DNA from: Anaeramoeba ignava BMAN
Taxonomy: Eukaryota > Protista > Anaeramoebae
Assembly (NCBI GenBank): GCA_028826165.1
Contig: JAPDFW010000073.1
Coordinates: forward strand, 62,001-126,000
Length of the DNA stretch: 64,000 nucleotides
Direction: 5' to 3'
The position numbers and the translations under genes were made by a program. Positions 1 through 64,000 of this stretch are shown one piece after another. A model generated the notes under the pieces. It was not told the origin of the DNA and made no database searches. It was given only the letters and a program-made list of their open reading frames with translations. Numbering within the stretch: the stretch's first letter is position 1; each line of letters begins with the position of its first letter.

Positions 1-788
1 ATTGAAATAAATTGAAATAAAATTGAAATAAATTGAAATAAATTGTGAAAGAAATTGAAATAAATTGAAATAAATTGAAATAAATTGAAATTGAAATAAA
101 TTGAAATTGAAATTGAAATAAAATGAAAATGAAATTGAAATAAAATGAAATGAAATTGAAATAAAATTGAAATTGAAATAAATTGAAATAAAATTGAAAT
201 AAATTGAAATAAAATTGAAATAAATTGAAATGAAATTGAAATTGAAATTGAAATTGAAATTGAAATTGAAATAAATTGAAATAAAATTGAAATAAAATTG
301 AAATAAATTGAAATAAATTGAAATTGAATTAAATTGAAATAAATTGAAATAAAATTGAAATAAATTGAAATAAATTGAAATTGAAATAAATTGAAATAAA
401 TTGAAATAAATTGAAATAAATTGAAATAAATTGAAATAAATTGAAATAAATTGAAATTGAAATAAATTGAAATAAATTAAAATAAATTGAAATTGAAATT
501 GAAATAAATTGAAATAAAATTGAAATAAATTGAAATAAATTGAAATTGAAATAAATTGAAATTGAAATTAAAATTGAAATAAATTAAAATAAATTGAAAT
601 AAATTGAAATTGAAATTGAAATTGAAATAAATTGAAATTGAAATTGAAATTGAAATTGAAATTGAAATTGAAATAAATTGAATTGAAATAAATTGAAATT
701 GAAATAAAATTGAAATTAAAATAAAATTAAAATAAAAATGAAATTGAAATTAAATTAAAATTGAAATTGAAATTGAAAAAAAAAAAAG
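1..788 (+). repeat. Intronic microsatellite (ATTGAA / ATTGAAATAA variants) ending at a 3' splice site
   Basis: Degenerate 6-11 bp units for ~780 bp, then a poly-A run and AG at 787-788, followed by coding sequence. Confidence 0.9.
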
Positions 789-3700
789 AAAGAGTTTTAA
801 ATGATGATGAAAAACCTTTAGAACTTGGTCTAACTTTATCTTCTCAAGAACCAGATGAATGGAAATCATTCTTACATTTTAAAATTGCACGAAAAGATTT
901 GGTTTTATATTCTCAAAAAAAAATATATGAATTCATTTAAAATTTTAATTAAAAAATTTTTTTGTTAATTAAAAAGCTTACAGTAAAAATTTTTAGAAGA
1001 AATTCAAGTGAACCTTTAGCTTTTATTATCAATGAAAACTCTAATATTCAAAAACTTATTGAATTAATAGCATCAAAATTTCCAGTTGAAGATATTAAGA
1101 AAACTTTTATTCAAGAACAATTTGGAAATGAAAGTTTGAATTTCAATTTAAAATTTGAATTTAAAATTTAATTAAAATTTTTTAAACACAAAAAAAAAAG
1201 AACCTCAAATTATTGATAATCAAAAGAAAATTATTGATATAATTAAAGGATGGGGAGATAAATGTGAAAATTATAAATTTCTTTATAAAGATTCAAATCT
1301 TCAAATTAAAGTAAAAATTAAAATTAAAATTTAAATTAAAATTTAAAATTAAAATTATTTATAAAAAAAAAAAGGGAATGGAAGATTTCTTTTATAAATA
1401 TGAAAGTCAAAAAATTGAAGATGTTTCTTTTGATGAAATTAATAGAAATATTATGGATATTGTTGTTGAAGGAAATTCTTTTTATCTTAAAAATGAAGGT
1501 AAAAAAAAATTTATAAATATTAAAAATAATAAATATTAAATAAAAAAAATAATAAAATAGGATTTGTTGATGATACAAAAGGAAATTCAGAATTTATTCA
1601 TGATAATTTATCATTATTAGATCGAATTAAAAAAGTTGATTTCTTTTTTTTTTAAAAAAATTTATAAATTAAAAAATTAAAAAATTTAAATTATAAAAGG
1701 AAATGGATGATGAAGATAGTCAATTTTCAAAATATTTGCAAAGAAGTAAACAAATGATTGATAATAAAATTGATGCCTATCTTGAAATAGCTGTTGTAAG
1801 TTTATTTTTTTTTAAATGGAAAATTGAAAAGAATTTCCTTTTTATAAATGAAAATAATTATTAAAATTAATAAAAGCCAAAAGTAGCAAAAATATTGGAA
1901 TTAAAGGATGTCATGAGATAACAACTTTAGTGAATTCATTTGAATCAATGAAAGAAAAATATCGAAAGAAAAAGTTCAAGAATATGCAAGAAATGTGAAA
2001 GATTTAGATTCTTTATATATAGTATTAGAGTAGCTAAAAATCCAAGGAGGAATTATTGATTTAATAAAACAAGATCTTGGAGTTTATTTTTAATACCAAA
2101 AACGAATTAGAAATGGCAACAGTTGATTTAACAAAACAAACAGGAACTCGTAGATAATAATAATATTATTATTTTAATTATTTTAAAAAGAAATATTGAT
2201 TTGAAATTTTTGCTTTATAATAGTTTCATTTCTTTCAAATCCAATAAGAGAAGGTTTTCTGCTTAAGAAAAGCCGAACTTGGGGAAGAAAAATTATTATA
2301 TTTAGTTTTAACACCAAGATTTCTTCATTATTTCCACGTTCCAAAAATAAAGAAGATTCACTTGAAGAAATTTTACAATCAGGAAAACCTCATCAATCTT
2401 TACCTTTATCAATTATAAAAGTGCAAAGAACCGTTCTTGAACAGCAAACAACATCAAAAGAAACAAGTAAAGAACAAAAAGGAAGTTGAGGGGAAGAAAA
2501 GGATATTTCCATTGATTACACTTTTGATATCATTTATGATACAAATCGATACCATTTTGTTGCAGCTTCTGAATTTGAAATGAATGAATGGATTCGATTA
2601 ATTAATTTGATTAAATCAAGAGTCTCAGAGAAAAACAATACAAGTCCATCGCGTCAACCAAAACTGCAAATATGAATATTCAATTAATTATATTGGTGAG
2701 CAAGACGCGCAATCTCTGGATTATAAAGCGGAAGAAGGAACTTATCAAATCCAAATTGAAAGTTTTAATGATAAATGGATTTTCACAAAAAAATTTGTTG
2801 ATTTTATTGATTTGGGAGAAACTTTGAGGAAATTGCTCCCCATTTTTATTTTCCCAACAGTTCCAAAGAATTTTAGATTGGGAGGAGTTATTAGAAACAG
2901 AATATCAACTTTAGTTGGGAAAAAAGCAGAAGAGCCGCCAAAAAAAGAACAAAAATCAGGGAAAAAAGGTTTTTTCAAATCCATTTTTAAAGACAACAAA
3001 AAACCCAAGGTTGTATTGAATGAAACAGCAATTAGACTTGGAAATGATTTTATTTATTCCTTTTTGAATGAATTACTTGTTAATTTTAGAGTCAATCAAT
3101 TGCCTGAAGTTTTGGATTTTTTTGGAATTAATAATATTTTTTTGGCAATCAAACAAAACAATCTTGACTTTGTTAAATATTTAACAATCAATGATACACT
3201 TTATACATTATCAAGAAAACAAACTGGGAAAACACCAATTCATTTTGCTGCAAAACTAAGATTGGATTTACTTAAAGTTATTATTGAAAATATTGATGAT
3301 ATGAAAAAAAACAAAAGTTTGGATATTGATTTTGATTTGGATATTTGTCATGTGAATTCCAAAGATCAAGATGGAACAACAATATTATTGCAATCAGTAT
3401 ATGATTTAAGGAAGGATGTTTTTGATTGTTTAATTGATAGAGAAGATATAAAAGTTGATATTGCTGATAATAATGGTTAATTTTTTTTTTAAAAAAAAAA
3501 AGCAAAAAGAAATTTTAAAATTGAAAAATTATTTTTTATATATATATAAAAAAAAAGGTTTTACTCCTTTTCTTGCTTCTTTCAAAAAAAACTTATTGGA
3601 TTTTTCAAAAAAATTGGTTGAAAAAATTGTGATATTAATTGTCAGGATGAAGAAACAAAAAACTCAGCTCTTCATTATGCATTTATAAATGGAAATATTG

Positions 3701-5796
3701 AAGGAGTAAATTTTTTGATTCACAGAGGAATTGATCTTGATTTGCAAGATAAATATGGAAGAACAGTATTGATGCTAGCAGTAACATCAAAAAGAGACGA
3801 TGTGATAAACAAACTGCTTGAATCAGAAGCAAATGTGAATATTCAAAATAACAATTTTAAAACAGCGCTTCATTATTGTGTTGAGCAAAATAATATAAAC
3901 TTAACTAACGAAATGCTTCAAAAAGAAGGCGATCCAAATATTGAGGATGAAAACAAGGAAACTTGCCTTCATTTTGCAGTTATGAATAGAAATTTGAAGA
4001 TGATTGAGCTGCTTCTTGATCATAAAGCATCACCCAACAAGCAAAACATCAACGGAATGACACCACTTCATCTTGCAATCACACAAGAAATTAAAAAACA
4101 AGTTCAAATCATGGAATTGGATTCAAATCAAAATGATGTTCAAAAACAAGCTTCATCACTTGAAATTATAAAGCTGCTAATTGAAAAGGGGAGCGCAATT
4201 GTGGACACACAAAATGCAGAAGGAAACTATCCTATTCATTCATGTGTAATTCGGAAAGACATGGATTTACTAACATATTTACTTCAGAATAAAGCAAACA
4301 TCAATGCGGGAGATAGGGACGGAAGAACCCCACTTCATCTCGCAGCGTTGTCTTCAAACAACAGAATAATCGAACTTTTGGTGTCTTTTAATTCCGTTGT
4401 TGATATCTCTGACATTACTGATGTTGGCAGTTCACCTATTCATTTAGCTGCTGAAAATAATAATATTGAAGGAATTATGTTTTTACTCAGAAATGGATCA
4501 TCAATTAATTGTCTTAGACAAGATAGAAAATCACCTTTGCATCTTGCTGCAAAGAATGGCTTTAATGATCTTGTTTCTTTATTAGCTGAAAATGGAGCTG
4601 ATGTTAATCTTCAAGATTTTGATGGGAATACACCTCTTCATCTTAGTCTTAAAAGCAATCATGAAAGAACTTCTGCTTTAATTGCACAAAGTGGAGGTTA
4701 TTTGAATATGATTAATAATAAAGGTCAATCACCTTTACAATTAGCTAAGAATTCTAAAATTAAAAAAATGATTAAGGAAGCAAGTGAAAGATTTGCGAGT
4801 CAAGGTTTAACAAAACGAGGAACAATTCCTAATAGTAAAAACCAATTAAAATTAAAATTCATTTATAAAATTCATTTATAAAATTCATTTATAAAATTCA
4901 TTTATAAAATTCATTTATAAAATTAAAATAAAATTCAAATTAAAATTCATTTATAAAATCAAAATTAAAATTAAAATTAAAATCAAAATTAAATTCATTT
5001 ATAAAATTAAAATTAAAATTAAAATTAAAATTAAATTAAATTTAAAATTCATTTATAAAATTAAAATTAAAATTAAAATTAAAATTAAAATTAAAATTAA
5101 AATTAAAATTAAAATTAAAATTAAAATTAAAATTAAAATTAAAATTAAAATTAAAATTAAAATTAAAATTAAAATTAAAATCAAAATCAAAATTAAATTC
5201 ATTTATAAAATTCATTTATAAAATTAAAATTAAAATTAAAATTAAAATTAAAATTAAAATTAAAATTAAAATTAAAATTCATTTATAAAATTAAATTCAA
5301 AATTAAAATTAAAATTAAAATTAAAATTTAAATTCAAAAATATTTAGTTGTTACAGATATTAGAACTCCAGAATCTTCTATAGAATCTCATGATAAAAGA
5401 AAATCATTTAATCCAATGGGTGGTTTAGCTCTTGAAAAATTAAAATCTGCTAAATCAGCAGTTGATGCTCATGGTTTAATTCCAGAATATCTTAAAATTG
5501 TTTTCCATCTTAATGATAAAGCTGATGATTTTAAATCAAGAATTTCTACAAGAATTAATTTTGAATCTTCAGAAATTGAAAATGTTAAAGATATTTTAAT
5601 TTTTGCAAAAAAGAAAATTAAATTTGATCCTGAAAATGATGATCTTGATTCTTTTACAATTCTTTATGAAGATGAATCAAAAGAATATATTATTATTGAT
5701 TTTGAAACAAAACTTGAAGAAATTTTTAAATTTGGAAAATTAATTCATATTTTTCATAAAGAAGACTTTTTAAAATTATTTGGTTTATTTAAATGA
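789..5796 (+). CDS. Multi-exon signalling scaffold, 5' partial: RA/ubiquitin-like, helical region, PH, PX, ankyrin repeats, C-terminal PB1-like domain
   Basis: RVLNDDEKPLELG (RA-like, ~790); IREGFLLKKSRTWG..LVLTPRFLHYF and SEFEMNEWIRLI (PH, ~2245-2620); YQIQIESFNDKWIFTKKFVDFIDLGETLRKLLPIFIFPTVPK (PX-like); many G.TPLHLA ankyrin repeats (3220-4750); FTILYEDESKEYIII (PB1-like). Short GT-AG introns plus an (AAAATT)n intron at ~4834-5347; a few apparent frameshifts. Confidence 0.8.
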
Positions 5797-5868
5797 AAAA
5801 ATTTCAAGAAATCTTTTTTTCATTTTTTTCATTTTTATCTTTCCAAAAAAATTAAAAAATAAAAGAAA

Positions 5869-7651
5869 ATGAATGAAATTATATTTTTTGGAAGAAATGA
5901 AAAACCAAAACTTATCAAAAATGAAACAGAAAAAATAACAAAACCAATTCAATTTAAATTTAAAATGAAAATGAAAATGAAAATGAAAATGAAAAACAAA
6001 TTAAACAAATTTCAACAGGAGAATTTGCAACAATTTTCCTTTTTAAAAATGGAAAAGCAATAGAATATTTAAAAGAAAATGATTCAAATCAAAATCCTTC
6101 AAAAATCCAAATTGAAGAAAATATTCAAAAAGTAACTGTTGGTTATGATAATGAAGCTATTTTAACAATAGAAGGAAATGTATTTGCCAAAGGAAAAGAT
6201 ATTAATCCAAAAATCCAAATAAATTTATCAATATTTCATCATTAATTGAAGATACAAATGATAGAATAATTGAAGATATTGTTTCTAGTGCTGATTCAAT
6301 TTACTTATTAACTTCAAATCAAAATGTTTATGGAATTGGCTCAAATGTATTTGGTCAACTTGGTTTTGATTCTAAAACACTTGAAAAAACAGAAAAACCA
6401 ATTTTAATGATGAAAAATGTTTCTAAAATATTTTCAGGAACTTCTTCTCTTCATGTTTTTCTTTTAAATTCAAATCAAGAATTATTTGGATGCGGATTTA
6501 ATGTAAATGGTCAGCTTGGATTAGGAAAATCGTTATATGAGACAAAATTCGATAAATTAACCAAAATCCAAAATATTCCAAAAGGTAAAATAATTGATAT
6601 TAAATGTGGATTTAATCATTCAATAATGTTGATTGAAAATGAAAATGAAAATGAAAATCCAAAAAGAAAACTTTATTCATGTGGGTATTATCGATATAAT
6701 GGACTTGGCAAAACTAAAGATACTTATAAATTTACTGAAATCAAATCATCTTTATTTGAAAATGATGATGATAATATTATTGATTTTTCTATTGGTTATT
6801 ATCATACTTTGATTTTAACTTCCAATTCGAAATTAATTGTATTTGGAGATAATGATTTTGGTCAATTAGGAATTGGAGATATAATTAAACAATTAATTCC
6901 AATTCAAATTGAACTTCCTAAATTAAGATTTAATGAAAATATTTCCAATTATCATATCTCTTGTGGATATTCTAAATCATTTATTTATTATTATTCTTCT
7001 TTTTCCAATCTTGAAGAAGATTTGATAAAATTATTTGAAAGAAAAGAATTTTGTGATATTTCATTTAAAACAGAAAATGGAGAAATAATCTCAGCTCATA
7101 AATTAATATTGAAATATAGATTAAATCAAAATCAAAATGAAATTGAAAAACTTCAAGAAATTATTTCAAAAAAATCAATTAAAGAATCAAATCAAATATT
7201 TGAAATGATTTATTCAAACAATTCCATAATAAATCCAAAATTATATTCTGAAATTAAAGAAATTATAAATTCAAATGAAAAAATTGAAGAAACAATGAAA
7301 AGAATTTATTTAAATGAAAATGAAAATGAAAAAGATTTTATAATTGAAAGAAAAGAAAAACAATATAAATTTCCAAAATTAATATTAATAATGAGAAGTG
7401 AATTATATCGAGGAATGTTTTTATCTGTAACTGAAGATAAATCTAATAAAGTTACAGATTATAGTGAATTAAGTAATAAATCATTTCAAATATTTGAATA
7501 TTGGATTTATTCAAATCAAATCAAAGATGAAATTGAAATTACTCAAGAAATCCTTAATGAAATTCAAATAGGAATTGATTATTTTCAATTAAATCAAACA
7601 AATCCAAATTTATTTGATTTATTAATTAACAAATTTAATAATCAAAATTAA
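5869..7651 (+). CDS. RCC1-repeat + BTB protein, copy 1 (two apparent 1-nt frameshifts near 5963 and 6210)
   Basis: G.N..GQLG and CG..HS/T RCC1 motifs; FCDISF..AHKLIL BTB motif; collinear with the intact copies at 7895 and 13043. Confidence 0.85.
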
Positions 7652-7860
7652 AATTAAAATTAAAATCAAAATTAAAATTAAAATTAAAATTAAAATTAAA
7701 ATTAAAATTAAAATTAAAATTAAAATCAAAATTAAAATTAAAATTAAAATTAAAATCAAAATTAAAATTAAAATTAAAATCAAAATTAAAATCAAAATTA
7801 AAATTAAAATTAAAATTAAAATCAAAATTAAAATTAAAATCAAAATTAAAATTAAAAATC
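7652..7860 (+). repeat. (AAAATT/AAAATC)n tail after RCC1-BTB copy 1
   Basis: Hexamer array starting at the stop codon. Confidence 0.95.
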
Positions 7861-7894
7861 CAAAAATCATTTTTTCATTTTTTTCTTTTCAAAA

Positions 7895-9670
7895 ATGAAT
7901 GATTGTTTATTTTTTGGTTTAAATCAATATCCAATTCTTATCAAAAATGAAACAGATACAATAACAAAACCAATTCAATTTAAATTTGAAAATGAAAATG
8001 AAAATGAAAATGAAAATGAAAAACAAATTAAACAAATTTCAACAGGAGAATTTGCAACAATTTTCCTTTTTAAAAATGGAAAAGCAATAGAATATTTAAA
8101 TGAAAATGATTCAAATCAAAATCCTGAAAAAATCCAAATTGAAAATATTCAAAAAGTAACTGTTGGTTGGCAAAATGAAGCTATTTTAACAATAGAAGGA
8201 AATGTATTTGCAAAAGGTGAAGATATTAATACAAAAAATCCAAATAAATTTATCAATATTTCATCATTAATTGAAGATACAAATGATAGAATAATTGAAG
8301 ATATTGTTTCTAGTGCTGATTCAATTTACTTATTAACTTCAAATCAAAATGCTTATGGAATTGGTTTAAATGTATTTGGTCAACTTGGATTTGATTCTGA
8401 AACACTTAAAAAAACAGAAAAACCAATTTTAATGATGAAAAATGTTTCTAAAATATTTTCGGGAAATACTTCAAATCATGTTTTTCTTTTAAATTCAAAT
8501 CAAGAATTATTTGGATGCGGATTTAATCAATATGGTCAACTTGGATTAGGAGAATCAAGAAAAAAAGAAACACTAATCCAAAAATTAACCAAAATCCAAA
8601 ATATTCCAAAAGGTAAAATAATTGATATTCAATGTGGATTTAATCATTCAATAATGTTGATTGAAAATGAAAATGAAAATGAAAATCCAAAAAGAAAACT
8701 TTATTCATGTGGATATTCTGGATTTAATGGACTTGGCAAAGATGAAAATACTTATGAATTTACTGAAATCGAATCATCTTTATTTGAAAATGATTATATT
8801 ATTCTTGATTTTTCTATTGGTTATTATCATACTTTGATTTTAACTTCCAATTCGAAATTTATTGTATTTGGACATAATGAATTTGGTCAATTAGGAACTG
8901 GAAATACAAAAGATCAATCAATTCCTATTCAAATTGAACTTCCTAAATTAAGATTTAATGAAAATATTTCCAATTATCATCTTTCTTGTGGATTTAGTAA
9001 TTCATTTCTTTATTATTCTTCTTCTTTTTCCAATCTTGAAGAAGATTTGATAAAATTATTTGAAAGAAAAGAATTTTGTGATATTTCATTTAAAACAGAA
9101 AATGGAGAAATAATCAAAGCTCATAAATTAATATTGAAATATAGATTAAATCAAAATCAAAATCAAATTGAAAAACTTCAAGAAATTATTTCAAAAAAAT
9201 CAATTAAAGAATCAAATCAAATATTTGAAATGATTTATTCAAACAATTCCATAATAAATCCAAAATTATATTTTGAAATTAAAGAAATTATAAATTCAAA
9301 TGAAAAAATTGAAGAAACAATGAAAAGAATTTATTTAAATGAAAATGAAAATGAAAAAGATTTTATAATTGAAAGAAAAGAAAAACAATATAAATTTCCC
9401 AAATTAATATTAATAATGAGAAGTGAATTATATCGAGGAATGTTTTTATCTGTAACTGAAGATAAATCTAATAAAGTTACAGATTATAGTGAATTAAGTA
9501 ATAAATCATTTCAAATATTTGAATATTGGATTTATTCAAATCAAATTAAAGATGAAATTCAAATTACACAAGAAATAATTAATGAAATTCAAATAGGAAT
9601 TGATTATTTTCAATTAAATCAAACAAATCCAAATTTATTTGATTTATTAATTAACAAATTTAATAATTAA
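7895..9670 (+). CDS. RCC1-repeat + BTB protein, copy 2 (591 aa, intact, intronless)
   Basis: Complete ORF with RCC1 repeats and two BTB-like segments (FCDISF.., KDFII..LILIMRSELYRGMF). Confidence 0.92.
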   Translation: MNDCLFFGLNQYPILIKNETDTITKPIQFKFENENENENENEKQIKQISTGEFATIFLFKNGKAIEYLNENDSNQNPEKIQIENIQKVTVGWQNEAILTIEGNVFAKGEDINTKNPNKFINISSLIEDTNDRIIEDIVSSADSIYLLTSNQNAYGIGLNVFGQLGFDSETLKKTEKPILMMKNVSKIFSGNTSNHVFLLNSNQELFGCGFNQYGQLGLGESRKKETLIQKLTKIQNIPKGKIIDIQCGFNHSIMLIENENENENPKRKLYSCGYSGFNGLGKDENTYEFTEIESSLFENDYIILDFSIGYYHTLILTSNSKFIVFGHNEFGQLGTGNTKDQSIPIQIELPKLRFNENISNYHLSCGFSNSFLYYSSSFSNLEEDLIKLFERKEFCDISFKTENGEIIKAHKLILKYRLNQNQNQIEKLQEIISKKSIKESNQIFEMIYSNNSIINPKLYFEIKEIINSNEKIEETMKRIYLNENENEKDFIIERKEKQYKFPKLILIMRSELYRGMFLSVTEDKSNKVTDYSELSNKSFQIFEYWIYSNQIKDEIQITQEIINEIQIGIDYFQLNQTNPNLFDLLINKFNN

Positions 9671-9878
9671 AATTAAAATCAAAATTAAAATTAAAATCAA
9701 AATTAAAATTAAAATTAAAATTAAAATTAAAATTAAAATTAAAATTAAAATTAAAATTAAAATTAAAATTTAAATTTAAATTAAAATCAAAATCAAAATC
9801 AAAATCAAAATCAAAATTAAAATTAAAATTAAAATCAAAATTAAAATTAAAATTAAAATTAAAATTAAAATTAAAATT
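9671..9878 (+). repeat. (AAAATT/AAAATC)n tail after copy 2
   Basis: Hexamer array starting at the stop codon. Confidence 0.95.
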
Positions 9879-9925
9879 CCAAAAAATTTATTTTCATTTT
9901 TTTCTTTTTCCATTTTTTTGTTTTG

Positions 9926-11519
9926 ATGTTTCAGTTTAATAATCTTCATCAACCAAGAAATTTGAAAATTGTTATTTTAATTCTGTTTTTATTTCTTTTG
10001 TTCAACTTTTTTTATTTGCACAATTTTAGTTTTTTTTCAAGTAAATTTGAATGAAATTTTTGAAAATTCCAAAAAAAAAAAAAAAAAAAAAAGAAGAATG
10101 TTTTTTTTATCATTAAATTTATTATAATTAAAAGAATCAAAAGAAGAAATTAGGGATCTTAAAAAAAAATTAGATGAAAAAAATATAGAATTAGAATCAA
10201 AAAAGAAAGAGATTGAAATTTTAAAACTAAGAATTTTTGAAGTTGAAGAAGAATTCCTTGATTTATTAGAAAAATATGAAGAAAAGGAAGAAAAGAAAAG
10301 AAATTTGCAATATTTTTTAACAAATCCAGATTTTCAATTTGATTATCTTTATGAAAATTATCAAAATCCATTTTTATCTCAAGATGAAAAAGATTTAAAA
10401 TTTTATGAAGAGCCAAATAAAGGAAAAAAAGCAACAATTAAGAAAATAACAACAACGAACAACCAAATTGATTATCAGATAAATTATCCACCTTTTATTT
10501 TAGATGCTCCACATTTTTTGGATCAACGAAGTTTTGATAAATTTATGTATTTGGAAAAAAAAAGATATAATCAAGTGATTGATAAAAAAAAAAGGAAATT
10601 GCATTTTGATTTTGATGAGATGAGTGTTGGAACTTTATCTTTTCTTCGTGATTTTAGTTTTTCCTGGGCTCCTTCATGCAATCCATATGCAAAATTAAGT
10701 GATTTCCAACCAGCAAATGGAAATACTCTTAATTTTGAAAAACTTTTGATTATAAACAGTGATTGGATTTGGCAATTCCAACATTGGATCGATCATTTTG
10801 GATGCTTGATAATGGATTTAAGACCACTTATAAAGGATAAAGGATGGACTATTTTTGTTCAATATCCAAGTGACGAAATTCTTCTTCAACTTTTTGATTT
10901 TATTAAAAAGGATCTTAATGTGAATATTGTTTATCAAAGTGATTCATATTCAATTCATGCTGAATATGCGCTTTTTCCTTGCACACTTCCAAAAGAAAAC
11001 CCAAGGAAATTTCTTGATCTCAAGCATTTCTTGTTAAAATCAATTTTGGAAACGGATCATTTTCAAGAATATCAAGATCCAAATCCGGAAAAAATTATAT
11101 ACTTGCCAAGAGTGAATAATTTGAATGGAAGAAATATTGTGAATAGTGAAGAAGTTGTGGATTATTTGAAAAATCGATATGGAGAAAATTTAGTCATATT
11201 TTCTCACAAAGAATATCCAGATTTGAAAGACTTGGTTCAATTGTTTTCAAGCGCAAAAGTTGTCGTTGGATTGCATGGAGGCGCTTTTTATAATATAATA
11301 TTTAGTTTATCTCATCCTGTTGTGATTGAATTTCATCAACCAAAATTTGGAGTTGCTGATGCTTCCATTTATTGGATTTCTCATACAACTGGTTCTGAAT
11401 ACTGGAGGTTGTTCTCAAAACAAAAAGATTTGGATTCAGTTATTGATTTGATTGCTTTAGAACAAGTCTTAAATCTTGCTCTTAAAGGAAAATTATCATA
11501 CAATTTGATCATAAATTAA
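9926..11519 (+). CDS. Type II membrane glycosyltransferase, family GT61 (DUF563-like)
   Basis: ATG at 9926 followed by a hydrophobic anchor; a phase-1 intron at 10041-10134 joins in frame to the 10305 ORF; motifs FQHWID, IIYLPR..RNIVNSEEV, QLFSSAKVVVGLHGGAFYNIIF..VIEF. Confidence 0.85.
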
Positions 11520-11594
11520 AACAAATTTTTCATTTTTTCATTTTTTTCTTTTTTTCATTTTTATCTTTCCAAAAAAATTAAAAAATAAAAGAAA

Positions 11595-12761
11595 ATGAAT
11601 GAAATTATATTTTTTGGAAGAAATGAAAATCCAAAACTTATCAAAAATGAACTAAATATAATAAGAAAACCAATTCAATTTAAATTTGAAAATGAAAATG
11701 AAAATGAAAAACAAATTAAACAAATTGCACCAAGAAATTATTCAATAATTTTCCTTTTTGAAAATGGAAAAGCAATAGAATATTTAAATGAAAATGATTC
11801 AAATCAAAAACCTGAAAAAATCCAAATTGAAAATATTCAAAAAGTATCTGTTGGTTTTCAAAATGAAGCTATTTTAACAATAGAAGGAAATGTATTTGCA
11901 AAAGGATTTAATATTAATCCAAGAAATTCAGATGAATTTATCAATATTTCATCATTAATTGAAGATAAAAATGATAGAATAATTCAAGATGTTGTTTGTT
12001 CAAGAAATTCAATTTACTTGTTAACTTCAAATCAAAATGCTTATGGAATTGGTTTAAATGTATTTGGTCAACTTGGATTTGATTCTAAAACACTTAAAAA
12101 AACACAAAAACCAATTTTAATTATGAAAAATGTTTCTAAAATATTTTCAGGAAATTCTTCAAATCATGTTTTTCTTTTAAATTCAAATCAAGAATTATTT
12201 GGATGCGGATCTAATAGATGTGGTCAACTTGGATTAGGAGAATCAATAAAAGAAACACTAATCCAAAAATTAACCAAAATTCAAAATATTCCAAAAGGTA
12301 AAATAATTGATATTCAATGTGGATTTAATCATTCAATAATGTTGATTGAAGATGAAAATCAAAATCCAAAAAGAAAACTTTATTTATGTGGAGATTATAA
12401 ATATAATCAACCTTTTCAAAAAGAAAATACTTATGAATTTACTGAAATCAAATCATCTTTATTTGAAAATGATGATATTATTGATTTTTCTGTTGGAGGT
12501 GCTCATAATTTGATTTTAACTTCTAATTCAAAATTGATTGGATTTGGAATTAATGATTATGGCCAATTAGGAACTGGAAATATAATTAAACAATTAATTC
12601 CAATTCAAATTGAACTTCCTAAATTAAGATTTAATGAAGAAATTTCTAATTATCATCTTTCTTGTGGTTTTTCAAAATCATTTCTTTATTATTCTCCTCC
12701 TTCTTTTTCCAATCTTGAAGAAGATTTGATAAAATCAAAATTAAATCAAAATCAAAATTAA
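11595..12761 (+). CDS. RCC1-repeat protein, copy 3, lacking BTB (388 aa)
   Basis: Paralogue of the other copies up to SNLEEDLIK, then runs directly into the (AAAATC/T)n tail. Confidence 0.88.
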   Translation: MNEIIFFGRNENPKLIKNELNIIRKPIQFKFENENENEKQIKQIAPRNYSIIFLFENGKAIEYLNENDSNQKPEKIQIENIQKVSVGFQNEAILTIEGNVFAKGFNINPRNSDEFINISSLIEDKNDRIIQDVVCSRNSIYLLTSNQNAYGIGLNVFGQLGFDSKTLKKTQKPILIMKNVSKIFSGNSSNHVFLLNSNQELFGCGSNRCGQLGLGESIKETLIQKLTKIQNIPKGKIIDIQCGFNHSIMLIEDENQNPKRKLYLCGDYKYNQPFQKENTYEFTEIKSSLFENDDIIDFSVGGAHNLILTSNSKLIGFGINDYGQLGTGNIIKQLIPIQIELPKLRFNEEISNYHLSCGFSKSFLYYSPPSFSNLEEDLIKSKLNQNQN

Positions 12762-13008
12762 AATCAAAATTAAAATTTAAATTTAAAATCAAAATTAAAA
12801 TTAAAATTAAAATCAAAATTAAAATTAAAATTAAAATTAAAATTAAAATTAAAATCAAAATCAAAATCAAAATTAAAATTAAAATTAAAATTAAAAATTA
12901 AAATCAAAATTAAAATTAAAATCAAAATTAAAAATAAAATTAAAATTAAAACCAAAATCAAAATTAAAATTAAAATCAAAATCAAAATTAAAATTAAAAT
13001 TAAAAATC
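12762..13008 (+). repeat. (AAAATT/AAAATC)n tail after copy 3
   Basis: Hexamer array. Confidence 0.95.
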
Positions 13009-13042
13009 CAAAATTCATTTTTTCATTTTTTTCTTTTTAAAA

Positions 13043-14812
13043 ATGAATGAAATTTTATTTTTTGGTTTAAATCAATATCCAAAACTTATCAAAAATAAAC
13101 CAAATAAAATAACAAAACCAATTCAATTTAAATTTGAAAATGAAAATGAAAAACAAATTAAACAAATTTCAACAGGACATTTTTCAATAATTTTCCTTTT
13201 TAAAGATGGAAAAGCAATAGAATATTTAAAAAAAAATAATTCAAAACAAAATCCTGAAAAAATCCAAATTGAAGAAAATATTCAAAAAGTAACTGTTGGT
13301 AATGAAAATGAAGCTATTTTAACAATAGAAGGAAATGTATTTGCTAAAGGAGAAGATATTAATCCACAAAATACAAAAGAATTTATCAATATTTCATCAT
13401 TAATTGAAGATAAAAATGATAGAATAATTGAAGATATTGTTTCTGGAGCTCGTTCAATTTACTTATTAACTTCAAATCAAAATGTTTATGGAATTGGATC
13501 TAATGGTTATGCCCAACTTGGTGTTGATTCTGAAACACTTCCAAAAACAAAAAAACCAATTTTAATGATGAAAAATGTTTCTAAAATATTTTCAGGAAAT
13601 ACTTCAAATCATGTTTTTCTTTTAAATTCAAATCAAGAATTATTTGGATGCGGAAATAATGAACAAGGCCAACTTGGATTAAGAAAATCAATAAAAGAAG
13701 ACACAATCCAAAAATTAACCAAAATCCAAAATATTCCAAAAGGTAAAATAATTGATATTCAAGGTGGAAATAAGCATTCAATAATGTTGATTGAAAACCA
13801 AAATCAAAATGAAAATGAAAACCCAAAAAGAAAACTTTATTCATGTGGATATTATGAATATAATGGATTTGGCAAAAAATATCAAAATACTTATGAATTT
13901 ACTGAAATCAAATCATCTTTATTTGAAAATAATGATAATATTATTGAAATTTCTGTTGGATATTTTCATACTTTGATTTTAACTTCTAATTCGAAATTAA
14001 TTGGATTTGGATATAATAAATTTTGTGAATTAGGAACTGGAGATACAAATAAGCAATCAATTCCAATTCAAATTGAACTTCCTAAATTAAAATTTAATGA
14101 AAATGTTTTCAATTATCATATTCATTGTGGATTTTTCAATTCATTTCTTTATTATTCTCCTCCTTCTTTTTCCAATCTTGAAGAAGATTTGATAAAATTA
14201 TTTGAAAGAAAAGAATTTTGTGATATTTCATTTAAAACAGAAAATGGAGAAATAATTGAAGCTCATAAATTAATATTGAAATATAGATTAAATCAAAATC
14301 AAAATGAAAAACTTCAAGAAATTATTTCAAATAAATCAATTAAAGAATCAAATCAAATATTTGAAATGATTTATTCAAATAATTCCAAAATAAATCCAAA
14401 ATTATATTTTGAAATTAAAGAAATTATAAATTCAAATGAAAAAATTGAAGAAACAATGAAAAGAATTTATTTAAATGAAAATGAAAATGAAAATGATTTT
14501 ATTATTGAAAGAAAAGAAAAACAATACAAATTTCCAAAATTAATATTAATAATGAGAAGTGAATTATATCGAGGAATGTTTTTATCTGTAACAGAAGATA
14601 AATCTAATAAAGTTAGAGATTATAGTGAATTAAGTAATAAATCATTTCAAATATTTGAATATTGGATTTATTCAAATCAAATCAAAGATGAAATTGAAAT
14701 TACTCAAGAAATCATAGATGAAATTCAAATTGGAATTGATTATTTTCAATTAAATCAAACAAATCCAAATTTATTTGATTTATTAATTAACAAATTTAAT
14801 AATCAAAATTAA
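13043..14812 (+). CDS. RCC1-repeat + BTB protein, copy 4 (589 aa, intact, intronless)
   Basis: Complete ORF; the BTB half is nearly identical to copies 1 and 2. Confidence 0.92.
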   Translation: MNEILFFGLNQYPKLIKNKPNKITKPIQFKFENENEKQIKQISTGHFSIIFLFKDGKAIEYLKKNNSKQNPEKIQIEENIQKVTVGNENEAILTIEGNVFAKGEDINPQNTKEFINISSLIEDKNDRIIEDIVSGARSIYLLTSNQNVYGIGSNGYAQLGVDSETLPKTKKPILMMKNVSKIFSGNTSNHVFLLNSNQELFGCGNNEQGQLGLRKSIKEDTIQKLTKIQNIPKGKIIDIQGGNKHSIMLIENQNQNENENPKRKLYSCGYYEYNGFGKKYQNTYEFTEIKSSLFENNDNIIEISVGYFHTLILTSNSKLIGFGYNKFCELGTGDTNKQSIPIQIELPKLKFNENVFNYHIHCGFFNSFLYYSPPSFSNLEEDLIKLFERKEFCDISFKTENGEIIEAHKLILKYRLNQNQNEKLQEIISNKSIKESNQIFEMIYSNNSKINPKLYFEIKEIINSNEKIEETMKRIYLNENENENDFIIERKEKQYKFPKLILIMRSELYRGMFLSVTEDKSNKVRDYSELSNKSFQIFEYWIYSNQIKDEIEITQEIIDEIQIGIDYFQLNQTNPNLFDLLINKFNNQN

Positions 14813-15122
14813 AATCAAAATTAAAATTAAAATTAAAATTAAAATTAAAATTCAAAATTAAAATTAAAATTAAAATTAAAATTAAAATTAAAATTAAAAT
14901 TAAAATTAAAATTAAAATTAAAATTTAAAATTAAAATCAAAATTAAAATTAAAATTAAAATTAAAATTAAAATTAAAATTAAAATTAAAATTAAAATTAA
15001 AATTAAAATTAAAATTAAAATTAAAATTAAAAATAAAATTAAAATTAAAATTTAGAATTAAATTTATAATTAAAATCAAAATTAAAATTAATATTAAAAT
15101 TAAAATTAAAATTAAAAATTAA
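14813..15122 (+). repeat. (AAAATT)n tail after copy 4
   Basis: Hexamer array. Confidence 0.95.
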
Positions 15123-15456
15123 AAAAATTTTTTTTTCTTTTTTTTCTTTTTCATTTTTTTATTTAATATCATTCTTTTACAAATATTAAGTTGCTTATAT
15201 ATTTATTTTCATGATAGTTTTGTGCGAATTGTGTATATTTATGGATTTAACAATAATTTAATTAATAGTTTAATTACTTAAACATTTATCTATTTTTTAA
15301 CCTTAAAATAAAATAGTTTTTTTTAGTATTCTTATATGCTTCTATAAGTTCGATTATAAGTTCGATTATTAGTGTGTTTATATGAGTGCTTTTGTTTTGA
15401 CTTTTGTTATTGTTTCTTTTCATCTTCCATCTTATTTTTCTTGAAATTGCTACTGT

Positions 15457-15526
15457 TTAATAAGAATCATTGATATCTTTTTTTTGCGTTTTTTTTTGTT
15501 TTGTTTTGTTTTTTTTTTTTTTTTTG

Positions 15527-15557
<31 letters not shown>

Positions 15558-16593
15558 TGCGTTTTGTTTTGTTTTGTTTTGTTTTGCTTTTTGGAACAGG
15601 TGTGTATAGAGGAGTGAGGAAATCATCTCCTTTTGTCTGGTTTTCTTTAGTTTGAGGTTCATTTTCATATTCATATTCAGATTCATATTCAGATTCTTTT
15701 TCAGATTCTTTTTCATTCGAATTTTGAGTTGAAGTGTGAGATTCACCAATATAATTATATAATTCCTGGTTGAGAGTTAGATCGTGATTCTTTTCATTTG
15801 AATAAATTCCTTTTTCATTTTTAGATTCATCATCTTTTTCCATTTCGATTTGAGTTTTGATTTTGAATTCGATTTGAGTTTTGATTTTGATTTTGTCCCA
15901 ATTGTTTTAGAAGTGTTCTTTTACTTTCATTTTGATTTGTTTGAGGTGAGGAAAAGAATGAATTTGAATTTTGAAAATTTTGATAATTTTTTTGTTCCAT
16001 TTGTTGCTTTAGTTGATTCACTAAAGATTTGAATTCTTCTTTTTGTGGTTCTTGAAACATTGAAGAGTGCCATTTTGCTATGCCCTTTCCGATTTCTTCT
16101 TGGGTTTCTTTACTGTTACCATTTTTAAGAAGCTTATAACAAATATATTTTTTTTAGTTGAATTGGCGCCTGTACTTAAATTGTTGAATTCACTACGCAC
16201 TCCTAAATAATCCATAATTTGATAATATGGGCATAGGCTAATATTTCCTGTTCCTTTTCTCATATCACATAGTGAGAATGTTATCTGCTTGTTTTTTTTC
16301 TCTTGTATATGAGATTTTCAATATTATTTATTTTGATGTAATTCCAAGCAAATCAATTAATAAAAAATGAACAAAAAATTATTACTAACGAAATATTTCT
16401 TTAAATACCTTGTGATTGAGTGATTTCTCGAACATTTTGTGAAAAAATTTTGTAAATTTCTATTACCATTATTCTCGTAATTATTCTCATAATTATTGTT
16501 ATTGCGATTCATCTCTGCTTGCATATGCATTTCTTGAGTTTCATTAAAATTTCTTTCAGTTGAATTTTCAATAATTTGATCTCTGCTGTTCAT
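15457..16593 (-). pseudogene. Orphan gene or pseudogene of unknown function (fragmented), probably cargo of the adjacent element
   Basis: ORFs 16357-16593, 16078-16263, 15830-16060 and 15457-15843 join via a probable intron (GT at ~16408) and 1-nt shifts; N/Q-rich and E-rich low-complexity tail; no recognisable domain. Confidence 0.45.
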
Positions 16594-16619
16594 TACTTTA
16601 TTGGACTGGAATTCTATTT

Positions 16620-16883
16620 AAATTATTATATTATATTATATTATATTATATTATATTATATTATATTATATTATATTATATTATATTATATTATATTATA
16701 TTATATTATATTATATTATATTATATTATATTATATTATATTGACCATTTTTTCGAGAAGATATTATATTATATTATATTATATTATATTATATTATATT
16801 ATATTATATTATATTATATTATATTATATTATATTATATTATATTATATTATATTATATTATATTGACCATTTTTTCGAGAAG
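16620..16883. repeat. (ATATT)n microsatellite interrupted by two copies of TGACCATTTTTTCGAGAAGA
   Basis: 20-mer at ~16742 and ~16865, each preceded by ~100-120 bp of pentamer. Confidence 0.9.
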
Positions 16884-17124
16884 ATGTCCGATCAAATATA
16901 TATTTTTTTAGACCCCTAATTGATAAGAGAAACAACATAGGAAAGAGTTTGTTTGGTATAAAATAATATATTGGTTTTTTTATCCCAAAAATGAAATGGC
17001 CAAAATTCAAATGATTTTTTGGAACAAAATTCTTATTATGATTTCTCAGAGAAATAAATTAAAAAAAAAAACTAAAAAGAATATTTTGGGTGAGAAAGTT
17101 TTGTTTTGATGAAGAATTTATGTT

Positions 17125-18167
17125 TTAATATTTCTTTCTGATTTTTCTTTTTCTGTATTTCCCTGTGCTTGATAACAATCTCACATGAACCTCTCCTTTC
17201 CGCGTAAAAAGAAACTGATGATATTTTCGAATATTTTTTAGAGTTATTGTTTCTGTAATATGTTTATGAATGGCTAAAGTATTTTTCATGTTATTGAACA
17301 TTTCTACATATTCTTGGGGAGAATATTTTTTTTCACCTTTGAGTTTCAATCTGGTCTCAAGTTGTTTTATGTTACCGAAATGTCCATCACATCCAGAGCA
17401 TTCATGATGTGACACAAAGAAATTATATTCTATTGGAATTTTTAACTTTGGGATAATTTTAATAAAAAATAAAAAAGCTTGGAACTTTTAAAATGTGGAC
17501 CACCATCACTCCATATTTGAACTTTTTCATAAGATGCAAAATATTCATGCTCTTCAAGATAAGTAAAAGCTGAGATGACATATTTAGCATCTTGTGGAAA
17601 ACCTTGAGAAACAAAATCTAAATAATTGAGACTTCTTTCTCCTTCAGCATTTGTGATTCTAATGATGTTCAGATCAGACACTTGTTTTTATTATGTCCAT
17701 CTCTTCCACATCTCGAGCAATGGTAATGTCTTTTGGATCTCTTTCTTTTGGGCTTTTCTTCTTGATCTTGATCGGTTATTTCAATTGAAGATTGGACTAA
17801 ATTGTGAATTTGTTCATCCAACTTTTCTTTTTTTTCTTCCGTGATTTGAGAAACAATTTGAACAGCACTGTTCTTTGGGAGTTCCTGATCAACAGCATTA
17901 ATTAAAGGATTTTGTTCAAAAGTAAATGGAGTCTGGTTTGTAATCCTCCCCTTTTTTTGTTTTTAATTGAGAAACTAAATTGAAAAGGTGATAAATCAAA
18001 TATTTAGTTTCTAATTGGCATGGATCTTCGGCAATTCCCATTTGTTGAGCGTATTCTTTATATAAATTAATTGAACTTTTTGTTGACTTTTCAGTCTGTT
18101 TGGGGACCGAGATTCGAATTTGTTTTTGAAGATCTTGTTTTTCTTGAAGGATAAAATTTCTCTTCAT
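17125..18167 (-). mobile_element. Degenerate chimeric transposon coding region: Crypton-like YR N-terminal fragment + CCHC zinc knuckle + Sola-like DDE transposase C-terminal half
   Basis: 18167-17916: SVPKQTEKSTKSSINLYKEY..LKTKKGEDYKPDS; ~17935-17670 in another frame: KRHYHCSRCGRDGHNKNKC; 17681-17125: YLDFVS..QDAKYV..QIWSDGGPHFKS..(1-nt shift)IEYNFFVSHHECSGCDGHFGNIK..IRKYHQF. Termini not found. Confidence 0.7.
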
Positions 18168-18206
18168 GATAAAATGAAATATAATTAGAATTATTTTATT
18201 GTCCTT

Positions 18207-19235
18207 AAACTTATATTTATTTTTAAATCATTTTTGAATTAATTTAGATAATAAATTCTTTTTATAAATTATATAAATAAATTATCTTACATTTTAATTT
18301 TGATTTTTATTATTTAATTTTTGATTGAATTTATATTAAAAATGTTTAAAATATTTTATTAATTATTTAATAAAGAAAATAAATAATAAAATTATATTTT
18401 ATATTATTAATTTATTTCAAATTAATTTATACTTTAAATTTAATTAAATATTATTATTTAAATTTATTTAAAATTATTTTATTTTTTTGGAATAGAATTA
18501 ATTAAATTTAATTTTTTTTGATTTAAATTTATATTTATTTTTAAATCATTTTTGAATTAATTTAGATAATAAATTCTTTTTATAAATTATATAAGTAAAT
18601 TATTTTATATTTTAATTTTGATTTTTATTATTTTATTTTTGATTAAATTTATATTAAAAATGATTAAAATATTTTATTAATTATTTAATAAAAATTAAAT
18701 AATAAAATTATATTTTATATTATTAATTTATTTCAAAATTAATTTATAATTTAAATTTAATTAAATATTATTATTTAATATTAATTTAAAATTATTTTAT
18801 TTTTGGAATAGAATTAATTAAATTTAATTTTTTTGCTTTAAACTTATATTTATTTTTAAATCAATTTTGAATTAATTTAGATAATAAATTCTTTTTATAA
18901 ATTATATAAATAAATTATCTTACATTTTAATTTTGATTTTTATTATTTTATTTTTGATTAAATTTATATTAAAAATGATTAAAATATTTTTTATTTATTT
19001 AATAAAAATTAAATAATAAAATTATATTTTATATTATTAATTTATTTCAAAACATAATTTAAATTTAATTAAATATTATTATTTAAATTTATTTAAAATT
19101 ATTTTATTTTTGGAATAGAATTAATTAAATTTAATTTTTGTTTTAAATTTATATTTATTTTTAAATCAATTTTGAATTAATTTAGATAATAAATCCTTTT
19201 TATAAATTATATAAGTAAATTATCTTACATTTTAA
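18207..19235. repeat. AT-rich tandem repeat, ~305-317 bp unit, ~3.3 copies
   Basis: TTATATTTATTTTTAAATCA..GAATTAATTTAGATAATAAAT recurs at ~18210, 18528, 18844 and 19149. Confidence 0.9.
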
Positions 19236-19354
19236 TTAACATTTTCTCTTTGTTTTTTTTTATAAATTTGTTTTTGAAATTTTCATTTGATTTTTTCTTT
19301 TTATTTCTTTTTATTTTTTTAATTTAAAAAAAAAAAATGAAAAATGAATAAAAG

Positions 19355-19998
19355 TTTTAAAATCATTTCTTAATTAATTTTATTGCAAAATATTAAATTA
19401 ATTATAATTAAAAATTAAGTAAAATAATAAATAAAATATTTTAATTAAATTTATCTCTTGATTATTAATAATATTAATTTAATATTAATAATAAATTCTT
19501 TTTTAAAATCATTTCTTGATTAATTTTATTGCAAAATAGTAAATTAATTATAATTAAAAATTAAATAAAATAATAAATAAAATATTTTAATTAAATTTAT
19601 TTCTTGATTTTTAATGATATTAATTTAATATTAATAATAAATTCTTTTTTAAAATTATTTCTTAATTAATTTTATTGCAAAATAATAAATTAATTATTAT
19701 TAAAAATTAAGTAAAATAATAAATAAAATATTTTAATTAAATTTATTTCTTTATTTTTAATAATATTAATTTAATATTAATAATAAATTCTTTTTTAAAA
19801 TCATTTCTTAATTAATTTTATTGCAAAATAATAAGTTAATTATTATTAAAAATTAAGTAAAATAATAAATAAAATATTTTAATTAAATTTATTTCTTTAT
19901 TTTTAATAATATTAATTTAATATTAATAATAAATTCTTTTTTAAAATCATTTCTTAATTAAATTTATTGCAAAATATTAAATTAATTATAATTAAAAA
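19355..19998. repeat. AT-rich tandem repeat, 146-bp unit, ~4.4 copies
   Basis: TTGCAAAA at 19383, 19529, 19675, 19821 and 19967 (spacing 146 each). Confidence 0.92.
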
Positions 19999-20083
19999 TT
20001 TTTCATTTTTTTTTTCATTTTTTTCCTTTTTTTTAAAAACACAAAAACAAAAAACACAAAAAACAAAAAACACAAAACAAAAA

Positions 20084-21748
20084 ATGGATAATAATAATAA
20101 TAACCAAATTCAAAATGAAAATCAAAATGCAAATCAAAATGAAATGAAAATGAAATGAAAAATTTAGAAAAAAAAGTAACAAAAAATTTAATTAAAGATT
20201 ATTCAAACCTTTTAAATGGAAATTCATTTAAAGATTTTTCAATTTTTGTTGAGAATAAATCAAATCCTTTTGAAATTAAAGTTCATAAATCAATTTTATC
20301 TTCAAGATCTCCTTTTTTTAATGAGTCATTAAGGCAAGAATCTCTTTCTATTTCTTTAAATCAATTTAATAAAAAAGAAATGGAATCAATTTTGAGTTAT
20401 ATTTATTATGGAAATATTTCTTTTGAGAATCAAGAAAATCTTATTCAATTATTGGAAATTTCAATTTATTTTAAATTAAATTTATTGAAAGAAATTATTC
20501 AAAAAAAAATTTTAAATTCAATTAATTATTCAAATTTTTTCCAATTTTTATTCCAAAATCGAAATTTAAATTCAAATGAAATTGAAATAAAATGTTTTGA
20601 ATTAATAAATCAAAATTTTTCCCAAATTCAAAATAATGAAAATTTATTCAATTTAACTAAAGAAGAAATTATCAAATTTATTCAATTTAAACAAGAAAAA
20701 AAAGAAATTTTTCAATTTGATTTTTTTCAATTTTTAAATAATTGGATTGAAAAAAGAAATAAAAAATTAAAAGGAAAGAAAAGAAAAAGAAAAAGAAAAA
20801 GAAAAGGGAATTGAAAAGAAAAGATTATTTCATTCTTTTTTTTCATTATTTGATAAAGATTCAATTTCAAAACAAGATTTTGATAAATTAAAACAATTTG
20901 ATTTTTTTCCCAAATCTTTTTTAGTTGATATTCAAAACAAAGTTATTCAAGATAATCAAAAAGAAATTGAAAACAAAGAGAAGGAAATTGAAGATAAATG
21001 GAAGAAAGAAATTGAAGATAAAAACAAAGAAATTGAAAAGAATCAAAAAGAAATTGAAAACAAAGAGAAAGAAATTGAAGATAAAAACAAAGAGAAAGAA
21101 AATCAACAAATGAAAATTGAAATTGAAGAGAAATGGAAGAAAGAAGTTGAAGATATGAAATCCAAATTTGAATTAATGGAATTACAAAAGATTTTTTCAG
21201 ATTCAGAAATTGTTCAAGATATTGAATATGTTAAGAAATTACAAGAATGGATAAATGATAATGATTTTTTTTCTAAAATGAAAAAAGGATTTTCAGCAAA
21301 AAGAGATGGATTTAATTCTCAAAATTGGCATAAAGCAGTTGATGGGAAAGGAAAAACATTAGTTATTATCAAAACAAAAGATAATTTTATTTTTGGAGGT
21401 TTTACTCAAGTTGGATTTAAACCAAATGGAGGAGACATTAAAGATTCAAGTGCATTTATTTTTTCATTAAGAAATGATAAAGGAGATAGAATACCTGCAA
21501 AGTTTACAATTAAACAAGGCCAAGAAGGATATGCAATTTGTTCTCATTTAAGTTGTGGTCCAATATTTGGTTGGGATGGTCATGGTAATGATTTTCGTTT
21601 AGAATCTAATTTACAAGGTCATTCAAATTTTGGTCATAGTTATAATCTACCTAATGGAATTACTTGTGGAACAAATAAAGCTAAAAGTTATTTAGCTGGT
21701 TCTTATGATAAATGGATTGTTGATGAACTTGAATCTTATTTCATTTAA
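20084..21748 (+). CDS. BTB + coiled-coil + TLDc domain protein (intronless; apparent frameshifts at ~20150 and ~20800)
   Basis: FKDFSIFV..IKVHKSILSSRSPFF (BTB); GFSAKRDGFNSQNWHKAVDGKGKTLVIIKT..IFGGFT..AFIFSL..GPIFG (TLDc). Confidence 0.85.
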
Positions 21749-22864
21749 AAATTAATTAATAATAAGAAAATCAAACTTTTTTTTTTTAATTTTTTTTTTT
21801 TCAAAATTTAATTCAATTTTAATTTACTTTTAATCAAATTAATTTCTTTAAAATAATAAATAAGAAACAAATTTAATTTTAAATAATTTAATTTTAATTT
21901 AAAATATTTATTAAAAATTTAATTAATAAAAAATAATCCAAAAAAAAAAATAATAAATTTTAAAAAATTGAATATTTTTAATATAATAAATAAAAATAAA
22001 AATTGAAAATAGAAATTAATAATAATTAAATTTAAATTCATTAATTAAAATATTAAAATAAAAAAAATCAAATAAAATTTATTATTAATTAATATTTAAA
22101 TATTAATAAATTATAATCAAAATCAAAAATAGAATAATTAGTAAATTATTTTTTTAGAAAGTTTATCTTATTCAATCATGTTAAATTCAATTTATTTAAA
22201 ATTTTTAATTTTTATTTTTAATATATTTTATTATAATTAGGAATTGGAATAATAAATAATTAAAAATATTAATATAATAAATAAAAATATTATATAAATT
22301 AAAATAAAATAAATTTAAATTAAATTATTATTAAATATTATTAAAATTAGATATTTATGTTTATTAAAATATTTATTCCACTTTTTTTAATATATTTTAT
22401 TATAATTAAAATTAAAAAAAATAAATAAATAAATAAAATAAAAAATAAATTAATATAATAAATCTTTTATTAAAAAAATATTAAAATTAAATTTTACATT
22501 AAAATAAAATAAATTTAAATTAAATTATTATTAATTATTATTAAAATTAAATATTTATCTTTATTAAAATATTTCAATTTTTTCTCAATTTTATTTAAAC
22601 TATTTGGAATAATTTTATATTATTTTAAAATAAAAAAATATTAATAAAATATATAAAATATAATTAATTTTAAATTTAATCATTTAATATTCTTTATTCC
22701 ATTTTTGAAATAAATTAATGAAAAAGATTTTATTAATTTTATTAAATTATTGGGAATAGTTTTATATTATTTTAAATAAAGAAAAATTAATAAAATATAT
22801 AAAATATAATTAATTTTAAATTTAATTATTTAATATTCTTTATTCCATTTTTGAAATAAATTAA

Positions 22865-23150
22865 TGAAAAAGATTTTATTATTGAAAGAAAAGAAAAACA
22901 ATATAAATTTCCAAAATTAATATTAATAATGAGAAGTGAATTATATCGAGGAATGTTTTTATCTGTTACAAATGATACTTCTAATAAAGTTACAGATTAT
23001 AGTGAATTAAGTAATAAATCATTTCAAATATTTGAATATTGAATTTATTCAAATCAAATTAAAGATGAAGAAATTAAAATTACACAAGAAATTATTGATG
23101 AAATTCAAATTGAAATTGATTATTTTCAATTAAATCAAACAAATCTAAAT
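22865..23150 (+). pseudogene. 3' fragment of an RCC1-BTB gene (second BTB-like segment only) with an in-frame TGA
   Basis: KDFIIERKEKQYKFPKLILIMRSELYRGMFLSV..FEY*IYSNQIK..DYFQLNQTN; no upstream coding sequence. Confidence 0.88.
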
Positions 23151-23269
23151 TAAAATTATAATCAAAATTAAAAATGGAAAAAACCTTTTCTTTTCTGTTT
23201 AATTTTTTTGAAAAAAAAAGAAAAAGTTTCCAAAAAATGGAACGAATCAAAAAAAAAAGGGATGTGAAG

Positions 23270-24701
23270 TTAATCAATTTTAAAATGGAATTTTGTCCAG
23301 TCATAAATTGGATCACCCATTGGTAAAACTTCTCTTCCAACAAAATTATTCAAAGTTTTAGCTAACCAAACATAGAAACTAAGCAAAGCAGCCATAAAGA
23401 AGGGACAACCAGCTAAAACACCTGAAGCTCCATAAACAATTTTTAATATGAAAAAGAAGAAAGCAAGTGAAAAAGAAAAAAACAGAAAAAAAACAACTTT
23501 ATTTGTTTGAAGTGCAAATAAAGTTATAAAGGAAAGATGAACTAATCCAACAACAAAAAATGCTGATATTATTCTCATTTTGGGTCCTTCTATTGTTTTA
23601 CTATAATCCCAAAAGCCTGAAGTCCAAGCAGTTGCTAATGAGAACCAAAACAACGCAAATAACTTTTAATTATAATTTTAATTTTAATTTTGTAAATGAA
23701 TTTTAATTTTGAATTTAATTTTAATTTTAATTTTAATTTTAATTTTAATTTTAATTTTAATTTTAATATTAATTTTAATTTTAATTTTAATTTTATAAAT
23801 GAATTTTAATTTTAATTTTAATTTTAATTATAATTTTAATTTTAATTTTAATTTTAATTTTGATTTTGATTTTAATTTTAATTTTAATTTTAATTTTAAT
23901 TTTGATTTTAATTTTGATTATAATTTTAATTTTATAAATGAATTTCAATTTTAATTTTAATTTTAATTTTTAATTATAATTTTAATTTTAATTTTATAAA
24001 TGAATTTTAATTTTAATTTTAATTTTAATTTTAATTTTAATTTAAATTTTAATTTTAATTTTAATTTTAATTTTAATTTTAATTTTAATTTTAATTTTAT
24101 AAATGAATTTCAATTTTAATTTGAATTTTAATTTTAATTTGAATTTTAATTTTAATTTGAATTTTAATTTTAATTTGAATTTTAATTTTAATTTTAATTT
24201 TAATTTTAATATTAATTTTAATTTTGAATTTAATTTTTAATTATAATTTTAATTTTAATTTTGATTTTAATTTTGAATTTAAATTTTAATTTTGATTTTT
24301 ATTTTAATTTTTAATTAGAATTTTATAAATGAATTTCAATTTTATAAATGAATTTTAATTATAAAAGTTTCATCAAATTTATTTTGTTCTTAAATTCTCA
24401 CAAAAAAAGAACTAATTTCCCAAATAGATTTTTGTTTTATATTATGAATAGCAGAAATTAAAAGAATAATTCCTGGATAAAAAAGTAACCATTGAACTTT
24501 TGAAACTAAATAAAGAGAAAAAAATAAAAAAATATAAATAAAAAAGAAAGAAGAAAAAATAAAAGAAATTTTATATTAAAAACCTGTATTATCTGCAATA
24601 CCAAAATTTATAAAAGAAAGAACAATTGATCCAATTGATAAACCCATATAACCTAATTGAGTTGTTGTTACTTCTTTTTTAACTGGAGGAATTGTTTTCA
24701 T
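23270..24701 (-). CDS. GPR1/FUN34/SatP (AceTr) family acetate/monocarboxylate channel, divergent
   Basis: Exons ~24701-24584, ~24512-24401 and 23662-23270; TQLGYMGLSIGSIVLSFINFG resembles the NPAPLGL.GF motif; FW in TM3; C-terminus AG..AALLSFYVWLAKTLNNFVGREVLPMG; ~6 hydrophobic segments. Confidence 0.75.
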
Positions 24702-24817
24702 TCTCCAAACAAAACAAGAAAAAAAAGGAAAGTAAAATATAAAGAAGAAAAAATGAATTTTTTTTTAATAATTTTTTTTTTTGCTTTTTCATTTTTTTTC
24801 TTTTTCATTTTTTTAAA
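24702..24817. promoter_or_regulatory. Bidirectional promoter (SatP-like / NAA10) with T-rich TCA initiator-like motifs on both strands
   Basis: 116-bp head-to-head gap; AAAAATGAA at ~24748 and TTTTCATTTT at ~24786 and ~24802. Confidence 0.6.
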
Positions 24818-27800
24818 ATGGTTTCAATTAGAAATGCAACTATTGATGATTTATTTGCAATGCAAAATACAAATTTGCATTGTTTACCTGAAAATTATCA
24901 AATGAAATATTATTATTATCATCTTTTATCTTGGCCTCAAATTTCTTTTGTTGCTGTTGATTCAAAAAATAAAGTTGTTGGTTATGTTCTTGCTAAAATG
25001 TTTATATTCAATTTAATTAAAATCTTTTTTATAAAAACAAAAAAACAAAAAATTTTTTTAATAATTTTAAATTTAAAAAAATTTTTTTTACAAAATTTCA
25101 TTTATTAGGGATGATGAATATGTTGATAAAACTCCTCATGGTCATATAACCTCTTTAGCAATTAATAGACATTATCGAAAACTTGGAATAGCTACTAAAT
25201 TAATGAAACAAGCAGGTAAAAAGTCCATTAGAATCATTTAATTTATTTATAAAATTATTTATAAAATCAATTATAAAATTATTTATAAAATTAATTATAA
25301 AATTATTTATAAAATTATATATAAAATTAATTATAAAATTAAATATAAAATTATATATAAAATTAAATATAAAATTATTTATAAAATTAATTATTAAATT
25401 AAATATAAAATTATTTATAAAATTATTTATAAAATTAAATATAAAATTATTTATAAAATTATTTATAACATTATTTATAAAATTAATTATAAAATTAATT
25501 ATAAAATTATTTATAAAATTAATTATAAAATTATTTATAACATTATTTATAAAATTATTTATAAAATTATTTATAACATTATTTATAAAATTATTTATAA
25601 AAATTATTTATTAAATTATTTATGAGAAATTATTTATAAAATTAATTATAAAATTATTTATAAAATTATTTATAAAATTATTTATAAAATTATATAAAAT
25701 TATATATAAAATTATTTATAAAATTATTTATAAAATTAAATATAAAATTATTTATAAAATTATTTATAAAATTAATTATAAAATTATATATAAAATTAAA
25801 TATAAAATTAAATATAAAATTATTTATAAAATTAATTATAAAATTAATTATAAAATTATTTATAAAATTAATTATAAAATTATATATAAAATTATTTATA
25901 AAATTAATTATAAAATTAATTATAAAATTAAATATAAAATTATTTATAAAATTATTTATAAAATTAATTATAAAATTAAATATAAAATTATTTATAAAAT
26001 TATTTATAAAATTAATTATAAAATTATTTATAAAATTAAATATAAAATTATTTATTAAATTAAATATAAAATTATATAAAAATTAAATATAAAATTAAAT
26101 ATAAAATTATTTATAAAATTATTTATAAAATTAAATATAAAATTATTTATAAAATTAATTATAAAATTAAATATAAAATTATATATAAAATTATTTTATA
26201 AAATTAATTATAAAAATTAAATATAAAATTATTTATAAAATTATTTTATAAAATTAATTATAAAATTAAATATAAAATTATTTATAAAATTATTTATAAA
26301 ATTATTTATAAAATTATTTATAAAATTAATTATAAAATTAATTATTAAATTATTTATTAAATTATTTATAAAATTATTTATAAAATTATTTATAAAATTA
26401 TTTATAAAATTAAATATAAAATTATTTATAAAATTAAATATAAAATTATTTATAAAATTAATTATAAAATTAATTATAAAATTAATTATAAAAATTTATA
26501 AAATTAATTATAAAATTATTTATAAAATTAAATATAAAATTATTTATTAAATTAAATATAAAATTATATATAAAATTAAATATAAAATTAAATATAAAAT
26601 TATTTATAAAATTAATTATAAAATTATATATAAAATTAATTATAAAATTAAATATAAAATTATATATAAAATTATTTATAAAATTAATTATAAAATTAAA
26701 TATAAAATTATTTATAAAATTATTTATAAAAATTAATTATAAAATTAAATATAAAATTATTTATAAAATTATTTATAAAATTATTTATAAAATTATTTAT
26801 AAAATTAATTATTAAATTATTTATTAAATTATTTATAAAATTATTTATAAAATTATTTATAAAATTATTTTATAAAATTAAATATAAAATTATTTATAAA
26901 ATTAAATATAAAATTATTTATAAAATTAATTATAAAATTAATTATAAAATTAATTATAAAATTATTTATAAAATTAATTATAAAATTAATTATAAAATTA
27001 ATTATAAAATTAAATATAAAATTATTTATAAAATTAATTATAAAATTATTTATAAAATTAAATATAAAATTATATATAAAATTAAATATAAAATTAATTA
27101 TAAAATTAAATATAAAATTAAATATAAAATTATATATAAAATTATTTATAAAATTATTTATAAAATTATTTATAAAATTATTTATAAAATTATTTATAAA
27201 ATTATTTATAAAATTATTTATAAAATTATTTATAAAATTATTTATAAAATTATTTATAAAATTATTTATAAAATTATTTATAAAATTATTTATAAAATTA
27301 TTTATAAAATTATATATAAAATTATTAATAAAATTATTTATAAAATTATTTATTAAATTATTTATAAAATTAAATATAAAATTAATTATAAAATTAAATA
27401 TAAAATTATTTATAAAATTAATTATAAAATTAAATATAAAATTATTTATAAAATTATTTATAAAATTAAATATAAAATATAAATATAACAGAGAAAGCTA
27501 TGGAAACTGTTTTTGGAGCAAAATATGTTTCTTTACATGTTCGAGAAAGTAATCGAGCTGCTTTAGGATTATATGCAGGAGTTTTAAAATTTGAGTAAAA
27601 AACAAACCAATTATTTATAAATAATTTTATATTAAATTTATATTAAAATTTTAACAAAAAGAAAACATAAAGTTGAAGAAGGATATTATGCTGATGGTGA
27701 AAATGCTTTTGAAATGAGAAAATTCCTTGATCAAAAAGTTGCTGAAGAATATAAAAAGGAACAAGAAGAAAAAGAAAAAGAAAAAGAAAAAGAAAAAGAA

Positions 27801-27965
27801 AAAGAAAAACAAATTCAAATTGAAAAACAAATTCAAATTGAAAAACAAAAACAAACTCAAAATCCTCAAAAAAAAAAGAATCAACAAAGAAAAGGAAAAG
27901 GAAAAGGAAAGGGAAAAGGAAAGGGAAAAGGAAAAGGAAAAGGAAAAGGAAAAGGAAGAAAATAA
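24818..27965 (+). CDS. NAA10: N-alpha-acetyltransferase 10 (ARD1), NatA catalytic subunit
   Basis: [64 protein letters not shown]; introns 25000-25108, 25216-27491 and 27595-27661; EK/GK repeat tail. Confidence 0.96.
25240..27485 (+). repeat. ~2.2-kb intronic 12-bp satellite TATAAAATTA(TT/AT/AA/TA)
   Basis: Fills NAA10 intron 2. Confidence 0.95.
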
Positions 27966-28256
27966 TTCTTTTGAAATTTTTTTTTTAAATAGATTTCTTT
28001 CTTCTTTTTTTAATTCATTTTTTTTTTCCGATTTTAAAAAATTCTCTTTTCTTTTTAAATTTCTTTTTAAATTTCTTTTTAAATTTCTTTTTAAATTTCT
28101 TTTTAAATTTCTTTCAATTTTTTAATAAACACAAGAAATCAATTAAAAAATTAAATTTAAATTTTAATTCAAAAAAAAAAAATGAAAAAAAAATTTTTTA
28201 AAATTAAATTCTCATTTTTTTTTTATTTTTTTTTTACTTTTTTTTCATTTTTAAAA

Positions 28257-31200
28257 ATGCATCAAGAAGAACAAAATCAAAACGAAGAGATTCAAAAGAA
28301 TGAAAAACGGGAAGAAAAAAGCAATGAAAAAGGGATTGAAAGAAGAAATTTTGAAGAAGAAATAACAAAACCAATTGATATTCCAAAAACAATAGAAAAA
28401 AAACAAGAAAATGAAAATAACAACAGTTACTCACCACAAGTACTAAGCCAGACAGGCAAATCTACTCCACATTCAACAGAGACTGCAGTTATGAGAATAG
28501 GTTCTAAAAGTATTGTTTATGATCCTAATGATCCTCGTTTAAGAACTGTTCCTTGTAAATATTGGATTAAAGGAACCTGTAAATTAGGAGACAAGTGTCG
28601 TTTTTTGCATGGAACAAAGGTTTTGCTTCTTTTTTTTTTCAATTTAAAAATTCAATTTAAAAATTCAATTTAAAAATTCAATTTAAAAATTCAATTTAAA
28701 AATTCAATTTAAAAATTCAATTTAAAAATTCAATTTAAAAATTCAATTTAAAAATTCAATTTAAAAATTCAATTTAAAAATTCAATTTAAAATTTCAATT
28801 TAATTCAATTTAAAAATTCAATTTAAAATTCAAATTTAAATCAATTTAATAATTCAATTTAATTTCAATTTAAAAATTCAATTTAATTTCAATCTAATTC
28901 AATTTAATTTCAATTTAATTCAATCTAATTCAATTTAAAAATTCAATTTAATTCAATTTAATTTCAATTTAATTTCAATTTAATTCAATTTAATTCAATT
29001 TAAAAATTCAATTTAATTTAATTTCAATTTAATTTCAATTTAAAAATCAATTTAAAAATTCAATTTAATTTCAATTTAAAAATTCAATTTAATTCAATTT
29101 AATTCAATTTAAATCAATTTAAAATTTCAATTTAATTTCAATTTAATTTCAATTTAAAAATTCAATTTAAAAATTCAATTTAATTTCAAATAAAAAATTC
29201 AATTTAATTCAATTTATAAATTCAATTTAAAATTCAATTTAAAAATTCAAATTAATAATTCAATTCAATTTAATTCAATTTAAAAATTCAATTCAAAAAT
29301 TCAAATTAAAAATTCGATTTAAAATTCAATTTAATTTCAATTTAATTCAATTTAAAAATTCAAATTTATAAATCTTTATTTAAATAATTTTTTTTAGCTT
29401 TCAGAAGATCCAAGAAGACCAGAATTTAAACAAACTCCTAAAAATGTTGTTTTTCCTAATTTTCATCAACAAAATCAAAATCAAAATACAAATCAAAATT
29501 CAAATCAAAATCAAGAAGAAATTAATTCAAATAATTTAGAAAATCAAAATGTAAATTTAAAATTTAAAATTTAAAAAAAAATTTTCACAAAAAATATATT
29601 TATAATTTATTTTTCTTTCAATTACTTCTTTAAAAGAATTCAAATAGTCAATTTAATGGTAAAATTTCAATTATAAAAATTTCAATTATAAAAATTTCAA
29701 TTAAAAAAATTTCAATTAAAAATTTCAATTATAAAAATTTCAATTATAAAAATTTCAATTATAAAAACTAAAATATAGATGAAGATGCATTTATTCTTTC
29801 TTCTAATAATCCAAAACAATCAAATGCTTATCGATATGGAAGACATCCATTTTTACATATTATTGTTTTATTTTCTAATGATTTAAAAATTCGAAGATAT
29901 GCTTATGAAATTAGAAACAAATTCATTTTAAATGGAATTGATACATTTTTACAAACAGAAATAGATCCAAATGGATGTAAAAATTGAAAAATGACAAAAA
30001 ACAAATTATTCAAAATGAAGACAATTTAAATTGAAATTTTTAAATTGAAAAAAATTTATATTCATTTTTATTTATAATTTTTTTAAAAAAATATTTTAGA
30101 TATTCAACCTGAAAATCTTGGAGATTTAATTAATTCATCAATTTCGGATTTTTTGGTTGTTGTTGGTGATAAAAATGTTAGAAATAATACTTGTCAAGTT
30201 AAGAAAGATGGAAGACTTGTTGAAATGGATGTTCCAAATTTAATAGAATCAATTTGGATTGATTGGCAAAAAAGTCAAAAAATTGTGAATGAAGAATTTG
30301 GTTTTAAAATTCCAGCTTTAAGTACAAAACAACATAATGTAAAATTACAATCATTTTTAATTTTAATATTAAATTTTTATCCGATTTTGTATTATAATTT
30401 TAATTTTAATTATAATTTTAATTTTAATTTTAATTTTAATTTTAATTTTAATTTTAATTTTAATTTTAATTTTAATTTTAATTTTAATTTTATAAATGAA
30501 TTTTAAAAGTCTCTGTCACAATCTCAATTAATTCATCTAATTGCAAGAATCACTAATTTAACAAATGTTGAAGAAAGAATTCACAGATTACAACAAGATA
30601 TTGAATTAATGACAAGCATGATTAAAAATAATCAAATTATTACAAGAGAACAAATTGAACAATCAGAAAAAAACGTTAATCATTTTCAACGATCTTTATT
30701 AAATTCCCAAAAAATAATTACTGAATTGGAAGTTGAAACTCAACCTAAAAAAATTATAAGACAAGAACGCGGTAAAATGGTTTCCAAAGGATTTCTTCCG
30801 CGAAATGAAATACCCAAAATACCACTTACTATAAAATTACAACTTGAAAATTTACTCAAAAACATTATTTTATCAACCCAAGAATTAAGTAATCAAATAT
30901 TGCATTTCTCAGAAATATTAAATGAAAATCAACCCATTTTTTCAGTTAATTATGGAAATATCCCTCAAAATAAAAGACAATCAGATCCTTCTTATAATCT
31001 AAATTTCGATGAAAATTATTTTGATAATGATGATTTATATTTCGAAGAAAATCATATGAATCTCAAAAATGATTTCGATAAAATACCTTTGTATCCTCAA
31101 GAAACAAATCGTTATAATAACATTGATTATCAAAATTCTTGGCAAAATCAAAGTTATGAAGATGCATATGGAAATAATTCTTTTGGAAGAGTTCTTTCAG

Positions 31201-32351
31201 TTCCAAATTTCCAAAATTATAACCAAAAATTTTATAATCCTTATCAACAACCAGATATTGGAATCAATAGAAGTTATGATGAAAATTTATATTCATTAGA
31301 AACATCAAACACATATGAACCTTTTTACAATTTCAATCAAAATTCCAATCAAAATTCAAATACAAATACAAATACAAATACAAATACAAATACAAATACA
31401 AATACAAATACAAATACAAATATAAATTCAAAATCAAACCCAAATTCAAATTCAAAATCAAATTCAAATACAAATTCAAATTCAAATTCAAATTCAAATT
31501 CAAATTCAAATTCAAATACAAATTCAAATACAAATTCAAATACAAATTCAAATCCAAATCAAATACAAAAACAAAATTCAACTTTAAATTTAAATTCAAA
31601 TTCAAATTCAAATTCAAATACAAATACAAATAATACAAATACAAATACAAATACAAATACAAATTCAAATTCAAATTCAAAATCAAATCCAAATTACAAT
31701 TATACTTACAATCAAAATTACAATCAAAATTTATGGAAACAATTTCCTCAACAAAATTCTGGTTATTATCCTCAAAATTATTATTCTTCAAATCAAAATC
31801 AATATCAAAATCAAAATCAAAATCAAAATTCAAATCAATATCAAAACCAAAATTCAAATCAATATCAAAATCAATATCAAAATCAAAATCAAAATCAAAA
31901 TCAAAATCAAAATCAAAATCAAAATCAAAATCAAAATCAAAATCAAAATCAAAATTTTCTTTCTTCTCATCTTCCAAGAACAAGAAGTAAAAGTATAACA
32001 GTTGCATATCTTGATTTAAATAATCTATTAAATTCATCAAAAAATAAAAATTCAAATCCAAACCCAAATCAAAACCAAAATCAAAATCCAAATCCAAATC
32101 AAAATCCAAATCAAAATCCAAATTTAAATTATCATTTACATTCAAATTTAAATAACAATCAAAAAAAATCACAAAAATTTCAACCAAAATATTTTCCATC
32201 AATAAATTCTTTGTCTATTACTCCAAATAGTTTTTCAAATCCCAATAATTCATTAGATGATTCATTTCCTCGTTCATTTTCTTCTAATAGTTTACTTTTT
32301 TCTGAACAAGATTTCCTTCCTGAATATTTTAGATCAAAAGATCAAAAATAA
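28257..32351 (+). CDS. CCCH zinc-finger protein with an anticodon-binding-like alpha/beta domain and an N/Q/Y-rich prion-like C-terminus
   Basis: RTVPCKYWIKGTCKLGDKCRFLH; HIIVLF..RRYAYEIRNKFILNGIDT..FLVVVGDKNVRNNTCQVK; introns ~28620-29397, 29551-29636, 29659-29778, ~29977-30099 and ~30339-30509. Confidence 0.78.
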
Positions 32352-32898
32352 CTGACAAAAAAAAAGAAGAAGAAAAAAATTTTTTCAATCAAATTAATTC
32401 CAACTTATTATTTTCCATTCCTTTAAATTGAATTTCCTAGTTAATTATGATGATTTTTTTTTTGCTTTTTTTTTGGAAAATTTTATTTTTTATTTTTTTA
32501 GTTTGATTAGTTTATTTAGTTCCAAATTATTTTTCATTTTTCATTCTCCTTTTTTTTTTTTAAAAAATTTTTCACGATTTTGATTTTGAATTTGATATTG
32601 ATATTGAATTTTAATTTTAATTTTAATTTTAAAACAAAAAATTTATTCAGAAAACTAAAAAAAAATGGAACAAACTTTAATTTTTATTTTCTTTTTTTAT
32701 TTCATTTTCTATTTAAAAATATTTTTTTTCTTCTTTTTTTATTTTTCATTTTTTTTCTTCTTTTTATTTTTTTATTCTCTATTTTTTTTTATTTAAATAA
32801 TTTTTCTTATTTCTAATTCAAAAATCCAAATTATAAATTACAAAGCCAAATTATAAATTACAAAATTATAAATTAAAAATATAAAAAAGGATCTCAAA

Positions 32899-35413
32899 AT
32901 GTCAAATGATAAATGTAGAATTGTAATTGTTGGAAGTGGTTCAGGTTAGTTAATTATTTATAAAATCAATTTAAAACAAAACAAAAACAAAAACAAAAAC
33001 AAAAATTTTTTTTTAAATCAAAAAACAATTTTCGAACAATTTCCTTTTTTTTTTTAAATTGATTTTATTTTAAGTTGGTAAATCTTGTACTGCTATAAGA
33101 TATTTACAAGGAAAATTTGTTGAAGAATATGATCCAACAATTGGTATTAAAATCAATATCAATATCAAAATCAAAATCAAAATCAATATCAAAATCAAAA
33201 TCAAAATCAAAATCAATATAAATATCAAAATCAATATAAATATCAAATATCAAAATAAATATAAATATAAATATCAATATCAATATCAATATCAAAATCA
33301 AAATCAATATAAATATAAATATAAATATCAATATCAATATCAAAATCAAAATCAAAAATCAAAATCAAAATAAATATCAATATCAATATAAATAAATATC
33401 AATATAAATATAAATATCAAAATATAAATATAAATAAATATAAATATCAATATAAATATAAATATCAATATAAATATCAAATATAAATAAATATCAATAT
33501 AAATATCAATATAAAATATCAAAATATAATATATAAATATAAATATAAATATAAATAAAATATCAATATCAATATAAATATCAAATATAAAATATCAATA
33601 TAAAATATAAATATCAATATCAATATAAAATATCAATATCAATATAAATATTAATATCAATATAAATATAAATATAAATATAAAATAAATATAAATATAA
33701 AATATAAATATCAAAATAAAAATCAAAATCAAAATCAATATAAATATAAATATCAATATAAATATCAAATAAATATAAAATAAATATAAAATAAATATAA
33801 ATATAAATATAAATATAAATATAAATATAAATATAAATATAAATATAAATATAAATATCAATATCATAAATATAAATATAAATATAAATATCAATTATCA
33901 ATATAAATATAAATATAAATATAAATATCAATATAAATATCAATATCAATATCAATATCAATATAAATATAAATATCAATATAAATATCAATATAAATAT
34001 AAATATAAATATAAATATAAATATAAATATCAATATAAATATAAATATCAATATAAATATAAATATAAATATCAATATCAATATCAATATCAATATAAAT
34101 ATCAAAATAAATATCAATATCAATATAAATATCAATATCAAAATCAAAATAAATATCAATATCAAAATAAATATAAATATAAATATAAATATTCATTTGA
34201 AAATAAAGAGGAAAGTTATAGAAAAATGGTTATTATTGATCAAACACCAACGATGCTAGAAATATTAGATACAGCAGGACAAGAAGAATATAGAACTGTT
34301 AGAGATAAAGTATGAAATCCAAATCCAAATCCAAATCAAAATTAAAATTAAAATTAAAATGAAAATCAATATGAAAATGAAAATGAAAATGAAAATCAAA
34401 ATCAATATAAATATCAAAATAAATATCAAAATCAAAATTAAATCCAAATCCAAATCAAAATTAATATAAAAATCAAAATCAATATCAAAATGAAAATCAA
34501 AATCAATATAAATATCAAAATAAATATCAAAATGAAAATCAAAATCAAAATTAAAATCAAAATCAAAATGAAAATCAAAATTAAAATCAATATCAAAATC
34601 AAAATCAAAATAAATATCAAAATCAAAATGAAAATCAAAATGAAAATCAAAATGAAAACAAAATCAATATCAAAATAAAAATGAAAATGAAAATCAAAAT
34701 CAAAATCAAAATTAAAATCAAAATTAATATAAATTTGAAAAAATTGATTTAATTTTTGATTTTTATTGAAAAAAATTTTTAGTATCTTAAGGTTGGAGAT
34801 GGTTTTTTAATTCTTTATAGTATTGCTTCAATGGAAAGTTTTCTTGAAATATCTCAAATTCATCAATCAATTAGAGCAATGAAAAATTCATCAGATTTTC
34901 CAACAGTAACTTGTGGGAATAAATCAGGTAAATTCAATCAAATAAAATTCAAAAAATTCAATCAAAAAAATTAAAAAAATTTAATCAATTAAAATTAAAA
35001 AAAATTTAATCAAAAAAATTAAAAAAATTTAATCAATTAAAATTAAAAAAATTCAATTAAAATTTAAAATAATTTAATCAATTAAAATTTAAAATAAAGA
35101 TCTCCATAATTTAAGACAAGTTCCTAAAAAAGAAGGACAGAAAATTGCTCAAAAATTTGATTCTTCTTTTTTTGAAATGTAATTTTTAATTTTTTAAATT
35201 TTAATTTTTCTTATTAAAAAAATAAATATAAAAATAAATATAAAAAGATCTGCAAAAACTGGTGATAATGTTAATGAAGCTTTTGAAGATTTAATTAGAA
35301 AAGTTCGTAAATTTAAAGATACTTATTTTGCTAAAATTGAAGAAACAAAAGAACAAACAAATGTAGAAATTCCTAAAAAGAAAAAAAAGAAAAAACTTTG
35401 TTTTATTCTTTGA
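32899..35413 (+). CDS. Ras/Rap-family small GTPase (6 exons)
   Basis: [36 protein letters not shown]; polybasic [12 protein letters not shown] CaaX end; introns filled with ATCAAT/ATAAAT/ATCAAA repeats. Confidence 0.95.
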
Positions 35414-35529
35414 ATTATTGAGTAAAAAAGTCAAAATTAAAAAATAAAAAATAAAAATAAGAATAAGAAAGAAAAACAAAAGTTTTATTTGCTTTATTTT
35501 TATTCTATTAATCTAAATTTAAAAAGAAA

Positions 35530-38500
35530 TCATTTTAATCCAGAAAAAAAAGAAATTAAACAAAAATTTTGTTGAACTAATGATAATAATGATTCTAATT
35601 TTTCTTTTTGAATTGATTGAATTTGTTTTGCAAGTTTTGCCAGTTCAGGTTCTTGAATAATTAAATTACCATAAATTTTCAAAAACAAATCAAGATAAGC
35701 TTGAAGTAATTCGAAATTACGATTTGTTTGTAATTCTGAGAGAATAAATCTCATAAAAAGTTTCAATTCTTGATAATCATCAAATAAATTAAAAGATCTC
35801 AATTCAAGATCAACTGCTGAAGGTGATCTTTTCTGAAGATATTCAATTGCAGGAAGATAATCATAACTCACAAGATTTTTCATTTTGGAACTCAATTCAC
35901 AATCTTCCAAAATTTGGATAACTTGTGTTTTTTGTTGATTTTGGTTCAATCCAACAATAATTTTTGATGTGAATTTAAGTGGTTTTTTAGAATCTTGTTT
36001 GTTTTTTTCATCTTCTTCATTTTTCTGGAAAGGATCAACAAAAACAGGCTGAAAACCAGGTTCTGTTTTGAGGAAAAAAGGAACTGTTTCTGGTTTTTTG
36101 GGTGGTTCGATTGGTTTGTTTCTTTCCTTAATAATATCGATTTTTGACAAGTTTTTCCAGTGTGTAGAAGGTGTTAAAGATAAAGTGATTAATTCTTGTG
36201 AAATTTGATTATCAGGAAAATCAACTTGATTTAGATTTAAGTTCTGAGTGTTATTTAAGATGCTATTGGAAGGAATATTGCTATCCAAAAGAGTATCATC
36301 TGAATCATCCAAATCATTATTTTTTGGATTTTGAAAATCAATAAGTTTTGGTAATCCAAGTTTAATTGGTTTTTCAGGAATTTGATGAAGTAAAACCGAA
36401 GAGAAATGATTTTTATTTGCCCAGAGATATATTCCAAGACTATCTGCATGAGTTGTAGCCAAAAAATCACCTGAAGGTGAGAAATCAAGGGAAGTAATGG
36501 GTTTATCGACATAGAACCAGTCGATCAATTTACTTGATGGCAAATCAAAAATTCGGACTATTGTGTCCGCAGTTGTGCTAATAAGCCAATGGCAATCATG
36601 ACTAAATGTGAAATCAGTTATAAAATGTGAATGCTCAGAAAATCTACGAGCGAGCTTGAATGTGTCCAAATCATAGACACGAATCACGAAATCATTTGAA
36701 CTTATTGCAAATAATCCATTTCCATAATGAAATTTTAGTTTTGTTATTGGTGATTTGATATCGTATTCTTTGTGCAGTTTTCTTTCTGAAAAATCCCAAA
36801 TTTTAAGTTTTCCATCGAGACTTGTTGTGATTATAAAGTGATTTACACTATCAAAACATATTCCTGTGATTTCTTTTTGATGTGCATTATTTTCATTTCC
36901 TAAATTGCCTCTTAATAATCCTGATTGTAAATTAAACAGTTGAATTACACCCATTTCGTCTCCTATTGCTGCGAAGTTTCCGCATTTGCTAACAGCAACA
37001 GACTTTATTTAATATATTTAATATATTTAATATTTTTAATTTGAATATTTTTAATTTTAATATTTTTAATTTTATTTTTAATTTTATTTTTAATTTGAAT
37101 ATTTGTACTTTAACTGGATATGAACTTTTTAGTTTTCGATTTTTAACAAGAACTTTATTATCCGTTCTCCAAATATGAACAAATTTATCTTTTTCTTGAC
37201 AAGTAATTAAATTATCCCAATGCTTTTCTTTCAATTCAGCTGGAAAATAACAAAGAATATCAAAAATATATTGATATTAATAAAAATATTTTGATATTAA
37301 TAAAAATATTTTAAATTGAATAAAAAAATATTCACAGAAATCAAAATCAACAATTGGTGGTAACTTCAATAATTCTTCTTGAATTTGTAATTTCTTTGCT
37401 CTAATTTTAATATTCTTTTGAGAAAACTCAACATTTTGATGATCTTGATGAGTAGAAAAAAATCTAAAAGAAGAATCCAAACCAGCAGATAAAATATGTT
37501 TTGAACCTTGAAAAAACTTGATTTTATGCGGAGGAAAATAATGGCCTTCTCTACTCCGTAAAAGTCTTGGGGAATAATCCTGTTGATCAAATATCCAAAT
37601 TTTGAGAGAATTATCTTCACCAGAAGAAACCAAAATGGGTTCTCTTGGAAGAAAGAAAATTTTGGAAATTTTTCCCGAATGACAATCCTTAATAATATTT
37701 AATAACTTTTTCTTTTCAAGATCCCAAACAACAAATTTCCCATCTGGCGTTGTTGAAACCAGCATGGGAATCCCATCTGATCTGAAGGCTAACGATGACA
37801 CTTCACCTTCATCTTGAAGAAATTCTGCAATTAAAATATCGTATTTAATATTAATAATTTTTATTCTTCCATTTGCCAGTCCAACTCCAATAACATCAAC
37901 AACTGGCGATTGTGAAATGCATTTTATTTCCGAATTCCATCCTGGGAATTCGTATAATTTGATTTTTGTGTTGATATTCCATAATTCTATTTTTCCTTCT
38001 TTACTTCCTACTAATATTTTGTTTAAATATGTTTCTGGATGTTGAATTGTTGTGATTGTTAATTTTTCTATTTGTATTTCTGATTTAAGGCTTGTTTCTT
38101 TAGAAATTTTGTTTGAATTTGTGTCAATTTCCCATAATTGAATTTTTCCTTTTTCTGTTGCTGATAAAAGTAGTTTTCCAAATGTTTCTAAAAGGATAAT
38201 TTTTGCGCCTAAGTTTTCCAAAGCCCCAATCTTTATTTAATTTTGAAATAAATTTTTAAATAAATTTTGAAATAAATTTAAATAAATTTTCAAATAAATT
38301 ATTAAATAAATTTTTAAATAAATTTTAAAATAAATTTTTAAATAAATTTTAAAATAAATTTTAAATAAATTTTAAAATAAATTTTTAAATAAATTTTCAA
38401 ATAAATTTTAAAATAAATTATTAAATAAATTTCAAATAAATTATTAAATAAATTTTTAAATAAATTTTGAAATAAATTATTAAATAAATTATTAAATAAA

Positions 38501-41500
38501 TTTCAAATAAATTATGAAATAAATTTTTAAATAAATTATTAAATAAATTTTGAAATAAATTATTAAATAAATTATTAAATAAATTTGAAATAAATTTTGA
38601 AATAAATTTTAAAATAAATTATTAAATAAATTCTAAATAAATTTCTAAATAAATTTTGAATAAATTTTCAAATAAATTATTAAATAAATTTCTAAATAAA
38701 TTTTCAAATAAATTCTAAATAAATTTTTAAATAAATTTTTAAATAAATTTTGAAATAAATTATTAAATAAATTTTTAAATAAATTTGAAATAAATTTCTA
38801 AATAAATTTTGAAATAAATTACTATCATGTTCCTCGATAAGAGATTTAACGGAAAATTCTTTTTTTTAAACATTTATTTCAACATAAATTTCAATTCTAT
38901 TTGCAAAAATATCGAATACTTGAGAATAGAATATTTCTTTTTCTTACCTAAGTTTAAATCATCATTATTTATTTTTTTAATTTGGCAAATTTTCCAAAAT
39001 TTTTAACCAAAAAATTTGTTCCTCGATATGAGACTTTTAAATAAATTCTTATTGGAGATCAACAAAAAAAGAATTTTTCGTCGATCCCGTTTTTTCAAGT
39101 TTTGTTTTTTTTTCCACAAAAACAATTAATCATATCATAATTGGATCTTTTGGTTCTTTCCCAAATCCTAAATGAAAACAGAATATCGGATAAAAATTTT
39201 TTTTAATTTTTTTGCTTTTTTTAATAAAATTTTTCTTTTATTTAAATACCAAGAAAAAAATGATTTTCAAATTTATTCAAATCTCAAACTCTTTATTTCC
39301 TAATCTTAATTAATTTTGGAGAGAAATCACTTTTTTGTTTTATTCTTAACAAATTCCATATTTTTTCTGGAATTTTGATTATTTCATTTAATTCCATTTA
39401 ATTTCATTTAATTTCATTTAATTTCATTTAATTCCATTTAATTTCATTTAATTCCATTTAATTTCATTTAATTTCATTTAATTTCATTTAATTTCATTTA
39501 ATTTCATTTAATTTCATTTAATTTCATTTAATTTCATTTAATTTCATTTAATTTCATTTAATTTCATTTAATTTCATTTAATTTCATTTAATTTCATTTA
39601 ATTTCATTTAATTTCATTTAATTTCATTTAATTTCATTTAATTTCATTTAATTTCATTTAATTTCATTTAATTTCATTTAATTTCATTTAATTTCATTTA
39701 ATTCATTTAATTTCATTTAATTTCATTTAATTTCATTTAATTTCATTTAATCTCATTTAATTTCATTTAATTTCATTTAATTTCATTTAATCTCATTTAA
39801 TTTCATTTAATTTCATTTAATTTCATTTAATTTCATTTAATTTCATTTAATTTCATTTAATTTCATTTAATTTCATTTAATTTCATTTAATTTCATTTAA
39901 TTTCATTTAATTTCATTTAATCTCATTTAATTTCATTTAATTTCATTTAATTCATTTAATTTCATTTAATTTCATTTAATTTCATTTAATTTCATTTAAT
40001 TTCATTTAATCTCATTTAATTTCATTTAATTTCATTTAATTTCATTTAATCTCATTTAATTTCATTTAATTTCATTTAATTTCATTTAATTTCATTTAAT
40101 TTCATTTAATTTCATTTAATTTCATTTAATTTCATTTAATCTCATTTAATTTCATTTAATCTCATTTAATCTCATTTAATTTCATTTAATTTCATTTAAT
40201 TTCATTTAATTTCATTTAATTTCATTTAATTTCATTTAATTTCATTTAATTTCATTTAATTTCATTTAATTTCATTTAATTTCATTTAATTTCATTTAAT
40301 TTCATTTAATCTCATTTAATTTCATTTAATTTCATTTAATCTCATTTAATCTCATTTAATCTCATTTAATCTCATTTAATCTCATTTAATTTCATTTAAT
40401 TTCATTTAATTTCATTTAATTTCATTTAATCTATTATCAATGAATTTTTTGATTTTGGATTTTTTTTTCATTCTTTGACTTTTAAAGAGAAAATGAACTG
40501 ATTTCCTTAAATCTCTTCTTTTTCCTTGAATTTTTTTGTTTCAAAATATTTTTCTCCTTTCCAAAATTTTTGGAAATTTAGAAAAAAAAAAAGGGGAAAG
40601 TCTCTTATCGAGGAAAAGGCGAAAAATCAAGGTTTAATCATCTTTTTACATTTATACGAAATATGGAATTGCAATAAATTTTTCTCTTTCTCCTTCAAAC
40701 TTACTTATATATTATTCTTCCTCATTTTAACATCACTTACGAAAGAAAAAAAGCCAAAATCTCTTATTGAGGAACAAAAAAAATTCTCTTCTAAAAAAGT
40801 GTCCCTCATAAAAACAAATAAAATGAAATAAAGAAGAATTAGTTGAAAGTAAAAAAATAAAAATAAAAATGAGATTTAAGATTATAAATATGCAGTTTGT
40901 TTATTATTTTATTATTTATTGATTTCATCTGAATTTTTCAAAGTCTCATATTGAGGAAAATCTCTTATCGAGGAACATGATAGTATTAAATAAATTATTA
41001 AATAAATTTTGAAATAAATTATTAAATAAATTTTCAAATAAATTTTAAATAAATTTTTAAATAAATTTTCAAATAAATTTTTAAATAAATTTTCAAATAA
41101 ATTTCTAAATAAATTTTAAAATAAATTTTGAAATAAATTATTAAATAAATTTCTAAATAAATTTTTAAATAAATTTTGAAATAAATTATTAAATAAATTT
41201 CTAAATAAATTTTCAAATAAATTCTAAATAAATTTTAAATAAATTTTGAATAAATTTTCAAATAAATTATTAAATAAATTTTTAAATTAATTTTCTAAAT
41301 AAATTATTAAATAAATTTTGAAATAAATTTTTAAATAAATTATTAAATAAATTTTTAAATAAATTTCAAATAAATTTTGAAATAAATTATTTGATAAATT
41401 TTTGAAATAAATTTTTAAATAAATTTTTAATTAAATTTCTAAATAAATTATTAAATAAATTTTGAAATAAATCTTGAAATAAATTTTTAAATAAATTTTG

Positions 41501-42263
41501 AAATAAATTTTTAAATAAATTATTAAATAAATTTTTAAATAAATTTTGAAATAAATTTTCAAATAAATTATGAAATAAATTATTAAATAAATTATTAAAT
41601 AAATTTTAAATAAATTATTAAATAAATTTTGAAATAAATTATTAAATAAATTATTTGATAAATTTTGAAATAAATTTTGAAATAAATTATTAAATAAATT
41701 TTGAAATAAATTTTTAAATAAATTTCTAAATAAATTTTGAAATAAATTATTAAATAAATTTTGAAATAAATCTTGAAATAATTTTCTAAATAAATTTTGA
41801 AATAAATTTTAAAATAAATTTTAAATAAATTTTCAATTAAATTTTGAAATAAATTTTTAAATAAATTTTGAAATAAATTATTAAATAAATTTCAAATAAA
41901 TTATTAAATTACTTTTTTCCCTCTTTGCCAAATAATTATGCTTTCTCCACATGTTGTATAAACAATTTGTTTATATGATGCAATTGATTTTATTTTTAAA
42001 GGTTGTTGTTCACTAACAATTTTAAGTCTTAATTTTGATCCCTTTTATTTTTTAAAAAATTAATTTGAATTTAAATTTTAATTTTAATTTTAATTTAAAT
42101 TTTAATAATAAAAAAATTTTTTTTTTACAGAAAATATTTGAAAAGAATTTCCAATTGAAGTTGTTAAATAATATTCTTTTCCAGAAATTCTAATATGAAA
42201 AGGAGTTGAATCAGTAATTAAACCAAGAGCTCTATAAGGATAAAATAATTGACTTGATTCCAT
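35530..42263 (-). CDS. WDR36: WD repeat protein 36 / U3 snoRNA-associated protein UTP21
   Basis: N-terminus LFYPYRALGLIT; DNSLKIWIFD..PRLLRSREGH; DFSPSGDFLATTH; RNKPIEPPKKPETVPFFL; SPSAVDLELRS; introns ~42042-42128, 38231-41912, ~37241-37335 and ~37003-37087. Confidence 0.95.
38822..40983. mobile_element. Non-autonomous TIR DNA transposon (MITE-like, Tc1/mariner/pogo-type TA target), 2162 bp
   Basis: 26-bp perfect TIR CTATCATGTTCCTCGATAAGAGATTT; TA at 38820-38821 and 40984-40985; removing it restores the host satellite unit AAATAAATTATTAAATAAATT; subterminal TIR-core copies at ~39017, 40597, 40757 and 40940. Confidence 0.93.
39381..40430. repeat. (ATTTCATTTA)n 10-bp satellite, ~105 copies, inside the TIR element
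   Basis: Near-perfect decamer array with ATTCC and ATCTC variants. Confidence 0.95.
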
Positions 42264-42398
42264 TTTTAATAGAAAAAAAAAATGAAAAAAATGAAAAATT
42301 AAAAATGAAAAAAAATTTTTTGAATTAAAAAAAAATCGTTAATAATTTTTTTTTCATTTTTTTTCTTTCATTTTCTTTTTTAATTCAAAAATTTAAAA
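42264..42398. promoter_or_regulatory. Bidirectional promoter (WDR36 / POLA2)
   Basis: 135-bp gap; three AAAAATGAAAAA on the left half and two TTTCATTTT on the right half. Confidence 0.65.
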
Positions 42399-44985
42399 AT
42401 GGATTCTAATTCTGTTTTACTTTCTTATGGAGAAAATATTCAAATTCCTGAAAATAAATCAAAAATTAATTTAAAAATTAATTTAATTCATCCTAAAAAT
42501 TTTCATCATTCAATAAATTTTCAAGATATTTATCAAAAGAAATCAGAAAGTACAAATTAAATTTAAATCAAATTAAATTCAATTCAAAATTAAATTCAAA
42601 ATTAAATTCAAATTCAAATCAAATTCAAATTAAATTTAAAATTAAATTCAAATTTAAATTAAATTCAAACTAAATTAAATTAAAATCAATTTAAATTCAA
42701 AATTAAATTCAAAATTAAATTCAAATTAAAATTCAATTAAATTAAATTAAACTAAATTCAAATCAAATTCAAATCAAATTAAAATTAAATTCAAATTAAA
42801 TTCAAATTAAAATCAAATTAAATTCAAAATTAAATTAAATTAAAATCAAACTAAATTAAATTAAATTAAAATTCAATTCAATTCAAAATTAAATTCAAAT
42901 TCAATTCAATTCAAATTAAAATTAAATTCAAATTAAAATCAAATTAAAATTAAAATCAAATTAAATTTCAAATCAAATTCAAAATCAAATAAAATAAAAT
43001 CAAATTAAAATCAAATTAAATTCAAAATTAAATTAAAATCAAATTAAATTAAATTCAAAATTAAATTCAATTTTAAATTCAAATCAAATTAAATTCAATT
43101 TTAAATTCAAATCAAATTAAATTCAATTTTAAATTCAAATCAAATTAAATTCAATTTTAAATTAAATTAAAATTAAAATTAAAATTAAAATTAAAATTAA
43201 AATTAAATTAAATTAAAATTAAAATTAAATTCAAATTCAAATTAAATTAAATTCAATTTTAAATTCAAATCAAATTAAATTCAATTTTAAATTCAAATCA
43301 AATTAAATTCAATTTTAAATTAAATTAAAATTAAAATTAAAATTAAAATTAAAATTAAATTAAATTAAAATTAAAATTAAAATCAAATCAAATTCAAATC
43401 AAATTCAAAATCAAATTCAAATTCAATTCAATTCAAATTCAAATCAAATTCAATTTCAAATTAAATTAAAATTAAATCAATTTCAAAATTTAATTAGAAT
43501 TAATTGATAAAGGAGATGAACTTTCATTAATGATGAAACAAAAACTTGGTTTAAATGAAACTACAAATGAATTAACTATGATTGTAAATTAAATTATTTC
43601 CAAAATTATTTCAAATTAAAATTGTTTTTTAAATTAAATTATTTTTTAAATTAAAATTGTTTTTTAAATTAAATTATTTTTTAAATTAAAATTGTTTCAA
43701 TTTAAAATTATTTTTAAAATAAAAGACTCAAGTCATAAAATTCGGAAGAATTTGTTTCGATCAATCATCCCAAATTAAATCTCAAACTCCTTTTTTAGAA
43801 CCATTTCACTCAACAAAAAGTTCTCGAATAAGTTTAAACATTTCAGAATTACAAAATTATTCACTTTTTCCAGGACAAACTGTTTGTGTTCAAGGAACTC
43901 AAAACGAAACAGAAATTATAGCAAAAGAAATCATAACAGGAATTTTTCCTGAAAAAAATAATCAAATGAATCCAAAAGAAATAAATAATTGTTCACTTAA
44001 AATATTTAGTGTTCATGGACCTTATTCATTTTCAAACAACTTGGAATTTTCTTCACTGAAAAAATTGGAAAATTTGATCAAAGAAGATCAACCAAATGTT
44101 GTCATTTTAATGGGACCTTTTATTGATTCCAATAATAAAACAATCGATATTCAATCACAAAATTTCCATTTAATTTTTCAACAAAATTTTGGATCATTCA
44201 TTGCAAATATTGATGCTCATTGTAGATCAAAAGGAATCCAATTTCCTTACTTTATTTTTGTTCCTTCTCTTGATGATCTTGTTTCTCAAAATTGGTTTTT
44301 TCCTCAACCTCCGTTGAAATTTATCGATCTTTTTGAACAGAATTCAATGATGAATCATTTGGATTCTTTCATTTATTTTTTCCCTAATCCTTGCGTTTTA
44401 AATATTAATGGAATCACTATTGCTATTTCTCCAGAAGATATTTTATTTAATCTAAAAAGATATGAAGTTGTGAAAAAAAATCAAAATGAAGATTCAATGG
44501 GAAGATTAGTTCATTATTTATTAAATCAACAAAGGTAATTCAAAATTGAAAAATAAATTTTTTAATCATAATTCATTTTTGACACTTTTTTTTTTTGATT
44601 TGATTTTAGTTTTTTTCCTTTATTTCCTATTCCAGATAATTTACCAATTGATATATCAAATTATTCTTTATTTTCTCTTCCAATTTTACCTGATATTTTT
44701 CTTTTTGGTTCTAAATTTATTTATTTTATTAAAGTAAAAAAAAAAGCAAAAAAAAAAGTGGAATTTATTGATAAAAAAAATTTTTTCTTTCTTTCTTTCT
44801 TCTTTTTACTTTTTTGATTATTTTAGGAAATTGGAAATGTTTTAGCAATTAATCATGGACATTTAACTTTAGGAGAATCATTTGGAAATTTTGCAAAAAT
44901 TCAAATTTCACCAAATTTTAATTTAATAAAAAAAGAAGATGAACCAATTTTTAAAAGAATTAAAGTTGAAATTTATAAAATTTAA
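42399..44985 (+). CDS. POLA2: DNA polymerase alpha subunit B (Pol12), short form
   Basis: GRIC, YSLFPGQTVCVQG, GPYS, PNVVILMGPFID, FVPSLDD..FPQPP, PNPC..NING, FFPLFP, PDIF; introns ~42550-43497, 43584-43725, 44534-44609 and 44734-44826. Confidence 0.85.
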
Positions 44986-45129
44986 ATTTAAAATTTTAAT
45001 TAAAAAAAAAAACGAATAAATGAGTCAAAATGATAAGAAATTATTAATATTTACGTTTTTTTTTTTAATTAAATAAAAAAATTTTTTTCATTTTTTTCAT
45101 TTTTTTCCAATTTAAAAAAAAAAGAAGAA

Positions 45130-48100
45130 ATGACTTTAATAATTGGTCGTAAAACAATAAATTTTAATGATATTTTTTCAGTTGTTTTTTATTCAAATAA
45201 AGTAATTTGTGATCCAGCTTCATTAGAAATTTTAAAAGCAAATGAAGAAACAAAATTAATTTCAAAAGAAGAAATTGAAGAAGAAAAAAAAAACATTTTA
45301 AAAGAAAATAAAATAACAAAAATAGAAGAGAATTTAATAAATGAATTTTTAGAAAATCAACAATTTAAAAGAATTTTTTCAAGAGCTTCAATTTTAATTT
45401 TATTAATTAAAGTTTTAAAAGGTTCTTTTGCTAGAATTGAAATTGCTCAATTTCTTTCTGATTTATTGAATAATCAAATTCATCCTGTTATTTTATTTGA
45501 AAATGAAACAGAAAGTGTTATTAATTTTATTCAAATTTTTAATGGAGTTGGTGATATTATTTCTTCAGGTTTATATTTGAAAATTTATTTCAAAATTTAT
45601 TTAATAATTTATTTAATAATTTATTTAGAAAATTAATTTGAAAATTTATTTAATAATTTATTTAAAAATTTATTTCAAAATTTATTTCAAAATTTATTTT
45701 AAAATTTATTTTAAAATTTATTTAAAAATTTATTTGAAAATTTATTTAAAAATTTATTTAAAATTTATTTAAAAATTTATTTCAAAATTAATTTCAAAAT
45801 TTATTTAAAAATTTATTTAATAATTTATTTAAAATTTATTTCAAAATTTATTTCAAAATTTATTTCAAAATTTATTTCAAAATTTATTTAAAAATTTATT
45901 TAAAAATTTATTTCAAAATTTATTTCAAAATTTATTTAGAAAAATTATTTAATAATTTATTTCAAAATTTATTTAATAATTTATTTAAAAATTATTTAAT
46001 AATTTATTTAAAAATTTATTTAAAAATTTATTTAATAATTTATTTAAAATTTATTTAAAAATTATTTAATAATTTATTTAAAAATTTATTTCAAAATTTA
46101 TTTAATAATTTATTTAAAAATTTATTTAATAATTTATTTGAAAATTTATTTCAAATTTATTTAAAAATTTGAAAATTTATTTAATAATTTATTTCAAAAT
46201 TTATTTAGAAATTTATTTCAAAATTTATTTCAAAATTTATTTCAAAATTTATTTAAAAATTTATTTAAAAATTTATTTAAAAATTTATTTAATAATTTAT
46301 TTAAAAATTTATTTCATAATTTATTTAAAAATTTATTTCAAATTTATTTAATAATTTATTTTTAAAATTTATTTAAAAATTTATTTAATAATTTATTTAA
46401 TAATTTATTTAAAAATTTATTTAAAAATTTATTTTAATAATTTATTTAAAAATTTATTTCATAATTTATTTAATAATTTATTTAAAAATTTATTTAATAA
46501 TTTATTTAATAATTTATTTAAAAATTTATTTAAAAATTTATTTAATAATTTATTTAATAATTTATTTAAAAATTTATTTAAAAATTTATTTCAAAATTTA
46601 TTTAATAATTTATTTAAAAATTTATTTCAAAATTTATTTAATAATTTATTTAATAATATATTTAATAAATTTATTTAATAATTTATTTAAAAATTTATTT
46701 AATAATTTATTTAATAATTTATTTAATAATTTATTTAAAAATTTATTTAAAAATTTATTTAAAAATTTATTTCAAAATTTATTTCAAAATTTATTTAAAA
46801 ATTTATTTCAAAATTTATTTCAAAATTTATTTAATAATTTATTTAATAATTTATTTCATAATTTATTTCAAAATTTATTTAATAATTTATTTAAAAATTT
46901 ATTTAAAAATTTATTTAAAAATTTATTTCAAAATTAAAATAAAGATGGTTCAAAAAAATCATTATCAGAAGAATTGCAAAAATTTGAAATGAAACCACCA
47001 GGAATTACATTAAAAGAATATCAAGCAATAACACATACAATTTTCATTTCTTTAGCAATTGCAGCAATAAACGGTTCAATTTGTGAAAAAATTTTCGACT
47101 TTGCAGACCTTTCTTCAGCACTTTCTTGTGAAGCATTTGAAGTTGATCCAGAACCATTTGATATGAAATTCAACGATCATTCAAGAATACATAAAATGCA
47201 ATCCAAAGTTGCAAGTAATTTGAGAGATTTACTTGAAGGATCACGAATTTCAAAAGCAAAAAATTATTCAAACAAACAAAGTAAAGAAAAAACAGACAAA
47301 CAAAATCAAGAATGGGAACAAAAACAATCAACAAGTTTTGCTCACATTTCACAATATCATGGAGCTGCAAGATCTTTGGCAAGTTCTGCTGTGCTTTTAA
47401 TCAAAATGGAGCTTGATTCATGTGAAAATTTTGGGATTAGTCAAGATGAAAAAAAACAAAAAGGAAACAAAAAATCAAGAAAACCAACACTTTCACTTAA
47501 TAGCGGAGCTGGCATTTTCTCAAAAGAACCAATAACCCAATCAATGATTGTTATTCAGTCTGTAATTAGCTCTTTTTATAATGGATGCATTAATCGTTCA
47601 ACTAAAATAACTGAGAAAATCCAAAAAGAAAATGAAAAGGAATATAAAAACCAAATGGTTTTAAAAACAGAAAAATTACAAAAAGAAATGAATGAATTGG
47701 AAGAATTGTCAAGAAAAAAATCACTAGAAATGAATAAGCAAGATTCCAAACAAGAAATATTTGATACAAATTCATTCCCGCTTGAAACAGGAATTTACAC
47801 TTTTTTTGTTCTGAAAAAATTGATTGAAATTATTGAAAATGAAGTTGTGATTTCAATGTATATTTTGGATTCCAAACAAGAAGAATTAGTTGAAAAATTC
47901 AACATTCAACAAGAAAGAAAAATGAAAGCAATGAATCAAAAACAAAAACAAAAACAAAATCAAAAATCAAAATCAAAAACAACAAAAACCAAAGGAGCCG
48001 CCAACATTGCCATTAGGATTAGGAACAAAGTCTTTTTGGCTTTATATTTGCGAAAAAGCAGATTCAGGAGAGAAAAAAAAGCCAGGAAATTATTATCAAT

Positions 48101-49584
48101 ACATGAATCAATTAGTTTCAAAGGAACTTAATTTTTTTGAAAAACAAGAATTTATTTCGTGGTTAACTGTATTATTTGCAGGATCGAATAAGATTAAAAA
48201 ACTTGTCCCTCCAAAGGGAACACGAGATTTCGGACCGTTTCAAATGAGAATTCGCGAGAAAGTATTTGATATCATTAAATCAGTTTTCAAAAAACATGGA
48301 GCTGTTGAAATCGACACACCAGTTTTTGAACTGAAGGAAACATTGCTGAACAAATACGGAGATGAAGGTGATAAATTGATATACGATCTTGCTGATCAAG
48401 GAGGAGAAGCATTGAGTCTGCGATATGACTTGACAGTTCCGTTTGCAAGATTTTTTGCAAACAACGGATTCAAAGACACAAAAAGATATCACATTGCCAA
48501 AGTTTATCGTCGCGATACTCCCTCAGCAGCGCGTGGAAGATACCGCGAATTCTATCAATGCGATTTCGATATTGTTGGCAATTACGAGAGATTGTTTCCT
48601 GATGCGGAATGTCTTTCTGTTACAACAGAAATTTTGCAACAAATTCCAGGAATTGAAAATTTTGTTATCAAAGTAAACCACAGAAAATTACTTGATGGAA
48701 TGATGGAAGTTTGTGGAGTTCCCAAACAGAAATTCCGCACAATTTGCAGTTCAATTGATAAACTTGATAAGGAGGATTGGAAGAAAATCAAACAAGAAAT
48801 GATTTTTGAAAAAGGATTGGATGAAGAAACAGCAAATCGCATTGGAAAATTTGTGGAAATGAAAGGCAACCCTTTCGAATTGTTAAAGAACCTTCGAGAT
48901 GGGAAATTATTAGAAGGAAATAAATCTGCAGAACTTGCTCTTGAAGAGCTTGAAATATTGTTTAATTATTGTGATTATTTGGGAATTTTGAAAAAATTAA
49001 GTTTTGATTTGAGTTTATCAAGAGGTTTAGATTATTACACTGGCGTTGTTTATGAAGCGATTCTGACAGATTCGCTTGGTTCAAGAGTCGGTTCAATTGC
49101 CGGTGGAGGAAGATATGATGATCTTTTATCCATGTTTAGTAATTCTCGTCAAAAATTTCCTGCTGTTGGTGTTAGTATTGGAATTGAAAGAATTTTTACA
49201 ATTGTTGAACAACTTGAAATTCAAAAAATGAAAAATCAACAGAAAAATATTAATGATTATGATAGTGATCTTGTTAGAGTTAATGAAGCAGATGTTTATG
49301 TTGTTTCTATTGGTAAATCTCCTCTTGTTGCTCAACAGAAACTTCGTATTGTTAAATCTTTATGGGATTCTCAAATTAAAGCTGAATTTTCAATGGCAAA
49401 AAAACCTAAAGTTTCAGACCAAATTACTTATGCTTTGGAAAATAGAATTCCTCTTATTGTTCTTTTGGGTGATGATGAAATTGAAAAGAAAATTGTTAAA
49501 GTGAAAATTTTGAAAATTAAGGAAGAAAAAGAAATTCCACAAGATCAATTAATTGATTTTATTAAAAAACAATTAGAGAAATAA
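45130..49584 (+). CDS. HARS: Cytosolic histidyl-tRNA synthetase with an N-terminal HAL/PAL-like domain (apparent frameshift at ~47990)
   Basis: PKGTRDF, LRYDLTVPFAR, RGRYREFYQCDFDI, RGLDYYTG, GSIAGGGRYD; upstream ALSCEAF..RIHKMQSKVASNLRDLLEGS..ISQYHGAAR is HAL-like; intron 45569-46944. Confidence 0.93.
45569..46944 (+). repeat. HisRS intron filled with the 12-bp satellite AAAATTTATTT(A/C) / TAATTTATTTAA
   Basis: GT..AG bounded; same unit family as the WDR36 intron in sense orientation. Confidence 0.92.
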
Positions 49585-49659
49585 TTAAAACAAAATTTAA
49601 AACAATTTCAAATAAAATTCAAACAAATTCAAACAAAAATTCAAATAAAAATTCAAATA

Positions 49660-51515
49660 AAATTTTTTATCCGATTTTTATTTTATTTATAAATATAAAT
49701 AATTTAAATAATAATTAATTTATATATTAATTAGGAAATAAATTTAAAATAAATAAAATAAATAATTTATTAATAATTTATTTAATAATTTATTTATTAA
49801 ATTAAATAATAAATTTAATTTAAATTTTTTATCCGATTTTTATTTTATTTATAAATATAATTAATTTAAATATTAATTAATTTATAATTAATTAGAAATA
49901 AATTTAAAATAAATAAAATAAATAATTTATTAATAATTTATTTTAATAAAATTTACAATAATAAATTTAATTTAAATTTTTATCCGATTTTTATTTTATT
50001 TATAAATATAAATAATTTAAATAATAATTAATTTATAATTATTTAGGAAATAAATTTAAAAATAAATAAAATAAATAATTTATTAATAATTTATTTAATA
50101 ATTTATTTATTAATTAAATATTAAATTTAATTTAAATTTTTATCCGATTTTTATTTTATTTATAAATATAAATAATTTAAATAATAATTAATTTATATAT
50201 TATTTAGGAAATAAATTTAAAATAAATAAAATAAATAATTTATTAATAATTTATTAATATTTTATTTATAAATTAAATAATAAATTTAATTAAAATTTTT
50301 TATCCGATTTTTATTTTATTTATAAATATAAATAATTTAAATAATAATTAATTTATATATTATTTAGGAAATAAATTTAAAATAAATAAAATAAATAATT
50401 TATTAATAATTTATTAAATAATTTATTTATAAATTAAATAATAAATTTAATTTAAATTTTTATCCGATTTTTATTTTATTTATAAATATAAATAATTTAA
50501 ATAATAATTAATTTATATATTAATTAGGAAATAAATTTAAAACGAATAGAATAAATAATTTATTTAATAATTTATTTATTAATTAAATAATAAATTTAAT
50601 TTAAATTTTTATCCGATTTTTATTTTATTTATAAATATAAATAATTTATATAATAATTAATTTATATATTATTTAGGAAATAAATTTAAAATAAATAAAA
50701 TAAATAATTTATTAATAATTTATTTAATAATTTATTTAATAAATTAAATAATAAATTTAATTTAAATTTTTATCCGATTTTTATTTTATTTATAAATATA
50801 AATAATTTAAATAATAATTAATTTATATATTATTTAGGAAATAAATTTAAAATAAATAAAATAAATAATTTATTAATAATTTATTTAATAATTTATTTAT
50901 TAATTAAATATTAAATTTAATTAAAATTTTTATCCGATTTTTATTTTTATTTATAAATATAATTAATTTAAATAATAATTAATTTATATATTATTTAGGA
51001 AATAAATTTAAAATAAATAAAATAAATAATTTATTAATAATTTATTTAATAATTTATTTATTAATTAAATAATAAAATTAATTTAAATTTTTATCCGATT
51101 TTTATTTTATTTATAAATATAATTAATTTAAATAATAATTAATTTATATATTATTTAGGAAATAAATTTAAAATAAATAAAATAAATAATTTATTAATAA
51201 TTTATTAATATTTTATTTATAAATTAAATAATAAATTTAATTAAAATTTTTATCCGATTTTTATTTTATTTATAAATATAAATAATTTAAATAATAATTA
51301 ATTTATATATTATTTAGGAAATAAATTTAAAATAAATAAAATAAATAATTTATTAATAATTTATTAAATAATTTATTTATAAATTAAATAATAAATTTAA
51401 TTAAAATTTTTATCCGATTTTTATTTTATTTATAAATATAAATAATTTAAATAATAATTAATTTATATATTAATTATGAAATAAATTTAAAACGAATAGA
51501 ATAAATAATTTATTA
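49660..51515. repeat. Intergenic ~160-bp tandem satellite, ~12 copies
   Basis: TATCCGATTTTT at ~49668, 49830, 49981, 50141, 50301, 50461, 50610, 50771, 50931, 51092, 51251 and 51411. Confidence 0.95.
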
Positions 51516-51762
51516 ACTAATAGAAATGATTTTTAAATTATTTTATTATTAAATATTAAAAGAAAAAAATTAAAAAAAAATTATTAAAAAAATAAAAAAA
51601 TTAGTAATTATTTTTATATTTCATATTATTTTATATAGCATTAAATTAATATGTTAATAATAAAAAATAAATAAAAAAAAAAAGAAAAAAAAAAGAAAAA
51701 AAAATTTTTTTTTAATTTTAATTTTTTTCATTTTTTCTTTTGATTTGTTAGAAAATAAAAAA

Positions 51763-52962
51763 ATGAGCAGTTCATTAGTTTGGGAAATTGTTGGAAAACA
51801 AAGTTGTTTTATTTACAAAAAAAAAGGAGTTGTTTTTAATGCAGAACCAAATAATTTAGCAAATTTAAACAAACCACATTTTTCACAATTTGCTCAGGAA
51901 TCATCTGTTAATATTATTCCAAAAAAAACAGGAGGATATCAACTTATTATTTCAAAAGAAGAAGTAAATCAAATTTAATATTAAAATTAAAATCAAAATT
52001 AATATTTAAATTAAAATTAAAATTAAATCAAATTAAAATCAAATTTAAATTAAAATTAATATTTAAATTAAAATCAAAATTAATATTAAAATCAATATTA
52101 ATATTAAAATTAAAATTAAAATTAAAATTAAAATTAAAATTAAAATTAAAATTAAAATTAAAATTAAAATTAAAAATTAAAATTAAAATTAAAAATTAAA
52201 ATTAAAATTAAAATTTAAATTTAAAATTAAAATTAAAATTAAAATTAAAATTAAAATTAAAATTAAAATTAAAATTAAAATCAAAATTAAAATTATAAAT
52301 AAATATTAAAATTAAAATTTAAATTAAAATTAAAATCAAAATCAAAATCAAAATTAAAATTAAAATCAAAATTAAAATTAAAATTAAAATTAAAATCAAA
52401 ATTAAAATTATAAATAAATATTAAAATTAAAAATTAAAATTAAATTAAAATTAATATTAAAATTATAAATAAATATTAAAATTAAAAATTATAGTTAGCT
52501 ACTTATAGATTTCCAAAAAATTCTTTTGAAACCTTTGATATTACTGAAGATTTCAAAAACAATGTTACCAAAATTCAAGAAATTATGAACAAAAAGAAAT
52601 TTAATAAGAAATTAACTAATTATATTTTAGCAAAATTATACAGATTAAATCAAGTTGAAAAAAGAACAAATTATTTAAAGAAAAAACAAGAAAAAGAAGA
52701 AAAAGAACAAACAATTGAAGAACAAATTGAAGATGAAGTTACTTCAGTTCCTTTTACACCAAAAACTAAATCAAAAGAAACAGTTGAAGAACCTAAAGAA
52801 ACTGTTGAAGAACCAAAAGAAACAGTTGAAGAACCAAAAGAAACAGTTGAAGAACCAAAAGAAACAGTTGAAGAACCAAAAGAAACAGTTGAAGAACCAA
52901 AAGAAACTGTTGAAGAACCAAAAGAAACAGTTGAAGATATGAAAGTTGAAGATAATAACTAG
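51763..52962 (+). CDS. RPL28: 60S ribosomal protein L28e-like protein with an acidic (ETVEEPK)x7 tail
   Basis: MSSSLVWEIV..F..EPNNLANLN..FS; intron 51964-52494; 21-nt tandem repeat at ~52777-52935. Confidence 0.78.
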
Positions 52963-53186
52963 ATAATTTCTTTACCTTCTTTTCTTTCTCTTTTCTTTTC
53001 TTTTCTTTTTTTAAATTTTTTCAACTTTCTTTCACTTTTAAAAAAAAGAATATTCACAAGTTTTTTTTTTAAATTTTTTTCCATAAATCTCAATAATAAA
53101 TCATCAAGTTAATTCAATTTATTATTTTTATTAAAATTTTTATTATTTTTATTAAATGAAAAGATTAAAAAAAAGGAAAGAAATTC

Positions 53187-53855
53187 AAATTAATATTTAA
53201 ATCAATATTTCAATTAATATTTAAATCAATATTTAAATCAATATATAAATTAATATTTAAATCAATATTTCAATTAATATTTAAATCAATATTTAAATCA
53301 ATATTTAAATCAATATTTAAATTAATATTTAAATTAATATTTAAATTAATATTTAAATTAATATTTAAATTAATATTTAAATCAATATTTAAATCAAATA
53401 TTTAAATTAATATTTAAATTAATATTTAAATCAATATTTAAATCAAATATTTAAATTAATATTTCAAATTAATATTTAAATTAATATTTAAATCAATATT
53501 TTAAATTAATATTTCAATAAATATTTAAATTAATATTTAAATCAATATTTAAATCAATATTTAAAATCAATATTTCAATTAATATTTAAATTAATATTTA
53601 AATTAATATTTAAATTAATATTTAAATCAATATTTAAATTAATATTTAAATTAATATTTAAATTAATATTTAAATTAATATTTAAATTAATATTTAAATT
53701 AATATTTCAATTAATATTTAAATCAATATTTCAATTAATATTTAAATCAATATTTCAATTAATATTTAAATCAATATTTAAATCAATATTTCAATTAATA
53801 TTTAAATTAATATTTAAATTAATATTTAAATCAATATTTAAATCAATATTCTAAA
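53187..53855. repeat. 12-bp quasi-palindromic satellite AATATTTAAAT(T/C) directly after the GRIPAP1-like stop
   Basis: Tandem array between convergent genes. Confidence 0.92.
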
Positions 53856-56800
53856 TCAATTTTCATTTAATTCTTTTTTGGGTTTTTTCTTATGATGATG
53901 TTTTTTCTTTTTTGGTTTAGTTTCTTTTAAATTTGAATTTGTATTTGTATTTGTATTTGAATTTGAATTTGAATTTGAATTTGAATTTGTATTTGTATTT
54001 GTATTTGTATTTGAATTTAAATTTGTATTTGTATTTGTATTTGTATTTGTATTTGTATTTAAATTTGTATTTGTATTTGTATTTGTATTTGTATTTGTAT
54101 TTGCATTTGTATTTGCATTTGAATTTGTATTTGTATTTGAATTTAAATTTGTATTTGTATTTGTATTTGTATTATTTATTTAATTTTTCTTTCGATTCTT
54201 TTTTCCGTTGTTCTTGTAATAATCTATCAATTTCTTTCCCTAAAATATCAATATGTTGTTGTAATTGAATATTTTTCAAAATATTTTCTTCTAATAAAAT
54301 TTGCATTTGGGAAACAAGTTCAGAATTTAATTTAGAATTGCGTTTTGAACGTGATTTTGCATTAAATACTCCTGATTTTTCTTTTATTAAAAAATGTTGA
54401 ATAACATTTGATTTCTTTTCAATTTGTTCATTTAAAATCAAAATTTGTTCTTGAAGTTTGAAGTTTTTTTCTTCTAAAATTTTGTATTTTTCATTAATTT
54501 CTTCAATATCTAAAACATGTTCTTGATTTTTATTATCAATATTTAATTTTTGAACTTGAAAATTTGTTAATGATTGTGATTTTGTTAAAATTTTTTCTTT
54601 TGGTTTTTCTTTTGGTTTTTCTTTTTCTGATTTAATTTCTTGATTTAATGTTTCTTTGTCTTTGTTTTTGTTACTGTTACTGTTTTTCTTTTTTTCTATT
54701 AATTAATTAATTAATTAAAAAAAAATGAATTAATTGAATAAAAAATTCTTTTCTTTTTTTTTTGTTAAAATGAATAAATTATAAACCTTTTCGAAGTTGA
54801 GCTTTTAAATCCTTTATAATTTCAAGACTTTTTCGTTCAGAAATTTTTCTTTCAGTTAATCCATCTTGAATTTTCCAATTACAAATTTCTATTTGCTTGT
54901 TTAATTCTTCAATTTCTTTTTGAAAATTTTCTTCTTTTTCAATTTTACTTTCATTTTCATTTTTTAATTTCTCAATTTCTTGTAAAATTTTTTCCTTTTC
55001 TTCTGATAAATTATGTTCTGATTCTTGAACAGCTTTTAATTCATCTAAAAGTGAAGATTGATTTTGATTTAAATTTTGCTCTTTTTCTTGGAATGTTTTT
55101 TCATTCTGAATAATTTTTTCTTTTAAATCAAGAATTTCATTTTTTTGGTTTTCAATCAAATTATTTAAAGATTGAGTTTCATTTTTGGAATTCAAGTTGT
55201 TTTGAGAAATTGAATTTTCAAGATTTGAAATTGTTTCTTGATTTTTCTTAAGTTGTATTGATTGCTTTTCATTGGTTTCTATTAATTTCGCCTTTTCATT
55301 TTCCAAATTTGTAATTAAAGTTTGATTTACTTGTTCTGATGTTGAATTGCTATCAATTTTTTTCTTCAATTCTTCAACTAAACTTTCCAAACTGAGTTTT
55401 TCAGCCTGAATCATATTGACTTGATCTTCAAATGATTGCGATTGATTCTTGTGTTTCAAAGTTGCTTCCTTCAATTGTTCTGATGATTTCTTTTCTTTTT
55501 CTTTGAGCATTTCTTTGAATTTTATTTCTTTTTCCTTTCATTTTTTCCAACAATTTAATCTCTTGATTTTTAGCTTTTTCCGAATAATTTTTTTCAACAT
55601 CAGTTGTTTTTTGTTTACTTTTTGCTAAATCCTTCTCAAGTTTTTCAATCTCCAATTTTTGTTTATTGAGATTTTCTTGGAGATTTTGGGAGTTTTGAAT
55701 CAATAAATCGTGTTTTTTCTTCCATTTTTCCTTTTCACTTTGATATTTGTTTGTGATACTTTCTTTTTCTGTTTCTAATTCCTTTACTTTTATTGTAAGA
55801 GAATTAGCTTCGCTTTCTTTCTGATTCAATTGCTCCAAAGTTTTTAAATAATCGGAAGTTAGTGTTTCACTTTTCAATTTATTTTCCTCCTTTTGATTTT
55901 CTAACTGCTTGAAAAGATCATCCTTTTCATCCTGAATTTTTGAAAGCTGAATTGTTCTTGAAGATACCATATCTTGTGCTTCCTTTTCTTTTGCTGTTAT
56001 ATCCTTAATTTGCTCCTCTAAATTTTCATTTTTTTCCTTTAATTTTGTGTTTTTCTCACGAAGTATTTGATTCTCATTCATAATCAATTCATATTCATCA
56101 TTAACTGCATTTATTTTTGTGTTTATTGATTGTTTTGAAACAACAGAATCTAGACTTTCATCACTATTTAATTGGGAGTTATTATTTTCATTATTTGAAA
56201 TATTGTTTTGTTCTTTTGGTAAATTTTCATTTTGATTTTCGTTTTGATTTTCATTTTCATTTTGATTTTCATTTTTAATTTCATTTTGATTTTCATTTTG
56301 ATTTTCATTTTTAATTTCATTTTCTTGCAAATTTACAGAATCCATAATTTTATTCATTTGTTGCAAAAAATCTTGGAGAGAATTCTGTTGTTGATTTGAT
56401 TGATTTTGTGGTTGATCATCTGCATTTTCAATTAAACTTTGAGTAACTTGAGGTTCATTATTTTCTGATTGATTTTCTTTATTTTCTAAATCATTTTGTT
56501 TATCTTCTTTTAAAGAATCATCAACATTATTATTTAAATTATTATTTAAATTATTATTTAAATTATTATTAGTTTTTTCTTTGAATAAATTGGAAATTTC
56601 TGTTAAAGCTTGTTTTAATTGAAGATTTTCAATTCTTTGATTTTTGATTTCATTATTTTTTTGAGAAATAATGTTCAAATAATTTTCTTTTAATTGATCC
56701 ACATAATTATCATGATCTTCAACCTTTTTCTGCAATTTTTCAAGTTGAACTTTTAATGAATCATTTTCATCCATAAATTGTTCAATATTTTCTCTTAAAA

Positions 56801-57107
56801 TTTGATTTTGTTCACGAGCTTCAGATTGAGTTTCTTTGATATTTTGTTTGAGTTGTTCGTTTTCTTGAGTTAAAAGTAAAATGTCTTTTTTGTCTCTTTT
56901 TTTAGAAAGAATTGATTGAAGTTTTTGACTTTTTGCCATTTCTTCTTTTAAAGAATTTTTTAATTGAATCATAATTTTTTTTTGATTCATAAGTTTTTCT
57001 CTTAATTCATATTTTTCAGTTTTAATTCCAACAAGTTCTTGTTGAAGAGAAACAAAATCTTCAACGGAAATTGAAGTTTCTTTTTGATTTGTTGAATTAT
57101 TTTTCAT
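53856..57107 (-). CDS. GRIPAP1: Long coiled-coil protein, GRIP1-associated protein 1 (GRASP-1)-like
   Basis: ISVEDFVSLQQELVGIKTEKYELRE; ERKISERKSLEIIKDLKAQL; KSNVIQHF..MQILLEENILKNIQLQQHIDILGKEIDRL; intron ~54697-54786; apparent shifts at ~55520 and ~54175 (the ORF as assembled stops at 54172). Confidence 0.7.
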
Positions 57108-57243
57108 TTTATTTTTTATTTTAAAAAGAAAAAAATGAAAAAAAAAAATTAAAAAGCAAAATTTTTTTTTTCATTTTTTTTTTAAAAAATAATTTTAATC
57201 TTTTCTTTTTTTTTTTCTGTTTAAAATAAAATTATTTTGAATT
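57108..57243. promoter_or_regulatory. Bidirectional promoter (GRIPAP1-like / Furry-like)
   Basis: 136-bp gap; AAAAATGAAAAA at ~57131 and TTTTTCATTTTT at ~57167. Confidence 0.6.
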
Positions 57244-60200
57244 ATGAATTCTAATCAAAATCAACCGTCTCCAATTATTGAAAATATTATTTCACAAACT
57301 CATGCTTTATTGTTATTCAAAATTTTTAAAGAAATTGATCAAATTTTTGTTGATCCAATTCAAGATCTTGCTAAAAAAAAATTCAATATTGCATTTATAA
57401 AATATCAATCTGTATCATAAAAATAATAAGAAATGAATTTTTCAAAAAAAAAATCAATTGTTTTTAATGATTAAGATCATTTTAAATGAATTTTTTTTTT
57501 TGAGAAAGAAAAAAAAGAATAATTTAATTTTTTTTAATTTTTTTTTCAATTTATTGGATAAAGATTGACAGTGGAATATCTGAAGCCCAATTAGAAAAAA
57601 CATTGAATATTCTCCAGAAGAAGATTGTTAATGCGTCTTCTAATTCATTTCATTTTGTTATAACAAAATTTATGCCAATTCTTGAAGTTGATCCTAATAG
57701 AATTTCCCAATCAAAAAAAATGAAACCGAAAGTTATTTTACCATCAACACAAGATGCAACTGAAACTATTGAGGTTTTTTGGATTAAAAAAAATATTGAA
57801 AATAATTAAAAACTTATTTAAAAATTATTATTTGCTTTTTTTTTTTTTAGGATAGAAAAGATAATACTTCTAAATATTTTATTTTAAATACTTTTTATCT
57901 TTGTCTTGAAAAAATTAAAGAAGAAAAAAGTGTTGATGAATATCAAGTTATTTCTCAAGAAATTATTGAATCAATTACTGATCATCTTGATTTAATTTAT
58001 TCTACTGGTTTGATAATAATTTAATTAAATATTTTAATTTAAATATTTAATATTCGATTTAATTTAAATATTCGATTTAATTTAATATTTGATTTAATTT
58101 AATATCTGATTTAATTTAAATATTTAAATATTTAAATAATTTATTTAATTTAATATTTGATTTAATTTAATATTTTAATATTTGATTTAATTTAATTTTA
58201 ATATTTGATTTAATTTAATATTTAAATATTTTAATATTTTAATTTAATATTTAATTTAATTAAATATTTTAATATTTAATATTTTAATAATTTAATATTT
58301 AAATATTTGATTTAATTAAATATTTTAATATTTTAAATATTTAATTTAATATCTGATTTAATTTAATAATTTAATTAAATATTTTAATATTCGATTTAAT
58401 TTAAATATTTAATATTTGATTTAATTTAAATATTTAATATTTTATTTAATTTAATAATTTTAATATTTGATTTAATTTAATATTTTAATTAAATATTTTA
58501 ATTATTCAAAATAAAGCCGTAAGATATATAGCAGGTCAATGCTTAGGCGGATTAACAGAATATGATGACCATTTCAAATTAATTTCTACTTTATTACTAG
58601 AAAAAGTTAAACCAACTTCAAAAAAAACAGAAAGAGTTGCAGTTACTTATGAAAAAGCTCTTAAATATTTAAAATACGGAATAGCAAATTCTGTTCAAGC
58701 AAATTTAACACTCATTTTCTTGAATAATTACGCCAAAAATTTAAGAAAAATCGAAAGAGGAGTTCATAGAAAAGAAGCATGCAAAACAATATCTCAAATA
58801 TTCCAAAAAATTTTCCCTAAAAAAAGTGATACAGAAGATGTTAAAAAGAAAAAGAAATTAATCTTAACAAATTTAAAAAGTGCATATGTAACTTTATTTG
58901 AAAATTTATTATCATCATTGGATCAATGCTACAAAACAGTATTAAAATGGAGCAAAAAAGCAAAACACATGGTGTTTTCTTATCAATGCTTGATTGAATT
59001 GCTTGATTTTCTTCAGTTTAAATTAATAAATGAGGATGAAAAAGAAAGAGCAAAAATACGTGATTTATTAGCAACAATTTCAAACAGTATGAAGAATAAT
59101 ACAAATTTAAGACTCCAATATTTGGAGCTTGCATACCAATTTTATCAGCATTTGTCAATAGAATTTATTGAGGTTGACAGCAAGAATTTCCAATTTATGA
59201 CAAAAACATTTTCTGTGTTTCTTCTTCCAAATATGACCAAAAAAATGTCTCAAATAAACCAACAAGAAGTAAATTTGATTGCTTCAATTATTGAGGAAAT
59301 GGGGAGCAAAAAATTGGATCTTACAATTGAAATCATTATGGAAATGATGAAGCATCTCGATTTGAGGTTGGATTACAAAATTGCATTGCTTAAAGGACTG
59401 GGAATGCTCACAGAAACACATTATGAAGATGTATCCAAAAAAAAGGAATTGTTTGGATTGGTCGCAAATTTTCTTCTGGAAACAAGAAAATATATCCATT
59501 TCACATTTTCCTTTGCAAAAGAAGAGGATGATGCAAATTATCTCAAAAATATTGGATATGCTCAGATCCAGATTAATGAGCAACTTGTTTCGGCTGCAAT
59601 GAGCACATTTCCCTGCGTGCTATCAACAAAAGATGATGAAAACATGAAAATCTCACGCAATTTAATTGAGCTCACTCTTCATGACAACCGTGAGATTTCA
59701 AACTTTGCAATTCTTGGATTGCAAAAAATGGTTTCCAAAGATGAAAATCAAAGCATCAATTTTTTCAACTTCATTTTCAAGTTTATCCTGGAAATTTTTG
59801 GGGATGTTGGATATTTTATTGATGTGAATAACAAAATCCAGGATAATTTCGCAACGTTTTTAAAGTTATCTCAAGTTATGAGCTTGATAATTGGATCCTT
59901 TCAAGAAAGTTTGAAAACAAACAAAAACATAATCCGCACAATAACTCTGGAAATATGGCAAGCGCTGAGAATTCAGTTTGAAGGATGCTGCATGCTGTGG
60001 TTGTCAATACCAGAGGTGTGGATTGGAATGGAAATATCCCGGTTAATGTCAACATTCCATAACCAAGAGTTTATTCAGTTTGAAAAATTATTGATTGAAA
60101 ACGAAAAAAAACATCGAAAAGAAAACGATCAAAAAATTGATTCAAATTTGGAAATATCTTTTTTAGCAGAAAAATGTGTCAATCAACTTGAAAACTTAAA

Positions 60201-63200
60201 TCGAGATCAACTCGTTGTTTTCATACACACAAACTATTTGGAGCATAAATTCGCGTTTAATTGGGCGTGGAATTTGCTTGCACACTATTTTATCAAAGCA
60301 AGAAATATTGATATTGTGTTTACAACTGTTGATCCTTATGCAGAAATTTTAAGACTTATTTGGAATCAATTTGTGTATTTGTGTGCAAGTGTATCGATTC
60401 CTGAAGAGGATATTCCGCATTTGGTTCTTGAAAACATTCCTCAAACACGCGAAACAGGACCAATTAAAGGAAGAAGAAAAACAAAAGTAAAATCAGAAGA
60501 AGATATGAATTCGATGTCAAAAGTAACGCGATCAGACACGATGGAAAGATCTCCACAAATTCACGATGGATCGAATCAAGGAGATCTTGAATCATTGCAA
60601 GATCGCGAGAAGAAAAGCTTTGATGGGAAGACAGAACTTGACTCACCAACACCCTTTATGGCAACAAAAACAGAACTTTTCAATCCAAAACATAATACAT
60701 TACTTTTGAAACATTTTTTCAATATTGCATACAGATTGGTGCGAACAGAGAAGGAAAACATTAGAACAGAGGCGATTAACTCACTGGTAAAAATGCAGTC
60801 TTCATCATTCGAAATATTCCTGTCAATTGTTGTTGATCATGAAAAACAAATGGGATTTGGAGATAATGAAAACAAATTGGAAGACTTTAAAATAATGGAA
60901 ATTCCGTTTTATTTAAAAAGTTATATTGTAACCCTGACAGCAAGATTCCTCACTCAGTGCCAAACAGAACTTTTTGGATCGTTGCCGAGATTGAATCGGC
61001 TGATAAATGAATTGATGTTGAAATGGATGGCAAGCGAGGAAATTGCGCAGATGGACAGCATTCATATGCATAATATCGAGCAAATAATGCAAATTGTTAG
61101 AGCCTATTTCGAGAAATTGCTTGAGTTCTCGCAACAGAAAATCGCGCGCAAAGAGGCGGATAATCTCGTTACTGCCGCTAATAGTGCGTGGATTGAGAAT
61201 CAGGAAAATATGACTGCATTGTTTTTATTTCTTCTTGAAATGTTGAGTGAATCAACACTGAAAAAAATAACAAATCAGGAAAAGAAAAAGCTGATTCTCG
61301 GCGACTCAATAAACACGCTGAGTATTTTGATGATGTTCTATCAATCTCATAACCAGGAAATGGAAAACAGATTGCTCATTGGATGTGCAAAAGTACTTTC
61401 AATGGGGAGCATGATTTATCCCGATGTAAAACGTGTTCTTGTCACATTTCTCCAGAATAATCCCGCCTATTTTGAGGCGTATTTTCGATACTCTTTTGAT
61501 TTAATGTGCGATGATGAGTTTTTGAAACTCAAGGCACTTTGTTTTTTTGAATCACTCGTAATCAATTTTACTTCTGATCCGATCAAATGGATCGAAAACG
61601 TTGGAATTCCAATTCACAAATTAATAGCATTAATTTTGATTCACGTGAATAATCCAGAGAAACCAGTAAGAAGCCTTGTTCATCATTTAATCATCAGTCT
61701 TTCTGAGCTAAAAACAGACGATAAAATTCATCCAGGAAAGGACAATCTCAACGCGCTTTCCGCAATAACACATCCAAATATGCATATCTATTGTAATCTT
61801 TCTTCTGGTTACTTTGATTCAGTATCAACAATATACTCCCAAATGACACCCCAAATTCTCATGGAAGTTGCGAAATTTTACAAGAAATTCAATTACGATA
61901 TGAAATACAAAGTTATGGAACTTTTGATATTTTGGACTCGCAACTACGCAGCTTTTCTCCAGACCAGCAATCACAGGCTGTTGTAGATATACTCAACGCT
62001 ATGCTCCTCATCAGTCGCGAATGCTATACACAGCACTCTTTATCCCATCTTGTTTCGCTTTTTTGGAACAGTTTGATCACCCCCAATCTCCGAACAACTT
62101 CCCAAAAAAATTCCGATTCCAAAAACATCTTAACAAAACAAGATATCATGCGATCCATTTTCGCATATCTACTGAAAATCATTTCATTGGCACTGACTAA
62201 GAAAATTGATAAAACTTTCCCACTTTCACTTACTAAAACAATTTGTGCAATTGTTTCGCGAGCAGATCCCAAATTCTCATTCGAATTTTTCACTTCCCAA
62301 TTGCTCAACTTTCCAGACTCGCCCACAGATCCGAATGAGTTCTATCAATTCATCCAGGATAAGCAAGTGGACGTACCAATATACCAACATTCCTCTATTC
62401 TTTTGCTTGACGACTTGATTTTCGAAAATGGAATTTTTGCTGTCAAATTTCTTCCCCTTTTACTCCAACACGCTTTTATCCAGAACCCAAACAACGAAAT
62501 CGGGAACAACATGCTTTACTACATGATACATTCTATTGTTGTGCGATATTCACAATCCGAGGAAACACGCAAGCATGCAGGAGAGTTTCTGGAGATGCTG
62601 ATGAAACCTCACAAAACAATGGAGTTGGTGCAACTTCCACAAGTACTTTATCAGACAAAAACCCAAGAGCAAGCGGATGACACAAACACAGATCAAGACG
62701 ATGATCGTGTGGATTGGGATCATATATACCAGATGGATGCAGATATGAAAATCAACTCACTGGAGTATACCGAACAAAATATCCAAATTATCCAAAAATT
62801 CGTTGAACTTTTCCAACCTTTTAAATCAAATTTCCAACAAAGATGGAGAAATACACTTCTTTCTTGGTCAGTTAAATCCGTTGACGAACGTTTAACAAAC
62901 AACTGTCTGACCGCGTTCTACATTCTTGTTGAAGATTTCAATGATTCCATGATTAAACAAATGGTTATTTTTGCTTTAGAATCACTTCAATACAACCGAC
63001 TCGAGGTCTTTTCAAACATCGCCAAGATTTTCGAGGATATGATCACTACAAAACACAACAAACTCTCGATCGAGTCTCTATCAAACATCGCCAGCTTAGC
63101 TTGTCTTTTACTCTTCTCAGAAACCTCCAAAATGTTTGCTTTGGGATTGAAATTACTTGATATTTTTTCGCGTCTTGAAAAAAATAATTCCAAGTTATAT

Positions 63201-64000
63201 CCCGCTATTTTCCTGAATGCCAAAAACCTCTTTCTAGACGATGAAAAGTCTGCACAGAAACAAAAGCTTCCTATTGATGCTCCTCTTATGCGCATTCTCT
63301 TCCGCGCGTTCACACAAGAATCCTTCTCAGAAACAGCAATGAATATTCTTGAATGTTTTTTGTTTTCTTGGGAATCCGTTCTTATTTCTTCAAACAACCG
63401 CTTATTCATTTCTTTCCTTCTCATTCTTGCTCTCAAATTCATGTCGGATGAAAAGGAATCTGTTGTTCTTAAAATGAAACAATTTTCTGAAACTTGCGGC
63501 AATTTACACAATAGTATTGCTAAAAAATTTGTTAATGTTTATTCATCATATGCTCATTTTTCAGACAATACTCAGAATTCACATCCTAATAATGAGTTTC
63601 TGAAAGAGTTTTTTGAGAAATTTGCCCAGAATTTCAACACAAATCTTGATTTTATTTTCATGGCTGTCAAATCATTATTGATTTTTACTCGTGAAAACAA
63701 TCACAAATTGAAAATTGTTTTAATGCAAATTGTTCCTCATTTATTGGCTTCATTTCGTGTTAATTGGACTCAACTTGAATATCAAGAACTTATTGACATT
63801 ATCCAAATCACTTCTCATTCTTCTTCTGTATTGCTTTCTCAAGAATCAGAAAATGCGTTTTCATTTATAATTTCTCGTGTTTCTGAAGATAAACAATTGA
63901 ATGGTTTGGATTTTATTTCTTTACCAATGCAAATTGATGAATTACGTCAGAAAAGTATTTCTGCAATGAAGGAAAAACCTGTTGATAAACAAATTGAACA
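57244..64000 (+). CDS. Large HEAT/ARM protein, Furry/Tao3/Mor2 family, 3' partial (apparent frameshift at ~61980)
   Basis: AGQCLGGLT..LKYLKY..FLNNYAK..RKEACKTISQIFQKIFP..CYKTVLKWSKKAKH..YQCLIELL resembles the MOR2-PAG1 N-terminal domain; 1088-aa ORF, coding-like to the window end; introns ~57412-57563, 57774-57850 and 58008-58516. Confidence 0.65.

Follow-up and report, generated by a model that had tools for sequence, protein, structure and literature searches.

In the genome of Anaeramoeba ignava BMAN, about 1,290 RCC1-BTB genes without introns form a family that is spread in small arrays over hundreds of loci. Their stop codon is supplied by the first TAA-bearing unit of a microsatellite, (AAAAT[T/C])n. 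We set at roughly even the chance that three recombination processes working together at the DNA level, namely unequal crossing-over, short-tract gene conversion, and the duplication and deletion of larger blocks, have amplified this family and kept its members uniform. The anatomy of the genes, their orientation, the similarity of neighbours, mosaicism and rearrangement junctions are directly observed and are described below, both for the window (the whole stretch of 64,000 nucleotides that was analysed) and for the genome; the recombination processes are what these patterns, read in the sequence of one strain, would point to. At stake is how a repertoire of variable adaptors can grow and yet stay uniform and diverse at once: if the genome has about 15,000 genes, a total inferred from LGT figures that the genome paper gives, about 8% of A. 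ignava genes are copies of this one variable adaptor gene.

The RCC1-BTB family

A 25-mer BTB marker has 1,292 matches in the genome. The ORF measures about 1.77 kb and lacks internal stops in 73 of 75 scored copies, and the full-length proteins are about 85-89% identical, with variation confined to a few tens of codons. Forty-five columns with a Gini value above 0.6 have a dN of 0.79, against a dN of 0.05 and a dS of 0.092 for the scaffold. Scaffold dS falls within a narrow, star-like range (0.074-0.114), which a recent burst would also fit. In this free-living amoeba the gene products probably serve as cullin-3-type adaptors inside the cell and not as surface antigens.

The ten full-length matches of an exhaustive search that were looked up (36-59% identity) all proved to be A. 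ignava proteins, two metagenome scans found no relatives, and no transcript or assembly contig on record encodes copy 2 or P0005; neither the genome paper nor its supplements contain a description of the family. At 43% identity, the nearest outgroup paralogue (C145:82885-84699) is a single uninterrupted frame, so the absence of introns is older than the family expansion.

The array in the window

The preliminary description had recognized four RCC1-BTB genes in the window, each laid out as an initiator tract, an intronless ORF and an (AAAATT/C)n tail followed at once by the next tract. This layout is present at the copies (Table 1): Tandem Repeats Finder (TRF) delimits four tails of 223-333 bp with 88-94% matches, and a TTTTCATTTT tract follows each of them. 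The assignment to RCC1-BTB, taken as Pfam RCC1, RCC1_2 or WD40_RLD repeats followed by a BTB/POZ domain, holds for copies 1, 2 and 4 (E-values for copies 2 and 4 of 5e-23 to 1.6e-24 for RCC1 and 2e-10 to 1.2e-9 for BTB; the intact ORF of copy 1 matches both domains), but copy 3 matches RCC1 alone. Homology between copy 3 and the full copies stops at about 12736 with the tail directly next, about 640 bp including the BTB half having been lost in a deletion that ends in the tail at AAAAT microhomology. Copy 1 is disrupted by two 1-nt deletions, at about 5962 and 6207; the resulting frameshift had been overlooked, and its ATG had been placed one nucleotide too far downstream, at 5870. Also overlooked was a fifth family piece, in which a TGG has changed to TGA, and which sits downstream of a gene at 20155-21748 (typed as BTB-BACK-TLDc from its terminal sequence) and an AT-rich spacer. 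An Rfam search of the window gave no match.

Table 1. Features of the RCC1-BTB array and its neighbours in the window
Feature	Position	Strand	Remarks
Probable last intron of ankyrin gene	4835..5347	+	513 bp; GT..AG bounds, ORF continuity
Leader, copy 1	5797..5868	+	Long 'A-type'; between ankyrin stop and copy 1
Copy 1	5869..7651	+	RCC1-BTB family member, frameshifted; longest intact ORF 6407-7651
Tail 1	7631..7857	+	(AAAAT[T/C])n, begins within last codons of copy 1 (TRF)
Leader, copy 2	7858..7894	+	Canonical; T-rich tract, TCA 19-22 nt before ATG
Copy 2	7895..9670	+	Intact, 591 aa; RCC1 propeller and BTB
Tail 2	9656..9878	+	TRF
GT61 gene	9879..11519	+	Leader 9879-9925, exon 1 9926-10040, intron 10041-10134, exon 2 10135-11519
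Leader, copy 3	11520..11594	+	Long; same type as copy 1 leader
Copy 3	11595..12761	+	RCC1-only remnant, 388 aa
Tail 3	12730..13005	+	TRF
Leader, copy 4	13006..13042	+	Canonical
Copy 4	13043..14812	+	Intact, 589 aa
Tail 4	14792..15160	+	Repeat to 15124 (TRF), then degenerate initiator-like tract
Fifth family piece	22867..23150	+	Last 284 bp of ORF, 5'-truncated; tail stub

The copies had further been described as two pairs, (A,B) and (A',B'), on either side of the GT61 gene. This pairing applies to the leader and roughly the first 45 nt, but not to the ORF bodies, where copies 1 and 2 are the closest (94% identity), followed by copies 2 and 4 (93%), 1 and 3 (89%), and 3 and 4 (87.5%). Copy 1 thus has its leader in common with copy 3 and its body in common with copy 2.

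Both neighbouring genes contain introns, as had been proposed, with one in the GT61 gene and one probable in the ankyrin gene, and copies 1 and 3 do lie close behind their stops: the ankyrin gene stops at 5794-5796, ahead of the first initiator tract at 5817, and the GT61 stop (11517-11519) precedes the next tract by about 10 bp. The joined GT61 exons encode 499 aa, the same length as NCBI M0811_08444, and a search with the protein matched A. ignava proteins only (GT61 and methyltransferase searches used single exons). The ankyrin intron is packed with (AAAATT)n and a compound CATTTAT variant (TRF array 4918-5338), an arrangement repeated in the ankyrin paralogue on C77; because (AAAATT)n also fills this intron, the 'tail' repeat cannot be called a cassette-specific feature.

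Leader, tail and the embedded stop codon

The family leader is a conserved element of about 27 nt, and the T-rich tract upstream of its TCA is likewise conserved among family leaders. The motif that it contains, TTTTCATTTT, is of promoter type and present ahead of many genes, the GT61 gene included, whose leader resembles that of the family. The expectation that the next gene's initiator would always follow a tail was borne out at each tail, but with a generic promoter motif this is trivial and the observation uninformative; after tail 4 the tract is degenerate and has no gene behind it, the next gene being convergent. No exact match to the 26-nt leader plus ATG and a non-A base occurs in the genome, and 27 of the first 100 places with the exact 21-nt leader core have no family start behind them. 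With these 27 places we dropped the idea of an exclusive family leader, and they also weaken the idea that the arrays donate promoters to downstream genes.

What is specific to the family is the position of the stop codon within the repeat; the leader motif and (AAAATT)n are themselves generic. The stop is the first TAA unit of (AAAAT[T/C])n, and the repeat then continues for up to about 450 bp or more. A tail within 60 nt of the stop was found at 48 of 58 family ORF ends versus 4 of 53 others (Fisher p = 1.4e-16). After the residues KFNN the ORF ends directly in a stop in seven copies, in QN-stop in 25, in QNQN-stop in seven and in QNQNQN-stop in one, such that tail length varies by slippage and the C-terminus shifts in steps of two residues. 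The tail carries AUUAAA/UAAA every 6 nt, which from sequence suggests a putative poly(A) or terminator region. For annotators, an (AAAATT)n tract beside an RCC1-BTB gene is not to be taken as a transposon tail.

Genomic arrangement and mosaicism

The first 100 marker places include 50 neighbour pairs no more than 3.5 kb apart, of which 47 lie on the same strand, head-to-tail (p = 4e-11); the median spacing is 1,992 bp. The same places fall into 53 same-strand clusters, 25 of which are single by marker, a count that truncated copies and those whose marker has diverged make too high; so extreme a scatter sits awkwardly with our preferred reading. A head-to-tail neighbour was present at all 30 sampled copies, a possibly biased sample of best-scoring matches, all in arrays, and the hundreds of arrays are small, with 1-6 units each. 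In 18 of 40 tests the adjacent copy was the most similar of 31 (p = 8e-17). All four gametes occur in about 50% of informative-site pairs, even within 30 nt, and none of 300 permutations in a PHI-like test reached the observed value, a mosaicism to which recurrent mutation at AT-biased sites could contribute.

The genes upstream of seven array 5' edges (ankyrin, GT61, BTB-BACK-TLDc, STRA6-like, radical SAM and two unknowns) are all unrelated, in keeping with the earlier view that the unit is discrete and self-contained. Array edges lie within tens of bp of unrelated housekeeping genes and share no common flank, which is hard to account for by ordinary segmental duplication and also counts against our preferred reading. 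Homology is nevertheless not confined to the cassette throughout, as had been supposed, and it runs past the edges in two cases. In the first, the fifth piece matches its counterpart on C147 at 97% identity, and the two have about 650 bp of upstream flank in common at 92%; this block with its truncated family end has the same junction 38 times in the genome, and a junction common to 38 copies marks the truncated piece as a single event copied as DNA. In the second, a 9.3-kb segmental duplication, 95-97% identical between C74 and C77, has the copy 1 leader as its right-hand end and stops 1-2 nt before the copy 1 ATG; on C77 the same leader stands ahead of a single-copy METTL23-like gene, for which a search found no Anaeramoeba protein beyond the A. 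ignava gene itself. Two junctions therefore fall within low-complexity boundary elements, the leader in the C74/C77 duplication and the microsatellite in the copy 3 deletion. On C67, too, the closest GT61 paralogue directly follows a family copy with tail and leader. The two GT61 paralogues are only 58% identical in protein, and the family copy upstream of them retains 91-94% DNA identity to the rest of the family. Thus blocks larger than the cassette have also spread, as both the 38-fold junction and the family copy and tail upstream of the two GT61 paralogues attest.

How the family may have spread

Under the recombination reading that we favour, each gene would be a compact intronless transcription unit consisting of the leader, built on an ordinary T-rich/TCA promoter motif, the ORF and the tail. 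Unequal crossing-over would produce the short head-to-tail arrays. Pervasive short-tract gene conversion would produce mosaic copies and homogenize only the shared unit, and such conversion of the unit alone would leave homology ending sharply at leader and tail as the flanks drift. Duplications and deletions of blocks would complete the picture, with junctions tending to fall in the leader and tail.

The foremost alternative, which we regard as unlikely, is that the cassettes themselves are mobile as DNA: (AAAATT)n-bounded units would be excised or copied, for instance when recombination between the tails on either side releases a circle or through ectopic gene conversion, and placed without a transposase by homology at repeat or promoter tracts. 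The raw material is plentiful, since (AAAATT)n is a genome-wide microsatellite with thousands of tracts co-oriented with the nearest ORF, and its complex repeat variant is common to tails and intronic arrays; most of the tracts outside the family are however intronic, so that insertion there would break the host gene. The repeat lies within 90 nt upstream of 37 of 44 family copies, and at four of the seven 5'-edge copies 12-110 nt of it separates the upstream gene's stop from the leader, versus a repeat after the stop at 2 of 53 non-family ORF ends otherwise. Copies 1, 3 and L011, on the other hand, have no upstream repeat, and L007 and L018 have no tail. The scatter of the family across hundreds of loci and the co-orientation of six of the seven 5'-edge copies with the upstream gene would also be accommodated, but no empty/filled pair was found among the loci compared, and blocks with other boundaries have spread as well. 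About as unlikely is the specific proposal that leader and tail are the homology handles by which whole units moved or were copied, through circle excision and re-entry or ectopic conversion, to seed several hundred loci. If it were true, transposase-free, homology-guided mobility of gene cassettes would have built a germline repertoire of some 1,290 variable adaptor genes.

The preliminary description also offered retro-copying. In the form considered here, mRNA would be reverse-transcribed by a resident non-LTR element and (AAAATT)n would take the place of the poly(A) or of an RT-primed tail. The units are indeed intronless and scattered, their divergence is star-like, a 5'-truncated piece with a tail exists, and the genome contains 17 reverse transcriptase matches, about eight of them in long open frames, such as those at C64:586665 and C42:41593. 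Yet the outgroup paralogue is itself intronless, and the truncated piece has the single junction common to 38 copies. There is no poly(A) at the 3' ends of copies, where (AAAAT[T/C])n runs into a T-rich tract, and the repeat starts inside the ORF and varies in length by slippage. The head-to-tail order of close pairs and the conserved T-rich tract upstream of the TCA speak against it as well, and we consider spread by this route very improbable; no target-site duplication is visible at either edge of the array in the window. Very improbable too is capture by an unrecognized DNA transposon (Helitron, Crypton, Pack-type or Maverick-like), as no terminal inverted repeats or hairpin ends surround the units (only low-complexity matches of 70-79%), the unit edges are the gene's own promoter and the repeat, and the 30 arrays that were sampled have no linked transposase gene.

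Comparison with other gene systems

Arrays of rDNA, histone and snRNA genes, and those of trypanosomatids, are homogenized by unequal crossing-over and gene conversion. The RCC1-BTB units resemble such concerted-evolution arrays in their head-to-tail order, short spacer and greatest likeness between neighbours, but the arrays are tiny and number in the hundreds, the units are non-identical with about 45 hypervariable codons, and the stop codon comes from the spacer, a microsatellite found across the genome. Processed retrogenes and LINE retrocopies are likewise intronless and dispersed, and the 5'-truncated piece recalls them, but the RCC1-BTB units lack poly(A), keep their own promoter, are mostly tandem and co-oriented, and have an intronless outgroup paralogue.

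Large archives of variable ORFs are also known from the VSG genes of Trypanosoma brucei, with their upstream 70-bp repeats (PMC8612549, PMC2900300), and from the MSG genes of Pneumocystis, with the CRJE junction element at the gene start (PMC2743713, PMC10622565). Shared with both are mosaic genes and short conserved or repetitive boundary blocks, which in those systems act as homology for conversion, and the MSG element at the ORF start is paralleled by the leader junction of the C74/C77 duplication. Unlike VSG and MSG genes, each RCC1-BTB copy has its own promoter-like leader, which argues against a single expression site. The microsatellite stop, the two-residue C-terminal steps, the leader and tail junctions and the mosaicism together offer handles by which the growth of a repertoire through recombination could be measured in a free-living eukaryote.

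The stop codon itself recalls the 'dual-use' stops of compact protist genomes, which overlap the poly(A) signal (PMC11529991). The RCC1-BTB stop TAA similarly lies inside AUUAAA/UAAA-type motifs amid very tight gene spacing, but here, where a poly(A) role is putative, the motif forms a microsatellite of tens of repeats.

The RCC1-BTB array and its unit

Four RCC1-BTB genes stand head to tail in the window (C74:62001-126000) of this 42.8-Mb genome (~18% G+C, standard genetic code), which NCBI names on its protein matches identify as Anaeramoeba ignava. A GT61 glycosyltransferase gene separates the second from the third. Behind each ORF come 223-333 bp of (AAAAT[T/C])n microsatellite, the ‘tail’, and then a T-rich tract with TCA. 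As all of these features are present, the layout given in the preliminary description is correct. The GT61 gene has a 94-nt intron, and its two exons sum to 499 codons, matching M0811_08444 in length. Copy 1 is frameshifted by its two deletions, while homology of copy 3 to the full copies ends at ~12736 and the repeat sets in at once; ~640 bp have been deleted here, with AAAAT microhomology and an end point inside the tail.

Coordinates of the features discussed (window positions unless a contig, C, is named; L, loci sampled from the same genome)
Feature	Position	Remarks
RCC1-BTB copy 1	start 5869	two 1-nt deletions
RCC1-BTB copy 2	7895-9670	intact
RCC1-BTB copy 3	11595-12761	propeller only
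RCC1-BTB copy 4	13043-14812	intact
5′-truncated family end	22867-23150	284 bp of RCC1-BTB ORF end; behind BTB-BACK-TLDc-type gene and AT-rich spacer
Spacer/ORF-end junction	22853-22888	AT-rich spacer joined to last ~318 bp of RCC1-BTB ORF; identical at 38 places on ~25 contigs
Array-filled ankyrin intron	4835-5347	(AAAATT)n
CATTTAT-compound arrays	4854-5292, 23686-24356, 30486-30504	also L004, L010, L023, L024, L029, L033, L045, L046, L052 and others
Duplicated segment	C74:58569-67868 (window -3431 to 5868)	9.3 kb, includes ankyrin gene; second copy C77:47119-56199
Family copy and paralogue P0176	C145:79096-84699	P0176 2 kb downstream, same strand
Reverse-transcriptase matches (examples)	C64:586665, C42:41593, C45:47885
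(TTATTTATAAAA)n satellite	25243-27478	2.2 kb, 0% G+C
Similar array	~C77:71100-73490	78% identical
(ATTTCATTTA)n satellite	39381-40430	10-bp unit, ~105 units, 97% pure

Genome-wide, a 25-mer marker from the second BTB region has 1,292 matches (≤2 mismatches). The 75 protein matches that were scored show 85-89% full-length identity to copy 2, and 73 of them lack an internal stop. The A. ignava genome paper does not mention the RCC1-BTB family. Among 44 copies examined, the conserved stretch upstream of the ATG, or ‘leader’, spans ~27 nt; in 39 of them the ATG comes 19-22 nt after the last TTTCATTTT, and in the four with a long leader, of the kind seen in copies 1 and 3, the distance is 39-51 nt. 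Past ..KFNN, ORFs end directly in TAA (7) or in QN-stop (25), QNQN-stop (7) or QNQNQN-stop (1), so that the microsatellite itself supplies the stop codon with its first TAA unit; the C-terminus of the family is altered by C/T changes or slippage within this repeat. Tails range from none (L007, L018) to >400 bp, and the leader of L007 contains repeat units. The central copies of L013, L014 and L016 have a longer C-terminus with a CaaX-like box (e.g. ..CLIF, ..CSIF) in place of QN-stop, the usual ORF end persisting in L016 as untranslated sequence ahead of the repeat.

Generic and family-specific elements

Parts of this unit are widespread. The window contains 25 instances of the motif TTTTCATTTTTT (5.3 expected), and the motif stands upstream of many unrelated genes; 27 of the first 100 exact matches to a 21-nt leader core have no family start behind them, at least four of these leading into other ATG starts. 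Exact (AAAATT)6 has ~41,000 matches genome-wide, overlapping ones counted, and in 324 kb examined we found 47 repeat arrays at family 3′ ends and ~70 elsewhere; the remaining arrays of the window occupy introns, such as that of the ankyrin gene. Of 24 non-family arrays (window and loci L032-L054), 21 point the same way as the ORF closest to them. The family-specific feature is the repeat immediately behind the stop codon, found at 48 of 58 family ORF ends versus 4 of 53 other ORF ends. A compound variant with CATTTAT between units is common to (AAAATT)n arrays across the genome, and this shared variant suggests that tail and intron arrays are of common descent or in mutual exchange. The AUUAAA/UAAA content of the tail, and comparison with other protists (PMC11529991), raise the idea that it might act as a poly(A)/terminator region.

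Signature of a recombining, partly homogenized family

The first 100 places at which the marker matches (contigs C1-C13) make up 53 same-strand clusters of 1-6 units. Spacing has a median of 1,992 bp, and the two members lie on the same strand in 47 of 50 close pairs. The marker overcounts single-copy clusters: the window alone would give two false singles, namely copy 4, because the marker is absent from the adjacent copy 3, and the 5′-truncated family end. A head-to-tail neighbour is present at all 30 best-scoring loci, and of 40 tests for the most similar of 31 copies, 18 picked the adjacent one. For the scaffold, dS is 0.092 (range 0.074-0.114) and dN/dS 0.55, with 45 hypervariable codons. 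About half of informative-site pairs are tree-incompatible, even ≤30 nt apart, and incompatibility grows with distance. Copies 1 and 3 have a common leader and ~45 nt beyond, and the body of copy 1 is nevertheless closest to copy 2. This pattern of similarity and incompatibility bears the signature of a recombining, partly homogenized family. On C145, old and young RCC1-BTB lineages adjoin, as the outgroup paralogue P0176 sits beside a regular family copy.

Junctions, duplicated blocks and possible routes of dispersal

The C74/C77 duplication (95-97% identical) has its right end 1-2 nt ahead of the copy 1 ATG; on C77 this leader introduces a METTL23-like methyltransferase gene, present as a single copy, in place of the RCC1-BTB array. 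A CCCH zinc-finger-like gene also lies past the duplication there (L046, L047). The truncated family end recurs on C147 with ~650 bp of upstream flank in common, and the 38 junction copies mean that blocks with boundaries unlike those of the RCC1-BTB unit have dispersed too. The AT-rich spacer contains 146-bp tandem repeats, and the gene ahead of it is probably of BTB-BACK-TLDc type, its terminal sequence resembling that of a Pfam-tested gene at L005. This second amplified block, downstream of BTB-BACK-TLDc genes, terminates in the family 3′ end and tail.

On C67, too, a family copy, a ~230-bp tail and a canonical-type leader immediately precede a GT61 gene, the closest paralogue (58% protein identity) of the one in the window, and that family copy has 91-94% DNA identity to others. 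This linkage, shared with the window, fits an old block that has stayed linked while its family part was homogenized; independent events at the two sites may also account for it.

Separate family loci are very numerous, and at seven array edges the neighbours, only tens of bp distant, are unrelated genes (ankyrin, GT61, BTB-BACK-TLDc, STRA6-like, radical SAM and two unknowns). That new sites were seeded by a homology-guided route via repeat or leader seems to us unlikely.

The proposed retro-copying, and RNA-mediated or transposon spread generally, are disfavoured: no poly(A) was found at unit ends and no TIRs flanking units, arrays are co-oriented, copies retain a T-rich tract upstream of TCA, and P0176, as the nearest outgroup paralogue (43% identity), likewise consists of one uninterrupted frame, so that intron absence predates the expansion. 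Reverse-transcriptase matches occur at 17 places, and ~8 of these lie within open frames 1,100-1,870 aa long.

Two satellites also lie in the window, of TTATTTATAAAA and ATTTCATTTA units, the former with a similar array on C77.

Follow-up and report, generated by a model that had tools for sequence, protein, structure and literature searches.

Proteins in which an RCC1 propeller is followed by two BTB domains are represented by RCBTB1/RCBTB2 (CLLD7/CHC1L) and IBTK/Btb1, all of them low-copy conserved genes. The C-terminal BTB pair is also present in RhoBTB and ankyrin-BTB proteins, which differ in their N-terminal domain and are not known to form hypervariable repertoires. RCBTB1 has been described as an adaptor that brings substrates to CUL3 (PMC4974088), IBTK has been reported as a CUL3 adaptor (PMC4447969) and RhoBTBs assemble cullin-3 complexes (PMC4931677). 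The closest precedent for the family described here is the F-box and MATH-BTB adaptor repertoire of nematodes, with hundreds of paralogs and birth-and-death evolution (Thomas 2006, as cited in PMC8665587 and PMC12951971), in which a conserved cullin-binding domain accompanies a positively selected substrate-binding domain and the degradation of foreign proteins has been proposed (PMC8665587, PMC12951971).

The window, a stretch of 64,000 nucleotides from Anaeramoeba ignava, contains four RCC1 paralogs on the forward strand (5869-7651, 7895-9670, 11595-12761 and 13043-14812), and the four copies recorded between 5869 and 14812 in the first-pass annotation were borne out. Pfam detected RCC1 repeats in all four copies and BTB in every copy except the third; the RCBTB1/2-type layout is found in copies 2 and 4, in copy 1 apart from its frameshifts, and not in copy 3. 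Based on Pfam and sequence comparison, the propeller of copy 1 extends to ~7003 and its tandem BTB occupies 7004-7651, but two 1-bp deletions, near 5961 and near 6209, leave it without a full-length ORF as assembled, and these frameshifts represent either a pseudogene or long-read homopolymer errors. Contigs from four public sequencing runs matched copy 1 (1,115 to 20,275 per run) as short variants in which copy 1 and its paralogs are not separable. The intact copy 2 encodes a seven-bladed RCC1 propeller (7895-9028, aa 1-378; Pfam, model), with hypervariable positions in the AB and CD loops, followed by BTB1-BTB2 (9029-9670), predicted by the model to form an intramolecular pseudo-dimer. Copy 3 (11595-12761) retains the whole propeller, while the BTB module is deleted as assembled; its reading frame ends the family sequence with NLEEDLIK and enters a hexamer repeat from ~12733. 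Copy 4 (13043-14812; Pfam, sequence comparison) is intact, with the tandem BTB starting at ~14171.

An AAAATT/AAAATC hexamer array lies behind copy 1 (7640-7860), and similar arrays follow copies 2, 3 and 4 (~9660-9880, ~12735-13010 and ~14800-15120), with further ones at other places in the window. The ORF between copies 2 and 3 (10305-11519, forward strand; ORF list, Pfam) encodes a glycosyltransferase-61 and is probably outside the RCC1-BTB system. An orphan BTB2 fragment at 22863-23151 (forward strand) also belongs to this family; it is 93% identical to copy 4, carries an in-frame stop and adjoins an AT-rich repeat via a common 15-bp word.

The ~210-aa BTB halves, annotated as almost identical, are so in three copies (208/213, 202/210 and 203/210 identities), copy 3 having none, and each half comprises two BTB folds rather than one. 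All of the variable loop motifs listed in the annotation were found (GFNVNGQ/GFNQYGQ/GSNRCGQ/GNNEQGQ; SSADS/SSADS/CSRNS/SGARS; GYDN/GWQN/GFQN/GNEN). The term hypervariable suits the variable sites, 6-14 of 37-38 of which are identical between window copies, and not the propeller as a whole, the framework being 83-91% identical (269/325 to 302/333).

The searches point to a family of about 600 paralogs: the propeller query retrieved 630 clusters at E<=1e-100 and the BTB-module query 578 clusters at E<=1e-60, and ~600 clusters would amount to about 4% of the listed A. ignava proteome (14,817 proteins). The first reading described something real and larger than is visible in the window, while its details on copies 1 and 3, the BTB count and propeller-wide variability required correction. 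Every named row in the three lists of the best 120 matches, numbering 119, 118 and 118, came from A. ignava; the remaining rows were the window's own sequences. As the Pfam BTB is absent in 21 of the best 120 propeller matches, many with frameshift-like tails, functional members number fewer than 600. The expansion is large and lineage-specific, with broken copies among its members (copies 1 and 3, the orphan fragment and these 21 of 120).

When alignment A1 (113 of the best 120 matches and copy 4) was run against metagenome and viral contigs, with low sensitivity to distant relatives, none of 190 and none of 302 pattern matches, respectively, could be confirmed, and there was no sign of a viral origin. 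In an exact-identity look-up of 30 clusters, EukProt transcriptome-derived records were present in two, both distant relatives (P0214 and P0239), and none came from the young clade. We found no description of the family in the literature; for the genome paper (PMC11550330) this covers the main text and supplement files 1-7, 9-12, 13 and 14. RCC1 and BTB go unmentioned in its main text, and related counts are given only in a supplementary table (PMC11550330).

The AF2 model of the propeller (pLDDT mostly >85) shows seven four-stranded blades, as in RCC1-like domains (RLD), in agreement with Pfam RCC1/RCC1_2 matches above the cut-off and with Foldseek, which matched HERC2-RLD2 and RCC1 at E about 1e-24 (target TM 0.75-0.80). 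A G-x-x-H loop of the propeller aligns with the GWRH motif of UVR8, which is located at the UVR8 dimer interface (PMC4501546). Variability was analysed in 139 members, retained from 194 proteins after 53 were dropped (outside 575-630 aa or start not MN) and 2 more were removed for gaps; positions with entropy >=2 bits were taken as hypervariable. There were 41 such positions, 13 in AB loops and 27 in CD loops, so that 40 of 41 map to one face of the modelled propeller, the clustering that the annotation had predicted. None was found in the BC/DA loops or among the 213 BTB positions. Mean loop entropy was 0.23-0.50 on the opposite face versus 1.35-2.01 on the variable face, at equal exposure, and the variable-site strings were distinct in all 139 members. 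These members were 93% identical in the BTB and 85% identical in the propeller framework, against 21% at hypervariable sites; the BTB value fell to 89.5% in 30 members picked by propeller similarity only, and the BTB conservation is partly due to ascertainment.

The selection and linkage analyses were performed after masking the low-complexity EN/QN tracts, and the dN/dS and nucleotide recombination tests cover the four window copies, that is, four genes with few synonymous sites from an AT-rich genome. Omega was about 6.6 at variable sites, compared with 0.64 for the framework and 0.15 for the BTB (LRT p=2e-25). The estimate was 4.4 from the variable sites alone (p=0.013) and 2.2 for topology-defined loops (p=8e-6). 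The bootstrap ratio of dN at variable sites to dS of the gene was 8.2 (5.9-11.9), and 6.2 (3.4-10.9) for the intact copies 2 and 4 only. The propeller face is under positive selection and the BTB under purifying selection, and the dN/dS above 1 expected by the annotation was obtained. The composition of the variable sites is also far from mutational equilibrium: the face is rich in Tyr (about 22%), and at 29 core sites Tyr accounts for 23% versus 9-11% under neutral expectation, and Ile for 2% versus 16-24%.

The motifs whose sharing was said to switch between pairs of copies along the gene are all present (IIKQLI in 1+3; SSADS and SIGYYH in 1+2; AYGIGLNVFG, KETLIQ and QCGFNH in 2+3; EDKND and YSPPSF in 3+4; IEENI in 1+4), although the 5' sharing of copies 1 and 3 fits block duplication rather than a mosaic. 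In the four copies, clustering of informative sites supported tree switching with 35 codons (p=0.00025) and not with the 23 non-variable codons (p=0.16), and GENECONV-like runs survived Bonferroni correction in none of the six pairs. The window copies alone are weak evidence of recombination; the strong evidence comes from the wider family, in which, as the annotation anticipated, no single tree fits, linked dimorphisms assorting at random and linkage being lost. The dimorphic blocks EI/DC (aa 3-4) and NS/RI (aa 451-452) have an internal r2 of 1.00 and 0.97, respectively, and their combinations occur 40/29/30/26 times (p=0.72), or 44/43/32/31 among 169 members. Such random assortment of tightly linked dimorphisms indicates pervasive recombination. 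The block argument is needed because summary linkage statistics, in which r2 is ~1/n beyond 3 codons, were also mimicked when fast recurrent mutation (at rates of 5-10 and above) was simulated on a star-like tree, and only the linked dimorphisms separate the two. After removal of two near-duplicates, which also preceded the BTB2 conservation analysis, loop haplotypes were shared above expectation, 1.6-fold where the loops are adjacent and 1.37-fold where they are not, and are not fully independent. Of the claim that gene conversion shuffles specificity loops, recombination among paralogs stands, but it acts on the whole gene, BTB included, with linkage largely lost beyond ~3 codons. The best explanation of the loop diversity is point substitution under positive selection, followed by reassortment through recombination.

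The reading we favour, with modest confidence, is that the ~600 members work as a repertoire of interchangeable cytosolic receptors that would pass foreign proteins on to a cullin ligase, probably that of Cullin-3. We infer the cytosolic location from the lack of a hydrophobic segment. Substitutions on the propeller face are positively selected and reassorted by recombination between copies; the face would bind foreign, fast-evolving targets, such as effectors of intracellular bacteria, viruses or mobile elements; and the conserved BTB2 surface would hand the bound protein to the cullin ligase, probably that of Cullin-3, for ubiquitylation and destruction. A bolder version, which is conceivable although we rather doubt it, is a germline-encoded recombining intracellular 'antibody' system. 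Its ~600 propellers would present tyrosine-rich faces resembling paratopes, stay close to linkage equilibrium through the continual exchange of short tracts, and police the symbiosis by directing proteins of bacteria, symbionts or viruses to a cullin ligase. Antibodies, lamprey VLRs and plant NLRs combine a fixed framework with a Tyr/Ser/Asn/Asp-rich variable surface, diversifying selection and exchange between paralogs. The present family resembles them in all of these respects, but its fold is unrelated and it is germline-encoded and predicted to be cytosolic.

The link to a cullin depends on the BTB module, modelled first with a shallow alignment (pLDDT <50) and refolded to pLDDT 95 with 94 diverse homologs (alignment A2: 93 of 149 new representatives and the window's module). 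The refolded model, a predicted tandem-BTB pseudo-dimer, matches BTB folds including SPOP, KLHL and KEAP1 Cul3 complexes, with Z of 10-12 to the BTBs of gigaxonin, KLHL, SPOP and A55. A PDB profile search with A2 returned matches dominated by ankyrins. In the 94 homologs, mostly 27-49% identical, the module is fused to ankyrin (43), RCC1 (20), Ras (7) or WD40 (4-6), as in RhoBTB and ankyrin-BTB proteins, a range that matches the modular build of substrate adaptors. It is unlikely, but deserves weighing, that the repertoire is cullin-free: the propellers would sequester, inhibit or sense their targets, while the tandem BTB would scaffold oligomers or hold some other invariant partner. The top whole-module match is the Miz1-BCL6 tethered transcription-factor BTB heterodimer (Z 15.6, rmsd 4.0, 192 aligned), a non-cullin pair, and the fold therefore does not single out cullin binding. 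The model contains none of the 3-box/BACK helices typical of high-affinity adaptors after BTB2, the protein terminating at BTB2 helix 6, and 3-box/BACK greatly raises the affinity of SPOP for Cul3 (PMC3616122).

The phi-x-E motif, defined as a large hydrophobe, any residue and Glu (PMC3616122), is also degenerate. The L-K-E of KBTBD4 aligns to T-E-D, and the alternative register V-T-E offers a small hydrophobe and a Glu replaced by Asn in 45 of 169 members; the position reads V-T-E-D or V-T-N-D in the family and V-x-D in most distant homologs (V 77/94, D 82/94). Propeller-only forms occur as well (copy 3, P0381), but most BTB-less forms end in frameshift-like tails. Against a cullin-free repertoire, alpha3-beta4 of BTB2 is among the most conserved stretches of the 94 homologs, and this region is the main Cul3 contact in KLHL3 (PMC3616122); a modelled BTB fold with a conserved alpha3-beta4 region resembles that of Cullin-3 adaptors. 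The nearest named Atlas cluster, by Atlas score only (0.94), is that of RCBTB1, the reported CUL3 adaptor (PMC4974088). A. ignava has eight cullin-family genes, with no subtype stated in the table concerned (PMC11550330 Supplementary Data 4C). A point against the favoured reading is that in IBTK the RCC1 region was dispensable for binding the substrate Pdcd4 (PMC4447969).

The adaptor mechanism might be the same and the moving target internal instead of microbial, in the form of selfish elements, toxin-antidote pairs or the recognition of self and non-self (mating, kin), which we consider quite improbable. The fast-evolving F-box adaptors of nematodes mistarget host proteins too, with hybrid incompatibility as a result (PMC12951971), and Anaeramoeba has many inteins (PMC10710043). 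On the other hand, hundreds of distinct faces suggest a very broad target set, and bacterial symbionts are present in Anaeramoeba species, one of them, in a different species, with a Dot/Icm secretion system (10.64898/2026.04.11.717937).

Neutral expansion or selfish spread of a repeat family whose loops are relaxed has very little chance of being correct, as has an artefact introduced when many near-identical copies were assembled and polished; this reading is largely refuted, even though many copies are broken and the assembly behind the named homologs was made from nanopore reads with Pilon polishing (PMC11550330). Relaxation predicts an omega of ~1, and the values obtained are far above it at variable sites and well below it in the BTB; equally exposed loops of the opposite face stay conserved, and the composition departs from mutational equilibrium. 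Read-length chimeras predict linkage over ~50 codons, and nearly none exists beyond 3, while the thousands of short variant contigs on copy 1 fit many real paralogs. Targeted hypermutation like that of deaminases or of diversity-generating retroelements, which mutate adenines from a template repeat by means of a reverse transcriptase, is scarcely credible as the source of the variable sites, since despite 2-3 nucleotide differences in 88 of 225 codon-pair comparisons at these sites and the involvement of A in 73% of their differences versus 65% in the framework, fourfold sites within variable codons are not raised (1/14 vs 55/503), all six substitution types are present with no clear A-only spectrum, and a scan of 21 window ORFs gave no match to a reverse transcriptase family.

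The favoured reading, adaptors directed at foreign proteins, shares with the nematode repertoires an expansion with broken copies and a contrast between recognition domain and BTB (omega 6.6 and 0.15 here, from four genes only). The host, however, is a single-celled anaerobe, the recognition domain is an RCC1 propeller, and the family is young and homogeneous (85-93% identity outside ~40 sites), with the whole gene close to linkage equilibrium. Neither of the two nematode papers searched (PMC8665587, PMC12951971) uses the term gene conversion. Unlike RCBTB1/2 and IBTK, the family comprises ~600 paralogs with pervasive recombination and a positively selected face; its BTB1 is degenerate, and no 3-box is predicted.

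For nematodes and plants, diversified repertoires of ubiquitin-ligase adaptors have been put forward as a form of innate immunity. In a protist that is free-living and houses symbionts, a sharper case would carry the idea of adaptor immunity to single cells, and would make it testable with one fixed scaffold, ~40 defined positions and one candidate cullin interface. The family may also be regarded as a naturally selected library of predicted propeller binders.

The window, about 80% AT and eukaryotic, carries the four RCC1-BTB paralogs on one strand. Copy 2 (7895-9670, 591 aa) and copy 4 (13043-14812, 589 aa) are intact single ORFs, copy 1 (5869-7651) carries a 1-bp deletion near 5961 and another near 6209, and copy 3 (11595-12761) lacks the entire BTB module, its reading frame entering a hexamer repeat of the kind that stands downstream of each of the four genes. 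Every motif and pairwise sharing quoted in the first-pass annotation is present in the sequence, and the near identity of the BTB halves that it described holds with the exception of copy 3. A glycosyltransferase-61 gene (10305-11519) lies between the two RCC1-BTB pairs. One upstream leader is common to copies 1 and 3 and another to copies 2 and 4, as would fit the duplication of a two-gene block; since such a duplication would account for it, the sharing of copies 1 and 3 at the 5' end is real and would not require gene conversion. Summed contig depth over copy 1 (5998-7645) was much higher in the propeller half than in the BTB half in public sequencing runs X2 and X4 and even in runs X1 and X5; such depths are not a valid basis for comparing one part of a gene with another.

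Immediately upstream of copy 1, an ankyrin-repeat gene (2812-5797) is split by a 500-bp hexamer array, probably an intron. An orphan BTB2 pseudogene fragment (22863-23151) is joined to an AT-rich repeat via a 15-bp word common to the gene and the repeat, which also occurs at 22720, and this suggests a microhomology-mediated rearrangement. At 20155-21748 a BTB ORF from another BTB family is followed by a stretch resembling a coiled coil and by a TLDc ORF; together they are probably a single BTB-TLDc gene, frameshifted or spliced. The overlapping aromatic amino-acid lyase-like and histidyl-tRNA synthetase ORFs (46974-49584) may belong to a single fused gene that contains an intron or a frameshift. 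Long ORFs at 30609-32351, 54779-57107 and 58720-61986 have no Pfam match.

The AF2 model of residues 1-377 is a confident seven-bladed propeller that matches the structures of HERC2-RLD2, RCC1, RPGR and UVR8. For the C-terminal 214 aa, modelled with a diverse alignment (pLDDT 95), the top match is the Miz1-BCL6 BTB heterodimer in tethered form (Z 15.6, rmsd 4.0, 192 aligned); single BTBs come next (Z 10-12), and we read this module as two BTB folds predicted to form an intramolecular pseudo-dimer. The model shows a shortened BTB1 and a complete BTB2, after which the chain terminates without a 3-box. No 19-residue window of the protein exceeds a hydrophobicity of 0.80, which gives no hint of a signal peptide or membrane-spanning segment, so a cytosolic location is predicted.

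Among 139 full-length members, 41 positions had an entropy of at least 2 bits. Of these, 13 belong to AB loops (G-x-x-H), 27 to CD loops (G-x-N-x-x-G together with the residues leading into strand D), and one opens a B strand; the BC loops, the DA loops and the 213 BTB positions contain no such site. The AB and CD loops share one face by the four-stranded antiparallel blade topology, taken from the secondary structure of the model rather than its coordinates. Mean pairwise identity was 21% at the variable sites, whereas the framework averaged 85% and the BTB module 93% (23%, 84% and 89.5% in 30 hold-out members picked by propeller similarity alone). The proposed contrast between a hypervariable propeller and a near-invariant BTB module is therefore better described as one face against everything else. 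Tyrosine makes up 22-23% of the core variable residues, compared with 0.2% in opposite-face loops and 9-11% expected under neutral AT-rich codon usage, and isoleucine and lysine are depleted; such a tyrosine-rich composition resembles antibody paratopes. The G-x-x-H positions align with GWRH of UVR8, described as part of its interaction face in the available text of PMC4501546.

Selection was analysed with a codon model whose nucleotide targets came from fourfold sites, using 39 variable sites defined on 112 other members and then applied to the window DNA. For the four window genes, which offer few synonymous sites, omega was 6.6 at variable sites, 0.64 in the framework and 0.15 in the BTB module (likelihood-ratio p against omega=1 of 2e-25, 0.015 and 1e-10). 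A fit restricted to the variable codons gave 4.4 (p=0.013), and motif-defined loops, whose limits were chosen after the entropy profile was known, gave 2.2 (p=8e-6), in line with the diversification first supposed. The bootstrap ratio over all window pairs was 8.2 (5.9-11.9); the two intact copies gave 6.2 (3.4-10.9). Change at fourfold sites inside variable codons is no higher than elsewhere (1/14, against 55/503), which disfavours plain hypermutation. Diversifying selection very probably acts on a binding face.

The switching of trees along the gene, from which loop shuffling had been proposed, is mixed in the four window copies alone; the family-wide evidence is stronger. Among 123 biallelic non-variable sites, r2 fell from 0.046 for sites 1-3 codons apart to 0.008-0.009, about 1/n, in all more distant classes. 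The nearest neighbour stayed the same in adjacent windows for only 4-9% of members, and the family tree has the form of a star, its internal branches making up 1.35 of a length of 10.1. In simulation, rapid recurrent mutation along a star-shaped tree can mimic these patterns. A firmer case comes from two dimorphisms of two residues each, EI/DC at positions 3-4 (r2 1.00) and NS/RI at positions 451-452 (r2 0.97), which have almost no intermediates and each divide the family about 55:45. Their combinations are random (40/29/30/26, p=0.72; 44/43/32/31 among 169 members), so no one tree carries both. An individual mosaic is visible in family members P0084 and P0093, whose identity goes from 72% to 97% along the propeller, and linkage in the variable loops is largely, not wholly, absent. 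Recombination among paralogs, by gene conversion or crossing-over, is very probable.

As raw search totals, 1012 proteins matched the whole protein at E<=1e-10 (7997 candidates scored), 578 the BTB module at E<=1e-60 and 630 the propeller at E<=1e-100; all named proteins among the best 120 of each search are from A. ignava. A Pfam BTB is absent from 21 of the 120 best propeller matches, many of which end in frameshift-like tails. The tails ISKIN, KWRNN and PILKKI recur at the ends of BTB-less proteins (P0348, P0354, P0355, P0372, P0380; P0350, P0359, P0374; P0382, P0395) and may be repeated homopolymer sequencing errors, slippage-based switching being less likely. Because the published assembly behind the named homologs is nanopore-based according to PMC11550330, broken copies may be either pseudogenes or errors. 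In Supplementary Data 4C of that paper, A. ignava has 364, 213 and 21 proteins in three PANTHER families, linked to our family by matching names (the divergent relative M0811_10877 appears in the first), compared with 159/158, 174/235 and 1/2 in A. flamelloides strains and fewer than 40 in most other taxa; cullin-family genes number 8, against an expanded 45 and 44 in A. flamelloides.

Among 94 relatives, the tandem-BTB module also occurs joined to ankyrin, RCC1, Ras or WD40 domains; of 20 representatives whose records were consulted, 19 are named A. ignava proteins. Among the representatives that carry this module, which include P0215-P0342, 111 of 149 have no RCC1 match. Fusions to ankyrin, Ras and WD40 domains suggest that BTB adaptors have expanded more widely, and the members of that expansion may share the same selection pattern. 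The alpha3-beta4 region of BTB2, the principal Cul3 contact in KLHL3 in the part of PMC3616122 available, lies within the best-conserved stretch of the module. The nearest named family is RCBTB1, reported as a CUL3 adaptor, as is IBTK (available portions of PMC4974088 and PMC4447969). A degenerate phi-x-E motif and the absent 3-box count against cullin coupling, which by these comparisons is nonetheless fairly probable.

The words BTB, RCC1 and cullin do not occur in the main text of the genome paper (PMC11550330), and no description of the family was found in the literature, although other supplements of that paper and subscription journals could hold one. The family appears to work like the nematode F-box and MATH-BTB repertoires, as far as the available parts of PMC8665587 and PMC12951971 describe them, and is built like RCBTB1/2, but differs from these systems in its host, in the fold used for recognition, in being young and homogeneous, and in how much it recombines. 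What would be new is a repertoire of the nematode kind on an RCBTB1/2-like architecture, for which we found no earlier description. The diversified propeller face would bind a fast-evolving foreign protein, a foreign target being likely, and the BTB module would couple the bound protein to a cullin ligase. On balance, we slightly favour the view that the family is a repertoire of substrate receptors through which cullin ligases reach foreign proteins that evolve fast.

Follow-up and report, generated by a model that had tools for sequence, protein, structure and literature searches.

The block at positions 17125-18167 of the window, that is, of the whole stretch of 64,000 nucleotides analyzed here on contig C74 of Anaeramoeba ignava, is probably a non-functional chimera that joins remnants of two separate transposon genes, these having been juxtaposed rather than derived from a composite parent. 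One part belongs to a Crypton-type tyrosine recombinase (YR) and the other to a Sola2-like DDD transposase, for which we use the working name B family; throughout the text, C numbers denote contigs of the A. ignava genome (42.8 Mb, 147 contigs). The first part would be an internally deleted copy of a Crypton element, in which the first 83 codons and the acidic knuckle tail were kept and the catalytic domain was lost. Of the second, a cut-and-paste transposase of Sola2-like type, the final ~190 codons would be left, the first ~420 codons, including the first Asp, having been lost and one frameshift having been acquired. The two may have come together through insertion of a Crypton into a Sola2-like element or next to one, or else through capture of Crypton DNA while such an element was being repaired, and later deletions in a satellite-rich, recombination-prone region would then have trimmed both genes. 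Neither enzyme of the relic can be functional, and nothing suggests mobility of the locus or expression of a protein from it.

The relic lies on the minus strand and comprises, in this order, a YR head, a YR acidic tail with a CCHC knuckle, a Sola2-like piece, a frameshift and a second Sola2-like piece, the four pieces being read in three different frames (Table 1). Its G+C content is 31%, compared with 18.6% for the window and 8-18% for the flanks. Open frames of 83-120 codons are very improbable in random sequence of like composition, with P ~3e-5 for 120 codons. An earlier reading of the window, made from the sequence alone and without database searches (the sequence-only reading), had described three peptide blocks here, and all three were recovered on the minus strand at the positions it gave. 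It had also noticed abrupt changes of frame near 17930 and 17675; both were confirmed, and a third break, absent from its list, was located near 17445-17455, between the two transposase pieces. Contigs from four runs, belonging to two independent studies, span 17125-18167 with zero indels, zero joints and 8 single-base differences. As these independent contigs show zero indels, the frame breaks are real and do not reflect assembly or homopolymer errors. Six of the eight allelic differences cause an amino-acid change. The low G+C content of the window had prompted consideration of a ciliate genetic code, which was excluded, the paralogs having frames of 477-1168 aa without TAA or TAG and the organism being A. 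ignava.

Table 1. Features of the relic and of its immediate surroundings (positions in the window)
Feature	Position	Strand	Remarks
YR N-terminal core-binding domain remnant (QRICH1/DUF3504-associated)	17916-18167	-	residues 1-83; ATG 18167-18165
YR acidic low-complexity tail with CCHC knuckle, second frame	17669-17953	-	97-aa open frame; stop 17671-17669
Junction of YR and B remnants	17678-17681	-	overlapping homologies, different frames
Sola2-like DDD transposase remnant, residues ~423-502	17442-17684	-	B HMM iE 5.7e-22
Sola2-like transposase remnant, residues ~493-614, third frame	17125-17454	-	B HMM iE 3.2e-30
Three predicted introns of KAJ5073612.1	17431-17975	-	17975-17885 (91 nt), 17677-17601 (77 nt), 17501-17431 (71 nt)
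~316-bp-period satellite	18158-19371		repeat search; begins right at the YR start codon
146-bp satellite	19209-20084		after the ~316-bp satellite
10-bp microsatellite (TATATTATAT)n	16573-16928		repeat search; ~200 bp past the transposase stop

The YR head is encoded at 18167-17919 and is closed by a TGA (17918-17916) at a point where the paralogs continue open. A comparison with Pfam returned the QRICH1 family (PF25561) with an E value of 2.4e-6 and 28 bits, slightly below the gathering score of 30.8, while an HMM built from the intact YR paralogs of the same genome aligned the head with its positions 1-83 (iE 6.5e-18). Compared with the intact C78 paralog (residues 1-88), the head has 35% identity. 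It shares 72% identity over 25 aa with the YR fragment of C73, versus ~46% with C78 over the same stretch (hand count). A relative outside the genome combines DUF3504 (PF12012), QRICH1 (PF25561) and Phage_integrase (PF00589). These data bear out the assignment of the N-terminal piece to the Crypton/DUF3504 type made in the sequence-only reading.

In the second frame, the acidic tail carries the CCHC knuckle that had also been proposed, with an exact CX2CX4HX4C spacing at 17719-17678; PF00098 was absent from the hmmscan listing for the window despite this exact pattern. Compared with residues 445-473 of the C78 YR, where that protein has its C-terminal knuckle, the knuckle tail shows 49% identity over 35 aa. 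About 300 codons between the head and the tail are gone, with all the catalytic residues included, and the YR catalytic domain (positions ~84-400) gave zero matches anywhere in the window.

A genome search with the YR head led to intact open reading frames on C78 (181652-183085) and C104, which encode an identical protein of 477 aa, and on C82 (497 aa), as well as to a relic on C1 truncated at 301 aa. The intact paralogs (477-497 aa) carry both QRICH1 and Phage_integrase, the latter with E values from 5e-14 to 1e-16. For the C78 protein, QRICH1 was matched at 1.3e-9 (38.6 bits) and Phage_integrase at 5e-14, and its catalytic motifs LRGGE (from residue 172), HSLRA (289), GHKSS (314) and VQVYR (321) provide the R..HxxR..H..Y arrangement. 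On these motifs, the intact paralog family is identified as a Crypton-type recombinase, of which the window copy appears as a gutted relic. The unit common to C78 and C104 spans only ~2.5 kb (93% identity), in which the YR gene is the one long open reading frame. The match of the window head to QRICH1 and this compact unit with a single YR gene and without reverse transcriptase are in line with Cryptons; unlike them, the window copy lacks any catalytic domain. A further difference concerns the C-terminus, as the A. ignava proteins end in the same CCHC knuckle as the window copy (the acidic tail of C78 and C104 terminates in CSRCGEIGHNKKGC, followed by the stop), a feature that a non-exhaustive literature search did not find described for Cryptons. 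Three unrelated A. ignava transposon enzymes (Crypton YR, MULE and Sola2-like) terminate in near-identical CCHC knuckles, and this recurrence hints at a need, common to all three, to interact with the host or to bind nucleic acid.

The loss of the middle of a Crypton gene is paralleled on C89, where tandem copies have residues ~22-60 fused to residues ~398-442, with a short repeated LNF/FNF motif at the point of fusion. In these copies the middle was independently deleted, and the N-terminus and the knuckle tail were kept.

Downstream of the knuckle, the first B piece (17684-17448) corresponds to positions 423-502 of the B HMM and is 44% identical to the proteins of C51 and C64. Within the RNase H fold it extends from strand beta2 to strand beta4, and the second Asp (codon 17507-17505) lies in its WSDGG motif (17513-17499). 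The second B piece (17478-17131) corresponds to HMM positions 493-614 and runs to the natural stop at 17127-17125; it is 38-42% identical to C51, C64, C62 and C92 and holds the third Asp (codon 17388-17386) within HH..CDGHFG (CDGHFG at 17391-17374) as well as the C-terminal beta domain. The two pieces measure 79-80 aa and 109-120 aa and are separated by one frameshift. The window copy lacks the first catalytic Asp, which is residue 409 of the C51 protein. The internal deletions suspected in the sequence-only reading are thus found in both genes, the HMM matches leaving out the catalytic domain of the YR as well as the first Asp of the transposase. Its description of the transposase part as Sola-like, with the second and third catalytic motifs, likewise agrees with the motifs and B HMM matches found here, and can be refined to Sola2-like DDD.

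The paralogs of the B family comprise proteins of 616 aa on C51, 585 aa on C64 (KAJ5075746.1) and, more distant, 1168 aa on C142; further loci include a frameshifted copy on C62, a pseudogene on C92 and about a dozen others. Direct searches of the transposase part against Pfam, PDB sequences and language-model resources returned no family, giving only HTH hints and DUF7869-like clusters; the B proteins matched nothing in Pfam but a weak HTH, and Pfam is without any model for Sola. The identity of the transposase was deduced from profile search, fold and motif comparison. With a profile covering the last 300 residues of the B family, 2304 proteins were retrieved from a library of 1.84 billion, 616 of them at E<1e-10, and the relatives that were looked up include Naegleria, Lithocolla, Phalansterium and A. 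flamelloides. In an alignment of 79 B sequences, D89 and D164 are invariant and D204 is near-invariant, corresponding to C51 residues 409, 484 and 524; on the modelled segment, 40 residues separate the second Asp (164) from the third (204). DUF7869 was reached by 5 of these 79 members (best 4.8e-15), a weak link, and the ESM-Atlas neighbours of the family by features and shape, also weak links, carry DUF7869 or DDE_Tnp_ISAZ013.

An AlphaFold model of the B protein (pLDDT 90) showed the RNase H order beta1-3/alpha/beta4/alpha/beta5/alpha, with the three Asp residues at the canonical sites, the first behind beta1, the second behind beta4 and the third where the next helix begins. Foldseek returned the RSV and foamy-virus integrase cores as the best solved matches, with a probability of 1.0. 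The consensus blocks VMDFG, WSDGG.HFKN.KTF and NFF.S.HG resemble those of Sola2-1_HM more than those of Sola1-1_AP or Sola3-1_HM, a comparison made at motif level only, against the RNase H alignment in the supplement of Majorek et al. 2014. The B family has the RNase H fold and the D, D, D triad in common with Sola2, and its sequence next to each Asp is similar to the Sola2-1_HM blocks ..GDF.., ..F/W-T/S-D-G-..-K-N-.-K-.-F.. and ..NFF.(T/S).HG..; in contrast to Sola2, the window copy is a last third only, with the first Asp gone. Sola transposases are DDD enzymes associated with 4-bp target duplications (PMC10741241, summarising Bao et al. 2009). On the fold and motif comparisons, the designation of the 3' part as putatively Sola-like, more exactly Sola2-like and DDD, is justified. 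Inverted-repeat scans of the window, C51 and C64 returned AT-rich low-complexity pairs only, and the B copies are single and highly diverged; termini and target-site duplications were not defined at the window locus.

Where the two remnants meet, the knuckle's final Cys codon (17680-17678) shares nucleotides with the first B codon, the Val of VSDL (17681-17679), and B homology was not detected upstream of HMM position 423 in that frame. The missing transposase N-terminus and YR catalytic domain were not found elsewhere in the window or within 10 kb around the loci on C92 and C73. Satellites lie on the upstream side of the relic and a microsatellite past its stop (Table 1).

We then considered how the two families are distributed. 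Genome-wide profile searches detected ~17 YR loci and ~21 B loci, and none of them holds both genes intact. The intact YR genes (C78, C104, C82, C61, C146, C60) and the intact B genes (C51, C64, C142, C24, C128, C1) all stand apart. The other family was absent from the 10-16 kb read around eight intact-gene loci, and a B match was absent within 10-16 kb around C78, C104, C82 and C1; the flanks of C88, C89, C61, C146 and C60 and those of younger Sola2-like copies were judged from the search coordinates alone. In A. flamelloides, surveyed from the B side, all five B loci examined lack a YR match in the 6-10 kb around them. Adjacent YR-B pairs occur only at C74 (the window), C92 and C73; all are fragments, both genes have the same orientation, and each locus forms an island with satellites at its borders. 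On C92, YR residues 242-337, with the HSLR and GHK motifs, are followed after ~100-160 bp by B residues 461-609, so that this locus shares with the window the order of YR and then the last third of B. On C73, a segment of 658 bp, duplicated 2.9 kb apart at 96.5% identity, contains B residues ~487-560 and then YR residues 48-120, the opposite order to that of the window; its B piece is closer to C142 (36-37% identity) than to C51 (27%). Since random placement would give ~0.01 adjacent pairs by a rough estimate, versus the 3 seen, the YR-B association is not random. A fourth YR relic, on C1, adjoins MULE-like open reading frames.

The relationship between the window and C92 was examined on the B pieces, those of the window being joined with X at the frameshift for the tree and threaded codon-wise onto the protein alignment for dN/dS. 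A maximum-likelihood tree returned the two as sisters with support of 87/78, on a short supporting branch (0.13) among long fragmentary rows. AU tests rejected the pairing of C92 with C64 (p 0.038) and of the window with C64 (p 0.027), and did not reject that of the window with C51 (p 0.097). The two pieces show 43% amino-acid identity, a dS of ~1.4 and a dN/dS of 0.37, like other pairs of the family. They had therefore diverged as working genes, and their truncations, which cut through the fold, were late and independent. DNA similarity between the window and C92 was not found outside the B core.

These results have to be weighed against the idea of a two-recombinase parent put forward in the sequence-only reading, according to which the relic would be the decayed copy of a composite transposon that carried a Crypton YR gene followed, in the same orientation, by a complete Sola2-like DDD gene, the middle having been deleted. 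We consider such an origin unlikely. C92 repeats the order and orientation of the window, but C73 has the reversed order and places a window-like YR beside a distant B lineage, which misfits co-divergence in one element. The grouping of the window and C92 B pieces, with two alternative pairings rejected at p<0.05, fits one ancestral YR-B junction, and, the pieces having diverged under purifying selection, such a junction would mean that both genes were once whole; the non-rejected pairing of the window with C51 (p 0.10), the short supporting branch and the lack of DNA similarity outside the B core nevertheless weaken this argument. Adjacent pairs are far above the random expectation, and yet a copy with both genes intact is found neither in A. 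ignava nor among the five A. flamelloides B loci, each enzyme family having intact members apart from the other. Elements with both enzymes are known in ciliates, and the statement in the sequence-only reading that they are rare among eukaryotes is fair; they are not restricted to Tec, as Sardine and Thon from Paramecium also combine a YR and a DDE/D transposase open reading frame in one element (PMC3464196). In these ciliate elements, the intact open reading frames lie inside long palindromic TIRs, the copies are many and the transposase is a Tc1/IS630 DD35E enzyme (PMC3464196), whereas the genes of the window are fragmentary, the transposase is Sola2-like and an intact two-gene copy was not found in two Anaeramoeba genomes. 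That reading had itself named separate occurrence of the two parts as evidence against its parent element: the intact copies are indeed separate, while decayed fragments do adjoin at C92 and C73, and a small chance of a composite element is left.

Another way to obtain the same arrangement would be a non-autonomous Sola2-like element whose interior was filled with Crypton DNA, for example from an excised circle, during abortive gap repair, an origin that we regard as quite improbable. This special case of juxtaposition would make the Crypton pieces passengers between Sola2 ends and predicts Sola2 termini to either side of the relic. The 3' third of the transposase is kept to its natural stop, as in the deletion derivatives of cut-and-paste transposons, but the Sola2 5' end, a TIR pair and a 4-bp duplication were not found, and the ATG of the YR abuts the satellite. 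The homology overlap of 3-4 nt at the junction is of the kind seen in microhomology-mediated joining, while the start of the YR head exactly at its own ATG is unexpected for a random filler. The recurrence at C92 and C73, where other YR segments are involved each time, would suit repeated filling, although the gene orientation is the same in all three events.

The least probable reading, and a very improbable one, is that the locus is a real, spliced and domesticated host gene, a non-catalytic nucleic-acid-binding chimera of YR head, knuckle and transposase part. The public model KAJ5073612.1, labelled a CCHC-type domain protein in UniProt, has 267 aa in four exons (18167-17976, 17884-17678, 17600-17502 and 17430-17128), with three GT..AG introns of 71-91 nt, and the pieces retain long open frames and a coding-like G+C content. 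Crypton heads, in the form of DUF3504/QRICH1 genes, have reportedly been domesticated in animals, which we counted in favour of a host gene. However, every predicted intron removes in-frame homology to the paralogs: each excises sequence that continues the frame of the neighbouring exon up to the frame break, and among the losses are a portion of the conserved YR head and the GPHFK motif that follows the second Asp. Moreover, the transposase part retained in the gene model begins and ends inside the RNase H fold and so, according to the predicted structure, would not form a domain. Runs recorded as RNA do not contain the locus, the contigs of the four runs show no spliced joint, six of the eight allelic differences are non-synonymous and an orthologue in the sister species was not seen among the B-family matches. 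KAJ5073612.1, which we searched as separate pieces and not as the joined model, is, to judge from its frames, an artefact in which the predictor bridged frameshifts with false introns.

The juxtaposition of debris from two separate transposons remains the reading that we prefer. The occurrence of the same YR sublineage beside distant B lineages, together with the opposite order at C73, favours repeated nesting or capture over one composite element. The satellite-bordered islands and the C1 relic beside MULE-like open reading frames fit the gathering and trimming of debris in recombination-prone arrays. The window resembles deleted or nested transposon relics in that the gene ends are kept and the middle is lost, as in the C89 Crypton, with satellites and transposon debris around; it differs from them in that one pair of families recurs at three loci, more often than simple chance nesting would give. 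The recurrence at C92 and C73 points to a shared habitat of landing and decay or to a preference of the Crypton for Sola2. Such a preference, or capture during gap repair, would also fit, and is indistinguishable here from the gathering of debris. It is possible, though unlikely, that a Crypton sublineage (the window, C73 and possibly C92) is specifically tied to Sola2-like transposons, either through a former two-enzyme element or through targeting of Sola2 elements as landing sites on which it would ride.

The result is mainly a clean-up: a public "hypothetical protein" is resolved into a pseudogene stitched together from two transposon relics, each of which belongs to a known type of element, Crypton or Sola2. 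If the side-by-side pairing reflects targeting or co-mobilisation, it would represent a rare dependence of one DNA transposon family on another. A two-enzyme element, if true, would be the first outside ciliates and the first with a Sola partner, while Sola2-targeting, if true, would be a case of a transposon parasitising another transposon family.

At the C92 contig of the A. ignava genome, a second decayed pair was found in which a fragment of a Crypton-type tyrosine recombinase (YR), covering positions 242-337 of the HMM of the genome's intact paralogs and carrying the HSLR and GHK motifs, is followed by a Sola2-like gene reduced to its final third. The Sola2-like piece is annotated as a 146-aa protein (P0010), and a 37/341-bp satellite adjoins the 3' end of the locus. 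On C73, a segment of 658 bp in which a Sola2-like core fragment runs into a Crypton head fragment in one continuous frame is present in two copies, which share 96.5% identity, lie 2.9 kb apart and sit between satellites.

The relic in the window showed 8 single-base differences between the assembly and contigs from other runs of the same organism, corresponding to about 0.7% of sites, and 6 of them change the amino acid when read in the frames that match the YR or Sola2-like paralogs. Two adjoining satellites occupy the stretch immediately upstream of the relic, where the G+C content is only 8%.

Internally deleted or truncated Crypton genes were also observed elsewhere in the genome. On C89, tandem copies have head residues ~22-60 and the knuckle tail fused together, with a repeated LNF/FNF motif at the join, and the public annotation stitched these copies into one 469-aa protein (P0160). 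The recombinase ORF on C1 is truncated (301 aa) and is accompanied, about 600 bp away, by two opposite-strand ORFs that, by their DG..D...C..H motifs, resemble parts of a transposase of MULE/IS256 type and are set amid microsatellites coding IL/DF dipeptides. Apart from these, the Sola2-like gene on C62 consists of two overlapping frames of 498 aa and 305 aa, and a frameshift or else an intron accounts for the break between them. The N-terminal half of this gene contains a long (DED)n expansion.

In A. ignava, the C-terminal CCHC knuckle of the Crypton recombinase (CS.CG..GHNK..C) has very close counterparts at the C-termini of two other kinds of transposon enzyme, unrelated to it and to each other: several transposases of MULE type, and a Sola2-like protein of 1168 aa. 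A C-terminal knuckle is also carried by Sola2-like proteins from Naegleria and three other sources.

Coordinates of the features (C, contigs of the A. ignava genome; L, stretches read from them)
Feature	Position	Strand	Details
Decayed YR and Sola2-like locus	L037:4469-5373 = C92:59469-60373	minus	
Duplicated segment, two copies	C73:208351-209007 and 211263-211920 (L039:2351-3007 and 5263-5920)	minus	
Single-base differences	window 17244, 17348, 17402, 17712, 17810, 17870, 17988, 18032		
Two adjoining satellites	window 18158-20084		periods ~316 bp and 146 bp
Internally deleted Crypton gene, tandem copies	C89:85858-88492		gene model P0160
Crypton recombinase ORF and neighbouring ORFs	L038:4312-6696 = C1:85312-87696		
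Split Sola2-like gene	L036:2939-5252 = C62:269939-272252		
Knuckle loci	L005:1495-2928 (C78); L040:3296-6802 (C142)		
Further knuckle loci	L042/L045-L049/L051 (C94, C30, C55, C60, C82, C91, C64)
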